NCBI GenBank assembly: GCA_038058095.1
Contig: JBBUBW010000044.1
Coordinates: 1 to 46,768, forward strand
Length of the DNA: 46,768 nucleotides
Direction of reading: 5' to 3'
Origin: Patescibacteria group bacterium
Lineage (GTDB): Bacteria; Patescibacteriota; Minisyncoccia; UBA6257; 2-01-FULL-56-20
Shown: piece after piece, positions 1 to 46,768 of the stretch
Numbering within the stretch: the stretch's first letter is position 1
Layout of the letters: each line of letters begins with the position of its first letter
The notes under the pieces: generated by a model
Told to the model about the DNA's origin: nothing
The model's input: only the letters and a program-made list of their open reading frames with translations
The model's database searches: none
Made by a program: the position numbers and the translations under genes

Positions 1-73
1 GGTGGACCTACGGGGAGTCGAACCCCGACCTCCTCCATGCCATGGAGGCGTTCTACCGCTATACTATAGGCCC
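1..73 (-). tRNA. tRNA-Ala (anticodon GGC)
   Basis: The reverse complement folds as a cloverleaf. Acceptor GGGCCTA/TAGGTCC carries the G3:U70 alanine identity pair. Anticodon stem CCTCC/GGAGG has loop ATGGCAT. T-arm is CGGGG-TTCGACT-CCCCG. The 3' ACC runs into the window edge. Confidence 0.9.
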
Positions 74-205
74 ATTAATCACTCTCCACTATATTATCTG
101 TTTATTAATTTTTATCAACCTTCCTCTTGCGAGCTCAAATTCTTTTTTATTTTGATTTTCAATTTTTCTGGATTATACTAGGAAAGTTGAATTTAGACAA
201 TTTTT

Positions 206-277
206 GCCTTCGTAGTTCAATGGACAGAACAAATCCGTCCTAAGGATAAGATGGGGGTTCGATTCCCTCCGAAGGCA
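206..277 (+). tRNA. tRNA-Arg (anticodon CCU)
   Basis: Acceptor GCCTTCG/CGAAGGC, D-arm GTTC-AATGGACA-GAAC, anticodon loop GTCCTAA, T-arm GGGGG-TTCGATT-CCCTC, discriminator A. No CCA is encoded. Confidence 0.85.
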
Positions 278-374
278 CTGGTTTTCTGCCTAAATGTAAG
301 CGAGGCGGGAAATTATAGGGAGGCGTGCGTGAGCCCTATCTGATGGTAGGCAGAGGTTAAAATAGGAATATAGT

Positions 375-462
375 GGAAGGGTGGCCGAGTGGTTTAAGGC
401 GACGGTCTTGAAAACCGTTATACTCCAAAAGAGTATCGTGAGTTCGAATCTCACCCCTTCCG
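375..462 (+). tRNA. tRNA-Ser (anticodon UGA), class II with long variable arm
   Basis: Acceptor GGAAGGG/CCCTTCC, anticodon stem ACGGT/ACCGT with loop CTTGAAA, long variable arm (TATACTCCAAAAGAGTATC), T-arm GTGAG-TTCGAAT-CTCAC, discriminator G. Confidence 0.9.
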
Positions 463-479
463 CAAATAAAATTACACCA

Positions 480-1040
480 ATGCCAAAAATTAAAATCTTA
501 AAGGACGAAATTGTTTTTGATGGCCGTTATCTTAAAACCGTCAAACGCCACTACTTAAGCCGCTCCGGATATCATAAAAATTGGGAGATGGTTAGAAGAA
601 AACTTTTCGGTAGAATTGTGGCTATCATCCCCGTCACTTCAAAAAACGAAATCATCCTCACTAAAATCTATCGCATCCCCCTTAAAAAATACGTCATAGA
701 ACTCTGCGCCGGTTTAACCGACAAAAAAAATGAAACCGAAATCCAAACCATCCGCCGCGAACTTCTAGAAGAAACAGGCTATAAAGTTTCCAAAATCAAA
801 AAGTTAATTGTCGGCCCATATAACAGCGGCCTTTCTGAAACTGAAATGATAATCTACCTCGGCACCAATGCTACAAAAATCACTGAACCAAAACTCGAAG
901 AATCAGAAGATATTGAAGTAGTAAAAATCCTGCTTAAAAAAGCTTATTCTTTCCTAACACATCCCCAAAAAGGGATCTTGGTTGATATTAAAATCTTCTC
1001 AATCTTATTTGTTCTTGAAAAACTTGGTTTTGATATCTAA
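480..1040 (+). CDS. NUDIX hydrolase (ADP-ribose pyrophosphatase-like)
   Basis: Nudix box GLTDKKNETEIQTIRRELLEETGY. The start is trimmed to the ATG at 480 (MPKIKILK) because the longer ORF (381) overlaps tRNA-Ser. Confidence 0.8.
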   Translation: MPKIKILKDEIVFDGRYLKTVKRHYLSRSGYHKNWEMVRRKLFGRIVAIIPVTSKNEIILTKIYRIPLKKYVIELCAGLTDKKNETEIQTIRRELLEETGYKVSKIKKLIVGPYNSGLSETEMIIYLGTNATKITEPKLEESEDIEVVKILLKKAYSFLTHPQKGILVDIKIFSILFVLEKLGFDI

Positions 1041-1056
1041 ATTTATTTGAATAAGG

Positions 1057-1062
1057 TATAAT
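1057..1062 (+). promoter_or_regulatory. -10 box TATAAT, 7 nt upstream of the htrA ATG (leaderless-type arrangement)
   Basis: The sequence TATAATaattaaaATG is read directly. No SD lies between the box and the start. Confidence 0.4.
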
Positions 1063-1069
1063 AATTAAA

Positions 1070-2119
1070 ATGACTGAAGAAAAAGTTATTGCGACTATAA
1101 AAAAAACGATGCCGGCGGTGGTTTCGATTGTAATTACCAAACACCTTGAAGACCTCGAAAAAGAAATTCCAAAGGAACTTTATCCTTTCTTGCCGATGGG
1201 ACCTCACGGTCCCCAACTCCAAATCCCCGATCAGCTCGTCGATAAACGCGGCATGGTTCAAATCGGCGGCGGTTCGGGATTTATTGTTGGAACTAATGGG
1301 GTGATTTTAACCAACAAACATGTCGTAAGTGACGCCAAAGCGGAATATACAGTCCTTATGGACGATGGACGAAAATTTCCAGCCGAGATTTTAACCCGCG
1401 ACCCTATAAACGACGTCGCTATTTTAAGAATCAAAGCCGATAACCTGCCCATTTTAGAGCTCGGTAATTCTTCCAACCTAGAACTGGGCCAAACTGTAAT
1501 TGCGATTGGAAACGCCCTAGGCATTTTCAAAAACACCGTCTCTTTAGGAATCATCTCCGGCCTTTCCAGAGTCATCAGCGCCCAAGCTGATCCCGCCTCT
1601 CCTCCCCAAGAAATGCGCGGATTAATCCAAACCGACGCCGCTATTAACCACGGCAACTCTGGCGGGCCGTTAGTTAATCTGAATGGCTCGATAATCGGAA
1701 TTAATGCCGCTATCGTTTTCGGAGCACAAAACATTGGCTTCGCCCTTCCGATTAATGCCGCCAAGCGCGACCTAAGCGACCTTAAAAAATTCGGTCACAT
1801 CCAGCGTCCCCTTCTAGGTGTTCGATACATTACGATTGACGATAAACTAAAAGATAAAATGAACCTTCCCGTCGACTATGGAGCCCTAGTAGTTAAAGAA
1901 AGCCCTCAAGATCACGGCGTTGTTCCTAAAAGTCCGGCCGAAAAAGCCGGCCTAAGAGAGCGGGATATAATCCTTACTTTAAACAAACAAAAAATCGACT
2001 GCGACCACCCCATCCAAGACTACCTGGAAAATTTAAACGTGGGCGACCAAATTGAACTTATTGTGCTCCGCGGCAAAAAAGAAATGAGAGTCAGACTCGC
2101 CTTAGCTGAAAGAAAGTGA
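1070..2119 (+). CDS. htrA: HtrA/DegP-family trypsin-like serine protease with C-terminal PDZ domain
   Basis: Catalytic motifs TNKHVV, NDVAIL and GNSGGPLVN, with a PDZ-like C-terminus. Confidence 0.9.
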   Translation: MTEEKVIATIKKTMPAVVSIVITKHLEDLEKEIPKELYPFLPMGPHGPQLQIPDQLVDKRGMVQIGGGSGFIVGTNGVILTNKHVVSDAKAEYTVLMDDGRKFPAEILTRDPINDVAILRIKADNLPILELGNSSNLELGQTVIAIGNALGIFKNTVSLGIISGLSRVISAQADPASPPQEMRGLIQTDAAINHGNSGGPLVNLNGSIIGINAAIVFGAQNIGFALPINAAKRDLSDLKKFGHIQRPLLGVRYITIDDKLKDKMNLPVDYGALVVKESPQDHGVVPKSPAEKAGLRERDIILTLNKQKIDCDHPIQDYLENLNVGDQIELIVLRGKKEMRVRLALAERK

Positions 2120-2121
2120 TT

Positions 2122-2160
2122 AGAATCGGTTAGTGAAATTTTTGAACTTACCGATTCAAT
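2122..2160 (+). terminator. Hairpin directly after the htrA stop (no clear U-tail)
   Basis: GAATCGGTTAGT-gaaatttttga-ACTTACCGATTC begins 3 nt after the TGA. Confidence 0.35.
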
Positions 2161-2208
2161 CATCCCAGGAGTTAAACGACGAGGGATTACAACTAATTAG
2201 AGTAATTT

Positions 2209-3177
2209 TTAGTAGCTCCTCTCGTCCACCAGCAAACCGTTCTTATCAAAAATAAAAACCCGATCGTGCCGCTCGTCCAAAAATCTACTCCCAGTCCACA
2301 CTCGCCATTCATAACTCAAAAAATCTCCGTCCTGTCGATGCTTATCAAAGCAACCTCGATAATTCACCTTATCCAAAAAATCGCGGCACTTACTGTCACT
2401 AGTTAGCCACAAAAAATTCATCTCGGGTATCTTACAGGTACCCAGCGATCTTACGTAATCTTCGCATTGCCCACTAAATTCATAAAGTTCAGAACGATCG
2501 CTGTAGGTTTTAGGGCAATCTCTGGGTAAAGCAGGAATAAAATCAAACAAACTTTCAAGATAGCCCGTACACTTATTCAAACGCAAGTTTTGGCCAATTA
2601 TACTTTTAGAAGAATGAATACTCAAAATATGTCCCTTCTTTAAGACAATGTCTCCGGGTGACGTAAGCCCTAAAGGTCCATAAACTTCCACCGCTTGAGG
2701 TATAAACTGGCTACCGCTTTTCCCCTTTAAAACCCACCCAGTCACATCCACCGCCTCGCTTTCTTTAAGATTGGCAGTTAAATTTACGACACCGTACGAT
2801 CTTGAAGACCCCGGCGAAACAGACCCAATCCTGATTTTTTTAAAATAAGGCGATAATTGTTCTAAAGTAAAACCGGCCGGTATTTGAGAGGGATTAATTG
2901 TCGAAGTCGGAGCTGGTTTTGGCTTTATAATTGGCGCCGCTGTTGGCTCTTGTTTTTTTGGAACCGGCTTTATTGCGCTACTAGAGGTGCTTTTTTGAAC
3001 AATCGACGACGTGCTTTTTCTAAAACTATTTAAACTAGAAAAATCTATTTTCTCTACACCAAATCTTTTAAGTGCCCCTGAACTCACTAAGAAAACCAAC
3101 AACGCGAAACCAATTATCAAAACAAAAAAAACAGCCGCATTTCCTTTTCTTTTTTGCCATTTAAATTTTTCCAGCAT
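2209..3177 (-). CDS. Membrane-anchored hypothetical protein with a lamin-tail-domain-like segment and a Cys-rich C-terminal region
   Basis: N-terminal TM helix (AAVFFVLIIGFALLVFLV), a Pro-rich linker, and an LTD-like stretch (VVNLTANLKESEAVDVTGWVLKGKSG). Confidence 0.6.
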   Translation of the reverse strand: MLEKFKWQKRKGNAAVFFVLIIGFALLVFLVSSGALKRFGVEKIDFSSLNSFRKSTSSIVQKSTSSSAIKPVPKKQEPTAAPIIKPKPAPTSTINPSQIPAGFTLEQLSPYFKKIRIGSVSPGSSRSYGVVNLTANLKESEAVDVTGWVLKGKSGSQFIPQAVEVYGPLGLTSPGDIVLKKGHILSIHSSKSIIGQNLRLNKCTGYLESLFDFIPALPRDCPKTYSDRSELYEFSGQCEDYVRSLGTCKIPEMNFLWLTSDSKCRDFLDKVNYRGCFDKHRQDGDFLSYEWRVWTGSRFLDERHDRVFIFDKNGLLVDERSY

Positions 3178-3360
3178 TTTAACTTAATAATTTGATTCTT
3201 GAATTTTGGCTATATTTATTTCTTTTCTCAAGAAAGTTTAATTTCATATTTCCAAAACATTCGGGTTGCCTGCCCGCCGTAATCTCGACATAGGCAGGAC
3301 GGTAAGATCTTATAATTTATTATAAATATAGGCGATGTTTTAAAAATACTAAATTAAGCC

Positions 3361-5208
3361 CTACTCCACCGTAACCGATTTTGCTAAATTTCTCGGCTTA
3401 TCGACATTATAACCCCTCAAAACCGCGTTCCAATAGGCGAAAAGTTGCAAAGGAACAATAGTGAGAAATGGATAAAGTATTTCCGGCACTTCCGGCACAT
3501 AAATCACATCATCCGCTATTTTTTCTAAATCCTTATTCCCCTCCGTTGTAATTGCTAAAACACGTCCCCCTCTAGCTTTAACCTCCTGAACATTCGAAAA
3601 ATTCTTATCATAAACCAAATCGCGAGGCATGATAAAAACCGAAGGAAAATCCTTATCAATCATCGCAATTGGCCCGTGCTTCAATTCCCCGGCCGCTAAC
3701 CCCTCGGCGTGTGCGTAAGAAATCTCCTTAAGCTTTAACGCGCCTTCATACGCCACTGGATAATTATATTTCCGCCCCAAAAACAAAAAGTCGTCATACT
3801 CCTTGTATTTCGCCGCTAAATTTTTAATCGCCTCGCTTTGAGTCAAAATTTTATCCACCAGCTTCGGCAAGCTTTTGAATACCCGCAAAATTTTATAGGC
3901 CGCCGCATCTGAAAGCTCGCGTTGCTTCCCTAAAAACACCGCTATCTGAAGCAAAATCGCCGACTGTGAAATAAAAGACTTGGTCGCCGCTACCCCAATC
4001 TCCGGACCAACATGCTGATAAACTCCTCCGTGCGTCTCGCGCGCTAAGGTTGAACCAATCACGTTTGTAATTCCAAGTGTCAGAATCTTTTTCTTCTTAG
4101 CCCCTCGCAAAGCCGCCAAGGTGTCTGCCGTCTCACCGGATTGCGAAATCGCTAAAAACACGTCTCCTTTCTGAAAAATCGGACGCCGGTAGTGCCACTC
4201 CGAAGCAATGTCGGTTACTACCGGAAAACCCGCTAGCTCCTCGATAAAAATTTTACCAAGCATCCCCGCATGATGCGCCGTCCCGCTCCCTACAATAATT
4301 AGTCTTTTTACTTTCGAAAGTTCTCCCTCCAGCCCCGCTAAACCTCCTAAAACCGTTTTTTTATTTTTCAAATCAATTCTCCCTCTGCATGAATTTTCAA
4401 GCGCCTTCGATTGTTCAAAAATTTCCTTCAAAGTGAAATCAGGAAAATCGCCTTTCTGCGCCTGCTCAAAATCCCAATCTATATCGTGATGCCTCCGATT
4501 AACCTCCTTATTGTTCAAATTAAAAATCTTATACCCGTCTCGTTTCAAAACCGCCATCTCGCCGTCTTTTAGATAAACCAGCCGCTTGGTGTGTGGCGCG
4601 ATTGGCGTGGCATCCGATGCCACAAAAAACTCATCTTTCCCTATTCCTAAAACCAAAGGGCTGAAATTCCTTGCCACCACGAGCTTTCCGGGTTCTCGCC
4701 GGTCAAAAGACACCACCCCATACGTTCCCTTTGTTTCATTCAAAGCCAACCTTAACGCTTCCTCGAGTTTAATATTTTTGGATTTTTTAACTTCCTCAAC
4801 CAAATGCGCTATGACTTCTGTGTCTGTCTGGGATTTAAATTTATGCCCCTTCTTAATTAAGTCGTTTTTTAGTTCGACATAATTTTCAATAATTCCGTTA
4901 TGCGCCAGCCAAATATTTTTCGAGCAATCCGTGTGTGGATGAGCATTTTTCTCCGTCACTCCGCCATGCGTGGCCCACCGTGAGTGCACTAAACCAGTCG
5001 TTAAATCTCCGTTTATCGCCTTATTTTTTTTAACCTTTCGCTCAAGATAAACCACCGGCCCCACCGCCTTCTCGCTTATCACTCGCCCGCTATCGCTCAT
5101 AACCGCCATTCCGGCCGAATCGTATCCCCTATACTCAAGGTTTCTAATCCCCTCAACCAAAATCGGCGTCGCCTTCCTACCTCCTAAATATCCAAAAATC
5201 CCGCACAT
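3361..5208 (-). CDS. glmS: Glutamine--fructose-6-phosphate aminotransferase (isomerizing)
   Basis: N-terminal MCGIFGY nucleophile, two SIS domains, C-terminal KSVTVE. Confidence 0.95.
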   Translation of the reverse strand: MCGIFGYLGGRKATPILVEGIRNLEYRGYDSAGMAVMSDSGRVISEKAVGPVVYLERKVKKNKAINGDLTTGLVHSRWATHGGVTEKNAHPHTDCSKNIWLAHNGIIENYVELKNDLIKKGHKFKSQTDTEVIAHLVEEVKKSKNIKLEEALRLALNETKGTYGVVSFDRREPGKLVVARNFSPLVLGIGKDEFFVASDATPIAPHTKRLVYLKDGEMAVLKRDGYKIFNLNNKEVNRRHHDIDWDFEQAQKGDFPDFTLKEIFEQSKALENSCRGRIDLKNKKTVLGGLAGLEGELSKVKRLIIVGSGTAHHAGMLGKIFIEELAGFPVVTDIASEWHYRRPIFQKGDVFLAISQSGETADTLAALRGAKKKKILTLGITNVIGSTLARETHGGVYQHVGPEIGVAATKSFISQSAILLQIAVFLGKQRELSDAAAYKILRVFKSLPKLVDKILTQSEAIKNLAAKYKEYDDFLFLGRKYNYPVAYEGALKLKEISYAHAEGLAAGELKHGPIAMIDKDFPSVFIMPRDLVYDKNFSNVQEVKARGGRVLAITTEGNKDLEKIADDVIYVPEVPEILYPFLTIVPLQLFAYWNAVLRGYNVDKPRNLAKSVTVE

Positions 5209-5247
5209 ATATGCTTATTTTAGCTCATTTCCTTCTCCCAATCAAAA

Positions 5248-8200
5248 CTAAACCACTATACTTATTAATCTCCCCGGCACAAAAACAATCTTCTTCGGCT
5301 TCGTGCCCTGAAGTTGCTCTTTCACTTTTTCACGAGCAAAAACTAATTTTTCCGCTTCCGCCTGCGTGATTCCCACTTCCACTTCCACACTATCCCTCAC
5401 TCTTCCGTTAATCTGGATAACTAAAGTAAATTTCTCGTCCTTAATCAATTTCGAATCATACTTCGGCCAACCGGAAACATGAATTGATTTTTTGTTTCCC
5501 AAAACTCCTTTCCAAATTTCTTCGGCCATATGCGGCGCAAAAGGCGCTAGCAATTTAACAAATATCTTATAGCTTTCAACCGATAACTTTTCGTGTTTCT
5601 CTACCTCGTTCAATAAAATCATCATCGCTGAAACCGCCGTGTTGTAATTCAACGTCTCAATATCTTCCGTCACTTTCTTAATAGTTTTATTCAGTAATCT
5701 TTCAAAATCTTTGCTTTCATTGTCTAACGTCTTACTTCTAACGTCTAACTTTTCAAAAAGTCGCCAGACTCTCTGAAGAAACCGCTCCACTCCCAAAATC
5801 CCCGAATCCCTAAAATCTCCACCTTGCTCAAAAGGCGCCAAAAACATCAGATACATCCTTAAAGTATCCGCCCCAAATTTTTCGATGTATTCGTCCGGAT
5901 TAATCACATTCCCCTTTGATTTCGACATCTTCGCTCCATCTTTAATCAATAGCCCATGTGCCCTAAACTTTTTCGCCGGCTCATCAAAATTAACCAATCC
6001 CCAATCATGAAAAACTTTAGCCAAGAACCTGACGTATAAAAGATGCAAAACAGAATGTTCTGCCCCTCCGGTATACAAATCAATCGGTAACCATTTTTTA
6101 AAAATACTTCTATTGACCTCAAAAATTGATTTTCTACTTTTGAATTTTAAATCGTCATTTTGATTTTTGATTTTTAAATTTTTAATTCCGAGGGCAAGAT
6201 ACCCGAGGTAATACCAAGCTGAATCAAGGAAAGTATCCGAAACATCCGTTTCTCTTCGAGCTTTTTCTTTGCACTTCGGGCATTTTACTTCATAAAAAGA
6301 TTTAACCGAAGCCAAAGGCGACTCCCCTGTTCCTCGCGGCCGAAAATCTTTCACTATCGGCAACTTCACCGGCAAATCTTTCTCTAACACCGCATACCAT
6401 CCCGGCATCTCTTTCTGGTCTCCTTTTCCCGCTTTCGCGCAATTTTCGCAATAAATCATTGGAATCGGCGGCCCCCAATACCTCTGCCTTGAAATCAACC
6501 AATCCCTCAATCTATATTGAATCTTCCTCTCCCCGCCCACAAATTTCGCAATCTCCCACTTCGCTTTCTCGGAATTCATACCATCAAACTTTCCGGAATT
6601 TATCATCGCGCCAGCATCAACATAACCCTGCGGCTCATAAATTTTCCCAACTTCATATAAAGCGATCGCCTTTTCGGCGCGGTTAAGCACTTCAAGCCAA
6701 TGTTCAACTCCTCCGCCCACCTTTCTAATTTCTTCTCGTAAAGTTTTTATGTCATACCACTCAAAAGTAAAATCTTCGTGGGTCTCAAGATTCGACTTTC
6801 CTTGCTTATTTCTATCAAGAATGGCCAAAAAATTAACGGCGAAAGAACGGCGATTAATATTTTTTTTGTCGTTATAATAATGGGAATAAAGAGAACCTAG
6901 AGAGATGAGGTTGATAATATCTTTATAACCAGTCTCCTCGGCAAGCTCTCTTCTTGCAGCATCTTCGAAACTTTCATCTCCCTCCTTTCCGCCTCCTACG
7001 AGCCACGTTGCCTTATCCTTCCATTTTAAGCCAAGAAATTTATTGCTCGCCTTATCATAACCAATTACTGTTACTCCTTGCACATATTGCTCGTTCGATC
7101 GAACCTCGCCAAAATCAGGCACCACTACCTCTCTAACAGATAAATTAAATTTCTTCGCAAACTCAAAATCACGCTCGTCGTGCGCAGGCACCGCCATAAT
7201 CGCTCCCGTGCCATACGAACCCAAAACATAATCCGCCACCCAGATTGGAATTTCTTCGTCATTCGCCGGATTAATCGCCTTCACCCCTTTTAACTCAACC
7301 CCCGTCTTGCCTCTACCTTCTGAAATTCTCTCTTCCTCGGATTTCTCTTTTACCTTTTCTATATATTTTTGAACCTCGGATTTGTTTAGAATTTCGGATT
7401 TCGGATTTCGGATTTCTTGTTCGAGCCACTTATTTTCAGGGGCGAGAACAAGATACGTTGCTCCAAAAAGCGTATCTGGCCGAGTCGTAAATACTTTTAT
7501 TGACGGCAAAAGCGCGTCCAAAATAGCCGGCTCTTCTTTGGCACAAAAATGTGGCTCTTTGGCAAATGTCTTAGTAAGAGGTACGCCAAATCTTGACGCC
7601 AAAAACTCTCCATCCGAAAATGGCACTACTGTATCTCCTAAATCAACGAGAACATCAAAAAAAGAGCAGTTCTTTTTAATAACATCAAATTTAAAGCCTT
7701 TTAGGGCAGCTTCAGTTACAGTCGGCCTATCTTTTTTATCCAAAAAATCACCGCTTGACGGAGTCGCAACTAAAACCACTTTTCCTAACTTTACTCCCCT
7801 CTCTAAAACTCTAAGCGCTACTATTCCTCCGAAAGAATGCCCCAAAATAGCTGTTTGCTCATCTAGCTTACAATTTTTGATAACATAATCCGCTTGTTCA
7901 TCATCGTTTGGCGCGCCTGCGCCAGGTAAAATAGGCACTACGACCTCGTAACCTTGCCCTTCAAGTTCGCCTTTAAGCCACATAAAAAAGTTTCGATCTA
8001 AATGACCGCCCTTACCATGAAGCAAGACGAATCTTTTTATTCCTAATTCTTTATTCTTAATTCTAAATTCAATCTCCGCTCCCTCCGACTTCCCAATCCA
8101 ATTCTCCTGCGCTATCTTAACACGCTCTGACCAGTCAAGATTTTTGAGATCCGCAAGTAAACGATCGGCATATTTCGTAATCCTAAAAAACCACTGCTCC

Positions 8201-8883
8201 AATTCTTTCTTAAAAACCTCCGCGCCACATCTCTCACAAACCCCTCCTCCAACCTTATTTTCTTCATTTTGAATTTTACCTTGTAATTTTACATTTTGAC
8301 TTTTGACTTTTGAATTATTGATAACCTGCTCATCCGCCAAAACCGTCTTGCACGAAGGGCACCAATTCACCGCCTGCTTTTTGCGGTAAGCCAAACCCTT
8401 TTTAAACATCTCGGCAAAAATCCACTGCGTCCACTTATAATATTCCGGGGCGTAAGTTTCCAAATGCTCATTCCAGGCAAAACCATTCCCAATCGAAGCC
8501 AATTGTTTATAAAATCTTTTCTCCGAAATTTTTGATTGCTTTGCCGGATGGGTCCCAATTTTCAAAGCATAGTTTTCGGAATGAATCCCAAATCCATCCA
8601 GCCCGATTGGCTCAAATACATCATTACCCTGCATCCGCTTAAACCGCCCATAAATATCCGCTCCTGTAAAAGCGTACATATTCCCGACATGCAACCCCTC
8701 CGCCGACGGATACGGGAACATCATCAAGTTATAAAACGGCTTCTTGCTCCGCCCACTGGCGGACTTTAAATTCGGCTTGCCCGTCCGAAGCCCTTTGGCG
8801 AAGGAGGGTTCATAGGTTCTCTCCTCTAGCCACTTACGTTGCCATTTGCGCTCAATCTTCGTAAAGTCGTATTTTTTAGACAT
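5248..8883 (-). CDS. leuS: Leucyl-tRNA synthetase, unusually long (1211 aa), carrying inserted alpha/beta serine-hydrolase and Nudix domains
   Basis: HVGN (HIGH) and KMSKS motifs; Zn module WCPSC...CERCG; CP1 editing motifs TTRPDT and GTGAIMAVPAHDERDFEFA; C-terminal tRNA-binding domain. Confidence 0.95.
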   Translation of the reverse strand: MSKKYDFTKIERKWQRKWLEERTYEPSFAKGLRTGKPNLKSASGRSKKPFYNLMMFPYPSAEGLHVGNMYAFTGADIYGRFKRMQGNDVFEPIGLDGFGIHSENYALKIGTHPAKQSKISEKRFYKQLASIGNGFAWNEHLETYAPEYYKWTQWIFAEMFKKGLAYRKKQAVNWCPSCKTVLADEQVINNSKVKSQNVKLQGKIQNEENKVGGGVCERCGAEVFKKELEQWFFRITKYADRLLADLKNLDWSERVKIAQENWIGKSEGAEIEFRIKNKELGIKRFVLLHGKGGHLDRNFFMWLKGELEGQGYEVVVPILPGAGAPNDDEQADYVIKNCKLDEQTAILGHSFGGIVALRVLERGVKLGKVVLVATPSSGDFLDKKDRPTVTEAALKGFKFDVIKKNCSFFDVLVDLGDTVVPFSDGEFLASRFGVPLTKTFAKEPHFCAKEEPAILDALLPSIKVFTTRPDTLFGATYLVLAPENKWLEQEIRNPKSEILNKSEVQKYIEKVKEKSEEERISEGRGKTGVELKGVKAINPANDEEIPIWVADYVLGSYGTGAIMAVPAHDERDFEFAKKFNLSVREVVVPDFGEVRSNEQYVQGVTVIGYDKASNKFLGLKWKDKATWLVGGGKEGDESFEDAARRELAEETGYKDIINLISLGSLYSHYYNDKKNINRRSFAVNFLAILDRNKQGKSNLETHEDFTFEWYDIKTLREEIRKVGGGVEHWLEVLNRAEKAIALYEVGKIYEPQGYVDAGAMINSGKFDGMNSEKAKWEIAKFVGGERKIQYRLRDWLISRQRYWGPPIPMIYCENCAKAGKGDQKEMPGWYAVLEKDLPVKLPIVKDFRPRGTGESPLASVKSFYEVKCPKCKEKARRETDVSDTFLDSAWYYLGYLALGIKNLKIKNQNDDLKFKSRKSIFEVNRSIFKKWLPIDLYTGGAEHSVLHLLYVRFLAKVFHDWGLVNFDEPAKKFRAHGLLIKDGAKMSKSKGNVINPDEYIEKFGADTLRMYLMFLAPFEQGGDFRDSGILGVERFLQRVWRLFEKLDVRSKTLDNESKDFERLLNKTIKKVTEDIETLNYNTAVSAMMILLNEVEKHEKLSVESYKIFVKLLAPFAPHMAEEIWKGVLGNKKSIHVSGWPKYDSKLIKDEKFTLVIQINGRVRDSVEVEVGITQAEAEKLVFAREKVKEQLQGTKPKKIVFVPGRLISIVV

Positions 8884-8934
8884 AAAAACTGAATATTGTT
8901 AGAATTTTAGCGTAAAAAACCAACCAAAACAAAT

Positions 8935-9513
8935 ATGAACCAAAAAATCATTCTCGCCTCAACTTCTCTTAGCCGGAAAGAACTGCTTCAAAAAATCGGC
9001 TTGAAATTTCAAGCCGAAGACAGCGGTTACGAGGAAAATATGAAAGAAAATCTTCCACCCCACGCGCTTGCCAAAAAACTCTCCCGCGGCAAAGCCGAAG
9101 TTGTGGCGAAAAGACACAAAAACGCCATTATCATCGCCGCCGATACCATCGTCGTACTCGGTAAAGAAGTTATGGGAAAACCTCACTCCGCAAAAGGCGC
9201 CAAGGAAATGCTCAAAAAACTTAGCGGGAAAAGTCATTCCATTATCACTGGTTTTACTATTATTAACGCAAAAACCGGAAAAATTATTTCGCAATCAATC
9301 GAAACGAAAGTTCATATGAAAAAACTAAGCCCTCAAATAATCGCTACTTATGTAAATTCAAAAGAACCTCTCGACAAAGCCGGCGCCTATGCCATTCAAG
9401 GCCTCGGCTCCATCTTAATCGATAAAATCGAAGGCGACTATTCAAACATAGTTGGCCTGCCTCTCGCACCCCTCGTTGTTGCTCTAAAAAAATTCGGCGT
9501 GAAAGTTTTATAA
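8935..9513 (+). CDS. maf: Maf-like nucleoside triphosphate pyrophosphatase
   Basis: ILASTSLSRKELL...IIAADTIV...KAGAYAIQG pattern typical of Maf/YhdE. Confidence 0.9.
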   Translation: MNQKIILASTSLSRKELLQKIGLKFQAEDSGYEENMKENLPPHALAKKLSRGKAEVVAKRHKNAIIIAADTIVVLGKEVMGKPHSAKGAKEMLKKLSGKSHSIITGFTIINAKTGKIISQSIETKVHMKKLSPQIIATYVNSKEPLDKAGAYAIQGLGSILIDKIEGDYSNIVGLPLAPLVVALKKFGVKVL

Positions 9514-9597
9514 CCCGAAAGCAAATAATCGCTCTCAAACGCGTTTCTAGCCGAAATATATAAATCTGTATATCCGTAAAAATCCGTATTCTGGTAG

Positions 9598-10506
9598 CTA
9601 AATGCCAAACACCCGTTTGGCGTTAGACCAAATCTGCTCCGTCATTTCTTCCTCCGTTACTCCCTTAATCTCCGCCAACTTTCGGACTACATAAATCACA
9701 TACGCTGGTTCGTTGCGCTTACCCCTAAAAGGCACCGGCGTCACATACGGCGCATCCGTCTCGCTCAAAATCCTATCCATCGGAATCAGCTTAATTATTT
9801 CATCATAATCTCGTGTAAATGTAACCACCCCACCAAAGGTAAAATAAAAATCCATACCGAGAAGCACCTTGGCATTTTCTTTAGTGCCAGTGAAAAAGTG
9901 AACTATACCAGGTGCTTTAGAATTATGAAGTGTGAAGTGTAAATCAAGAATAGCAACTAAATCATCAAAGGCATCACGGCAATGGATCATCAACGGTTTT
10001 TGAACTTCTTTCGCTAATTCAATTTGTTTGATAAAAGCATCTTTTTGCCTTTTCTTAACTTCTTCAACATTCATAATTCCTGATTCATTATTCATAATTC
10101 TAAAGTAGTCCAACCCACACTCCCCTATAGCCACCACCTTGGAATCTAGTGCTAATTTTTTATAATACTCGTAATCAAACTCCTCTCCGCGGCTGGTAAA
10201 TCCACGCGAATCTCCCCCCTCCTTATTCTCCAATTCGCGCGAATTAGAGATGGTAATAGGATCCACCGACCCCAGCTCCTGCTCATCGTGAAAAGATTTC
10301 TCGGTATGAATTGGATGTAAACCCACCACTGCCCAGACTCCTTCTCCGAGCTCGTGCGCCACTTCAACCGCTCGCTTGGATGTATCCCTCTGCGTTCCGA
10401 CATTTACCACCGAAACTCCCGAGTCAATCGCCCGCCCAATCACGTGTTTATAATCATCTTTAAACACCGCAAAATGTGCGTGCGTATGCGCATCAATGTA
10501 TTTCAT
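9598..10506 (-). CDS. TatD-family metal-dependent hydrolase (with internal inserts)
   Basis: N-terminal IDAHTHAHF, ECGLDY, IHCRDA and ETDAPY motifs. Confidence 0.9.
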   Translation of the reverse strand: MKYIDAHTHAHFAVFKDDYKHVIGRAIDSGVSVVNVGTQRDTSKRAVEVAHELGEGVWAVVGLHPIHTEKSFHDEQELGSVDPITISNSRELENKEGGDSRGFTSRGEEFDYEYYKKLALDSKVVAIGECGLDYFRIMNNESGIMNVEEVKKRQKDAFIKQIELAKEVQKPLMIHCRDAFDDLVAILDLHFTLHNSKAPGIVHFFTGTKENAKVLLGMDFYFTFGGVVTFTRDYDEIIKLIPMDRILSETDAPYVTPVPFRGKRNEPAYVIYVVRKLAEIKGVTEEEMTEQIWSNAKRVFGI

Positions 10507-10595
10507 GCTTGCTAAAAAATTAATTTCATCCTAACATACCTTTAGTCATTCGAAAAATCGGCAGGAAACTACACATATGCAACTAGGAGGTTGGT

Positions 10596-11246
10596 GTGGT
10601 ATTACTAAAACCAGAGTGCCTAATTCTTGATTTTAACGGCACAACCGAAAACGATCGTGACGCCAAGTTCAGGGGCGTTAAAGCCATTTTCGATCACTAT
10701 GAAGTTCCCCATCCGCCAATCGACACCTTCTTCGACGAAGTTGGGCCCGATTACATCAAAACCTACCGTAAATTCGGTATCCCGCATTCCGCCACAGCAC
10801 GAGAAATATCCCAAATCTGGGAAACTTACTTCCACACTAACCGAAACGGGATTAAGCTTCAGCCCGGATTAAGAGAACTTCTCATCTTCGCAAGAGATAT
10901 AGGACTTAAACGCGGCATCGTAAGCGGCGAGGCGACCTCGATTCTCAATCACCGTTTGGCCATCCGCAACCTCCGCCAGTTTTTCAATCTCGTTTGGGGC
11001 GACTGCACCGACAAGGACAACTCACTAAGAAGAGCCTGCGTGCAGCTCTCAGTAGAAAGGGGAAAGACCGTCTACGTTGACGACAATCACGACGGGCTGA
11101 TCCAAGCCAAAACCACTGGCATAATAACAATCGGCTTTACTGCTGGTTGGCAGTCGATGGGAAGAATTGCCCAATCCAATCCTAACTTCCCCGCCAATTC
11201 ACATTTCAAAGTCAAGGAAATCATCGCCGATCTGTGTTCTACTTGA
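10596..11246 (+). CDS. HAD-superfamily hydrolase (phosphoglycolate-phosphatase-like)
   Basis: GTG start preceded by AGGAGG at 10584-10589. Motif I is LILDFNGT, with the second Asp replaced by Asn. C-terminal VDDNHDG motif. Confidence 0.7.
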   Translation: MVLLKPECLILDFNGTTENDRDAKFRGVKAIFDHYEVPHPPIDTFFDEVGPDYIKTYRKFGIPHSATAREISQIWETYFHTNRNGIKLQPGLRELLIFARDIGLKRGIVSGEATSILNHRLAIRNLRQFFNLVWGDCTDKDNSLRRACVQLSVERGKTVYVDDNHDGLIQAKTTGIITIGFTAGWQSMGRIAQSNPNFPANSHFKVKEIIADLCST

Positions 11247-11290
11247 AACACTAACCAAGACACGCTAGGTCCAACCTAGCAATCACCTGA

Positions 11291-11318
11291 GGCGCGGAAA
11301 ACAACCCCGCGCCTTTTT
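11291..11318 (+). terminator. Rho-independent terminator of the HAD gene
   Basis: GGCGCGG-aaaacaacc-CCGCGCC followed by TTTTT. Confidence 0.8.
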
Positions 11319-11354
11319 CATTTGTTTATTTTGATTGTTAATGCAATTAACCGC

Positions 11355-11399
11355 AAAAAACAGTACACTAAAGCGCACGATCGCTTAATTTGGTGTACT
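11355..11399 (-). terminator. Rho-independent terminator of metG
   Basis: On the minus strand: AGTACAC..AAGCG-atcgtg-CGCTT..GTACT followed by GTTTTTTG. Confidence 0.65.
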
Positions 11400-11415
11400 A
11401 TTAAACACCCCTACA

Positions 11416-12888
11416 CTACCCGAGCCTAGGGAATAAAACTTCCCCTTTCTTTACCTCCAAATTTTTTTTATCCAGCCAATTAATTGACTTGGAAATTTTA
11501 TCCGCTGTTTCCGGCAAAAATGGCTTTAAAAACGCCGCCACATTATCCAAAATCACTATTAAATTCAAAATTTCTTTCTTTTTAGAATCGGTACCTTTCC
11601 AAACCTCATGATCGTTTACATATTTATCGCCAAAAGAAATCAGTTCGTTTATGGCACCAATCGCCTCATGCAATCTAAATGCATGAATTTTTTCATCAAC
11701 CAATACTTTAGTCGCATTAATTTTATCGCTCACCGCTGGTTCGATTAAATCAAAATCCACTGCGAATTTCCCAAACTTCGAAGCCAGCCCCAAAACCCGC
11801 GCCACGAAATTTCCCAAGCCATTCGCCAATTCCCCGTTATAAACCCGCTCCAAATTGGCAATACTAAAATCCCCGTCATCCTGCGAAGGCACTTCTTTAA
11901 GCAAATAATATCTAACCGCATCCGTTCCATATTTTTTCACCAATTCAAATGGGTCAACCACATTCCCCACGGATTTCGACATCTTCGCTCCGTCAATCGT
12001 GAGAAACCCATGCACTAAAATTTTCTTAGGTAACGGCAGTCCGATCGAAAGAAGCATCCCCGGCCAAATCGCGGCGTGAAATCGTAATATATCTTTCCCG
12101 ATTACTTGCGCCTCCGCCGGCCACCAGTTTTTCCAATCTTCGTTTCGCCCATACCCAATCGCCGATAAATAGTTAGAAAGCGCGTCGCACCAAACATACA
12201 TCGTTTGCGTTTCATCCCCCGGCACCGGAATCCCCCACGGCAAATCCTTACTCGGCCGGGAAAAACTCACATCCTCCAACCCCTCATTAATTAAAGCCAA
12301 AATTTCGTTCTCTCGCCCTTCCGGCAAAATCAATAACTCCTTACTCTTAATTTTTGCCTCGATTTCTTTTGAATATTTAGAAAGTTTAAAAAAATAGTTT
12401 TCCTCCTCCACCACCTCCGGTTCTTTTTGGTGATCCTTGCATTTTCCGTCAACCAAATCTTTCTGGGTCACAAACTTCTCGCACCCCACGCAATAAAGTC
12501 CTTTATAGTTTTTTTTGTAAATATCTCCGGCTTCAACCAATTTTTTCCAAATCAACTGCGCGCCCGGCCAATGCCTTTCTTTGTCAGTCGTCCGAATAAA
12601 ATCATCCCAGCTTAAATTGAGCGCTTCTTTAAGTGCTTTAAAATAACCGGCGATTTCATCCACAAACTGCTGGGGCTCGCGCGATACTCCCCATTCTTTC
12701 ATCTTCCGCAAAATCTTCACCCCATGCTCATCCGTCCCCGTCAAAAAAAATGTCTTGAAACCCTTGGCTCTGTGGTATCGCGCCAAAACATCCGCCTGCA
12801 CCTTCTCTAAAGCATGCCCCACGTGCGGCTTGGCATTCGTATAATCAATCGCCGTTGTAATGTAATATTTATTATCGGTCATATCCAT
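11416..12888 (-). CDS. metG: Methionyl-tRNA synthetase (short form)
   Basis: HVGH (HIGH) and KMSKS motifs, Zn knuckle CVGCEKF...CKDH. Confidence 0.95.
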   Translation of the reverse strand: MDMTDNKYYITTAIDYTNAKPHVGHALEKVQADVLARYHRAKGFKTFFLTGTDEHGVKILRKMKEWGVSREPQQFVDEIAGYFKALKEALNLSWDDFIRTTDKERHWPGAQLIWKKLVEAGDIYKKNYKGLYCVGCEKFVTQKDLVDGKCKDHQKEPEVVEEENYFFKLSKYSKEIEAKIKSKELLILPEGRENEILALINEGLEDVSFSRPSKDLPWGIPVPGDETQTMYVWCDALSNYLSAIGYGRNEDWKNWWPAEAQVIGKDILRFHAAIWPGMLLSIGLPLPKKILVHGFLTIDGAKMSKSVGNVVDPFELVKKYGTDAVRYYLLKEVPSQDDGDFSIANLERVYNGELANGLGNFVARVLGLASKFGKFAVDFDLIEPAVSDKINATKVLVDEKIHAFRLHEAIGAINELISFGDKYVNDHEVWKGTDSKKKEILNLIVILDNVAAFLKPFLPETADKISKSINWLDKKNLEVKKGEVLFPRLG

Positions 12889-12920
12889 CTAAATTTACAT
12901 TTAAAACCAAAAATAGTCCA

Positions 12921-12957
12921 ACAAAAGAAATCCCCGTCTCTCGCAAAAGAGACGGGG
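12921..12957 (-). terminator. Rho-independent terminator after the 260-aa ORF
   Basis: CCCCGTCTCT-6 nt-AGAGACGGGG, followed on the minus strand by ATTTCTTTTGTT. Confidence 0.8.
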
Positions 12958-12976
12958 CAACTAAACTTCCAAACCT

Positions 12977-13759
12977 CTACAGTTTAATCATGGTCGCAAG
13001 GCCAACTCTGGAATCACGGTAATCGGGGGAACAACTAGCTACGGTTAATCCCTGATCGACCCCAACGCAATTTCGCCTCCATCCGACCAATGCTGGATTA
13101 TAGCTCCCCCCTAAAACCGACATCCGCAAAGAGCAATTCACCCGCAAGCGGACATCGTTTTTCAAATAATACAGCAGGAAAGCGAGAAATACAGCCACTG
13201 GTGCTGGCGATGTTTCGCCCCCACGAGACAACTTGAGTTGGTCAGAAAACCGCTTGCCCTCAGATCCAACCACCGAAGCTGTTCTTAAAAGATACCACCC
13301 CTGAATTTCTTGTTCCCAACCCGGAAAGTGTTCAATACTCAACCTTAATCTCCTCCCTGGCACTTTTAACCCAACCGAGGACTCCAATAATTCTAAGTTT
13401 AATTTTGGAGTCCAAAAGAGGAAAAGGTCGTCTTGCATACCAAGTTCCACGAGTTGAGCATCGCTGATCGGAATCTCCTCAACTTCGTCTGGGATTTCTC
13501 CTGTGAAGGGCATAAATAATCGCCCCCAATCCCCGGGGAACCAAACACGAGGAGAACCAAAAACTCTTCGGACGGCTCTTTGATCCTGGGTGGGCCTAAA
13601 ATTACCAAACGCTACAAAGTCGATCACCCCAGCAGCAAATCTTCGATTTGATCGAATCAAATCGAAATCAACCGGATGAACGCCTCCGTGATCCAACACC
13701 TCGATAGTTGAGTGAAGGTCAGAATGCGGTATTCTAATGAGTTCTCCCATAGGGCTCAT
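12977..13759 (-). CDS. Hypothetical protein (260 aa), no recognisable motif, visibly more GC-rich than its neighbours
   Basis: Uninterrupted 783-nt ORF with AAAGGA 4 nt upstream of the ATG and its own terminator. Confidence 0.5.
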   Translation of the reverse strand: MSPMGELIRIPHSDLHSTIEVLDHGGVHPVDFDLIRSNRRFAAGVIDFVAFGNFRPTQDQRAVRRVFGSPRVWFPGDWGRLFMPFTGEIPDEVEEIPISDAQLVELGMQDDLFLFWTPKLNLELLESSVGLKVPGRRLRLSIEHFPGWEQEIQGWYLLRTASVVGSEGKRFSDQLKLSRGGETSPAPVAVFLAFLLYYLKNDVRLRVNCSLRMSVLGGSYNPALVGWRRNCVGVDQGLTVASCSPDYRDSRVGLATMIKL

Positions 13760-13930
13760 TCATCCTTTCTTTTTGGCTCTCCCCTTCGGGCTCGCCACTT
13801 ACTTAATTCTGTCCGATCCCGTCGGCGCCGCAGAGTCCTTACGAAATCAAGGAACTACTTTCCTTATACCTCCCTATAGCCAATCCGTCAACCACCCTCC
13901 CCAAAATTTCAAGAAGACAATCAAAAAAGT

Positions 13931-14111
13931 TTAAGATTTAGTTTTTCGAAACCATAAGCAAGAGGCGAGGTAGAAATTAACGAGCGAGTAGAGAAAATAT
14001 CCGGGTGCCCCCGAGTCCGCCAACCGGCGGATGAGGCCGGGCGGTATTTTCTCGTATATGAGCTAGTTAAATTTCCCGAGCCGAAGCGGGTTGAGAAAAA
14101 CTAAATCTTAA
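13931..14111. ncRNA. Long imperfect hairpin (~181 nt): candidate structured ncRNA (6S-like architecture) or MITE-like element
   Basis: Perfect 17-bp closing stem TTAAGATTTAGTTTTTC / GAAAAACTAAATCTTAA. An unpaired bubble follows, then internal stems GAAATTAAC/GTTAAATTTC, GAGAAAATA/TATTTTCTC and CCGG/CCGG, and an apical CCGCC-aacc-GGCGG. Confidence 0.3.
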
Positions 14112-14117
14112 ACGAAC

Positions 14118-15383
14118 CTAAAACCTCAAAATCTTCTTAAAACCCTCCTTGTCTTTATAAGGCCCAATCACCGCTAAATTAAGTTTCGAATTTTGGAATA
14201 TAAACTTCGCTACCTCACGAATCTCCTCCGCTTTCACTTTCTTCACTTTCTCTATAATCTCGTTGGGTGAAAGAATTTTCTTCGTCACAATTTCCTGCCC
14301 GCCATAAAACGATCCCAACTCATCCGAAGATTCCAACCCTAAAATAAAATTCCCAATCATGTGGTCTTTTGATTTTTGGAGCTCCGCCGCCGGCACCAAT
14401 TCCTTAGTCAATCGTTTCATTTCTTCCAAAATCGCCTTAACCACCGCTTCGATTTTTCCGTGATCCACTCCCGCCGAAACCGCGAAGTAGCCGTGGTCAA
14501 GCATTAGGTCTGAATCGGCTCGCACATAATACGCCGCCCCCAGTTCCTCCCGTACTTTATGAAAAAGACGAGAACTCATTCCTCCGCCTAAAACGTCTCC
14601 CAAAACCTGAAGCGCGTGCCGCCTTTTATCAAAAATATCAAACGCGCGCGTACCCAAAACCAAATGACTCTGGTCTGATTCTTTATACTTCAATACCAGC
14701 TCCGGTTTTGTTTGCTTATCAAACGTCTTTAGCTTCTTAATCGCTTTTTCTTTTTTAAGATGCGAAAACGCCTTTTCCGCTTGAGCTTTCACTTTCTTCT
14801 CGTCAAAATTACCGGAAACTACCACCACCGTCTTAGGCGCCACGTAATGCTCTCCTCGGTATTTAATAAAATCTTCCTGTATCAAGGTCTGAATTACATC
14901 CTTCCTGCCAGCAATATCCCATCCCGCCGGCTGATCACCGTAAAGCAAACCGGTGAAAAATTCGTGCACCCGCCTCATTGGTGTATCCTCATACATATTA
15001 ATTTCCTCTATTATCACTCCTCTCTCTTTCTCGATCTCCGCCGGGTTAAAAATCGGGTTTAAATAAAGGTCTGAAACGATGTCAATCGCCTTATCCACCT
15101 TTTCTTTCTGAACCTTGGCGTAGTAACCGGTATATTCATTGCCCGTAAAAGCATTATATTCCGCTCCTAAACTGTCTAATTCATGCGCAATCATTCCCGA
15201 CTTTGGTCGGTTTTTAGTCCCTTTAAAAACCATGTGCTCCAAAAAATGAGAAAGCCCGTTAATCCGTTTGGTTTCATACTCTGATCCCGCCTCAACTAAA
15301 ATCAAAACCGTCGCCGCGAGCGTTGCCGGCTGTGGTACCAAAATTAATCTCAGGCCATTTTTTAAAACAAATTTATTCGGCAT
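14118..15383 (-). CDS. M16-family (pitrilysin/insulinase-like) zinc peptidase
   Basis: HFLEHMVFKG (HxxEH) motif near the N-terminus, with a two-domain M16 layout. Confidence 0.9.
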   Translation of the reverse strand: MPNKFVLKNGLRLILVPQPATLAATVLILVEAGSEYETKRINGLSHFLEHMVFKGTKNRPKSGMIAHELDSLGAEYNAFTGNEYTGYYAKVQKEKVDKAIDIVSDLYLNPIFNPAEIEKERGVIIEEINMYEDTPMRRVHEFFTGLLYGDQPAGWDIAGRKDVIQTLIQEDFIKYRGEHYVAPKTVVVVSGNFDEKKVKAQAEKAFSHLKKEKAIKKLKTFDKQTKPELVLKYKESDQSHLVLGTRAFDIFDKRRHALQVLGDVLGGGMSSRLFHKVREELGAAYYVRADSDLMLDHGYFAVSAGVDHGKIEAVVKAILEEMKRLTKELVPAAELQKSKDHMIGNFILGLESSDELGSFYGGQEIVTKKILSPNEIIEKVKKVKAEEIREVAKFIFQNSKLNLAVIGPYKDKEGFKKILRF

Positions 15384-15392
15384 AATTTAAAT

Positions 15393-16853
15393 TTACGATG
15401 TGATTGTCGCAATATCGTCAATAAAGCTGGCCGCCCGATCCACAACCGCCTGCCCATAAGTCCATAAATAGCTTTTCCACCGTCCCCCGGCATAATATTT
15501 TGCCGCCGCGCATCTTTCTTGGCTTGTCGGATTTGAATAAGCGCCCTTGCATCCGTTCATAGAATCTTGGAGATAAAGAGCGGTAGCTGTAAAGGCATCG
15601 GCATTGCTCCAAGGCGAGGCCGGATTATTTCCTGTGGCTTTTGCCACTTCATCTTTATAAAGATTCCAAGTCGATGGAATAAACTGAGCCGGCCCCATCG
15701 CCCCTCCATAAGCTCCATCTTTATTGGCGCAAGAAACCATTACCGAATCCGGACTAATATCCAAATCCTTAACTATCTCCAAAAAAAGCGGGATGTCGCG
15801 AGTAGGATGCATCGCGGTTTTATAATTGCAACGTCCCACATTTTTCCCCAAAGCCGACTCTCGATCCAAAACTGCCAAAATCAAAGCTGGAGCAATACCA
15901 GTCGCTTGGCTTGCTAGTTTAGCAAATTTGTAAGCATCCGCAAAGCTCATTTCACCTCCGCCTAAAAGTTGGAAAATTCTGCTTCGAATTTCGGCCGCAG
16001 TTTTCTTTGTTTCCTTAAGTAAGGACTGGTACTTGGATTCCTGGTTTTTAGTAATTGAAAGGAGCTCCCCTTTTTGGCCTTTTGTTTTTTCGGTTTCTTG
16101 CTTTTGGCTTTCTTGATATTGCTTTAACGTACTTTGATCGGCCTTAGCTAATCCTAATTGGTCCCGTTGCTCCCCTAGTCGATCTTGGAGGTCTGCGATT
16201 TTCTGAATTGCTGTCTGGAGACTATTTTGAAGCAAAGTCAAATCATTTAAGTCGTTAAAAAAATCAGAGATCTTCGGACTTTTTAGAAACACCTCCATCA
16301 TGCTCGACTGCTCGCTTTGATAAAGATCCTTTAAAATACCCGATAAAGATTTCTTATTAACGTCTATATTATTCCGTGTTGTCGTAATTTGATATTCCGT
16401 TTCATCAATCTTCTGGTCCAATTGGTTTATATTAAGCTTTATCGCTTTAATCTGAAGACTTAACCTGGAAACCTTCGTATCTAATTTTCCTATTTCGCCT
16501 TTTAAAGAACTACCTTGTTTCTGATAATTAGTAATCTGATCCTCATACTGGTCAATCTGGCCCTCAAGCGCCTTCAATTGATCTTCAAGAGCCCGGCGCT
16601 CTGCATCGGTACTTTGGGTTGTATCAGCTGCCAAAGTCGCCGTTGTTGGAGCCACCACCGACCCAAAAATAAGAAATACCACCGACACCATCACCATTAA
16701 AAACTTCATGGAAGCTATCAAAGATATCTTCCTCTCTCGCCGATAACCTAAATTAACCCGCTTGGGCAAAGACCCAAAAACATCCGCCCCCTTTCTAAAT
16801 CGGGGCGGCTTAACATCTCCTAGTAGTTTTGGCTTTAGAACAGGGAATTTCAT
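15393..16853 (-). CDS. Secreted or membrane-anchored coiled-coil protein with a C-terminal lytic-transglycosylase (SLT-like) domain
   Basis: TM/signal segment [21 protein letters not shown], long Q/L-rich coiled coil, SLT-like LDRESALG...[13 protein letters not shown]. An alternative start is at 16709. Confidence 0.75.
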
Positions 16854-16950
16854 TCTTCCCTTTTATTCTAACAGAAAAACTCCCAAAAACTAACCCGGTA
16901 CCCCTACTTCGGTCTTTTTTAGACGCTTTAGTGTCCGAAGTTGCGGCACA

Positions 16951-17088
16951 GGGCTAACCCGGTGCTACAAGTGGGACATCTCTCTAATTCCCATTTCTCA
17001 AAAACCTATACATCGCGATAACCAACACCAAACTTAAAACATAGTGGAAAAATAAAATTCCCCTATCCCACTTGGTAGCTACCGGGCT
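16951..17088. repeat. Imperfect inverted repeat abutting the rplY stop codon (REP-like element)
   Basis: GGCTAACCCGGTGCTACAAGTGGGA (16951-16975) against TCCCACTTGGTAGCTACCGGGCTAACC (about 17060-17086). A related half-site CTAACCCGGTACC lies at about 16890. Confidence 0.5.
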
Positions 17089-17746
17089 AACCCTCCTTTT
17101 CTTTGGATTTTTCGGCTTTCTCGCTATCTCTTTCAGCCTTCTTCTCTTCTACCTCCACTTTCACCTCGGAAACATCCGTCGGCCCCTTCACTACTTCCTC
17201 TTCCTTCACCGCCACCATTGTTGCCACTGTTGTTTCTGGATCCACTAGAACCTTTACTTTCGGCGATACTTTGAGATCTTTAACGTAAATATTCGAAGAT
17301 AAATCTACAAGTAAACCTAAATCCACTTCGATGCGGCGCGGCAAGTCTGCGGGCAAAGCCTCTACCTCGATTTCATCCATTGATTTATTCAAAATTCCAA
17401 GTTTTTCCCTAACCGCTGGAGATTCTCCAATAAACTCAAGCGGGACCTTAGTTGTAATCTTCTCCGTCATTGTTACTCTGTAAAAATCCACGTGAGTCAC
17501 TTCGCCTAGAGTTCTGCCCTTTTGAACTTCGTAAATCAAAGCCGGCCACTTTTCGCCGCCAACATTTAAATTCACTATTGTATTCTCTCCGGCCTCCTTA
17601 AACACTTTAATAAATTCCTTGCCCAAAACAGCCAGGTGTTCATTTTTAAAACCGTGCCCGTAAACCTCGGCCGGGATTAGACCTTGTTTAAATAAACCCT
17701 TGCTAGCTTTACCAAGTTTTTCCCTCTTTTGAACTGTTAATTCCAT
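17087..17746 (-). CDS. rplY: 50S ribosomal protein L25 / general stress protein Ctc
   Basis: N-terminal L25 fold signature (REKLGKASKGLFKQGLIPAEVYG) plus an acidic K/E-rich tail. Confidence 0.9.
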   Translation of the reverse strand: MELTVQKREKLGKASKGLFKQGLIPAEVYGHGFKNEHLAVLGKEFIKVFKEAGENTIVNLNVGGEKWPALIYEVQKGRTLGEVTHVDFYRVTMTEKITTKVPLEFIGESPAVREKLGILNKSMDEIEVEALPADLPRRIEVDLGLLVDLSSNIYVKDLKVSPKVKVLVDPETTVATMVAVKEEEVVKGPTDVSEVKVEVEEKKAERDSEKAEKSKEKEG

Positions 17747-17848
17747 GTTTTATTTAGAGAAAGATCATAGCAAATCCAAAGGAAAATGGCAAACCATCGT
17801 CCTCTTATTCATATTTTTTCGTATATTCGTAAACAATTCACATTTAGT

Positions 17849-17916
17849 AGCTAACCCCGGAACTAATTTAGGAATTTTGCCTTTCTAAATCATTTCCTAA
17901 ATTAGTACTGGGGCTA
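17849..17916 (-). terminator. Long hairpin that includes the TAG stop of the 417-aa ORF (REP-like or terminator-like, no U-tail)
   Basis: Minus strand: TAGCCCCAGTACTAATTTAGGAA-19 nt-TTCCTAAATTAGTTCCGGGGTTAGC. Confidence 0.4.
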
Positions 17917-19167
17917 AATTTCAAAATATCCTTGGAGCAAATAATCTCTCGATTTCTTCTCGAGCTCCTCTTTGTCAAAATAAACCGAAAAAATCTTATT
18001 CCAAAGAGCTTCCTGATGATGGTAAAGATATTTCACCATATCTTTTTCTTTAACTAAAGACATCACAGTATCTACGATATTAAAACTCACCAAAGTGTCG
18101 CGGCCAATTTCGTCTTTAAAATAATCGCCCACCCAATCCAAATTTTCCCAAAAAAGAAGTTCCTTAGAAAAACCGTCTAATATATCTCCGATCTTCGCCA
18201 AATTTTCGCTCGCCTTAGCCCAATGAATCGCCTCGGGATTTATGTGAGGCACAAAAAGCCTCCAATCATTCTCGTCGTCTTTTGCCAAATATCTCTGCAC
18301 CACCAGCCACAAAGACCTATCGCTATCCGCAAAATGTCTGTCTAAAACATCTCCCCGCAAAAGCGAAGTAAAATTATTAGTAAAAGTAATTTTATTTTTT
18401 GCAATTTCCTGAAAAATTTTAGAATAAAAAGGAATTTCATAAAGATAATGCAATATCAACACAAACATCCTTAAAATCTCTCCCGAAATCCCAAGCATTG
18501 TCGGAATCACAAAAACCACCCCCAATTCTTTTAAGTGGCTTATATTGTGCCTCTTCTTAAGAACAAATTCCTGCGCCGAACTGCCCCACTTATCACTTAA
18601 TGCTTTGACCACAATTTCCCTCTCCTCAAAATCCTCCGGCATCAGCTTCTCGTATTGTTTGAAGAAAACCGTATTCAGCCACTCCCCTCCCTCGACAAAC
18701 CGTAGCGCGCTATAAACCTCATACAAATCCTCCTTCGCGAGCATCTCTTGAGCCGATGAATATCCCAACGCCTGCATCACTTTTTTCGGCGGCTCACTCA
18801 TTAAAAACTCCTTTGCTTTATCTAATTTCAAAAAAAATCCCTTAGGAGGATTAACCGCCCCTTTTGCCACGTCCACTATTTCCTGGCAATCCTTCGTCAC
18901 TTGGCAATTAGGATTCCCTAAAGATTGAAAAAGCCTGCGGTCATCTGATTCAATTTTCGAAATCAAAGCATCGTAAATTTCCTTGGCGTCGGACCCGCCC
19001 TGTACCCCTAAAGACAGCATCCGATCCTTCATTAAGGCATCGTTCTCTTCCATTATTTTATCCAACATCCCCTTTTTTCCGGTTATCGCCTCAAACTTTC
19101 GCTCAATCTTGGCAATATAATCCCTATCCGTCCTTAAAATCCTGGCAATCTCTTCGATTGAATTCAT
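17914..19167 (-). CDS. Hypothetical protein (417 aa)
   Basis: Long uninterrupted ORF abutting the downstream kinase gene. I recognise no motif. Confidence 0.6.
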   Translation of the reverse strand: MNSIEEIARILRTDRDYIAKIERKFEAITGKKGMLDKIMEENDALMKDRMLSLGVQGGSDAKEIYDALISKIESDDRRLFQSLGNPNCQVTKDCQEIVDVAKGAVNPPKGFFLKLDKAKEFLMSEPPKKVMQALGYSSAQEMLAKEDLYEVYSALRFVEGGEWLNTVFFKQYEKLMPEDFEEREIVVKALSDKWGSSAQEFVLKKRHNISHLKELGVVFVIPTMLGISGEILRMFVLILHYLYEIPFYSKIFQEIAKNKITFTNNFTSLLRGDVLDRHFADSDRSLWLVVQRYLAKDDENDWRLFVPHINPEAIHWAKASENLAKIGDILDGFSKELLFWENLDWVGDYFKDEIGRDTLVSFNIVDTVMSLVKEKDMVKYLYHHQEALWNKIFSVYFDKEELEKKSRDYLLQGYFEI

Positions 19168-19170
19168 ATA

Positions 19171-20238
19171 TTAAATTTTCTCTATTTTTACGCTTAACTT
19201 TTTCCATCTCGCCTGCGTCTCGAATTCTTTCTTGGTTAAAATCCCCGATTGTGCCCCTATTTCCTCAACATTCGCTGTTGCGTTCGCCGATCCCAGTTTT
19301 ATTCCATAAATAATATCCTTCTCTTTAAATTGAAATCTTTTAGTCTTGCTTGGCACCTGATACTTGGCACCTGATACTTGCCGCAGTAATCCCGCCACAA
19401 ACCCAGACCCAAAAGAATCTCCCGCTCCCGTTCTGTCGGCAATTCTTTTTTCTTTATATATTCCCGCTCGATAAATATTTTTCCCATCCGAAACCATCAC
19501 GCCCTTAGGCCCATCCGTCATCACCGCTAATCCTCCAACTAATTCATCGAATTTCTTAAAAATCCCTCGCTCATTTTTATACTCCACGCTCGTGAGATAT
19601 GCGCCCTCCTCACGATTCAAAACAATAATATCTAAATTATCAAAAATCGGCTTGAGTTTTTTTAGTCCTAACTCAATATAATGTTTTGATGGATTCATAG
19701 CGACGATCGCTCCTTTTTTTTTAAGTTTTTCCACAATATCCGCTACCACCGAAACCCGAATTGCGCCCGGCGCAATATAAACAAGATCAGCCATAAATTT
19801 CCCCTTAGGGATCTCTGAAAATAATAAATCTCTAGAAGCGCCGCGATAGTTCAAAATCGTTCGCTCGCCGTCAGGCGAGATTAGAATAACCGAATAAGCC
19901 GTTCCAATATTCTTATTAAAAACCACTAGTGGCTTAACCCCTTCTTCCCGCAAAACCCGCAAAACTTCTTCTCCGTTCTGGTCTCGTCCAATCTTTACCA
20001 AAGCTTCGGTTTCAAATCCTTGCCTGGCAAAAGTTATCGCCGCATTGGCCGCCCCGCCACCCAAAGTTAATAGCGGTTCTGAAATTTCCACCTTGCCCCC
20101 AAGTCCCACCGCGAAACACTGGGCCTCTCCTGTTGGGAAACCAGCTTTTCTAAGATGCTTGGGGTCATGTACTATTCTAAAAAAATCTCCCCGCAAAACA
20201 ATATCTCTAGTGGCCGTTCCAATCGTCAGAACCTTCAT
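19171..20238 (-). CDS. PfkB-family carbohydrate kinase (ribokinase-like)
   Basis: GGGAANAA and DRTGAGDSFGSGFVAGL motifs. A ~20-aa insert sits before the C-terminal lid. Confidence 0.85.
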   Translation of the reverse strand: MKVLTIGTATRDIVLRGDFFRIVHDPKHLRKAGFPTGEAQCFAVGLGGKVEISEPLLTLGGGAANAAITFARQGFETEALVKIGRDQNGEEVLRVLREEGVKPLVVFNKNIGTAYSVILISPDGERTILNYRGASRDLLFSEIPKGKFMADLVYIAPGAIRVSVVADIVEKLKKKGAIVAMNPSKHYIELGLKKLKPIFDNLDIIVLNREEGAYLTSVEYKNERGIFKKFDELVGGLAVMTDGPKGVMVSDGKNIYRAGIYKEKRIADRTGAGDSFGSGFVAGLLRQVSGAKYQVPSKTKRFQFKEKDIIYGIKLGSANATANVEEIGAQSGILTKKEFETQARWKKLSVKIEKI

Positions 20239-20325
20239 GATTATAATTATACCAGGACTTCCCTTCTCAACAAAATCATCTTCTCATCTTCCAATCTCTA
20301 TTCTCTAACCTCTACTTTCTATTTT

Positions 20326-21378
20326 CTAGTTACTATTTTCTATTTCTAAATACGGCTGAAAAGTAGGATTGATTTTAACCCTTATCGGCTCCACGCTATC
20401 AATCTTCCCATCTATAATCTTCACTTCCGCCACCAACCCCTCCATCGTTTCATCGGAAAAATTCTGGTCAAAAACAAAATTCCCTAAACTATATATAATC
20501 CAACCGTCTTTATATTGTTCAATTTCCTCCGGCACATGCGGATGATGCCCCACCACCAAATCCGCCCCGACCTCAATAAACTCGTGAGCTATTTTTTGCT
20601 GCGATAAACTCACCTTTGGCTGGTATTCCTCCCCCCAATGCATCGAAACTATCACTAAATCGGCTTTTTCCTTTAATTCCTTAATCTTCGTTTTGATTTT
20701 TGACACATCAAAGTCGCTTACTCCGGCTTGCCCTCCCTGAGCCGCCAGCCCTTTGGGCAAAAGGTTGGTATATGCTAGAAATGCCAATTTTTTTGATTTC
20801 ACTTCCAAAATCGCCGCCCCATTTGCTTCCTCATAATTTTTCCCGGCGCCGGCAAATTTAACCCCGCTCTCTTCCAAATAAGATCGCGTATCCAAAAGCG
20901 CGGTGGATCCATAATCCAAAATGTGATTGTTCGCTAAAGACACGACATCAAAACCCGCCCACCTCAAAGCTTCCGCCACTTTTGGGTCAAACCTAAAAGA
21001 ATAGATACTCCCCTGTTTTACTCCTCCACTAGATATCGGCCCCTCCAAATTTCCAAAAACCAAATCGGTTGAATTCAAGAAATCAGCCAAATTTAAAAAC
21101 GGATAATTAAAATCGCCGTGCTTCTTAATTTGGTTAGCCACTCCCCGGTCAAGCATTAAATCTCCCACCAAAATCAATTTAATCTCTTTGGCCTTAGCTA
21201 ATTCAACTTCTCTTTTCTCGGCCAGCAAACTGCCATATTTATCTCCAGTAATAACTGAACTGATAGCGGCTTTTAGTTCCGCTTCTTTAATAAAAGAAAA
21301 ATCAGTAGAAAAACTTATCACCCCTACCGCCAAAATTAACAGAAATCCAAAAAGAAAAAGATAATTCAAATATTTCAT
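20326..21378 (-). CDS. CapA/PgsA-family metallophosphatase-like protein with N-terminal TM anchor
   Basis: LVGDLMLDRG, GNLEGPIS, LANNHILDYG, SMHWGEEY and GHHPHV motifs. Confidence 0.8.
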   Translation of the reverse strand: MKYLNYLFLFGFLLILAVGVISFSTDFSFIKEAELKAAISSVITGDKYGSLLAEKREVELAKAKEIKLILVGDLMLDRGVANQIKKHGDFNYPFLNLADFLNSTDLVFGNLEGPISSGGVKQGSIYSFRFDPKVAEALRWAGFDVVSLANNHILDYGSTALLDTRSYLEESGVKFAGAGKNYEEANGAAILEVKSKKLAFLAYTNLLPKGLAAQGGQAGVSDFDVSKIKTKIKELKEKADLVIVSMHWGEEYQPKVSLSQQKIAHEFIEVGADLVVGHHPHVPEEIEQYKDGWIIYSLGNFVFDQNFSDETMEGLVAEVKIIDGKIDSVEPIRVKINPTFQPYLEIENSN

Positions 21379-21519
21379 CCCTTCCTATAAAAATAACACC
21401 AAACCAATACCTAGCCAAGAAGAAGGCGGCCCTAAACGACCGCCTTCTTCAAACCCAGCATTTTTCCTTACTTCTACTTTCTATTTTCTAGATTCTAGAT
21501 TCTAGATTTCTGTTTATTG

Positions 21520-22776
21520 TCACAACTGGAGTAGAAGCAACTTCAATTGCTCAGCAATATTATTTAACTGCAATTGGATTGACTGCAGCGCCGAAGCTGA
21601 ATATGACGCACTGGGATAAGCTTGGTTTAGAACCGGCGCAATAGTTTTGGTTGGATATATCTTAGGCGAAACCGGGGTAGTTGAAGAAGCGGACACATTC
21701 ACTGTCACAGACCTTGAATCAGAGCCTCCGGCACCGTCAAAAACGTTAAATAATATAGTATGGCTGCCAGTAGTAGAAAAAGCATGCGAAGCGTTGGTTG
21801 TTGCTCCACTATTAACGTTCCCATTGCAACCACTTCCCGTCGAACAAGCTCCATCCCAATAAAAATAGTAAGAAAGGTTTGCGCCCTCCGGATCGGTTGC
21901 GTTCGCATACCACGTTCCACTCTGCCCCACTGTTAAACTAGTCGGCCCAGTAAAACTATTTATCACCGGCGGCTGGTTGGTAGCAGCTAATACGGTAACT
22001 AATTTATTAGCAGAAGTTGTTAAACCACCACTATCAGTAGCTCTAAGTGTGATAGTGTAATTCCCCGGTGTTGTATAGGATTGGGGGTAACTCCGTATTT
22101 GTCCACTCGGAACATTAGGATCATAAGTCATAAGAGTCCCGGAAGCGCCCCAACTCACACTGTTAGTAATCAATCCACCCTCCGGATCCGTTACCGCGAC
22201 CTGCCAATAATTTATCGTGTTAATATAAACACTCGTCGGTCCCGTAAAACTATTTATCACTGGAGGCATATTTACTACCGTTACACACCCCGTCGGCTCC
22301 GGTCCACCACTGAAAAGGTAATTAATTTCATCATTCACATCAAACACATCCGTTGCTCCACTCCCATTCACATCTGTCACATAAGTTGAGCTCCCATTGT
22401 TGAAAGCCACATCGATAATTATATTTAGATCAAAAATATTTGGCTGTCCATCCTTATTCACATCACCGCAATGAGCGATAGAAGAGGTAACTACCTTCTC
22501 AAGATAGCTTCCCACCGACCATCCGTCTGGCGGATTATCATAATTTACATTCCACCAAGTATATCCGCTACCACTCACTGGACCGCTAACGATATTTCCC
22601 AAAGCTCCCGCCGGTTGAGTTCCCAAAACCGTCCCGCTTGCGGTGGAAGGAAACGACCGAACATTCAATGTTGCTGTCGTCCACACTCTATCCCCTGCCG
22701 CAAACTGCGCGTGCGCCGCCGAAACCCCAAAAGCAAAAATAGAGATTCCCGCTAATAAAAATATGTATTTTTTCAT
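21520..22776 (-). CDS. Secreted protein: signal peptide, SH3b-like domain, dockerin-like Ca-binding module, two PKD-like domains
   Basis: Signal MKKYIFLLAGISIFAFGVSAAHA; SH3b-like ...YTWWNVNYDNPPDGWSVGSYLE; dockerin-like CGDVNKDGQPNIFDLN...DVNGSGATDVFDVN; PKD-like WGASG.../FYWDG... repeats. Confidence 0.8.
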   Translation of the reverse strand: MKKYIFLLAGISIFAFGVSAAHAQFAAGDRVWTTATLNVRSFPSTASGTVLGTQPAGALGNIVSGPVSGSGYTWWNVNYDNPPDGWSVGSYLEKVVTSSIAHCGDVNKDGQPNIFDLNIIIDVAFNNGSSTYVTDVNGSGATDVFDVNDEINYLFSGGPEPTGCVTVVNMPPVINSFTGPTSVYINTINYWQVAVTDPEGGLITNSVSWGASGTLMTYDPNVPSGQIRSYPQSYTTPGNYTITLRATDSGGLTTSANKLVTVLAATNQPPVINSFTGPTSLTVGQSGTWYANATDPEGANLSYYFYWDGACSTGSGCNGNVNSGATTNASHAFSTTGSHTILFNVFDGAGGSDSRSVTVNVSASSTTPVSPKIYPTKTIAPVLNQAYPSASYSASALQSIQLQLNNIAEQLKLLLLQL

Positions 22777-22955
22777 TATTGTTTAATTTTAACCCTCCTA
22801 GTCCCGCCAAGCGGGATTCTGGAGAATGATTTTTATTGTTTTAAGTATTTATTTTATACGCCACAAACATCCCCGAATTTTCGACCGCCAAACCCAAGGA
22901 ATTTTACAAACCCCCTAAAGACGTTCCTTCTGCACTCCTATTACAAACTTCCCTA

Positions 22956-22983
22956 ATTATACCCCCCCTCAAAAATTGCGTCC
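22956..22983 (-). promoter_or_regulatory. Promoter-like element TTTTTGA-G7-TATAAT upstream of the 418-aa surface protein gene
   Basis: Minus strand reads ACGCAATTTTTGAGGGGGGGTATAAT. The G7 tract (C7 at 22962-22968 on plus) directly abuts the -10 box. Confidence 0.5.
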
Positions 22984-23062
22984 TGTGGAAAACTAAAGGT
23001 GGCTTCCTTCTGGAAGCCACCTTTTCTAAACCCAAAACTCTTCCTGTTTTCTATTTACTATC

Positions 23063-25810
23063 TTAATTCGTCCCAGCCGCAGTACCGTGATAAGGCACTC
23101 CGCACGTCGGCGCCAGACCATTCGAGTAAACGTGATCAATTAAGACATTCAAATCAAACACGTCGGGCTGGCCATCGCCATTTAGGTCGGTTTTTACTCC
23201 AGTTAGCACTGTTCCTCCGCTAAAAATGTAATTCTGATAAACAGTCACATCGGCTGCGTTAATCAAACCATCCGCATTAATGTCGCCGCAAGCAAGACTA
23301 AGCGTTGGAGTGGAAACAATAACCGTCACATCACTCTTTGTCACTCCGCCTTTGCCGTCATTAACCGTGAACCTGGCTGGATAAGTTCCAGCCGCCCCAT
23401 AAGTATGAAGGAAGGTTGGCCCAGCCTGCTGAGCATTTTCTCCCCCGTCTCCCCAAGTCACACTGTAATATAAGAAATCGTTATTCGGATCCGATGCTAG
23501 CACCGTCCACGTTCCAGATTGCTGAGCAACTAAAGAAGTCGGACCAGTCATACTGTTGATTGTTGGCGAAAGATTCTGCCGTATTGGCGTCACACACGTC
23601 GGCGCCGGTGCTTGACCTGCCAAGTAATTCGACAAAGCTATTTGGTCAAAAACATCTGGAGAACCATCCCCGTTCAAGTCAGGATTTACTCCCACTGGAA
23701 CCGAAGCTCCGCTAAATATATAGTTTATGAGAGCTGTCACGTCTGCTTGGTTTATCACGCCGTCGGCGTTGATGTCGCCGCAAGTAGCGACACCTGCCCC
23801 AGAAGCTACAATACTGAAAGCCTGATCGCTTTCGTCATATGCGTAAGGCCAAGCAAGCTCATTTACTGGATAGCCTATGGGATCATACTCAATCAAAATC
23901 TTATATCGCCCAATACCTCTTAAATAAGAGGGTACTGTCCAAGAATATTTGCCTAAATTAGATGGGGTTTGAGTACTACCATTAACATTGGAATAATTTA
24001 TCTGACTTAAAAAATGGGGTGGATTTGGAAAAGTTTGATTCTGATTCAAGTCAACCAAATACATCGTAACCACCCTATTGGGATCTTTAGCTAACCAAGT
24101 AATATCGTAAGTTTTGCCGGCTTCTAAACGTTCGCCATTATTGGGAAACGTGATAGCGAGAGACCCTCGCAAAGCCGGTGGAGCAATGGCACTAAACACA
24201 GAATCGCTAAAATCGTACACATTGGTGTCAACGCCATTTTCTGTTGAAACCACCTTTACTTTGTACCGCATATCGGGATAGGAATTTAAATCTATAGTGT
24301 CATTTTGCACATATAGTCTTGGAGGTATTATAGTATCAAAATTTCCCGCCGTTCCAACCCAATTATAAGCAGTGCCAACCTTTACCTCCTTAATTACTTG
24401 ATTGTCCTTAAGAAATTCGAGATAAATAGCCACGCTCGAATTAGAGGGTAATGAAGATGTCCATTTAACCGGCAATCTTTGCCCGATTAAAGCAATCTCT
24501 CCTCCATTCGGCGAAAGAACAGTAATACTAGACGTCGAAGTCGGCGTTACTGGTGGTACTACTGGCACAGCCACGCACGTCGGCGCCAGACCTTGACCCC
24601 CTAAATAATTGGATAAGGCAATTTGGTCAAATACATCCGCCACTCCATCACCGTTCAAGTCTGGGTTTACTCCCGCTGGTACCGAAGCACCACTGAATAT
24701 ATGGCTTACTAAAGCCGTCACGTCTGTTTGGTTTATCACTCCGTCGGCGTTAATGTCACCGCAGGTATTAGTAACCACACTCGTTCCCGTCTTAGTTAAC
24801 CAATCCTCTGCCGACCAACCGTCCACTCCGGTTTGGTAATCTAAATTCCACCACCAACTGCCCACAATAGACCATACCGGCCCACCCACGACAGTCGCTT
24901 TAGCGCCCACCGGCTGGACACCCGAAGGCACCCCGCTCGCGTATGTCCGAACATTGATATTATCGGTCGCCTGCGCCGTATCCCCTATTTTAAATTTAGT
25001 GCTCGGCTGGCTAAGTGTCTTACCACCATCAATCACATTCACAGAGATTAATCTGGAAGCTGAAGCTCCGGCTTGATCTGTCGCCGTAAGTTTTAATTGG
25101 AAATTTCCTACGCTCGAAAAAATATGACGAGCCGGAGCCGATTGCCCACTCGCTAAAGTGTAAAAATCAGAAGTTCCGTCTCCCCACTCCACTTTATAAA
25201 TTACCGAACCTCCTTCCGGATCCGTTCCTTCTAATCTCCACCAATTGCTATCATTTGCCCCCACGCTCGTCGGACTCACGAAAGCATCCGTAGTTAAAAC
25301 CGGCGCCTTATTTCCAGTTGTCTCCCCGCCCAAAACATCAATTTTTTCTAAGAAATCTCCCACCGAATATCCACTTGATCCATTGTCGTAATTAACCTGC
25401 CACCACCAATAAACTCCTCCTTGCTGAGGTCCTCCAGCAATAGTCCCTTTAGTATGAGGCGGCACCACCGCCACAGCGCTACCTCCCGGCGCCACTCGAA
25501 CATTTAAATCAAAAGTTGATTGCACTTTATCGTTAATAGCAAACTTTTGGCTCGGATTAATATTCACCACTGGACCAACTCCACCCGTCACCTGCATATA
25601 CTTTTCTTGGCTTTGCCCCTGAGTTTGCCCTCCTTGAAGCGCAGCTAACTGCGCCTGAAGCCGTTGGATCGTCGCTAAAAGTGCTTGAATCTGGACCATA
25701 AGTGCCTGGACCGCTGGATCTGTTGTTTGTGCTAACCCTCGACCAGGAAATATCAAAAAACTAAAAACCAAAAGAACGGAAGCCAAACCACTAATTAATT
25801 TTTTATTCAT
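23063..25810 (-). CDS. Large secreted protein (915 aa): N-terminal coiled coil, SH3b-like domains, PKD-like domains, three dockerin-like modules
   Basis: Signal peptide; QALMVQIQALLATIQRLQAQLAALQG; three copies of CGDINADG(V/L)IN...DLNGDG..DVFD...APTC. Confidence 0.85.
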   Translation of the reverse strand: MNKKLISGLASVLLVFSFLIFPGRGLAQTTDPAVQALMVQIQALLATIQRLQAQLAALQGGQTQGQSQEKYMQVTGGVGPVVNINPSQKFAINDKVQSTFDLNVRVAPGGSAVAVVPPHTKGTIAGGPQQGGVYWWWQVNYDNGSSGYSVGDFLEKIDVLGGETTGNKAPVLTTDAFVSPTSVGANDSNWWRLEGTDPEGGSVIYKVEWGDGTSDFYTLASGQSAPARHIFSSVGNFQLKLTATDQAGASASRLISVNVIDGGKTLSQPSTKFKIGDTAQATDNINVRTYASGVPSGVQPVGAKATVVGGPVWSIVGSWWWNLDYQTGVDGWSAEDWLTKTGTSVVTNTCGDINADGVINQTDVTALVSHIFSGASVPAGVNPDLNGDGVADVFDQIALSNYLGGQGLAPTCVAVPVVPPVTPTSTSSITVLSPNGGEIALIGQRLPVKWTSSLPSNSSVAIYLEFLKDNQVIKEVKVGTAYNWVGTAGNFDTIIPPRLYVQNDTIDLNSYPDMRYKVKVVSTENGVDTNVYDFSDSVFSAIAPPALRGSLAITFPNNGERLEAGKTYDITWLAKDPNRVVTMYLVDLNQNQTFPNPPHFLSQINYSNVNGSTQTPSNLGKYSWTVPSYLRGIGRYKILIEYDPIGYPVNELAWPYAYDESDQAFSIVASGAGVATCGDINADGVINQADVTALINYIFSGASVPVGVNPDLNGDGSPDVFDQIALSNYLAGQAPAPTCVTPIRQNLSPTINSMTGPTSLVAQQSGTWTVLASDPNNDFLYYSVTWGDGGENAQQAGPTFLHTYGAAGTYPARFTVNDGKGGVTKSDVTVIVSTPTLSLACGDINADGLINAADVTVYQNYIFSGGTVLTGVKTDLNGDGQPDVFDLNVLIDHVYSNGLAPTCGVPYHGTAAGTN
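23102..23290 (-). repeat. Dockerin-like module copy 1 (intragenic ~190-nt repeat; other copies at 23594-23782 and 24576-24763)
   Basis: The nucleotide-level similarity between the three segments is visible by eye, and each is bounded by Cys codons. Confidence 0.7.
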
Positions 25811-25896
25811 ATCTATAATTTATTCTCTAAAACCTTTACCCTCCCAAGTTTTAAAAAGTTCTGAGGGCTCAAAACTTGCGACTTTAACTACTTATT

Positions 25897-25923
25897 ATGA
25901 TACACCCCCCCGTCCATTTGCAA
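25897..25923 (-). promoter_or_regulatory. Promoter-like element TTGCAA-N-G7-TG-TATCAT upstream of the 915-aa gene
   Basis: Minus strand reads TTTGCAAATGGACGGGGGGGTGTATCAT. C7 lies at 25905-25911 on the plus strand. Confidence 0.45.
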
Positions 25924-25942
25924 ACCTGTTGAAAAGTCTAAT

Positions 25943-26947
25943 CTATCGCTTCCTTTTTATAACCTTCCGAACAGCGCGAATAATATCCGGAACGTCCATT
26001 CCGTACTTCTTTATTAATTCGCCGGATGATCCGGATTCACCAAAAACATCTTGCATCCCCACAAATTCCATCGGGGTTGGCACATGTTTCGCCAAAACCT
26101 CCGCCACCGCGCCCCCTAAACCGCCCGAAACCTGATGTTCCTCAACCGTCACCACCGCCCCTGTCTTCCGAGCTAATTCAATGATTTTCTTTTCATCTAA
26201 CGGCTTAATCGTGTGTGAATTTAAAACAATCACCCCAATTTTTTCCTTTTCTAAATCCCGCGCCGCAATTAGCGCATTATATAGAAGCTGACCACACCCG
26301 ATAATTACCACTTGCGCTTTACCTCTACCATTCGTTGTTTCCCAAAGAACTTCCGCCTTTCCGGGAACAAATGGGGTTTTTTCGGTAGTAAAAACATGGG
26401 TTTTTTCTCGGCCAACTCTTAAATAAACCGGTCCCCAAATTTTTGCGGCAGCAAGAGTCGCTTTTTTAGCTTCAATTGAATCGCACGGCGCAAACACTTT
26501 CATATTCGCCATTACTCTCATTGTGGCAATATCCTCGACTGCCTGATGCGTTGCCCCGTCCGGCCCCACCGAAATCCCTGCGTGCGCGCCGACAATTTTC
26601 ACATTTGAGTCGTTATATGAAATAGTCGTCCGGATTTGCTCCCAATTTCTCCCCGGTGAAAAAGTGGCATACGAAGCGATAAATGGAATTTTTCCCGAAA
26701 CCCCCAAACCCGCCGCAATCGTCGCTAAGTTTTGCTCCGCCACTCCCACCTCAAAAAACCGCTCTGGAAATTTATTAGCAAACGGCTCAATTCTTGTTGA
26801 CTCCGAAAGATCCGCCGTGAGCGCCACCACGTTCTTATTGTGCTCTCCTGCGAGTAGTAAACCTTCACCAAAGCCATCTCTCGTAGCCTTCATTTCGATG
26901 TCGCCGGCAAATACTTTATTACTAAGTTTTATTAATGGATTTAACAT
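25943..26947 (-). CDS. Transketolase, C-terminal (pyrimidine-binding) subunit
   Basis: ATRDGFGEGL..., GVAEQN, and a C-terminal transketolase domain. It is the partner of the N-terminal subunit at 27330-28184. Confidence 0.9.
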   Translation of the reverse strand: MLNPLIKLSNKVFAGDIEMKATRDGFGEGLLLAGEHNKNVVALTADLSESTRIEPFANKFPERFFEVGVAEQNLATIAAGLGVSGKIPFIASYATFSPGRNWEQIRTTISYNDSNVKIVGAHAGISVGPDGATHQAVEDIATMRVMANMKVFAPCDSIEAKKATLAAAKIWGPVYLRVGREKTHVFTTEKTPFVPGKAEVLWETTNGRGKAQVVIIGCGQLLYNALIAARDLEKEKIGVIVLNSHTIKPLDEKKIIELARKTGAVVTVEEHQVSGGLGGAVAEVLAKHVPTPMEFVGMQDVFGESGSSGELIKKYGMDVPDIIRAVRKVIKRKR

Positions 26948-26965
26948 AGAATATTAAGAAAAGTT

Positions 26966-27274
26966 TCACCTAAAAAAATCGAGTATATAAGGCAGGTTAA
27001 TTAATATTATCAATAAAGCTATGGACACAACAACTATCCTTGTTTTTTTGCTAATTACTTTTCCTTTATCAAGTTTAGCAAAAAATAAAACTATAAATCC
27101 TAGAAGAATGCCGATAACCATTATAGGAAAGATTAATAACGCTGCTACCCCTTCCGGCCCCGGTTCCATCCAAATCACAAAAGATTGAATTAAACCTACT
27201 AATCCAGTAATTACGTAAACCCAACCTATTATAGAAAGAACAGGCACTTTTTTAGGAAAAAGATTCTTATTCAT
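26966..27274 (-). CDS. Small integral membrane protein (102 aa, ~3 TM helices)
   Basis: Hydrophobic segments VLSIIGWVYVITGLVGLI, LLIFPIMVIGILLGFIVLFF and IVVVSIALLIILI. It sits between the two transketolase halves. Confidence 0.6.
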   Translation of the reverse strand: MNKNLFPKKVPVLSIIGWVYVITGLVGLIQSFVIWMEPGPEGVAALLIFPIMVIGILLGFIVLFFAKLDKGKVISKKTRIVVVSIALLIILINLPYILDFFR

Positions 27275-27329
27275 ATTTTTAAATTTCTATCCGTCATTTT
27301 TATCTTTTAGATTTACACTTTTAATTTTA

Positions 27330-28184
27330 CTATCCTCCATGAATTTTCCGGCCAATCGCCTCTAACTCTTTTAATGCGACTCTTGCTTGTTCAGCATTCG
27401 GCGGTATCCCGTGCCACTTATAATCATTCTCCATAAAACTCACGCCTTTCCCCGGAGTCGTGTGCGCGATAATCACCGTTGGCTTTTCATGAATCACCTG
27501 CGCCTCCAAAACCGCGTCCACGATGTCTTCAAAATAATGGCCGTTAATCTCTATCACGTGCCAGTTAAACGCCTCATATTTTTCCCGGAACGGTTCGAGC
27601 GGCATCACCTCTTCCGTGTCTCCGTCAATCTGGATATTATTCCTATCTACCACGACTATTAAATTATTTAACCTGTGTTTCCCCGCGAACATCACCGCCT
27701 CCCAAGTATTCCCCTCTTGGTGCTCACCATCGGAAGTCAGGCAATAAACCCTGTATTTTTTGCTGTCCAATTTTCCAGCCAAAGCAATCCCAATCGCTTG
27801 AGAAATTCCCGAACCAAGCGGACCCGAAGTCGTCTCAAGCCCTGGTAAAGCCTTACGATGTGGGTGCCCCTGGAGTCGCGACCCCAATTTACGTAAGGTT
27901 TTAAGCTCTTCAAGGGGAAAATATCCGGCCCTTGCTAAAGTGGCATAAAGCACCGGACAAATATGTCCGTTTGATAAAACCAATCTATCTCTATCTGGCC
28001 AGCTCGGCTTTTTGGGATTGTGATTTAAAATATGAAAATAAAAAGCGGTGAAAATATCCGCCATTCCTAAAGGTCCGGCCGAATGCCCGGACTTCGCCTC
28101 TAAAAGCATCTTGATGATATCTTGGCGGATCCGATTCGCCGTTTCTTCAAGAAACTTTATTCTTTTATCAAGTAAACCTTCCAT
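27330..28184 (-). CDS. Transketolase, N-terminal (TPP-binding) subunit
   Basis: SGHSAGPLGMADI, GHP...GSLGSGIS-type and SDGEHQEGNTWEA motifs. Confidence 0.9.
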   Translation of the reverse strand: MEGLLDKRIKFLEETANRIRQDIIKMLLEAKSGHSAGPLGMADIFTAFYFHILNHNPKKPSWPDRDRLVLSNGHICPVLYATLARAGYFPLEELKTLRKLGSRLQGHPHRKALPGLETTSGPLGSGISQAIGIALAGKLDSKKYRVYCLTSDGEHQEGNTWEAVMFAGKHRLNNLIVVVDRNNIQIDGDTEEVMPLEPFREKYEAFNWHVIEINGHYFEDIVDAVLEAQVIHEKPTVIIAHTTPGKGVSFMENDYKWHGIPPNAEQARVALKELEAIGRKIHGG

Positions 28185-28188
28185 ATTA

Positions 28189-28623
28189 TTAAATCTTTCT
28201 TTTTTTAAAGACTTTTAATGTAAAAAATATCAATCCTATCAATACAACAACTATCGCCGCAAGGGCGTAGTAAACTTGATCTTTCCATCCCGCCATTTGA
28301 ACTGGCTTACCAATATTCTCCCCAACATATTTATAACCCAACTTTTCACAAATATCTGCGTCTTTCCAACTATCTTCAATCTTTCTGTTGCCGATAGTAA
28401 TAAAATAACTTCCCGATTCCTCTACTGGGTAATACGCCACCCATCCCAAAGGCAACGAAAATTGCTTGTATTCATCTCCTTGCCAATACCCTCCGCACTC
28501 CCGTGTAGTTTCGTTTACGGCCACTCCCCTCATGGCCGGAGCTCCAAAACTAAACGAGGGTGTAAGAAATAAAAAAACAAATAACAAAGCGAACAAATTA
28601 ACTAATCGAAAATATTTAAACAT
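28189..28623 (-). CDS. Hypothetical membrane/secreted protein (144 aa): N-terminal signal/TM and C-terminal TM
   Basis: The start is trimmed to MFKYFRLVNLF. Its ATG overlaps the rpe stop (ATGTTTAA). Confidence 0.55.
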   Translation of the reverse strand: MFKYFRLVNLFALLFVFLFLTPSFSFGAPAMRGVAVNETTRECGGYWQGDEYKQFSLPLGWVAYYPVEESGSYFITIGNRKIEDSWKDADICEKLGYKYVGENIGKPVQMAGWKDQVYYALAAIVVVLIGLIFFTLKVFKKRKI

Positions 28624-29305
28624 GTAAAAGTTCCAAATATGCTTCCTTTGAGTTTTCACTGTCAAAAATATAACTCGCTGCTGTGAGTATGTCTGCCCCC
28701 GCCTCTTTCGCTAAACGAGCCGTTTCCAAATTCACACCTCCATCCACTTCTATTTTAGCATTTGGGAAATGATGCCGCAAAAATCGCGCCTTCTCCAAAA
28801 CTGTCGGCAAAAATTTTTGCCCCGCCAAACCCGGATTAACCGCCAAAACCTGAAAAGCGGCGAATTCCTCTAAATAAGACTCCGATTCTTTTAGTTTTGT
28901 TTCGGGATTGGTTGCGAGCATCACTTCCGCCCCAAACTTTGAACATTGCTTAAAAATATCTCTTATCACTTCCTCCGGCGCCATTTTTGGATGCCTGAAT
29001 TTTTTATCCAATATCGCCTCGAGATGTACTATCACCCGTTTCACTCCAGCTTCAAGCCATTTGCCCACAACTTTCTCCGGCTCTTCAACCATCAAATGCG
29101 CCTCAATTTTAAAATTAAATTCCGGATGGGCTTTTAAAAGTTTTTTAAGCTCTTCCGGATTGCCCCAAGTTTTGTTGTAAGTGAATTTTGCGTCTGTCAC
29201 GTCAATATGAATCCAATCTCCCTCAATTAAAAACTTGCTAGCCTCAAGAAACTTGTGCGACACACACGCCATCTCTAAACAATTAATCGCCGGAATAATT
29301 CTCAT
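28616..29305 (-). CDS. rpe: Ribulose-phosphate 3-epimerase
   Basis: HIDVTD, LAVNPGLAGQKF and IEVDGGVN motifs. Confidence 0.85.
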   Translation of the reverse strand: MRIIPAINCLEMACVSHKFLEASKFLIEGDWIHIDVTDAKFTYNKTWGNPEELKKLLKAHPEFNFKIEAHLMVEEPEKVVGKWLEAGVKRVIVHLEAILDKKFRHPKMAPEEVIRDIFKQCSKFGAEVMLATNPETKLKESESYLEEFAAFQVLAVNPGLAGQKFLPTVLEKARFLRHHFPNAKIEVDGGVNLETARLAKEAGADILTAASYIFDSENSKEAYLELLHV

Positions 29306-29309
29306 TTGA

Positions 29310-29762
29310 TTAATTTTGTCCTTTTTCTATTTCTGAAATTTTTTCTATCCTCCTCTTATATCGCTCCTCTCCCGAAAATTGAGTCTCTAGAAAAACTTTA
29401 AGCATCGCGCTAGCTTCTTCATCTTTCGTAAAATTCGCGGCGATACTTAAAACATTTACGTCGTCATCCGATCTCGCCGCTTTAACTTGCTCCGGCGAAA
29501 TTCCCAAAACCGACCGCACTCCGGCAAATTTATTCGCCACCACGTCCACCCCCGCTCCCGATCCGCAAATCACCACACCTTTACTATTTAACGGATCAGC
29601 GCTCACTCGAGCCGCAACTTGCGCGGCAAAATCGGGATAGTCATCCCCTTCGTCGTAAACTTTATTGCCTAAATCAACTACTTCAAAATTCTCCTCCAAC
29701 TGCTTCTTCAAAATTTCTTTAAGATTAAACCCTCGATGATCCGCCCCAAAATAAACCTTCAT
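29310..29762 (-). CDS. rpiB: Ribose-5-phosphate isomerase B
   Basis: MKVYFGADHRGF..., VICGSGAGVDVVANK. The start is trimmed to the ATG at 29762. Confidence 0.85.
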   Translation of the reverse strand: MKVYFGADHRGFNLKEILKKQLEENFEVVDLGNKVYDEGDDYPDFAAQVAARVSADPLNSKGVVICGSGAGVDVVANKFAGVRSVLGISPEQVKAARSDDDVNVLSIAANFTKDEEASAMLKVFLETQFSGEERYKRRIEKISEIEKGQN

Positions 29763-29771
29763 ATTAAATAA

Positions 29772-29777
29772 ATTATA
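29772..29777 (-). promoter_or_regulatory. Extended -10 (TGgTATAAT), 9 nt upstream of the rpiB ATG
   Basis: Minus strand reads GTTTGTGGTATAATttatttaatATG. The same GTTTGTGGTATAAT string recurs at 40862-40875. Confidence 0.5.
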
Positions 29778-29783
29778 CCACAA

Positions 29784-29817
29784 ACTAAAATCCCCGGCTT
29801 TAACTAGGGATTTTAGT
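29784..29817 (-). terminator. Hairpin after the 602-aa gene
   Basis: ACTAAAATCCC-12 nt-GGGATTTTAGT followed by TTTG. Confidence 0.5.
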
Positions 29818-29839
29818 TATCGTTTCTTGTTATGGGTTA

Positions 29840-31648
29840 TCAGTTATTAGCCGCTGCTATCACATTCACATTGAAACTATAACCATCAGATCCACCCCTA
29901 CCATCCGAGACAGTCACTGTCACTAGGTAATTACCTGCGCTACTCCAAGTATGCCCAGTATTGAAATTCCAGCAATTCGGATTTGATCCGACAGATGTAT
30001 AACAAGTAACCGCCGGATAAACTACTTCATTGCCGCCCCAGTTCACATTCCAAAATAATCTATCCCCATCCGCATCTGTCGCTGACCAAGAAAAATTCGC
30101 TTGCTGTCCGGCTATAATCTGTGAAGGTCCCGTAGTTACTGTTATCTTCGGCCATGAATTAGTCTGCGTTGTATTCCCCACCGCCACACTCATACTCGTA
30201 TTTGCTGTTTGATTATGATCGTCCGTCACATAGAAAACCGGCGTATAATTTCCCGCTGTGTTATATGAATGCGTAAACGTCGCTGTGTTTTGCACCGACA
30301 TCGTTCTTGGAGCAGTTGCTCCTCCCAAAGCCATCACTGATTCGTCTCCCCAAACCACCGAATAACTCAAACTGCCATTTTCGGGATCATACGCTTTTAC
30401 CGTCCACGTCCCGGTCTCGCCAACTTTCAAATTCGTCGGCCCACTCACGCCAGAAACCACCGGCGGGTTATTTATGACAGTAGTAGAATCAGACCCAATC
30501 GTAAACACCCCGCTCCGTCCGCTAAACCCTCCGCTCATCGCCGAAACCGTAATAATCATCTTGCCTTGATACTGGCTCGCTAAATCCGCCGGAATCGTCC
30601 AAGTGAAATATCCGTTGTTATCGGTTTTTTCTGCAATCACGTACGGTTGAATTTCCGCCATCATGCACCTCGCCGGCCCCTCATAAAGACAGGCGATATA
30701 TTGATGGAGTGTAATCGTAACCGGTCCAATCGCCACAAAATTACTACTCGCCGCTCCGGTAGCCGGAGCCGTTATAGTCGGCCAAATTTGATTCCAAGCA
30801 ATTTTATAAGTCTGCCCCAACTGCCAATTTTCTCCCGCTGAAGGTGAATAGACTCTTATTCCTTGGTTTGGAATTGGAACCGGCGGCGGTGTTGGGCAAG
30901 GATAAATCTGCCCACCGCCAATCATGGTCGGCCCTATCACTCCTTCAATTTTAGTGCGAGTGCTATCATCAAGTTCTCCCGTCGCAGTCAATCCATTTTT
31001 TTCCTGAAACCTAGTAACTGCTTTTTTAGTCAGCTGGCCATAATATCCAGTCACCAAACCCTCCGGATAAACCTGTTTATCCGTTGCTAAATATTGCTGG
31101 ACAACTTTCACATCCTCTCCCGTAGAACCAATTTTCGCGTTCGCCGGAAGAATACATCCATATCCTTCGGCATAAACTTTTTTAGCGATAAATCCGGTAA
31201 AACCGCCCTCAATATTTTGATATTGAAGTTGACCCCAAAGCGTTACCTTCTGCCCTTCGTATTTTTTTAGCTGTGCCAAAACATCATCATTCACCGCTTT
31301 TACTAAATACGATTTCTGGTCGGCATAAAATATCTCGTGGGTCCCCCACATCTGAATCGAAACTGTTCCTCTTGTGTTTTGAGACCGGAGCTCGCCAACC
31401 ACCGTATACCAACCCTGATCCGGTGTGGGCATCGGCATTGGCGTTAGCATTGGAACCGGCTGTGTTTGGTTTCGCAAGGCATCCAGTTTCACCTGCAACT
31501 CCTTGATTAACCCCATCAAATACTCAATCTGCTTCTGAAACGCCTCAAGCGAAACATTGCTCGTCTCGGCTACAACCCGACCCGCTGGTATAACGACCGA
31601 AAAAGCAAAAACACTTAAAAACAAAACTAAAATTATTTTTTTACTCAT
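29840..31648 (-). CDS. Secreted protein (602 aa): coiled coil, peptidoglycan-binding (PG_binding_1-like) domain, PKD-like domains
   Basis: Signal peptide; GSTGEDVKVVQQYLA...GYYGQLTKKAVTRFQEKNGL; PKD-like VVWGDE... and WNVNWGG... repeats. Confidence 0.8.
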   Translation of the reverse strand: MSKKIILVLFLSVFAFSVVIPAGRVVAETSNVSLEAFQKQIEYLMGLIKELQVKLDALRNQTQPVPMLTPMPMPTPDQGWYTVVGELRSQNTRGTVSIQMWGTHEIFYADQKSYLVKAVNDDVLAQLKKYEGQKVTLWGQLQYQNIEGGFTGFIAKKVYAEGYGCILPANAKIGSTGEDVKVVQQYLATDKQVYPEGLVTGYYGQLTKKAVTRFQEKNGLTATGELDDSTRTKIEGVIGPTMIGGGQIYPCPTPPPVPIPNQGIRVYSPSAGENWQLGQTYKIAWNQIWPTITAPATGAASSNFVAIGPVTITLHQYIACLYEGPARCMMAEIQPYVIAEKTDNNGYFTWTIPADLASQYQGKMIITVSAMSGGFSGRSGVFTIGSDSTTVINNPPVVSGVSGPTNLKVGETGTWTVKAYDPENGSLSYSVVWGDESVMALGGATAPRTMSVQNTATFTHSYNTAGNYTPVFYVTDDHNQTANTSMSVAVGNTTQTNSWPKITVTTGPSQIIAGQQANFSWSATDADGDRLFWNVNWGGNEVVYPAVTCYTSVGSNPNCWNFNTGHTWSSAGNYLVTVTVSDGRGGSDGYSFNVNVIAAANN

Positions 31649-31806
31649 ACGATTAGATTTTATTAATGAAGAATGAATTTAGAAAATCAATCGTCCCGAG
31701 GAACTTCGGCGACGAGGGATTACCTTAAGTTCTACCTCAATTAATTTTTATTTGTATTACCTCTCGACTTTTTATATTTGATTTTTGACCTTTAATATAT
31801 AAGTAG

Positions 31807-31833
31807 ATTATACCCCCCCCTCAAAAATTACAA
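31807..31833 (-). promoter_or_regulatory. Promoter-like element TTGTAA-TTTTTGA-G8-TATAAT upstream of the 602-aa gene
   Basis: Minus strand reads CTTGTAATTTTTGAGGGGGGGGTATAAT. C8 lies at 31813-31820 on the plus strand. Confidence 0.5.
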
Positions 31834-31974
31834 GTATTTTCAGCTCGAGTTAGTTTTGCTATCTGCTACGTGCCTTATGTTTTGTGGTATGTGCTATGCG
31901 ATTCGTGTCCTTAGCTAATAATACGCAAAAACAGACAAAACGCTACACGCCAGAGTCCGTCAAGAAACCGCACA

Positions 31975-32005
31975 AATCCAACCCCGCGTAAAGCGGGGTT
32001 GGATT
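31975..32005 (-). terminator. Terminator hairpin of the 969-aa gene
   Basis: 13-bp stem AATCCAACCCCGC / GCGGGGTTGGATT, 33 nt after the stop. Confidence 0.7.
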
Positions 32006-32037
32006 GCACACGTCTTTTATACCAGTAGTAACCAATT

Positions 32038-34947
32038 TTAGAACACTAACCTCACCAAATTGCTATCCTTCACCCATCCATCCGCTCCGGTAGTGTAATT
32101 GACATACCAGTAGGTTCCGTCTCCTCCGGATGATGGTCCATCCGTAATGGTTCCCATCGCTCCGTAGTATTGAGTCCCGGCAATAGAGTTGGGGTTGCTA
32201 GCGCTAGTTCTCACATCTACCGTCTGGGCATTCATCACAGTGTATCCGGTCTTAAGCTCTCTTGATGAGATTAAGAAGACTCCGCTCGGCGCAGTTTGTC
32301 CGGTAGTCCCAGCCGGACTCACATAGATCACTTGCTGCTGACTTAAGGTTGAAAAACTTAACAAGGCTTCAGGAATCGTCCAGTTATACGTTCCTCTATT
32401 TGGTAGATTTCTCACTATGTAACCTCCGCTGGCCAGTTGGATATCTACCGACTGAATTGTAGCCGGAGCGGTCCAACTGATTGTTCTCATCTCACCTACT
32501 CTCCAAATTTCGCCCGCTAAAGGAGCGGTGACGGTGATGCCGCCAATCGTTATTGTTGAAGTTGAGATTGGAGTTGAAGTCGTATTTTGAGGAGGATTAT
32601 TCCCGGGCGCCTGCAGATAATTCGCATCCGTCCAAAGTGTTGGCCGGCTACTTGGGTAATCATAACCAACCTGCCACCAGCAAACATTATTCTGCCGTTG
32701 AGGCCCGTTCCTCACTGTGCCAAGTCTCCCGTTCAACGATAAATCCCCCCCAAGATTCCCGCCGGGCGGATCACTATAACTAAAAGCCATCGCGGGAAAA
32801 GTGGTAGGTGAAACCATCACCCTATCTCCTGGAATAAATTTCGCTTCACAAGATGGCACGGTAACCGGCACATCATTTCCGGGTGTCCCCGCTCCAAATA
32901 AATCTTCTTCTCGCGACCATCCCCGTAAAATCGGCATAGATGGCGGTGTATAAATCACTCGGTACCACCACTTACCTCCGACAAATTCCGCCCACCCCAT
33001 CGTACCTACCGTATTAGCCCACCACCTCCCAACCGCAGGACCGTTCGGGTTCACCCCTTCCCCAATCACCCTTCCTCCCTGCGGCGATAAATAAATCGTG
33101 GTTGTGCTGTTTGGCGTAAATGGGGCACCCAATAAACCGCCATCAAATCTCGGTTTACTCCTATCACTCACAATCCAGTTTCCGACTGACCACCCTTGAA
33201 AACCGCTATCCCAACTCACCTGCCACCAAACAAAATCATTAGTCGCAGTCGGTCCGGATATCAACACTCCCTGATTACCTCCTTTAACAGTTCCAATCGG
33301 GCTTGGGTCCCCGTAAAAAGGATATCCGCTTACTGGCACTGACCCTCTCGCGCTAAGACTACTAGCCACACTATTGGGAATCCACACGCACTCCCCCTCC
33401 ACAAATCTATTTTGAGACGAAAGTTGAGCAGCTGAAAGCGGCGGGCACATTTCTTCAATTTGAGACTCTTTCACCCAACCCACAGTACCACCAGGAAAAG
33501 CAATTCTCACCCACCACTCCCCTCCCCAAAACACGACAGGATTCCCCATGATTTTAAAATTCGGGATAGATTCATCTGAAACCTTGCCGATTGAAAACTT
33601 TAACTTAATACCAAAATCAGTCGGCGGGGCGCTGTTATTGGTCGCCGGGTCCACGCCTCCTAAAAGATTCATCACCGTAACAGTCCCCTTTGTTCTTATT
33701 TTAGTGCCGGGCGCAAAGCGAGTTAGTATCGCCTGGTCTAGAACTCCCACGCTCGTCATCGCCGTCCCCTTAACTCCCGAAGCATTATCTGTTGCCGTAA
33801 ATTTAATACTATATATTCCTCCTGCTTTATATTTATGAGTTGCTATCTTAGTTGAACCATTCGCCGCAGCGTCTGGAACAAAATTCTCTTTCGCCCCGTC
33901 GCCCCAATCTACCGTAAACGTATATGAAACCCCGGCGCTAATAACCAATAAAGACCACTGACCGTCTTGGTCTGGTGATAAAGTAAGCGGTCCGGCTATC
34001 GTTGGCTTGAAAAACGCTTTGCCTCCGATAGTCGCTCCTCCCGGAGGAGGATTTCCGGTAGTCGACGGTGTCACCGTAACCGTTGCCGTAGCGGTACCCA
34101 CCGCCCCCCAAACGTCCTGGCAGCTAAACGTTATTGTATAACTGCCGGCTTGGACATAAAAATGGCTGTCTTCATAATCTTCTACTCCATCTCCCCATTT
34201 TGTTTTATTGCACGAATACGAACCACCCTCCGGATCCATCACGCTCCACGTCCAAAATCCGCCTTCATACGCCTCAAGTGTCGCTGGCCCCGAAGGCGTT
34301 ACAACTGGCGGTTGATTTTGTGTCGGAGAACTAGTTTTTTCTAACCAACTCCCCTCCGCCATAAAAAGCATCACATTAGTCATGCCTGGAAGATTACACG
34401 TCACACCCCACCAATAATAACCATCCGCCATCGTCGGCCCTTTTTTAAGGTTGCACAGCACCCCCGAATTTATCGTTTTATAAACCCCACCCGTAAGGCT
34501 AGGACTAACTCGCAAATTAACAGAAGCTTTCGTTAAAACCCAATCTCCAATCTTATACGCGCTCGGTGCCGCAATCGGTACTTTTTCAAGCGATGCCTCA
34601 TCTGACCATCCCATTAATCCATCTTTCCATTTAACTTGCCACTTACCCGAATGAGGCCAATTTTGAATAATACCCGTATTCCCCGCCACTTCGCTTCCAA
34701 GAACCTTAGCTGACCCACTCCCAAAATTTGAATTATCATACCAAGACCAGACGTCTAATTTTGGAACACTGCTTATCACTCGCACCTCGTCGTAAACGCT
34801 AAATTTATAAGTCACAGCTGAAACTTTATTGCCGATTAAAAATAAAGTTCCTGCCACAACCAAAAACCCGACCGCAAAAACAAGCAAAGCGCTGCCCCGT
34901 TCTAACTTGCGATAGCAATTTGGAGACTGGGCAATTGTTTTTTTCAT
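32038..34947 (-). CDS. Large membrane-anchored surface protein (969 aa) with multiple SH3b-like (W-rich) and PKD-like domains
   Basis: N-terminal TM (ALLVFAVGFLVVAGTLFLIG); repeated ...WW.V....G..GW... SH3b-like units; PKD-like KWGDG and VDWGDG units. Confidence 0.8.
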   Translation of the reverse strand: MKKTIAQSPNCYRKLERGSALLVFAVGFLVVAGTLFLIGNKVSAVTYKFSVYDEVRVISSVPKLDVWSWYDNSNFGSGSAKVLGSEVAGNTGIIQNWPHSGKWQVKWKDGLMGWSDEASLEKVPIAAPSAYKIGDWVLTKASVNLRVSPSLTGGVYKTINSGVLCNLKKGPTMADGYYWWGVTCNLPGMTNVMLFMAEGSWLEKTSSPTQNQPPVVTPSGPATLEAYEGGFWTWSVMDPEGGSYSCNKTKWGDGVEDYEDSHFYVQAGSYTITFSCQDVWGAVGTATATVTVTPSTTGNPPPGGATIGGKAFFKPTIAGPLTLSPDQDGQWSLLVISAGVSYTFTVDWGDGAKENFVPDAAANGSTKIATHKYKAGGIYSIKFTATDNASGVKGTAMTSVGVLDQAILTRFAPGTKIRTKGTVTVMNLLGGVDPATNNSAPPTDFGIKLKFSIGKVSDESIPNFKIMGNPVVFWGGEWWVRIAFPGGTVGWVKESQIEEMCPPLSAAQLSSQNRFVEGECVWIPNSVASSLSARGSVPVSGYPFYGDPSPIGTVKGGNQGVLISGPTATNDFVWWQVSWDSGFQGWSVGNWIVSDRSKPRFDGGLLGAPFTPNSTTTIYLSPQGGRVIGEGVNPNGPAVGRWWANTVGTMGWAEFVGGKWWYRVIYTPPSMPILRGWSREEDLFGAGTPGNDVPVTVPSCEAKFIPGDRVMVSPTTFPAMAFSYSDPPGGNLGGDLSLNGRLGTVRNGPQRQNNVCWWQVGYDYPSSRPTLWTDANYLQAPGNNPPQNTTSTPISTSTITIGGITVTAPLAGEIWRVGEMRTISWTAPATIQSVDIQLASGGYIVRNLPNRGTYNWTIPEALLSFSTLSQQQVIYVSPAGTTGQTAPSGVFLISSRELKTGYTVMNAQTVDVRTSASNPNSIAGTQYYGAMGTITDGPSSGGDGTYWYVNYTTGADGWVKDSNLVRLVF

Positions 34948-35169
34948 CCCTCACCCTTTATAATTTGGTTAATAAAAATATTTAGACCTTTTTGATTTAT
35001 AATAAAATCGAAACTATACTCCCCTCACTTTTAACTTCCAAAAAATAGTGAGGGATTTAAACAGTCCTTTCGAACCTTTACCCTCCTAAGTTTTGAACAC
35101 AAAATTTTAGAGGGTTTTTAAAATTATACTCCTTGTCTCCTATTATTAATAGTTGATATCCCCACCCTA

Positions 35170-35197
35170 AATTAGCCCCGTTTTAACGGGGCTAATT
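35170..35197 (-). terminator. Hairpin after gap
   Basis: ATTAGCCCCG-6 nt-CGGGGCTAAT. Confidence 0.55.
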
Positions 35198-35212
35198 TTA
35201 GTGATTATCTAT

Positions 35213-36262
35213 TTACGTCACCGCCGCCACTCCCTCTACATGCTTAATCAAAGTCGCCACATACCCCGCCTCATTATCGTACCAAGACAAAACTTTCACA
35301 AAATCCCCGTCGATTACTTTCGTAAAAGAAAGATCCGCAATCGCTCCGTAGGGCATGCCGACTATATCCGACGAAACCAACTGCTCGCTCGTCACTTTCA
35401 TAATCCCCTGCCAGCGCGGACTCGCCGCTGCATCCGTTAAAATTTTATTGATTTCCTCTGCTGTGGTTTTCCGCTTCGCCAAAAATGTAATGTCCGCAAT
35501 CGAACCCGTCACCACCGGTACCCGAAAAGCCACTCCATCGAACTTTCCCACTAAATCCGGAATCGCTCGCGTCACCGCAATCGCCGCGCCCGTAGTCGAT
35601 GGCGTAATATTTTGCGCCGCCGCCCGTCCACGCCGGAAATCACTCCCTTTAACCGGTCCGTCCACGATTGATTGCGTCGCCGTGTATCCGTGCACGGTGC
35701 TCAAAATCGCTTTCACTATTCCAGGATTCTCACTTAGAACCTGAATCACCGGCGAAGCCGCGTTTGTAGTGCAAGATCCGTTCGAAGTTAGAGCCACAGT
35801 TTTCAAATCACTCTCATTTACTCCCATCAAAACCGTCTTCCCCAAAGTTCCATCCGCATCCTTAGCCGGTGCCGTTATTACTACTCGCTTCGCTCCGGCT
35901 TGAATATGCACCTGCGCCTTCTCATAAGACTCAAATACTCCCGTCGCCTCGACTACTATATCTATTCCCATTTTCCCCCAAGGTAACTGCGTCGCATCCT
36001 TAATCTGCGTAAATTGAACCTCCTTGCCGTTAACAATCAATTTACCTCCAACTTCTAACTTCTCACATCTAACATCAGCATTCCACGTCCCATAAACCGT
36101 GTCGTACTTTAATAAGTAGGCAAGATTCTCAAGGTCGCCCAAATCGTTAATTGCCACAATTTCAAATCCAAGACCTGCTGCGTCCTCCGTAAATTTATCG
36201 AAGGCGGACCTAAGAAACAACCTCCCGATCCTCCCAAACCCATTAATAGCTATTTTCGCCAT
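35213..36262 (-). CDS. gap: Type I glyceraldehyde-3-phosphate dehydrogenase
   Basis: INGFGRIGR, catalytic SCTTN, WYDNE. Confidence 0.95.
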   Translation of the reverse strand: MAKIAINGFGRIGRLFLRSAFDKFTEDAAGLGFEIVAINDLGDLENLAYLLKYDTVYGTWNADVRCEKLEVGGKLIVNGKEVQFTQIKDATQLPWGKMGIDIVVEATGVFESYEKAQVHIQAGAKRVVITAPAKDADGTLGKTVLMGVNESDLKTVALTSNGSCTTNAASPVIQVLSENPGIVKAILSTVHGYTATQSIVDGPVKGSDFRRGRAAAQNITPSTTGAAIAVTRAIPDLVGKFDGVAFRVPVVTGSIADITFLAKRKTTAEEINKILTDAAASPRWQGIMKVTSEQLVSSDIVGMPYGAIADLSFTKVIDGDFVKVLSWYDNEAGYVATLIKHVEGVAAVT

Positions 36263-36274
36263 GTTATGGAAAAA

Positions 36275-36655
36275 CTAATCCTTTCTGGATTTTACTAAAA
36301 CTTCCTCAATTTTCTGAACCCGTCTTTCAAGCGTCTTCAACCGCTCAAGATCAGCTTTAGCCGTTAACGTTCTCCTTAAATCATCAATCTCTCGCCTTAT
36401 CAACTTAAGCTCATCGTCAATCCTCGATAAGTAGTCGAAAACTGACCGGAAATTGCTGCGCGTTTCTTCTTGAAACTCGCCGAACTTTCCGTCTAAGCCA
36501 TCAAATTTTTCCTCTAAACCATCGACCCTAACCGTAAGCCCCTGCTGCCCCTCAAGTAATGTGTCGAGCTTGCCATCAATATCCTCCAAAATAACCCCGA
36601 ACTGGCGCGAGGATTGATCCGTGTTCTTATTTTTAGATTTCTTATCCTTAGTCAT
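36275..36655 (-). CDS. Hypothetical coiled-coil protein (126 aa from the ATG)
   Basis: Heptad-rich sequence (LEGQQGLTVRVDGLEEKFDGLDGKF...). The longer ORF would need a TTG start. Confidence 0.5.
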   Translation of the reverse strand: MTKDKKSKNKNTDQSSRQFGVILEDIDGKLDTLLEGQQGLTVRVDGLEEKFDGLDGKFGEFQEETRSNFRSVFDYLSRIDDELKLIRREIDDLRRTLTAKADLERLKTLERRVQKIEEVLVKSRKD

Positions 36656-36663
36656 ATTTAAAA

Positions 36664-36855
36664 TCAAAACATTAGCCCTAACTTCTTAAACAAACGCTCT
36701 TGAGAAACTACTTTCTTGTTTTTTATATCTTTCCGCCTTTCCCTTATATCTGCCACCTCTTCCAAATAAGCCAAAAACGCCCGAAATCTCGAATCGAGTT
36801 TTTTAAGCCGCAGATATTCTTCTTTTGGAATAGTCACTGTCGCCATTACTGTCAT
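36664..36855 (-). CDS. Small hypothetical protein (63 aa)
   Basis: ORF lying just upstream of the coiled-coil ORF. I recognise no motif. Confidence 0.4.
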   Translation of the reverse strand: MTVMATVTIPKEEYLRLKKLDSRFRAFLAYLEEVADIRERRKDIKNKKVVSQERLFKKLGLMF

Positions 36856-36900
36856 AATAGCAAAATCATGAAATCGGTCAAATTAAAAGCAACCCCCGAC

Positions 36901-37683
36901 TTACACCTTATCCCCCTTCTTTTGCAGCTTTTTTTCTAAAACCACTACCTTGCCCATCTCAGATTGAAAATCCCAACCAAATTTCTCTAGTCCAAAAAGC
37001 ATCGCATTACCTTCAGAAATTTTTTTAGGATCACTAGACACTTCTAGCGCGCTTATAACTTCCATCAGCAAATCTTTATAACCTTCTATCACCTCCGTTC
37101 CTGAAGCTTCCTCAAACTCACCCGCTAAGTCAAAAATGTTTTGTATGCTTTGGTATTCCATTCCCGAATCTAAAATCGCCCGCAAGAAAATACCCCTCAT
37201 TACCCGCCCATCTCTCGGCTCGAACGATACCTTTTCTCCTTTTTTATCAGGCCAACCCGGCTTCTTCTGCTTTTGGGCTAATGCTTCTTCAACTCGTTGT
37301 CTAATCTCGCTAGCCATCCGCGAGTTCCTCCTAAAATCAGCAAAGCCTTCGGCAAACTCAAGCTCATTCTCTTCGTGCCCCATACCTTGAACTTCCCCCT
37401 TCAAAAACTGAGCGGCATTCTCAACTGTATCCACCCTCGGTTCAATTGTCATATCTTCGACTAATTTCTCCTTCATCGCGTCAATCATCCCCTCGTAAGG
37501 TACCGCATCCGGCCGTTTATATTTTTCCCGATCTGCGGGAGAAAGATTTTTAAACACGAAATTGCGCGCTACTCGAGAATCAGCAAAAATATCATCTACA
37601 ACATTTCCTATCATTTGCTTAGCGCGAGTTCCCGGACTATCCTCCACCTCAGCGCTATTAACTTTTGGCATCTCAAAACTCAT
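36901..37683 (-). CDS. Hypothetical acidic protein (260 aa from the second ATG)
   Basis: Long ORF. The first ATG (37701) lies inside the predicted promoter, so the second ATG is preferred. Confidence 0.5.
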   Translation of the reverse strand: MSFEMPKVNSAEVEDSPGTRAKQMIGNVVDDIFADSRVARNFVFKNLSPADREKYKRPDAVPYEGMIDAMKEKLVEDMTIEPRVDTVENAAQFLKGEVQGMGHEENELEFAEGFADFRRNSRMASEIRQRVEEALAQKQKKPGWPDKKGEKVSFEPRDGRVMRGIFLRAILDSGMEYQSIQNIFDLAGEFEEASGTEVIEGYKDLLMEVISALEVSSDPKKISEGNAMLFGLEKFGWDFQSEMGKVVVLEKKLQKKGDKV

Positions 37684-37690
37684 GTTTTTT

Positions 37691-37724
37691 ATTTTAAGCA
37701 TAACCCCCCCCTAGCAAAAATCAA
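37691..37724 (-). promoter_or_regulatory. Promoter-like element TTGATT-N-G8-TTATGCTTAAAAT upstream of the 260-aa ORF
   Basis: Minus strand reads CTTGATTTTTGCTAGGGGGGGGTTATGCTTAAAAT. C8 lies at 37704-37711 on the plus strand. Confidence 0.4.
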
Positions 37725-37739
37725 GTATTTCAAGCATTG

Positions 37740-38207
37740 CTACTCACCCGCAAATTCCACCACATCTCCAACTTTGAATCCATATTTCGCTACTGCTCCG
37801 GTATTCAGTTCCAAAACCTTATCCGCTTCTTCTGGTGGATAATAAGTCGTGAGTCCGAAAATAGTTTTCGTTGGCTCTGGTTGAGCGTTTTCCTGAAACC
37901 CAACAATTTTATTTCCCGAAATCCAAACTATATCAATCGCAAATTTCATATCTTTCATCCAAAAACCATATTTTCCAAAACCATCAAAAATAAAAAACAT
38001 GCCCATGCCTTCCTCTAATTTCTCCCGCCCCGAAAGTCCTTGCGCTCGCGACATCATATCCTTCGCCACTTCAACTTTAAAAACCTGCTCGCCAATCTTA
38101 ACCTCGCCCGTTGGTAAAGTTCCCTTCCGAGCGAAACCAAAAAATATCCCGCCGGCAACAATCAAAACCAAAATTGTAATAATCGCGAAAATCAATTTCT
38201 TATTCAT
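37740..38207 (-). CDS. DUF192-family protein with N-terminal TM anchor
   Basis: GLSGRE..L....GMLF-type core (RAQGLSGREKLEEGMGMFFIF), MKDMKFAIDIVWI. Confidence 0.75.
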   Translation of the reverse strand: MNKKLIFAIITILVLIVAGGIFFGFARKGTLPTGEVKIGEQVFKVEVAKDMMSRAQGLSGREKLEEGMGMFFIFDGFGKYGFWMKDMKFAIDIVWISGNKIVGFQENAQPEPTKTIFGLTTYYPPEEADKVLELNTGAVAKYGFKVGDVVEFAGE

Positions 38208-38305
38208 TATGTCCTACCATTATATAATACACCACAATTCCTGTCGCCACCGAAAATCACTAAAACCAAAATTGTGATAATCGCGATAATTAATTTTTTA
38301 CCCAT
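38208..38305 (-). pseudogene. Chimeric gene fragment: 5' end of the DUF192 gene fused to a copy of the 3' end of trmH
   Basis: 38262-38305 matches 38165-38207 (ATG..AAATT.ATT.TCGCGATTAT.ACAATTTTGGTTTT). 38240-38266 matches the trmH 3' end at 39403-39430 (TTCGGTGGCGACAGG.ATTGTG). Confidence 0.65.
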
Positions 38306-38350
38306 CGAACCATAAAAGAATTATATGGAAAAACGTGATATAATGAAAAC

Positions 38351-39223
38351 GTGATCCGAAAACGACTATCGGAACTAAAAAAACTGCGGCTAATCATTTT
38401 AATTCTTGTTGCCCTAATTGTTATCTTAATAGTCGCGAATACTTTTGTCATTTATATCGCCTTAGTTTTCGAGAGAACCTTAAAAACAGTTCGCCCTCCG
38501 AGGGTGATTCTAGTACCACCCACCCCGTCAATCTCTACCACTCCCCCCACCCAAGACACCAGCCCAAAAACTTCTTCCACCGATAATCTGCCTCCGAAAA
38601 CTCGAGACGATCCCATTCAACCCGAAATTTATTCCCCTCTCATCGCCACCACCACGCCCATTACAACGGATATCCAGTTAGGCGGGGGAGGCGACTACTC
38701 CATAAAATTCAGCGGCGAAATCTCCCGAGGCCGTTTCTTGGAAAAAGATATAGGTTATAATCTAGTCTTTCGTCTTGCGCCTCAAAACTACTACGAGGAG
38801 AATATTGCTCCAGTCGACGGCAAGCCCGTGTCTATGGGCTGGCGTTTGTTGATCGTAAATAAATCAAAGCCCAATCAAGATTTCGCCGCCCTCGCCACAC
38901 CTCCCTACTACGGAATAAACCCACTCGACATCGTAGGTTGGCATTTTCGGAACCCTGATAACACCGGCCCCAACAACGGTAGCGTGAATGCCCCGCAGGA
39001 AGTAAGGGAATTTAACTTCTTCACCAGTGAAGTTCTATACGAACAAGCCTACGCCCTCTACGACGAAAATAATACGGAAGAACTACTTAAACTCATCAAC
39101 AATAGCGCGAGTAAAGGCCGCTTTACCATCACCGACCTCAAACTCGACAACCTAAAACCTGGAGAGCAATCCTGGATTGAATATATAAAATTCGACGTTG
39201 AACTCCACTTACCCTACAACTAG
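38351..39223 (+). CDS. Hypothetical membrane-anchored protein (290 aa), GTG start
   Basis: TM helix LIILILVALIVILIVANTFVIYIALVF, a P/T-rich linker and a globular C-terminal part. An extended -10 TGaTATAAT (38336-38344) lies 6 nt upstream. Confidence 0.6.
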   Translation: MIRKRLSELKKLRLIILILVALIVILIVANTFVIYIALVFERTLKTVRPPRVILVPPTPSISTTPPTQDTSPKTSSTDNLPPKTRDDPIQPEIYSPLIATTTPITTDIQLGGGGDYSIKFSGEISRGRFLEKDIGYNLVFRLAPQNYYEENIAPVDGKPVSMGWRLLIVNKSKPNQDFAALATPPYYGINPLDIVGWHFRNPDNTGPNNGSVNAPQEVREFNFFTSEVLYEQAYALYDENNTEELLKLINNSASKGRFTITDLKLDNLKPGEQSWIEYIKFDVELHLPYN

Positions 39224-39371
39224 ATAGTATGGCTAATTCACAAACAGAAGTTCAGCTTAGTACTAGATGATACGCTGCGTAGTGAAAAATCGGCCGTTAG
39301 CAATTTACTAAATAGGGCTACAAAAATAAGTTTAATCAACACAATAACAATAGGCGTCAAGACAAAACCTC

Positions 39372-39893
39372 TCAAAAACTAAGTCTAGTTTCTACTACTC
39401 GGTATATCACAATCCCTGTCGCCACCGAAACATTCAAGGATTCTTTCCTACCTCGCATTGGAATTTCCAAAATCTTATCCGCTTTATCCAAAACCGACTT
39501 CGGTAAACCTTTCGTCTCTTCTCCAAAAACAAGGGCAAGATTTTTATTTTTTGCCGGATGATATTTAAAATACGGAATCGATTTTTTATCTTGCTCCACC
39601 GCCAAGATCTCATAACTGCCGCCAGCCAGCGTCCGTCCGTTGGCGTCCGCCCGCTGGCGGATCAATTTTTTATAAACCGCCCCGAAATTTTTAAAATATT
39701 CCCACGCCATCGTCCTCTCCGCTCCAAGCGCCACTTTTGAAAAATCTGCCCGAAATTTCCCAAATCGGTCTAGTGGTGTCGGCGTCACCCCAACCAGATA
39801 AATCTTTGAGGCGCCAGCGGCATCACAAGTGCGGAAAACCGACCCGACATTATATACGCTCCGAACATTATTTAAAACCACAACGATTTCCAT
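39372..39893 (-). CDS. SpoU/TrmH-family RNA 2'-O-methyltransferase
   Basis: NVGSVFRTCDAAG, LVFGEETKGL and ESLNVSVATGIVIY motifs. The start is trimmed to MEIVVVLNN. Confidence 0.8.
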   Translation of the reverse strand: MEIVVVLNNVRSVYNVGSVFRTCDAAGASKIYLVGVTPTPLDRFGKFRADFSKVALGAERTMAWEYFKNFGAVYKKLIRQRADANGRTLAGGSYEILAVEQDKKSIPYFKYHPAKNKNLALVFGEETKGLPKSVLDKADKILEIPMRGRKESLNVSVATGIVIYRVVETRLSF

Positions 39894-39903
39894 AAAAATA
39901 AAA

Positions 39904-39945
39904 TTACAACATTCTAATATTCTGCAGAATATTAGAATGTTGTAA
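39904..39945. repeat. Perfect 42-bp palindrome centred on CTGCAG
   Basis: TTACAACATTCTAATATTCTG|CAGAATATTAGAATGTTGTAA. On the minus strand it is followed by TTTTATTTTT. Confidence 0.9.
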
Positions 39946-39996
39946 AAATCCCACGAAGTTGCGCAAACCAACCACAAACTCTTCCATATCTCAACT

Positions 39997-40617
39997 TCAA
40001 CTCAAGCTAAATTCCTTAAGCTTTTCTCTTATAGCCTTGTCAGATACCTCGCATCCAAGCATATAATCCAGCGGCTCGCGATAATCAATGCCCTCAAAAT
40101 AGGCAAGCTGTGAACGGAACAACTTCTCATTAAACTCGTTTCCAAAAACTTCAGCCGTCCGGTCAGCAATCTGGCGAAGAGAATGGTAATCGCGTAATAT
40201 AAAAAAGAGGTCAACGTAGTCTTTCCATTTTGCCCGCTGACCAAGCGCGTACGCCTTCATCGCGGAAAGCGTAATCAAATCGGGCATCTTAATAAATTCA
40301 CGGTATTTCTCGGCGTAAGGAATTTCGTGCGGATAGTGAAAGAATGTCCATTTTACGCCGCGCACCAAGAGCGTGTACTGACCTTTTTCATTCCACAACT
40401 CTTTATCGATAGGTGAAAAATCCGCGATCGTTTTCCTAATCCGGATGTTTAAAAAAGGCTTTGTAGAAAAAAGATCAAAATCAATCGAACGCCGGTGGCC
40501 GATATGAAGAGCAACAGCAGTTCCACCTACCAAACTAAATGATCGAGAAAATTTTTTCAGTAATGGAAGCTGACTCCGCTGGACATTAGTTAGTATTTCA
40601 TCGTGCATACTTATCAA
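39997..40617 (-). CDS. AbiEii/DUF1814-like nucleotidyltransferase (putative toxin of an NTase-type TA pair)
   Basis: LVGGTAVALHIGHRRSIDFDLF motif. Confidence 0.65.
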   Translation of the reverse strand: MISMHDEILTNVQRSQLPLLKKFSRSFSLVGGTAVALHIGHRRSIDFDLFSTKPFLNIRIRKTIADFSPIDKELWNEKGQYTLLVRGVKWTFFHYPHEIPYAEKYREFIKMPDLITLSAMKAYALGQRAKWKDYVDLFFILRDYHSLRQIADRTAEVFGNEFNEKLFRSQLAYFEGIDYREPLDYMLGCEVSDKAIREKLKEFSLS

Positions 40618-40855
40618 AGTAAAGCCGAAAATAGTTGCGAATCTGCGGAAAGTAATTTGTTCGATCTCGAAATGCGTGGATGTTAAATATCTTAGCTACT
40701 CTTTTTATACCCATGATTTTAAAGAGCTCTTGCACATCCTCCCAATCACCGTAATTCAAAACTGCTTCCACTAAAGAAACGTCTCCCAGTTTATCGTAGT
40801 CTCTCGTGTACCAAACGAGATGCTTACGCCGAACGAGCTCTTGCGCGGGATTCAT
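40598..40855 (-). CDS. Small partner protein (85 aa) overlapping the NTase gene by 20 nt; putative antitoxin
   Basis: Translationally coupled to the NTase gene. Preceded by GTTTGTGGTATAAT with only 6 nt to the ATG. Confidence 0.5.
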   Translation of the reverse strand: MNPAQELVRRKHLVWYTRDYDKLGDVSLVEAVLNYGDWEDVQELFKIMGIKRVAKIFNIHAFRDRTNYFPQIRNYFRLYFDKYAR

Positions 40856-40975
40856 GCTTTAATTATACCACAAACTCAACCCCTAACCAACTCTCTCGAC
40901 CGAAAAACTAACCTGACGTTACAAGCACTCCTTGCGTTGTGCAAAATCAGAACTATTTCCATAAAGCCACTACAA

Positions 40976-41004
40976 CAAAAAACTCCCAGCCGAAAAGGCG
41001 GGAG
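40976..41004 (-). terminator. Rho-independent terminator immediately 3' of the DGR template repeat
   Basis: Minus strand: CTCCCGCC-ttttc-GGCTGGGAG followed by TTTTTTG. Confidence 0.7.
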
Positions 41005-41013
41005 AAATAAAAA

Positions 41014-41142
41014 GATTTGCGGAAGACGAACTCGTACTCAGGATTCCACTTGTTCGTAGGATTCGCCCAGTTGTCGTTAAGCCACAGACCGCCCTCGTTG
41101 CGTTCCAGCTTGAAGACGTTCGGATTGCCGGAAGAGTCGTTT
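41014..41142 (-). repeat. DGR template repeat (TR), adenine-rich copy
   Basis: Gap-free match to 41540-41668. All 18 mismatches are A in this copy on the minus strand. It is rich in AAC/AAT codons. Confidence 0.85.
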
Positions 41143-41433
41143 CTGTACGCTCGCCCGCCAAAGCCACCGGAGAGCGTGATTCGCGAAAATCTTCTCCCCT
41201 GAATTTTATTCGGTATCTCGCCCAAAACGGAAAAATCCGCTTGAACTTATACCCTAGGCGCGCGCACCAAGTATTTTTATTTTTTAGTTTTCGACACCCC
41301 TTGCTTCACGCCCGGTCTTTAAAATTCCAAGACCGGGAAGAGCAAAGTTTTTCACACGCGAGCCGTAAAACTGGATTCGGTAGCCGGAAGCCGTAACCGC
41401 CAGCGTATTCACCTAGTACCAAAAACATTGTAT

Positions 41434-41471
41434 CAAAAAAACGACGGCCTCGCACTTTTACGTGCGAGGCC
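41434..41471 (-). terminator. GC-rich hairpin plus U-tract after the DGR target gene
   Basis: GGCCTCGCAC-6 nt-GTGCGAGGCC followed by GTCGTTTTTTT on the minus strand. Confidence 0.8.
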
Positions 41472-41499
41472 TTAAAACAAAGTTCCAAGGGTCAAAGAA

Positions 41500-43434
41500 T
41501 CAACTGCCCGTCCTTTGTCGCTCACGCTCCAAAGAACGGGACTTGCGGAAGACGAACTCGTACTCAGGATCCCACTTGAACGCAGGATCCGCCCAGTAGC
41601 CGCCAAGCCACAGACCGCCCTCGCCGCGCTCCAGCTTGAAGACGTACGGATTGCCGGAAGAGCCGCAAATTTGCTTCATACCTATATATATCCACTCATC
41701 CATTGGCTGATCTGTGTATTTGAGACGATAACGCGGTCCGGCTTCAGCCGGGCAAAGTTCAAGGCCCAGCTCGTGAGCTCGTTCGTATGTTTGCTCGGTA
41801 GTTGCGGAATGAGCAAAACCTAAATCCGCTACCGTAAGGCGAACCAACGCCTCTTCTTCGACACTTTTTTGGGTTTCAAATTCTCGGCTCTCGAGCATAT
41901 CTTTGGCATAACTTGATATTTTTATTCCCGCCGCCCTTAACTCATCCATCAGTTCTTCGGCTGTCTTACCTCCAATTTCAACTTTTTCCTGCCGAATTTT
42001 CCTTTCCGGAAATTTAGTGTAAATGTGCTCCAGATTTTCCGGCAACTTATCAAAAATCCCCGGCTCCAGTCTTCCGACATAAGCTTTAGTCTTTTCTTTG
42101 ATATCGTCCGGAGTTCGCGCGATCTCGTCGGGGTCGCACCCAAACACAATCGGCATATCTGCTTCCGGATTACGCCCCGCGCGGAGTTCGGCAATCCTCG
42201 GATCTCTTTGATATCCAAACCCCTCAATCGCGCTATTAATTTCATATAAGAAAATTAAGTCGTCTTTCACAAGCGCTTCGCCCCGCGCCGTCTTTTTTTC
42301 AATCGCCGTCAAAATTTTCATATCGGCGGACTTTTTGCGATAGTTTTCCGCTCCCGGGAGCTCCCTCATCTTCGCTTCGGCGATTTCCGTCATATTTCCT
42401 TCAAGGTTTTGCTGATTATCTTCCACCCCCCTTACTTCGCCTATATTTTCCCCCTGCATCCGGATTGCAATTCTTGGAATAGTCGGCTTGCCTTGCCGGT
42501 CAAGAGTGTAATAAACATAAAAATCTCCGCCGTTAAGTTGGGTCTCGGCAGTGGCAAATCCTTTCGTGCACCAAGCCGTGCCTTTGTTTTGAAGCGAAGC
42601 CCAGAGCGCCGTCGGGTCCGTTCCTTTCTCATACCTCACCCACTTGCCTCTCGTCTCCTCTCGCATCTCCGGCGTAACCTCTCCGGCTTGTCTGATGCCT
42701 TCAACGTATTGTCTAGCGAAAGAAAGTTTGGCGAAGTTCGCCGCCTTTTCTTTGGTAATAAGCTGGTCGAGAGGAGCGCCGGCTTCTCCTTGCGCCGCTC
42801 TTAAACGCTCAAGCATCGCCGGGTCCTTACTGGCTTCGATTATTTGTTCAACATAAGCCAAAGCTCCTCGATCTATATCTGGAAAAAGCCGCGTGCTCCC
42901 CGGCGAACGTTTAGTGAATTCACCTTTATCTTTATCGTAATCGCCAAGCCCAAGCACATTGCGGAAAGCGTAGTAGCGAAACCAAGTCGGATAAGGTTCG
43001 TTTAAGTCGGAAAGGTATGATATCCAGTTATCTAAAGATTTTTCCAAATCTTGGACGGCAATCTCGCCTCTTTGCTCCAGCTCTTCTTCTCCGTAATGCG
43101 CCTCAACGCCCATCTCTCGCGCCGCCCGTTCTTCCACTCTCGCCGCTCCTTCAGCCATCTTGTCTTTATTCGGCCGCACGTATTTCTCCATCACCATCTC
43201 TCGAAGCAACGAAAGGGCGCGCGGGCGTGATTCTACGCCGAACATTTTTCTCTGCTGTTCTTTATTGGGATCAAGTGCCAAACGCTCTAGGCGATCAAGG
43301 TAATTTTGAATCCTCTCTTCTGGATCTTGGGGTATCTTTTCGCCCGTCCGTTTTTCGGTTCTTTTCGCAGCCGATTCTACCTCTTCGGCATTATGGAGGT
43401 CGTATTTCTGTTTCAAAAACTCCGGGTTCTCCAT
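41500..43434 (-). CDS. DGR target (variable) protein, 644 aa, with no signal peptide
   Basis: Long ORF whose last ~55 codons contain the VR (…SSGNPYVFKLERGEGGLWLGGYWADPAFKWDPEYEFVFRKS…). Confidence 0.8.
   Translation of the reverse strand: MENPEFLKQKYDLHNAEEVESAAKRTEKRTGEKIPQDPEERIQNYLDRLERLALDPNKEQQRKMFGVESRPRALSLLREMVMEKYVRPNKDKMAEGAARVEERAAREMGVEAHYGEEELEQRGEIAVQDLEKSLDNWISYLSDLNEPYPTWFRYYAFRNVLGLGDYDKDKGEFTKRSPGSTRLFPDIDRGALAYVEQIIEASKDPAMLERLRAAQGEAGAPLDQLITKEKAANFAKLSFARQYVEGIRQAGEVTPEMREETRGKWVRYEKGTDPTALWASLQNKGTAWCTKGFATAETQLNGGDFYVYYTLDRQGKPTIPRIAIRMQGENIGEVRGVEDNQQNLEGNMTEIAEAKMRELPGAENYRKKSADMKILTAIEKKTARGEALVKDDLIFLYEINSAIEGFGYQRDPRIAELRAGRNPEADMPIVFGCDPDEIARTPDDIKEKTKAYVGRLEPGIFDKLPENLEHIYTKFPERKIRQEKVEIGGKTAEELMDELRAAGIKISSYAKDMLESREFETQKSVEEEALVRLTVADLGFAHSATTEQTYERAHELGLELCPAEAGPRYRLKYTDQPMDEWIYIGMKQICGSSGNPYVFKLERGEGGLWLGGYWADPAFKWDPEYEFVFRKSRSLERERQRTGS
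41540..41668 (-). repeat. DGR variable repeat (VR) at the 3' end of the 644-aa ORF
   Basis: Counterpart of the TR. It carries G (12 sites) or T (6 sites) wherever the TR has a mismatching A. Confidence 0.85.
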
Positions 43435-43530
43435 GTGGATATACTAACCCAAAAATGAAAGATATTCCAAGTAGAAATACTGCTAAAAATATTCCTACGA
43501 TTACTCAAATAATCTGTATATCCGAAGTCG

Positions 43531-43590
43531 TCTGCCCGCCCCGTACTGAAATTTAGATCTCTTAGAGCTTTAGCTCTCCAAATTTCTAGT
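43531..43590. repeat. Direct repeat copy 1 (~60 nt, internally hairpin-forming); copy 2 at 43692-43753
   Basis: Both copies start with TCTGCCCGCCCCGTACTGAAATTT and end with CCAAATTTCTAGT. Confidence 0.8.
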
Positions 43591-43620
43591 TTCTATTTTC
43601 ATAATTGTATTGCTCATGAG

Positions 43621-43642
43621 ATACTATGACGCGTCATAGTAT
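43621..43642. repeat. Perfect 22-bp palindrome ATACTATGACG|CGTCATAGTAT between the two direct repeats
   Basis: Read directly. It lies about 190 nt upstream of the DGR target gene start. Confidence 0.9.
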
Positions 43643-43773
43643 TCTTATCTCTTCTAAAGGATTTTAATTTTTATTTGTATATTCGTACTTATCTGCCCGC
43701 CCCGTACTGAAATTTGGATATCCCAAAGAGTTTAGCTTTTCCAAATTTCTAGTATCGGGGTATTCTGGTAGCA

Positions 43774-45360
43774 CTATTGCGAATTCTGCGGACTCGGGCT
43801 TTCCGTCACAGCAAACCCGGCCGAAATATCCAAGCTCGTCCTGGAATAACTCTTATCTTTAGGTATTTCCGTCCAAGAGGCCTGATCAATTACACCCCCA
43901 GAGGCGCTATGTATAGTAATTGAGTTATTCGTATAGGCTAAAGTGCTAGATTTCGGCCATTGAACATCAGGAGCTACCGCTCCAGTATACCCCTCAATAT
44001 TCGCCAATAAAAAATATTTCCCCCGCTGAACAATTTTCCCATCTAACCACTTTACCGCAAAGAAATTAGATTCCACCCCATTAGAATTCTTTTTCTTTAT
44101 CGTCCACCCCGTTAAATCCACCGCCTCGCCTCCGGCGTTATAAATCTCGATAAACTCATAATCCGAAGAACTGCTCGACCCCGCCATCACCTCGCTTATT
44201 AAAATTTTCTGCTGGCTTTGATTTTGCGGAGGGGGCGGAGATTCTACCGGCGGAGTTGATATCGCCTGCGACGAGGTAGTCGAGCTCGTTTGAGTACTCG
44301 GCTGATTGGCCGTCCCCCCTCCGTTCGATTCAGAGTCGTCGCTCGAAGTCCCGCTAATTAAAACTAATTCCGAATTTTTTGCTTTAGGCGTCCCACCCAA
44401 AACCGAAGACGTGTGCCAATAAAAATCATTCAAATTTCTCTCCAACGTTTTCTTCTGATCATTTTCTCCGCCGAACCGTCCCCATCCGAAAGAAGCGTTC
44501 ACCTCGTCTACCAAATTGCAATTCGAATCAAAAAGTTTCAACCACTCTCCATTATTGGAAAGCGCTCCGGAATAAATTTTATTGGCGGAAATATTTGGCA
44601 CGGAGTTATCGTCCGTCCGCTCAAGCAATAAAAATTCCCCCGCCGACGAACCACTCGCGGAAATTTTTTCTCCATCTTCAAAAATAATTTTAATCTTCTC
44701 GCTCTGGTTTTTAATTTGCCAGCCCGCCAAACTAATTTCGCCAGAAGAATTATTTTTTATTTCCATCCACTCATCGTTCGAAGAATCTTTTCCTCCCATC
44801 CACGCAATCTCATTAAAAATAATCGCGCGGCTCAATCCGCCAACCGGCGAACCATCTGAAGAAAATGAACAATCTTTAAAAATATTTTCGGAACTTTTAT
44901 TGGCTGATGGCGTGTCCGTGCCTATCGAAACCGCCTTTTGGACCGCAGTTGGCTTTTTATTTTCACTCGCACCTAAATCTTTCTTTAATTCTGAAATTTT
45001 TCCACTCGCACCCGCCGCCGGCGCAACATTCTGCTGTCCAACTCTTCCCGAATCACTTTTCTTATTCAAATTTTGCGCCAAATCTCCAATTCCACCACTT
45101 AAATCACCGCCGCGAGCCAAATTATTTCCATTATTTGCCGTTAAATCCAGTTCGTAAATCGGTTTCGCGCTCTTGAAACCCAAAACATCCTCAAAAGTTT
45201 TATAAACTGCCGCCGAAAAATTTCCTAAAACGGAATTTTCGCCAGAAATTTTTCCGCCAAAAATCAAAACTGTCGCCAAAAAACCAGCCAAACCTAATCC
45301 AACAAAAAACTTCGGCTGTTTCCAAATTTTTTTCTTTTCGAAATTAAATTCCTCGTCCAT
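43774..45360 (-). CDS. Membrane-anchored protein with two lamin-tail domains (LTD)
   Basis: TM FFVGLGLAGFLATVLIF. LTD signatures are IIFNEIAWMG...DEWMEIKN...LAGWQI and ILISEVMAG...EFIEIYN...LTGWTI. The ATG at 45360 is preferred because TTGACA (45408-45413) lies upstream of it. Confidence 0.75.
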   Translation of the reverse strand: MDEEFNFEKKKIWKQPKFFVGLGLAGFLATVLIFGGKISGENSVLGNFSAAVYKTFEDVLGFKSAKPIYELDLTANNGNNLARGGDLSGGIGDLAQNLNKKSDSGRVGQQNVAPAAGASGKISELKKDLGASENKKPTAVQKAVSIGTDTPSANKSSENIFKDCSFSSDGSPVGGLSRAIIFNEIAWMGGKDSSNDEWMEIKNNSSGEISLAGWQIKNQSEKIKIIFEDGEKISASGSSAGEFLLLERTDDNSVPNISANKIYSGALSNNGEWLKLFDSNCNLVDEVNASFGWGRFGGENDQKKTLERNLNDFYWHTSSVLGGTPKAKNSELVLISGTSSDDSESNGGGTANQPSTQTSSTTSSQAISTPPVESPPPPQNQSQQKILISEVMAGSSSSSDYEFIEIYNAGGEAVDLTGWTIKKKNSNGVESNFFAVKWLDGKIVQRGKYFLLANIEGYTGAVAPDVQWPKSSTLAYTNNSITIHSASGGVIDQASWTEIPKDKSYSRTSLDISAGFAVTESPSPQNSQ

Positions 45361-45647
45361 TGGAGAAAAATTAAAAAAATTCCGATTCACCTCCCCTCTC
45401 AAAAACCTGTCAAGGGGAAAACCGGAACCTCGCTTGCCAAAAAGGTCCCCTTATCTCACGCCTTGGCTCGAGCCGAATGAGGTTTTTCATAGGTCCGGCT
45501 CGTCGCGAAAAAAATCTCATACCTATCATAATGATTAATCGAAAAACTATCAAATTGGCCGACTTATCCACAAGACTTTTAAAAAAATCTGGTGGTAAAC
45601 TTACCCGTGGAAAACAAAAACTCGTCGTAGAATAAAAAAATAAATTC

Positions 45648-45677
45648 TCCGCCAAAGGCGGATCCTCCTTTGGAGGA
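45648..45677 (+). promoter_or_regulatory. Two adjacent small hairpins in the nrdJ leader; the second pairs the SD (GGAGGA) with TCCTCC
   Basis: TCCGCC-aaa-GGCGGA, then TCCTCC-ttt-GGAGGA, 13 nt before the ATG at 45691. Confidence 0.4.
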
Positions 45678-45690
45678 CAAAACAAAAAAA

Positions 45691-46768
45691 ATGACCCCCA
45701 GGCGTAACCACTTCAAAGAAGTTCGAAAAAGAGACGGTCGTATTGTGTCCTTCGAGCAAGATCGCATCACTCAAGCCATCACTAAAGCGATGCTCGCCGC
45801 ACAAGAAGGCAACCCCGAAGTTGACGCCGAACGTGTTTCCAATCAAGTGGTTAACGCCTTAGCTCATAAATTCGATTCCACTCGCATCCCAACCATCGAA
45901 CAGATCCAGGATACGGTTGAAACCCAGCTTATGGCCACCGGTTTCACTCAAACCGCCAAGTCCTACATCCTCTACCGCAATGAACGATCCAGAATTCGGG
46001 AAGAAAAAAGAGAAGTCCCCGAACATGTCCGCGAACTCTCTGCCCAAAGCAAAAAATATTTCCGCAACCCCTTAGGCGAATTTATTTTCTACCGCACCTA
46101 CTCGCGGTGGATCGAAGAAGAGAGTCGTCGCGAAACCTGGATTGAAACAGTTGATCGTTACGTCGGTTTTATGAAGGAAAATCTGGGAGATAAATTAAGC
46201 GACGCCGAATATAGCGAAGTTCGCGAAGGTATTTTAAATCAAGAAGCGATGCCATCGATGCGCCTTCTCCAATTCGCCGGCCGCGCCACCCGCTCCACTA
46301 ACGTCTGCGCCTACAATTGCTCATTTATCGCGCCCTCTCGCATTCAAGACTTCGCCGAAATTATATACATCTCTATGTGCGGCACCGGCGTCGGCTTCTC
46401 GGTTGAAAATCAAAACGTCCAACAACTTCCCCAAATCAAAAAACAAACTGGTGAAAAACTTCCAATCCACGTAATCGATGACTCTAAAGAAGGCTGGGCC
46501 GACGCTTTAGCTCTTGGCCTTAAAACTTGGTTCGACGGCAAAGATATCGAATTTGATTATTCAGCTCTTCGCCCCGCTGGCGCGAGATTAAAAACTATGG
46601 GTGGTAAAAGCTCCGGCCCCGACCCGCTCCATTCCCTCTTAAATTTCACCCGAGCTAAAATTTTAAAGAGGCAAGGCCGCCGCCTCTCCAACCTCGATGT
46701 TCATGATGTCATCTGCAAAATTGGCGAGATCGTGGTCGCCGGCGGCGTACGTCGCTCAGCCCTCATTT
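45691..46768 (+). CDS. nrdJ: Class II (adenosylcobalamin-dependent) ribonucleotide reductase, N-terminal part with ATP-cone; runs off the window
   Basis: My own translation, since this ORF is not in the supplied track: MTPRRNHFKEVRKRDGRIVSFEQDRITQAI (ATP-cone) ...RTYSRW..ETWIETVDRYV...MPSMRLLQFAG...CAYNCSF... Confidence 0.8.
   Translation, partial: MTPRRNHFKEVRKRDGRIVSFEQDRITQAITKAMLAAQEGNPEVDAERVSNQVVNALAHKFDSTRIPTIEQIQDTVETQLMATGFTQTAKSYILYRNERSRIREEKREVPEHVRELSAQSKKYFRNPLGEFIFYRTYSRWIEEESRRETWIETVDRYVGFMKENLGDKLSDAEYSEVREGILNQEAMPSMRLLQFAGRATRSTNVCAYNCSFIAPSRIQDFAEIIYISMCGTGVGFSVENQNVQQLPQIKKQTGEKLPIHVIDDSKEGWADALALGLKTWFDGKDIEFDYSALRPAGARLKTMGGKSSGPDPLHSLLNFTRAKILKRQGRRLSNLDVHDVICKIGEIVVAGGVRRSALI

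Follow-up and report, generated by a model that had tools for sequence, protein, structure and literature searches.

We describe a DGR cassette from a Patescibacteria genome in which the target gene is accompanied by its own TR RNA gene, and in which neither a reverse transcriptase (RT) nor an avd gene is found in cis. The window, the whole stretch of DNA analysed here, is a contig of 46,768 nucleotides with a GC content of 43.8% and a complement of housekeeping genes typical of Patescibacteria/CPR. We consider it reasonably probable that this is a non-autonomous cassette, on which an RT-Avd pair encoded elsewhere acts in trans. According to this model the DGR RNA would be transcribed from its own promoter and bound by an RT-Avd pair that is encoded either in another part of the same genome (>41 kb / 19 kb from the cassette) or by a mobile element. 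This pair would recognise the leader, which is conserved, together with the stem-loop 3' of the TR; copying of the TR would then yield adenine-mutagenised cDNA, which would replace the VR 400 nt upstream. The first-pass annotation of this DNA had offered a trans-acting arrangement, an orphaned cassette and a non-canonical partner enzyme as three possible explanations, and it is the first of these that the adenine-specific turnover of the VR and the co-evolution of TR and VR favour.

On the minus strand the target gene with its VR is followed in turn by a terminator, a leader, the TR, a terminator-like hairpin and a DUF6922/AbiEii gene pair (Table 1). The target gene ends in its own terminator, as had been read from the sequence, with a stem of 10 bp (8 of them GC) ahead of the T-tract. 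The terminator-like hairpin noted directly after the TR (CTCCCGCC-TTTTC-GGCTGGGAG-TTTTTTG, 40976-41004) was recovered by RNAfold as a bulged stem of 8-9 bp, having been missed in a terminator scan because of its one-base bulge. We read this hairpin and its U-tract as a putative intrinsic terminator, and by analogy with Bordetella phage BPP-1 it is likely to be an Avd-binding stem-loop. The 11-bp hairpin that follows the VR is conserved in two related loci (L070 and L071), and is by position the counterpart of the BPP-1 target-site hairpin, whose role it may share. Short tandem repeats of the CTTTGA type (8-9 nt) lie between the target stop/post-VR hairpin and the terminator, at around 41476-41500 in the window, and are seen at the equivalent position in all loci of the family, with up to about ten copies in one of them (L049). 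An element of about 85 nt occurs twice, 163 nt apart (43512-43593 and 43673-43756), between the lamin-tail-domain (LTD) gene and the target gene, each copy with an internal inverted repeat, GAAATTTGGA...TCCAAATTTC. Elsewhere in the window, the leucyl-tRNA synthetase ORF (1211 aa, 5248-8883, minus strand) has embedded Pfam alpha/beta-hydrolase (aa 285-388) and NUDIX (aa 620-720) domains.

Table 1. Features of the RT-less DGR cassette and its immediate surroundings, in the order in which they are met along the minus strand.
Feature	Positions	Strand	Basis or remark
DGR target ORF, 644 aa	41500-43434	-	Pfam-less family
VR, 129 nt, 3' end of target ORF	41540-41668	-	TR/VR comparison
Invariant VR 3' end TCCTGAGTACGAGTTCGTCTTCCGCAA, IMH-like	41543-41569	-	TR counterpart 41017-41043; putative IMH role
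Post-VR hairpin, 11 bp, CCCGTTCTTTG / CAAAGGACGGG	41507-41540	-	Within end of coding region
Target-gene intrinsic terminator	41435-41471	-	Stem 41446-41471 and T-tract
Predicted extended -10 promoter TGATACAAT	41427-41435	-	For TR RNA
Structured 5' leader of DGR RNA, six helices	41143-41420	-	Alignment and covariation
Lineage-specific stem-loop in leader helix 3, CCCGGTCTT/AAGACCGGG	41309-41338	-	Sequence and covariation
TR	41014-41142	-	Repeat of VR, 526 nt downstream
Conserved post-TR motif TTTTTATTT, bulged hairpin (40983-41004) and U-tract (40976-40982)	40976-41013	-	RNAfold
SpoU 5'-end remnant copy	40897-40965	-	Weak: 71% nt identity, E 0.002
DUF6922-like 85-aa gene and AbiEii nucleotidyltransferase	39997-40855	-	Pfam; neighbour, outside DGR

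The stretch of about 290 nt ahead of the TR had been described as a non-coding spacer. Alignment and covariation lead us to replace this description, and indicate a leader RNA, structured and conserved, for which a promoter of its own is predicted. Most of the 20 TR-bearing loci have an extended -10 box 7-9 nt ahead of a 5' end that is conserved, and most loci of the family have a consensus box of the TGnTAnAAT type at the equivalent position. The leader, of about 280 nt, is alignable across 20 loci (the window and 19 others) and folds into six helices; of the 39 pairs in these, compensatory changes are seen in 32. The proportion of leader cells that are paired is 92.5%, compared with 39-51% in slid controls; the covariation score is 0.70, against 0.11-0.20 in the controls, and none of 500 shuffles matched the observed values. 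Compensatory changes keep the helices within the RT-less clade as well, and helix 4 (41256-41265 with 41147-41156) ends 4 nt before the TR. The second hairpin that had been noticed near 41309-41338 can be read directly from the sequence; as to its meaning, it is a lineage-specific insertion in leader helix 3, where it covaries among the window and three related loci (L070, L071 and L010). A 60-aa ORF in the former spacer is located within the structured RNA and has no Pfam match, and Rfam returned no match at E <= 1 for 40800-41700. Promoter, leader, TR and terminator/Avd-binding hairpin would together make up a DGR RNA gene of about 445 nt, complete and transcribed on its own.

When metagenomes were scanned with the 5' motif of the leader, at least 119 sites came up. 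Of the 80 loci returned, the majority have avd-RT linked to them and target proteins of another kind, which places the RNA in a large CPR DGR clade. Among these 80 metagenome loci, no RT-linked cassette had a leader closely like that of the window. A 'master' RT-linked cassette was sought by its leader, and the metagenome matches covered only the first ~54 nt of the window RNA. The viral contigs scanned had neither the type-1 leader motif nor the 3' end of the window's TR.

The absence of an RT gene, which had been claimed for the whole of the 46.8-kb window from its open reading frames, was confirmed with profile searches. Pfam found no RVT_1 domain in any window ORF of at least 150 aa, and family HMMs, built from 13 RTs and nine Avds of related loci, gave only noise (best E 8.6) against six-frame window fragments of at least 25 aa. 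The DGR-clade RT (LGxxxSQ ... YADD) that is present in 13 related loci is absent from the cassette, and Avd is HMM-negative in the window, while bAvd (PF22296) is found in related loci. One RT candidate, a 379-codon open frame cut by the window end, was rejected, as Pfam identifies it as a class II ribonucleotide reductase (RNR). The same locus is found in sibling contigs from Hainich groundwater metagenomes, including contigs of 84, 28, 27 and 18 kb, and these allowed us to look directly beyond the window, where an RT, according to the first-pass annotation, would speak against its reading. Neither an intact nor a decayed RT or avd gene is present in the window or in the 13.7 kb past its end on the 84-kb contig, which hold the rest of the RNR gene, small ORFs, RNase T, an NTP transferase, FtsX/ABC and ATP synthase genes; the 12.5 kb beyond the RNR gene on this contig contain housekeeping genes only, with no RT or avd. 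Window and sibling sequence together thus give an RT-free stretch of about 60 kb. The proposed trans RT was not found in the part of this genome that was covered, namely the window and the 13.7 kb of sibling sequence. Exact protein matches on record were found for GAPDH and the 85-aa protein, and for neither the target nor the LTD protein.

Homologues of the target protein number more than 1,400 in many Patescibacteria lineages, with identities of 65-79% over 98% of their length, and none of them has a Pfam domain. We surveyed 51 loci of this family from species-representative genomes. In 13 of the 51 (L011, L012, L015, L017, L020, L021, L029, L033, L040, L044, L045, L046 and L054) the target is followed by about 330 nt, the TR, the hairpin, a convergent avd on the opposite strand and then the RT, with Pfam confirming bAvd PF22296 and RVT_1. 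This order is the TR-(avd)-RT "B3" architecture, to which Wu et al. (2018, PMC5758913) assign 90% of the DGRs in CPR bacteria. Where this order continues from the TR into an opposite-strand avd and an RT, the window has the SpoU remnant and the DUF6922/AbiEii genes after the hairpin at 40983-41004. About 17 of the 51 loci have long flanks with neither TR nor RT, and their targets are therefore remote or silent. In one near-complete genome two target paralogues lie on a single 1.08-Mb contig (L006 and L008), and TR, avd and RT are absent within 10 kb of each; the L008 copy ends in a TR-like C-terminus that is rich in Asn/AAC, and carries a second copy of the start of the mnmA-like (tRNA_Me_trans) gene next to it. 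Several metagenome loci have a DGR RT split into two adjacent ORFs (L101/L134, L103/L120, L111, L123, L135 and L140); these could be pseudogenes, sequencing errors or cases of recoding, and the DGR RT of Trichodesmium has been reported as stop-codon-interrupted (PMC4143802).

A hairpin and U-tract directly 3' of the TR were found in all 19 of the TR-bearing loci that were folded and in 41 of 47 metagenome loci, its outer pairs conserved and its inner pairs covarying freely; the hairpin was folded in each sequence separately, since RNAalifold on a MAFFT alignment gave no pairs because of misaligned stems. A TR bounded by a terminator is therefore the family norm. The stand-alone, terminator-bounded TR of the first-pass annotation is thus real as a unit without RT or avd in cis, but its bounding does not set it apart, and is shared with the RT-linked B3 loci. 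The closest relatives of the window locus (L070, L010, L071 and L072) also have no avd or RT after the hairpin, the place (40.0-40.9 kb in the window) at which the first-pass annotation had asked whether an RT once lay; these four loci are on short contigs, and an RT could still lie a few kb further downstream in them. A DUF6922 gene follows the TR hairpin in L070, L072 and probably L010, as it does in the window, and L070 and L072 share the order RNR-LTD-target-DUF6922 with the window, with RNR proteins that are only 80-83% identical. Three further loci (L037, L110 and L136) contain intact RT-less units. Synteny with RT-linked relatives gave no date for an RT deletion, the flanking genes being unshared beyond the closest clade. 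In L072 (5722-5870) the TR and leader are deleted, and the TR 3' motif and hairpin are kept just before DUF6922; judged by this remnant, L072 is a decay intermediate of a window-type cassette.

The differences between TR and VR in the window are adenine-specific. All 13 mismatches in the last 120 nt of the repeat, where the TR has 30 adenines, are adenines in the TR and G or T in the VR; by our own arithmetic the chance that 13 of 13 mismatches fall at TR adenines is <1e-7. In the frame of the VR, which encodes residues ~590-634 of the 644-aa ORF, the TR has 6 AAC and 3 AAT codons. The 27 nt at the VR 3' end (41543-41569) are the same in TR and VR, up to an A/G difference at 41542, and their adenines are never changed. 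A comparison with the sibling L062 highlights recent turnover of the VR: of 20 differences in 16,171 aligned nt, 19 are in the VR, all at TR-A sites, and at five VR sites the two alleles carry two different non-A bases, giving three states. The TR, the leader and both hairpins are identical in these two genomes, and the TR does not vary among the sibling contigs. The VR was seen in two alleles only, one of them fixed across several wells and years, which suggests that activity is rare or episodic. In the LTD gene a block at 44408-44920 is 84% identical between the window and the Hainich loci L001/L061, with flanks at >99%, and identical in L062; this block looks like recombination or a second variable region.

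Over longer divergence, TR and VR have changed together. We compared four RT-less lineages (the window, L070, L071 and L010), in which the mismatches fall at TR adenines in 13/13, 16/16, 20/20 and 14/17 cases, respectively. At the non-A positions where the TRs of these lineages differ from each other, the VR follows its own TR at 63 of 64. RecA-type gene conversion would also wipe out the differences at A sites, and we therefore infer that RT-mediated homing went on after the four lineages split.

These observations bear directly on the best-surviving alternative, that avd and RT were deleted from a cassette that is now dead, with the TR/VR pattern and the two VR alleles as relics. The lack of RT and avd at the locus, the stability of one VR allele across many samples and the existence of decayed cassettes in the family (avd is truncated in L049, L058 retains a piece of the RT, some fragments consist of the leader alone, and the TR is deleted in L072) are all consistent with such an orphan. 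Against it, two genomes that both lack the RT differ by 19 changes in the VR and by one in 16 kb of flank, and the RT-less DUF6922 junction is common to lineages whose RNR proteins are 80-83% identical. Furthermore, the co-variation of TR and VR at 63 of 64 non-A sites leaves no sign of non-A decay, and compensatory changes maintain the leader helices inside the RT-less clade. We regard a dead orphan as unlikely, though deserving of more weight than the explanations that follow.

A variant of service in trans is that the genome has no DGR RT at all, and that the TR RNA gene is a 'satellite' that awaits an RT-Avd pair brought in by a phage or mobile element, so that activity would be episodic. 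Diversification would then take place only at encounters with RT-Avd, which fits one fixed VR allele together with one fully rewritten sibling. Among IMG/VR contigs classed as viral, six loci (L195-L200) carry avd(-)-RT(+) cassettes of the CPR DGR family, with RTs <=65% identical to the RT of L040; RT-Avd cassettes on contigs called viral make a mobile supplier possible. We give this variant a slim chance. We are similarly doubtful that the avd-RT pair is intact in some cells or relatives, at the locus or elsewhere, and that VR alleles spread from these by homologous recombination. Structural variants with intact RT have been reported at incomplete DGR loci of Thiohalocapsa (PMC10907252), and the LTD gene 1 kb away, with its recombination-like divergent block between strains, would be in keeping with such exchange; however, every independent assembly has the RT-less form, and no difference is met in the VR flanks until the first and last mutable adenine are reached, which argues against import of the VR from another strain.

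The genes after the TR are those that the first-pass annotation had named. The 206-aa ORF matches AbiEii with 40.9 bits against a cut-off of 22.5, and the 85-aa ORF has a weak match to DUF6922 (E 3.6e-4, below the Pfam cut-off), with orthologues in L070 and L072 that carry PF21956. The DUF6922-like and AbiEii genes form a toxin-antitoxin-type module. AbiEii proteins belong to the NTP transferases of the toxin type; they are not polymerases that copy a template. The 5' end of SpoU is duplicated on either side of this module (39832-39896 and 40901-40965; 71% nt identity, MEIVVVLNNVRS vs MEIVLILHNARS), which suggests that the module was inserted after the TR unit. In L070 an N-terminal fragment of SpoU lies just upstream of the target gene, and in the window a perfect 42-nt palindrome, TTACAACATTCTAATATTCTG / CAGAATATTAGAATGTTGTAA, is located between AbiEii and SpoU (39904-39945). 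The proposal that the adjacent nucleotidyltransferase, with DUF6922, replaces the RT as a non-canonical partner draws on the recurrence of DUF6922 after the TR hairpin in the window, L070, L072 and probably L010, but this co-occurrence is explained by their shared RNR-LTD-target synteny. The RT-less units L071, L037, L110 and L136 have different neighbours, and the apparently later insertion of the module and the known chemistry of AbiEii also speak against a partnership, which we think very improbable. Because the other RT-less units lack AbiEii, we regard this gene, on its genomic distribution, as a syntenic neighbour of the DGR and no partner. The least credible explanation is an assembly error at the TR/VR repeat, by collapse or chimera, through which the RT was lost or the VR allele arose: although several short contigs do break within the TR, the gene order is identical in at least six independent assemblies from different samples, including the 84-, 28- and 27-kb contigs, which excludes the mis-assembly that the first reading had flagged, and the window VR has bases present in neither the TR nor the other allele.

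The residues encoded by the VR lie near the C-terminus of the target protein. The target C-termini share one scaffold, with the variable residues exactly at the TR Asn-codon sites. A model of the full-length target reached a pLDDT of 78.8, and the C-terminal 166 residues modelled alone a pLDDT of 95.9; the best PDB matches of the latter model are all C-type lectin CRDs, though weak (E 0.024, probability 0.91, TM 0.37-0.44), and the C-terminal ~165 aa may be C-type-lectin-like in the predicted structure. The target has no Pfam match and no PDB sequence match, and a fold search with the full-length protein gave no match for the N-terminal ~470 residues. If private TR RNA genes can be served in trans, a very widespread and highly conserved Patescibacteria protein of 640 aa would carry a hypervariable ligand-binding tip. 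Service in trans would also mean that one RT-Avd pair could drive several independent template/target pairs, that DGR activity in small CPR genomes is under-counted, and that the RNA elements sufficient for recruitment can be read from a comparison of RT-linked with RT-less units, namely the ~280-nt leader and the 3' stem-loop.

DGRs, the B3 layout, remote VRs and incomplete loci are already known. In the literature consulted, we found no description of an intact private TR RNA gene without RT and Avd that is kept across diverged lineages with signs of continued homing, nor of the structured leader. Surveys of DGRs take the RT as their starting point and examine the surrounding DNA for repeats, a design that passes over template units without an RT; as Roux et al. 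(2021) themselves note, DGRs with a VR away from the RT escape their approach (PMC8144416). The window cassette resembles the CPR B3 DGRs (PMC5758913) in its target family, in its promoter-leader-TR-hairpin unit, in the adenine-specific TR/VR differences and in the post-VR hairpin. The B3 loci continue after the hairpin with convergent avd and RT, whereas in the window both are absent and have left no remnants.

Action of the RT machinery far from its own gene is established by the remote-target DGRs of Treponema, Legionella and Trichodesmium (PMC5758913, PMC4143802), and in the last of these the TR RNA is transcribed separately and abundantly, from a promoter of its own (PMC5758913, PMC4143802). 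In these systems the TR has stayed next to the RT, and it is the VRs alone that are distant; in the window the TR RNA gene is itself far from any RT, and it travels with its target. The incomplete DGR loci of Thiohalocapsa PB-PSB1 (Dore et al., 2024, PMC10907252) likewise combine missing components with diversification, for which an 'RT and/or TR encoded elsewhere' acting in trans has been proposed (PMC10907252). The Thiohalocapsa VRs match the TR of another, complete locus, or have variants with an intact RT, while the window has a private and intact TR RNA gene that is shared by diverged lineages.

At the level of the RNA, the closest comparison is with BPP-1, in which RNA on both sides of the TR wraps the RT-Avd complex and an Avd-binding stem-loop lies just 3' of the TR (10.1101/2023.10.23.563531). 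The TR of the BPP-1 DGR RNA (avd 3' end-TR-Sp; PMC6182149) is flanked by RNA elements, as it is in the window. The bulged stem-loop 3' of the window's TR takes the position of the BPP-1 Avd-binding stem-loop (10.1101/2023.10.23.563531), and the duplex that abuts the 5' end of the TR is comparable in position to the cPRT-stop duplex of BPP-1. The window RNA differs in having most of its structured part (about 280 nt) 5' of the TR and an apparent end at the U-tract that directly follows the stem-loop, without the 140-nt Sp region of BPP-1. The arrangement that we propose may also be likened, as a functional analogy only, to SINEs that use LINE enzymes and to ORF-less group II introns, in which the RNA keeps its recognition elements and the RT is encoded elsewhere. 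The window cassette differs in that it does not copy itself to new sites and would rewrite one fixed target.

Follow-up and report, generated by a model that had tools for sequence, protein, structure and literature searches.

A probable TR-RNA/VR diversification module without adjacent RT and Avd genes in a Patescibacteria genome

Introduction

In the diversity-generating retroelement (DGR) of phage BPP-1 (mtd-avd-TR-brt), avd, TR and brt adjoin one another; the functional RNA continues 3' of TR into the spacer, which primes cDNA synthesis. To our knowledge, the sole detailed model of a DGR RNA to date is that of BPP-1, and it differs in look from the RNA described below. An RT-10 motif is found between TR and brt (PMC5737381). 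The avd-TR-brt unit acts in trans when carried by a plasmid, and remote targets have been described (PMC5758913); incomplete DGR loci in Thiohalocapsa are diversified in trans (PMC10907252).

The DGRs of CPR bacteria (clade 2, Roux et al., 2021, PMC8144416; Wu et al., 2018, PMC5758913; Paul et al., 2017) are the closest described systems to the locus analyzed here, which lies in a 46,768-nt stretch of a Patescibacteria genome (GCA_038058095.1, contig JBBUBW010000044.1; hereafter the window, meaning the whole stretch). They come from the same host group and also from groundwater, and likewise have a target protein without recognizable domain or membrane signal, a C-terminal VR and an adenine-only relation between VR and TR. 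In CPR DGRs, TR, Avd and an RVT_1 RT with the motif GNLTSQ...YADD come after the homologous target genes of other genomes, whereas the present locus and its closest relatives lack RT and Avd but keep a TR-RNA gene and a VR that are both intact and recently used; clade assignment needs the RT.

The locus resembles BPP-1 in the adenine mutagenesis from TR to VR, the AAY codons in TR, the invariant IMH-like block at the 3' end of VR, a hairpin downstream of VR and a variable domain that is possibly C-type-lectin-like. Unlike in BPP-1, the TR RNA seems to end in a terminator hairpin 9 nt after TR, the conserved structure is a 5' leader of about 280 nt, and the target is a cellular protein rather than a phage tail fibre. 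Trans-acting DGRs (the remote targets of Treponema, Legionella and Trichodesmium, and Thiohalocapsa PB-PSB1, PMC10907252) are likewise reliant on components encoded elsewhere. However, in remote-target DGRs as described the TR belongs to the RT cassette and the VRs alone are remote, whereas in the present locus TR and VR stay together and it is the enzyme genes that would be remote. Furthermore, the present arrangement is conserved over several deeply diverged lineages and is not a recent disruption.

Results

A preliminary description of the window had proposed a TR/VR pair of about 128 nt with an offset of 526 nt and no indels, one copy at the 3' end of a 644-aa ORF and the other downstream in a non-coding context. 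Re-alignment gave the same offset without indels and a 129-nt repeat on the minus strand, with the TR at 41014–41142 and the VR at 41540–41668, inside the target gene (41500–43434, minus strand). The TR is intergenic, and the sole ORF across it is the TR itself in frame. Two ORFs overlapping it, of 90 aa (40953–41225) and 65 aa (40970–41167), were dismissed as genes: the former simply translates the TR in the frame of the VR, and covariation in the flanks is of the RNA type, with no ORF conserved there. All 18 mismatches between the repeats have A in the TR (12 A to G and six A to T), and none of the 94 non-A positions is mismatched, as the preliminary description had counted; the probability that 18 of 18 mismatches fall on the 35 TR adenines is 1e-12 (hypergeometric test). 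When the second VR allele described below is included, the sites that differ between TR and VR or between the two alleles number 28, all of them TR adenines. The GC content at 41–43 kb (0.50) exceeds that nearby (about 0.42–0.45), which had also been noticed.

The VR spans codons 589–631 of the 644-codon ORF, and its diversified sites fall in codons 591–622. The diversified core is 41570–41663 in the VR and 41044–41137 in the TR. Because the mismatches at 41142–41140 and 41016 have the same state in both known VR alleles, they are probably repeat boundaries and not diversified sites. An invariant block near the 3' end had been put at 28 nt with six adenines; the block exists, but A41044 is changed in the sister VR allele, so it is 27 nt long (VR 41543–41569, TR counterpart 41017–41043, minus strand) and contains five TR adenines, unchanged in both alleles. 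Beyond it, a fixed G (VR 41542) stands against A (TR 41016), a difference between TR and VR that is likewise fixed close to the 3' end in relatives. The block may, as the comparison with phage BPP-1 suggests, represent the IMH, the candidate limit of homing. There are nine AAY codons in the TR (VR frame), in line with the AAC/AAT-rich codon design noted earlier, but the design is not wholly stop-free, since two AAG codons (K600 and K620) could turn into TAG.

A search for proteins identical to the window's target found none, and through the target-protein cluster members P0121 and P0122 we reached four near-identical sister contigs from Hainich groundwater. These contigs carry the same TR as the window and a second allele of the VR, so that the TR is 100% identical in five of five contigs of the population. 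Comparison of sister contig L055 with the window revealed 20 differences over 15,269 aligned bases, 19 of which are within the VR at 41570–41663 (P-value = 3e-42, Fisher test), all at TR adenines, leaving one difference in 15 kb outside the VR. VR variation in this population is limited to TR-adenine sites, which is the actual diversification expected of a DGR and the kind of heterogeneity that the preliminary description had proposed to look for. As 19 of the 20 differences are in the VR and all of these at TR adenines, mutagenic homing was recent, where "recent" stands for one or a few events, the known VR alleles being two.

In addition to the repeat pair, the region between the target gene and the TR has features of an RNA gene. 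An extended -10 promoter-like element, TGATACAAT, was read at 41427–41435 on the minus strand and might drive transcription of the TR RNA; in the alignment, related loci have a T-rich tract and a TG-n-TAnAAT-like box at the matching place. It is followed by a structured leader of about 280 nt (41143–41420, minus strand), strongly supported by covariation in an alignment of 36 loci (alignment A3; 44 pairs in six helices), in which 93.1% of cells are paired, compared with 40–48% when the partners are slid, and the covariation score is 0.644, compared with 0.12–0.18. Of these 44 pairs, 30 form in the window; where it departs, it does so mostly in helices 2–3, in whose place a lineage-specific hairpin stands. 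Rfam gave no match at E<=1 for 40800–41700 of the window, and in the relatives L003 and L037 it found tRNAs alone. Downstream of the TR, an 8-bp hairpin with one bulge and a U-tract (40977–41004, minus strand), beginning 9 nt after the TR, would form the 3' end of the RNA. Of 39 distinct related TR loci, essentially every one has a hairpin and T-run at the equivalent position, and the stems co-vary (e.g. CCGCGC/GTGCGG, CTCTCC/GGAGAG, CTCCTCC/GGAGGAG). Judged from these sequence features, the TR would be an RNA gene of its own, composed of promoter, leader of about 280 nt, TR and terminator hairpin.

The GC-rich hairpin that had been reported 3' of the ORF was also found (41436–41471 with its T-run, the hairpin itself at 41446–41471, minus strand): it has a 10-bp stem with eight GC pairs and a loop of six, is followed by a T-run, and is probably the terminator of the target ORF. 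Several relatives have a similar hairpin, and its distance from the VR varies among them. In the window this hairpin lies about 69 nt past the VR and has the look of an ordinary terminator; a BPP-1-like cruciform was considered for it.

Loci of the same Patescibacteria target family (about 640 aa) were compared. A DGR-type RT lies downstream in 42 related loci, with the motif GN[LV]TSQ...Y[AS]DD in the 13 of the 42 that were checked for it, and in the relatives examined the interval from TR to RT contains Avd (bAvd; PF22296, NF033474), encoded on the opposite strand. The nearest relatives, L001, L140, L141 and L142 (71–74% identity to the window in the target gene), have other genes after the TR, and avd and RT are absent in all four. 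The gene order of L142, TR-DUF6922-AbiEii-SpoU, is that of the window, and L141 also has DUF6922 after the TR. The DUF6922-like/AbiEii-like pair 3' of the TR was considered as a DGR accessory and found no support. It has the appearance of a toxin-antitoxin-type insertion at the 5' end of SpoU, and L140 has a different gene there.

In three of the RT-less relatives the TR/VR mismatches are again at adenines throughout (22 of 22, 18 of 18 and 15 of 15), and in the window, L140, L141 and L001 none of the 86–89 non-A positions is mismatched. Moreover, all 61 lineage-specific non-A substitutions in the TR are mirrored in both cognate VRs, which indicates that transfer from TR to VR went on after the lineages split. 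In L142, the VR has non-A changes and an indel, so either some such cassettes decay or the L142 assembly is chimeric. Within the RT-less clade the TR-RNA region is 72–76% conserved, compared with 71–74% for the target gene, and the leader has undergone compensatory changes within this clade itself.

RT and Avd were searched for in three ways: Pfam on the ORFs over 9.6–45.7 kb of the window, a six-frame [YF]xDD scan of the whole window, in which no RT-type ORF with YxDD was found, and tblastn (E<5 or E<1) against the window and the sister contigs to 20 kb upstream. Together these cover 62 kb of the genome. No RVT_1 or DGR-type RT was detected from -20 kb to +41.5 kb (Pfam, six-frame motif scan and tblastn), and Avd had no match in the window or the sister contigs (tblastn, E<5). 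An 84-kb sister contig, all but about 21 kb of which was covered, extends the walk by 10 kb upstream (-20 kb in total); this added stretch encodes ATP synthase, an ABC transporter and other housekeeping genes, and no RT. This locus therefore has neither the RT adjoining the TR nor the Avd in the cassette by which DGRs are recognized, the former being present in the 42 related loci, and the enzyme apparently acts from elsewhere. All the TR/VR sequence hallmarks of the DGR signature proposed in the preliminary description are present; with RT and Avd missing nearby, the cassette is not a complete canonical DGR. The RT of the relative L037 has more than 8,000 homologues (E<1e-30, about 65–84% identity), none of which could be linked to this genome or to the genomes of L141 and L142. 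An RT-bearing paralogous locus, L002/L098, from the same Hainich well and with similar coverage, was considered as a donor within the same genome, but was rejected because its GC content (0.474 vs. 0.438) and tetranucleotide profile (r = 0.83, vs. 0.96–0.985 for true sister contigs) differ.

The target protein (644 aa) has more than 1,490 homologues, of which the best 120 listed are 63–79% identical and belong to Patescibacteria/Parcubacteria. About 440 aa at its N terminus are strongly conserved, and the VR is in the C-terminal domain. Searches of the protein against Pfam, NCBIfam and PDB profiles found nothing significant. A structure model of the C-terminal 177 aa was obtained with pLDDT 92, and its best PDB and viral fold matches are C-type lectin domains, though weak ones (Mincle 8h4v_B with E = 0.019, probability 0.91 and TM 0.35–0.42; TM 0.35–0.47 over the C-type lectin matches); the model had no match to solved DGR variable proteins. 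The variable C-terminal domain may be C-type-lectin-like and ligand-binding, and the target, marked by this domain, is a probable ligand-recognition protein.

Discussion

From the sequence comparisons, we consider it likely that the locus still functions in DGR diversification while lacking enzyme genes, as a stand-alone TR-RNA/VR module on which an unlinked RT-Avd acts in trans. Its own promoter (about 41427–41435) would start an RNA of about 445 nt that contains the leader, the 129-nt TR and the 3' hairpin and ends at this terminator hairpin (40977–41004). A DGR RT and its Avd partner encoded elsewhere would copy the TR into cDNA with misincorporation opposite adenines, and this cDNA would take the place of the VR in the 3'-terminal part of the target gene, exchange being bounded on the 3' side by the 27-nt IMH-like block, which is invariant. 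In this way, 26 adenines would re-randomize 18 codons, giving about 5e14 possible protein variants. In this DGR clade the TR RNA seems to be transcribed as an independent unit, even at loci with an adjacent RT. If so, the RT would always act on the TR RNA in trans, which could explain how a module of TR and VR can be unlinked from RT-Avd and yet active.

Alternatively, the TR of the window might be a passive copy, the true donor being a second, identical TR beside RT-Avd elsewhere and the gene a remote target as in Treponema and Trichodesmium. Remote targets are well documented (PMC5758913, PMC8867640), and our search was limited to 62 kb of the genome. However, a redundant TR should decay, yet the promoter, leader, TR and hairpin are about as conserved as the coding gene and carry compensatory changes; two TRs would need to co-evolve with the VR in every lineage; and neither the window nor the sister-contig stretch L143, which reaches 20 kb upstream, contains a second TR-like or leader-like sequence. 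We regard a passive copy as unlikely.

The RT-Avd serving the module might also be encoded outside this chromosome, on a mobile element such as a phage or plasmid, or in another cell. This would agree with the lack of an RT in the 62 kb examined and with the phage-borne nature of many DGRs (PMC8144416). In addition, the RTs of this clade are very abundant and similar to each other, which would favour cross-compatibility. Pristine cassettes kept over the long term in several species would, however, require a constantly present donor, and the Patescibacteria DGR clade is almost entirely cellular according to Roux et al. (PMC8144416), so that an external source of the enzymes seems quite improbable. 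With just as little probability, one may imagine that these Patescibacteria hold nothing but the DGR "software", a portable TR-RNA gene (conserved leader and terminator hairpin included) with its VR, and that the RT-Avd "hardware", absent from their chromosome altogether, is borrowed from a phage, plasmid or partner cell; if true, targeted hypermutation would be an outsourced, community-level function.

The cassette is very probably not a decayed relic, in which the RT would have been lost and activity would have ceased, the TR/VR pattern and the two alleles predating the loss. In favour of a relic, RT and Avd are missing within -20/+41.5 kb, L142 looks partly decayed, and Wu et al. dropped over half of their candidate DGRs as inactive (PMC5758913). 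Against it, lineages only 71–74% identical in the target gene have the RT-less layout in common, yet the VR alleles occur in genomes one other base per 15 kb apart; the mirrored TR changes, the absence of non-A mismatches in the window, L140, L141 and L001 and the compensatory leader changes described above speak against it as well.

Surveys of DGRs begin at the RT gene and then seek TR and VR nearby, so cassettes like this one go uncounted, and RT-anchored DGR finders would not report this locus. The leader, which has covariation support, and the post-TR hairpin are candidate recognition and priming elements for this very large RT clade. The target is among the more conserved Patescibacteria proteins without known function and is worth study. 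Should TR-RNA/VR modules of this stand-alone kind depend on an unlinked RT, one RT may serve several unlinked templates, and hypermutation by DGRs would be commoner in Patescibacteria than the catalogues indicate.

TR/VR Pair and Recent Diversification

Re-alignment confirmed the indel-free repeat pair of the preliminary description: the non-coding template repeat (TR, 41014-41142, minus strand) and the variable repeat (VR, 41540-41668, minus strand) are each 129 nt long and lie 526 nt apart, with the VR occupying codons 589-631 of the 644-codon target ORF (41500-43434, minus strand). As had been counted by eye, there are 18 mismatches, each of which is an A in the TR (G in the VR at 12 sites, T at 6), while none of the 94 non-A positions of the TR differs from the VR (chance probability ~1e-12). 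Read in the VR frame, the TR contains nine AAY codons, and its 26 core adenines correspond to ~5e14 possible protein variants. The codon design, at first called stop-free, is nearly but not fully so, because two AAG codons are able to become TAG. The invariant block near the 3′ end is real, but it spans 27 nt with five adenines (TR 41017-41043) and not 28 nt with six; unchanged in both alleles and followed by a fixed A/G difference, it has the features that an IMH-like homing boundary would show. The hairpin after the target ORF (41446-41471) and the locally raised GC content were also recovered.

At 90% identity, the target clusters with three more proteins, whose differences from that of the window fall almost entirely within residues 591-622; the contigs that encode them were assembled from Hainich groundwater (wells H41 and H43) and are syntenic with the window. 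Comparison of the window with L055, one of the near-identical sister contigs L052-L055, revealed 20 mismatches over 15,269 bp, 19 inside the VR (41570-41663) and one outside (P-value = 3e-42, Fisher test). Across the window and sister alleles, 28 sites differ from the TR or between alleles and all are TR adenines (28/28), which is the adenine-confined heterogeneity that the preliminary description had proposed to look for; no TR difference exists among the five contigs of the population. At least one mutagenic homing event has therefore taken place within a population in which the genomes hardly differ otherwise. The adenine-only TR/VR relation and the allele variation together show that the pair was rightly read as a signature of a diversity-generating retroelement (DGR).

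Absence of RT and Avd, and Gene Neighborhood

Pfam scans of the window ORFs lying between 9.6 and 45.7 kb found neither the reverse transcriptase (RT) nor its partner protein Avd, the whole window, scanned in six frames for [YF]xDD, revealed no RT, and tblastn with RT and Avd queries from relatives gave no match at E < 5. The sister-contig stretch reaching 20 kb upstream of the target (with genes for RNase T, a nucleotidyl transferase, an ABC transporter and ATP synthase) also lacks both, so that the RT-free zone amounts to 62 kb.

The TR is followed on its 3′ side by DUF6922-like, AbiEii-like and SpoU methylase genes, and genes for a Lamin-tail-domain protein and ribonucleotide reductase lie upstream of the target. 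A 65-nt relic of the SpoU 5′ end (40901-40965, minus strand) is 71% identical to the real SpoU start (39832-39896, minus strand), and the two copies bracket the DUF6922-like (40598-40855) and AbiEii-like (39997-40617) genes, which suggests insertion of a toxin-antitoxin-type cassette at the SpoU 5′ end. When the window is compared with L052-L054, segment 43876-44932 of the Lamin-tail-domain gene (43774-45402, minus strand) has diverged far more than the sequence on either side: one 502-nt stretch is only 85% identical and the flanks are near-identical, while L055 matches the window exactly across the segment. The encoded protein is probably a surface protein, and the pattern suggests either recombination or hypervariability. 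Further away, a run of large genes (21520-34947, minus strand; 418 to 969 aa) encodes proteins with PKD, dockerin and peptidoglycan-binding domains, with pentose-phosphate pathway genes scattered among them.

Target Family and RT-Less Relatives

More than 1,490 homologs of the target were found in Patescibacteria, the best 120 listed being 63-79% identical. The N-terminal 440 residues are very conserved, and in the C-terminal ~45 residues a fixed scaffold (G594, P596, V598, F599, R603, G607, W609, L610, W614, P617, W621 and F629) alternates with hypervariable positions. Profile searches against Pfam, NCBIfam and PDB gave no match to the target. The full-length model was of moderate quality (pLDDT 73), and the C-terminal 177 residues modeled with 84 sequences reached pLDDT 92. 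The best structural matches in both libraries were C-type lectin domains, including Mincle and poxvirus and herpesvirus lectin-like proteins, with weak scores (E 0.02-0.3, TM 0.3-0.47). The modeled VR domain may thus have a very divergent C-type lectin-like fold, as has been suggested for Patescibacteria targets (PMC8144416). The N-terminus is hydrophilic with no obvious signal peptide on reading, which fits the lack of membrane signals in published Patescibacteria DGR targets.

Among 139 related loci taken from collections of genomes and of metagenomes, an RT homolog lies downstream of the target in 42, with GN[LV]TSQ and Y[AS]DD motifs confirmed in 13 of them, and in the relatives examined an avd gene (PF22296, NF033474) sits on the opposite strand between TR and RT. 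The canonical family layout is thus target (VR), TR, avd (reverse strand) and RT. On contigs long enough to judge, RT-less TR/VR pairs are spread over several distinct lineages (that of the window and loci L028, L040, L070 and L132), of which L040 keeps the 3′ half of avd alone. In the Hainich bin H41-bin082_1 (L002/L098), an RT accompanies a paralogous target with a TR at ~12223-12370 in L002; this TR/VR pair has several non-adenine mismatches and seems less pristine than the RT-less cassette of the window. One 1.08-Mb contig of a near-complete genome (L056 and L058) carries two target paralogs (P0085 and P0098) with no room downstream for a TR or RT, which are either remote targets or members no longer diversified.

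The closest relatives of the window (L001, L140, L141 and L142; target identity 76-79% for the protein and 71-74% at the nucleotide level) have a TR ~0.35-0.4 kb past the VR and then other genes. L142 shares the gene order of the window (TR-DUF6922-AbiEii-SpoU-DUF192), and the order in L141 is ribonucleotide reductase, Lamin-tail-domain protein, target, TR and DUF6922. TR/VR mismatches are at adenines in 22/22 cases in L140, 18/18 in L141 and 15/15 in L001; the VR of L142 is partly degenerate. The TRs of the window, L140, L141 and L001 show 61 non-adenine differences summed over six pairwise comparisons, and in 61/61 the VR matches the base of its own TR, indicating that TR-to-VR transfer continued after these lineages split, without a local RT. 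Lack of the enzyme would fit a dead relic, an RT-less cassette no longer active, but this persistence of transfer argues strongly against it. Judged from these comparisons, the RT-less layout is old and the cassette pristine, and continued transfer is a strong argument for an RT acting from elsewhere.

Predicted TR RNA Gene and Its Structured Leader

With or without a linked RT, nearly all related loci have a T-rich tract ahead of the TR, together with an extended -10-like box, the putative promoter (41427-41435 in the window, TGATACAAT), and the leader between this box and the TR is 210-290 nt long. Directly after the TR comes a hairpin with a U-tract (40977-41004), the stems of which co-vary between loci. 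Alignment of 36 leaders (A3; 41143-41420 in the window, minus strand, directly upstream of the TR) revealed 44 base pairs in six helices. Leader cells were paired in 93.1% of cases vs. 40-48% with partners slid by 1-3 columns, the covariation score was 0.644 vs. 0.12-0.18 in the slid controls, and 0/500 shuffles reached the observed values. The window leader forms 30 of the 44 pairs, with departures mostly in helices 2-3, where a lineage-specific hairpin with compensatory changes among RT-less relatives is found instead. Identity among these relatives is 72-76% over the RNA region as a whole, a level of conservation close to that of the coding gene. No Rfam family matched the window leader, which may represent a new RNA family associated with the DGR clade of the target family. 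The TR is predicted to be transcribed as part of an autonomous RNA gene.

Most relatives also have two leader hairpins whose loops follow one conserved pattern, CGG-YYAM-GRY-TT. The stretch that separates the putative TR promoter from the stop codon of the target holds an array of short CTTTGA, CTTGG and CTTAG motifs (41476-41497, minus strand, and the same position in 39 related loci), apparently spaced ~10-11 nt by eye, with 129 occurrences vs. 19 expected from shuffles.

The post-TR hairpin appears to mark the end of the TR RNA in relatives that carry an RT, where avd converges on it from the opposite direction. In that case, even at these loci the RT would work in trans, on an RNA transcribed separately, and a TR+VR module would therefore be easily unlinked from RT-Avd.

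Discussion

DGRs are common in Patescibacteria, and their targets usually lack recognizable domains (PMC8144416, PMC5758913). Remote targets are known and a plasmid-borne avd-TR-brt works in trans (PMC5758913), and in Thiohalocapsa incomplete DGR loci are diversified in trans (PMC10907252). Neither a TR+VR pair with unlinked RT-Avd nor a TR leader RNA was described in the literature searched, with prior mention in Paul et al. (2017) possible. The window locus, with its RT-Avd not located within 62 kb, is a real DGR-type system whose configuration is unusual in being enzyme-less yet active. What is new is that the TR stays with the VR while RT-Avd is unlinked, an arrangement that persists across deeply diverged lineages with direct evidence of recent use, and that a very large DGR clade shares a structured leader RNA, located upstream of the TR.
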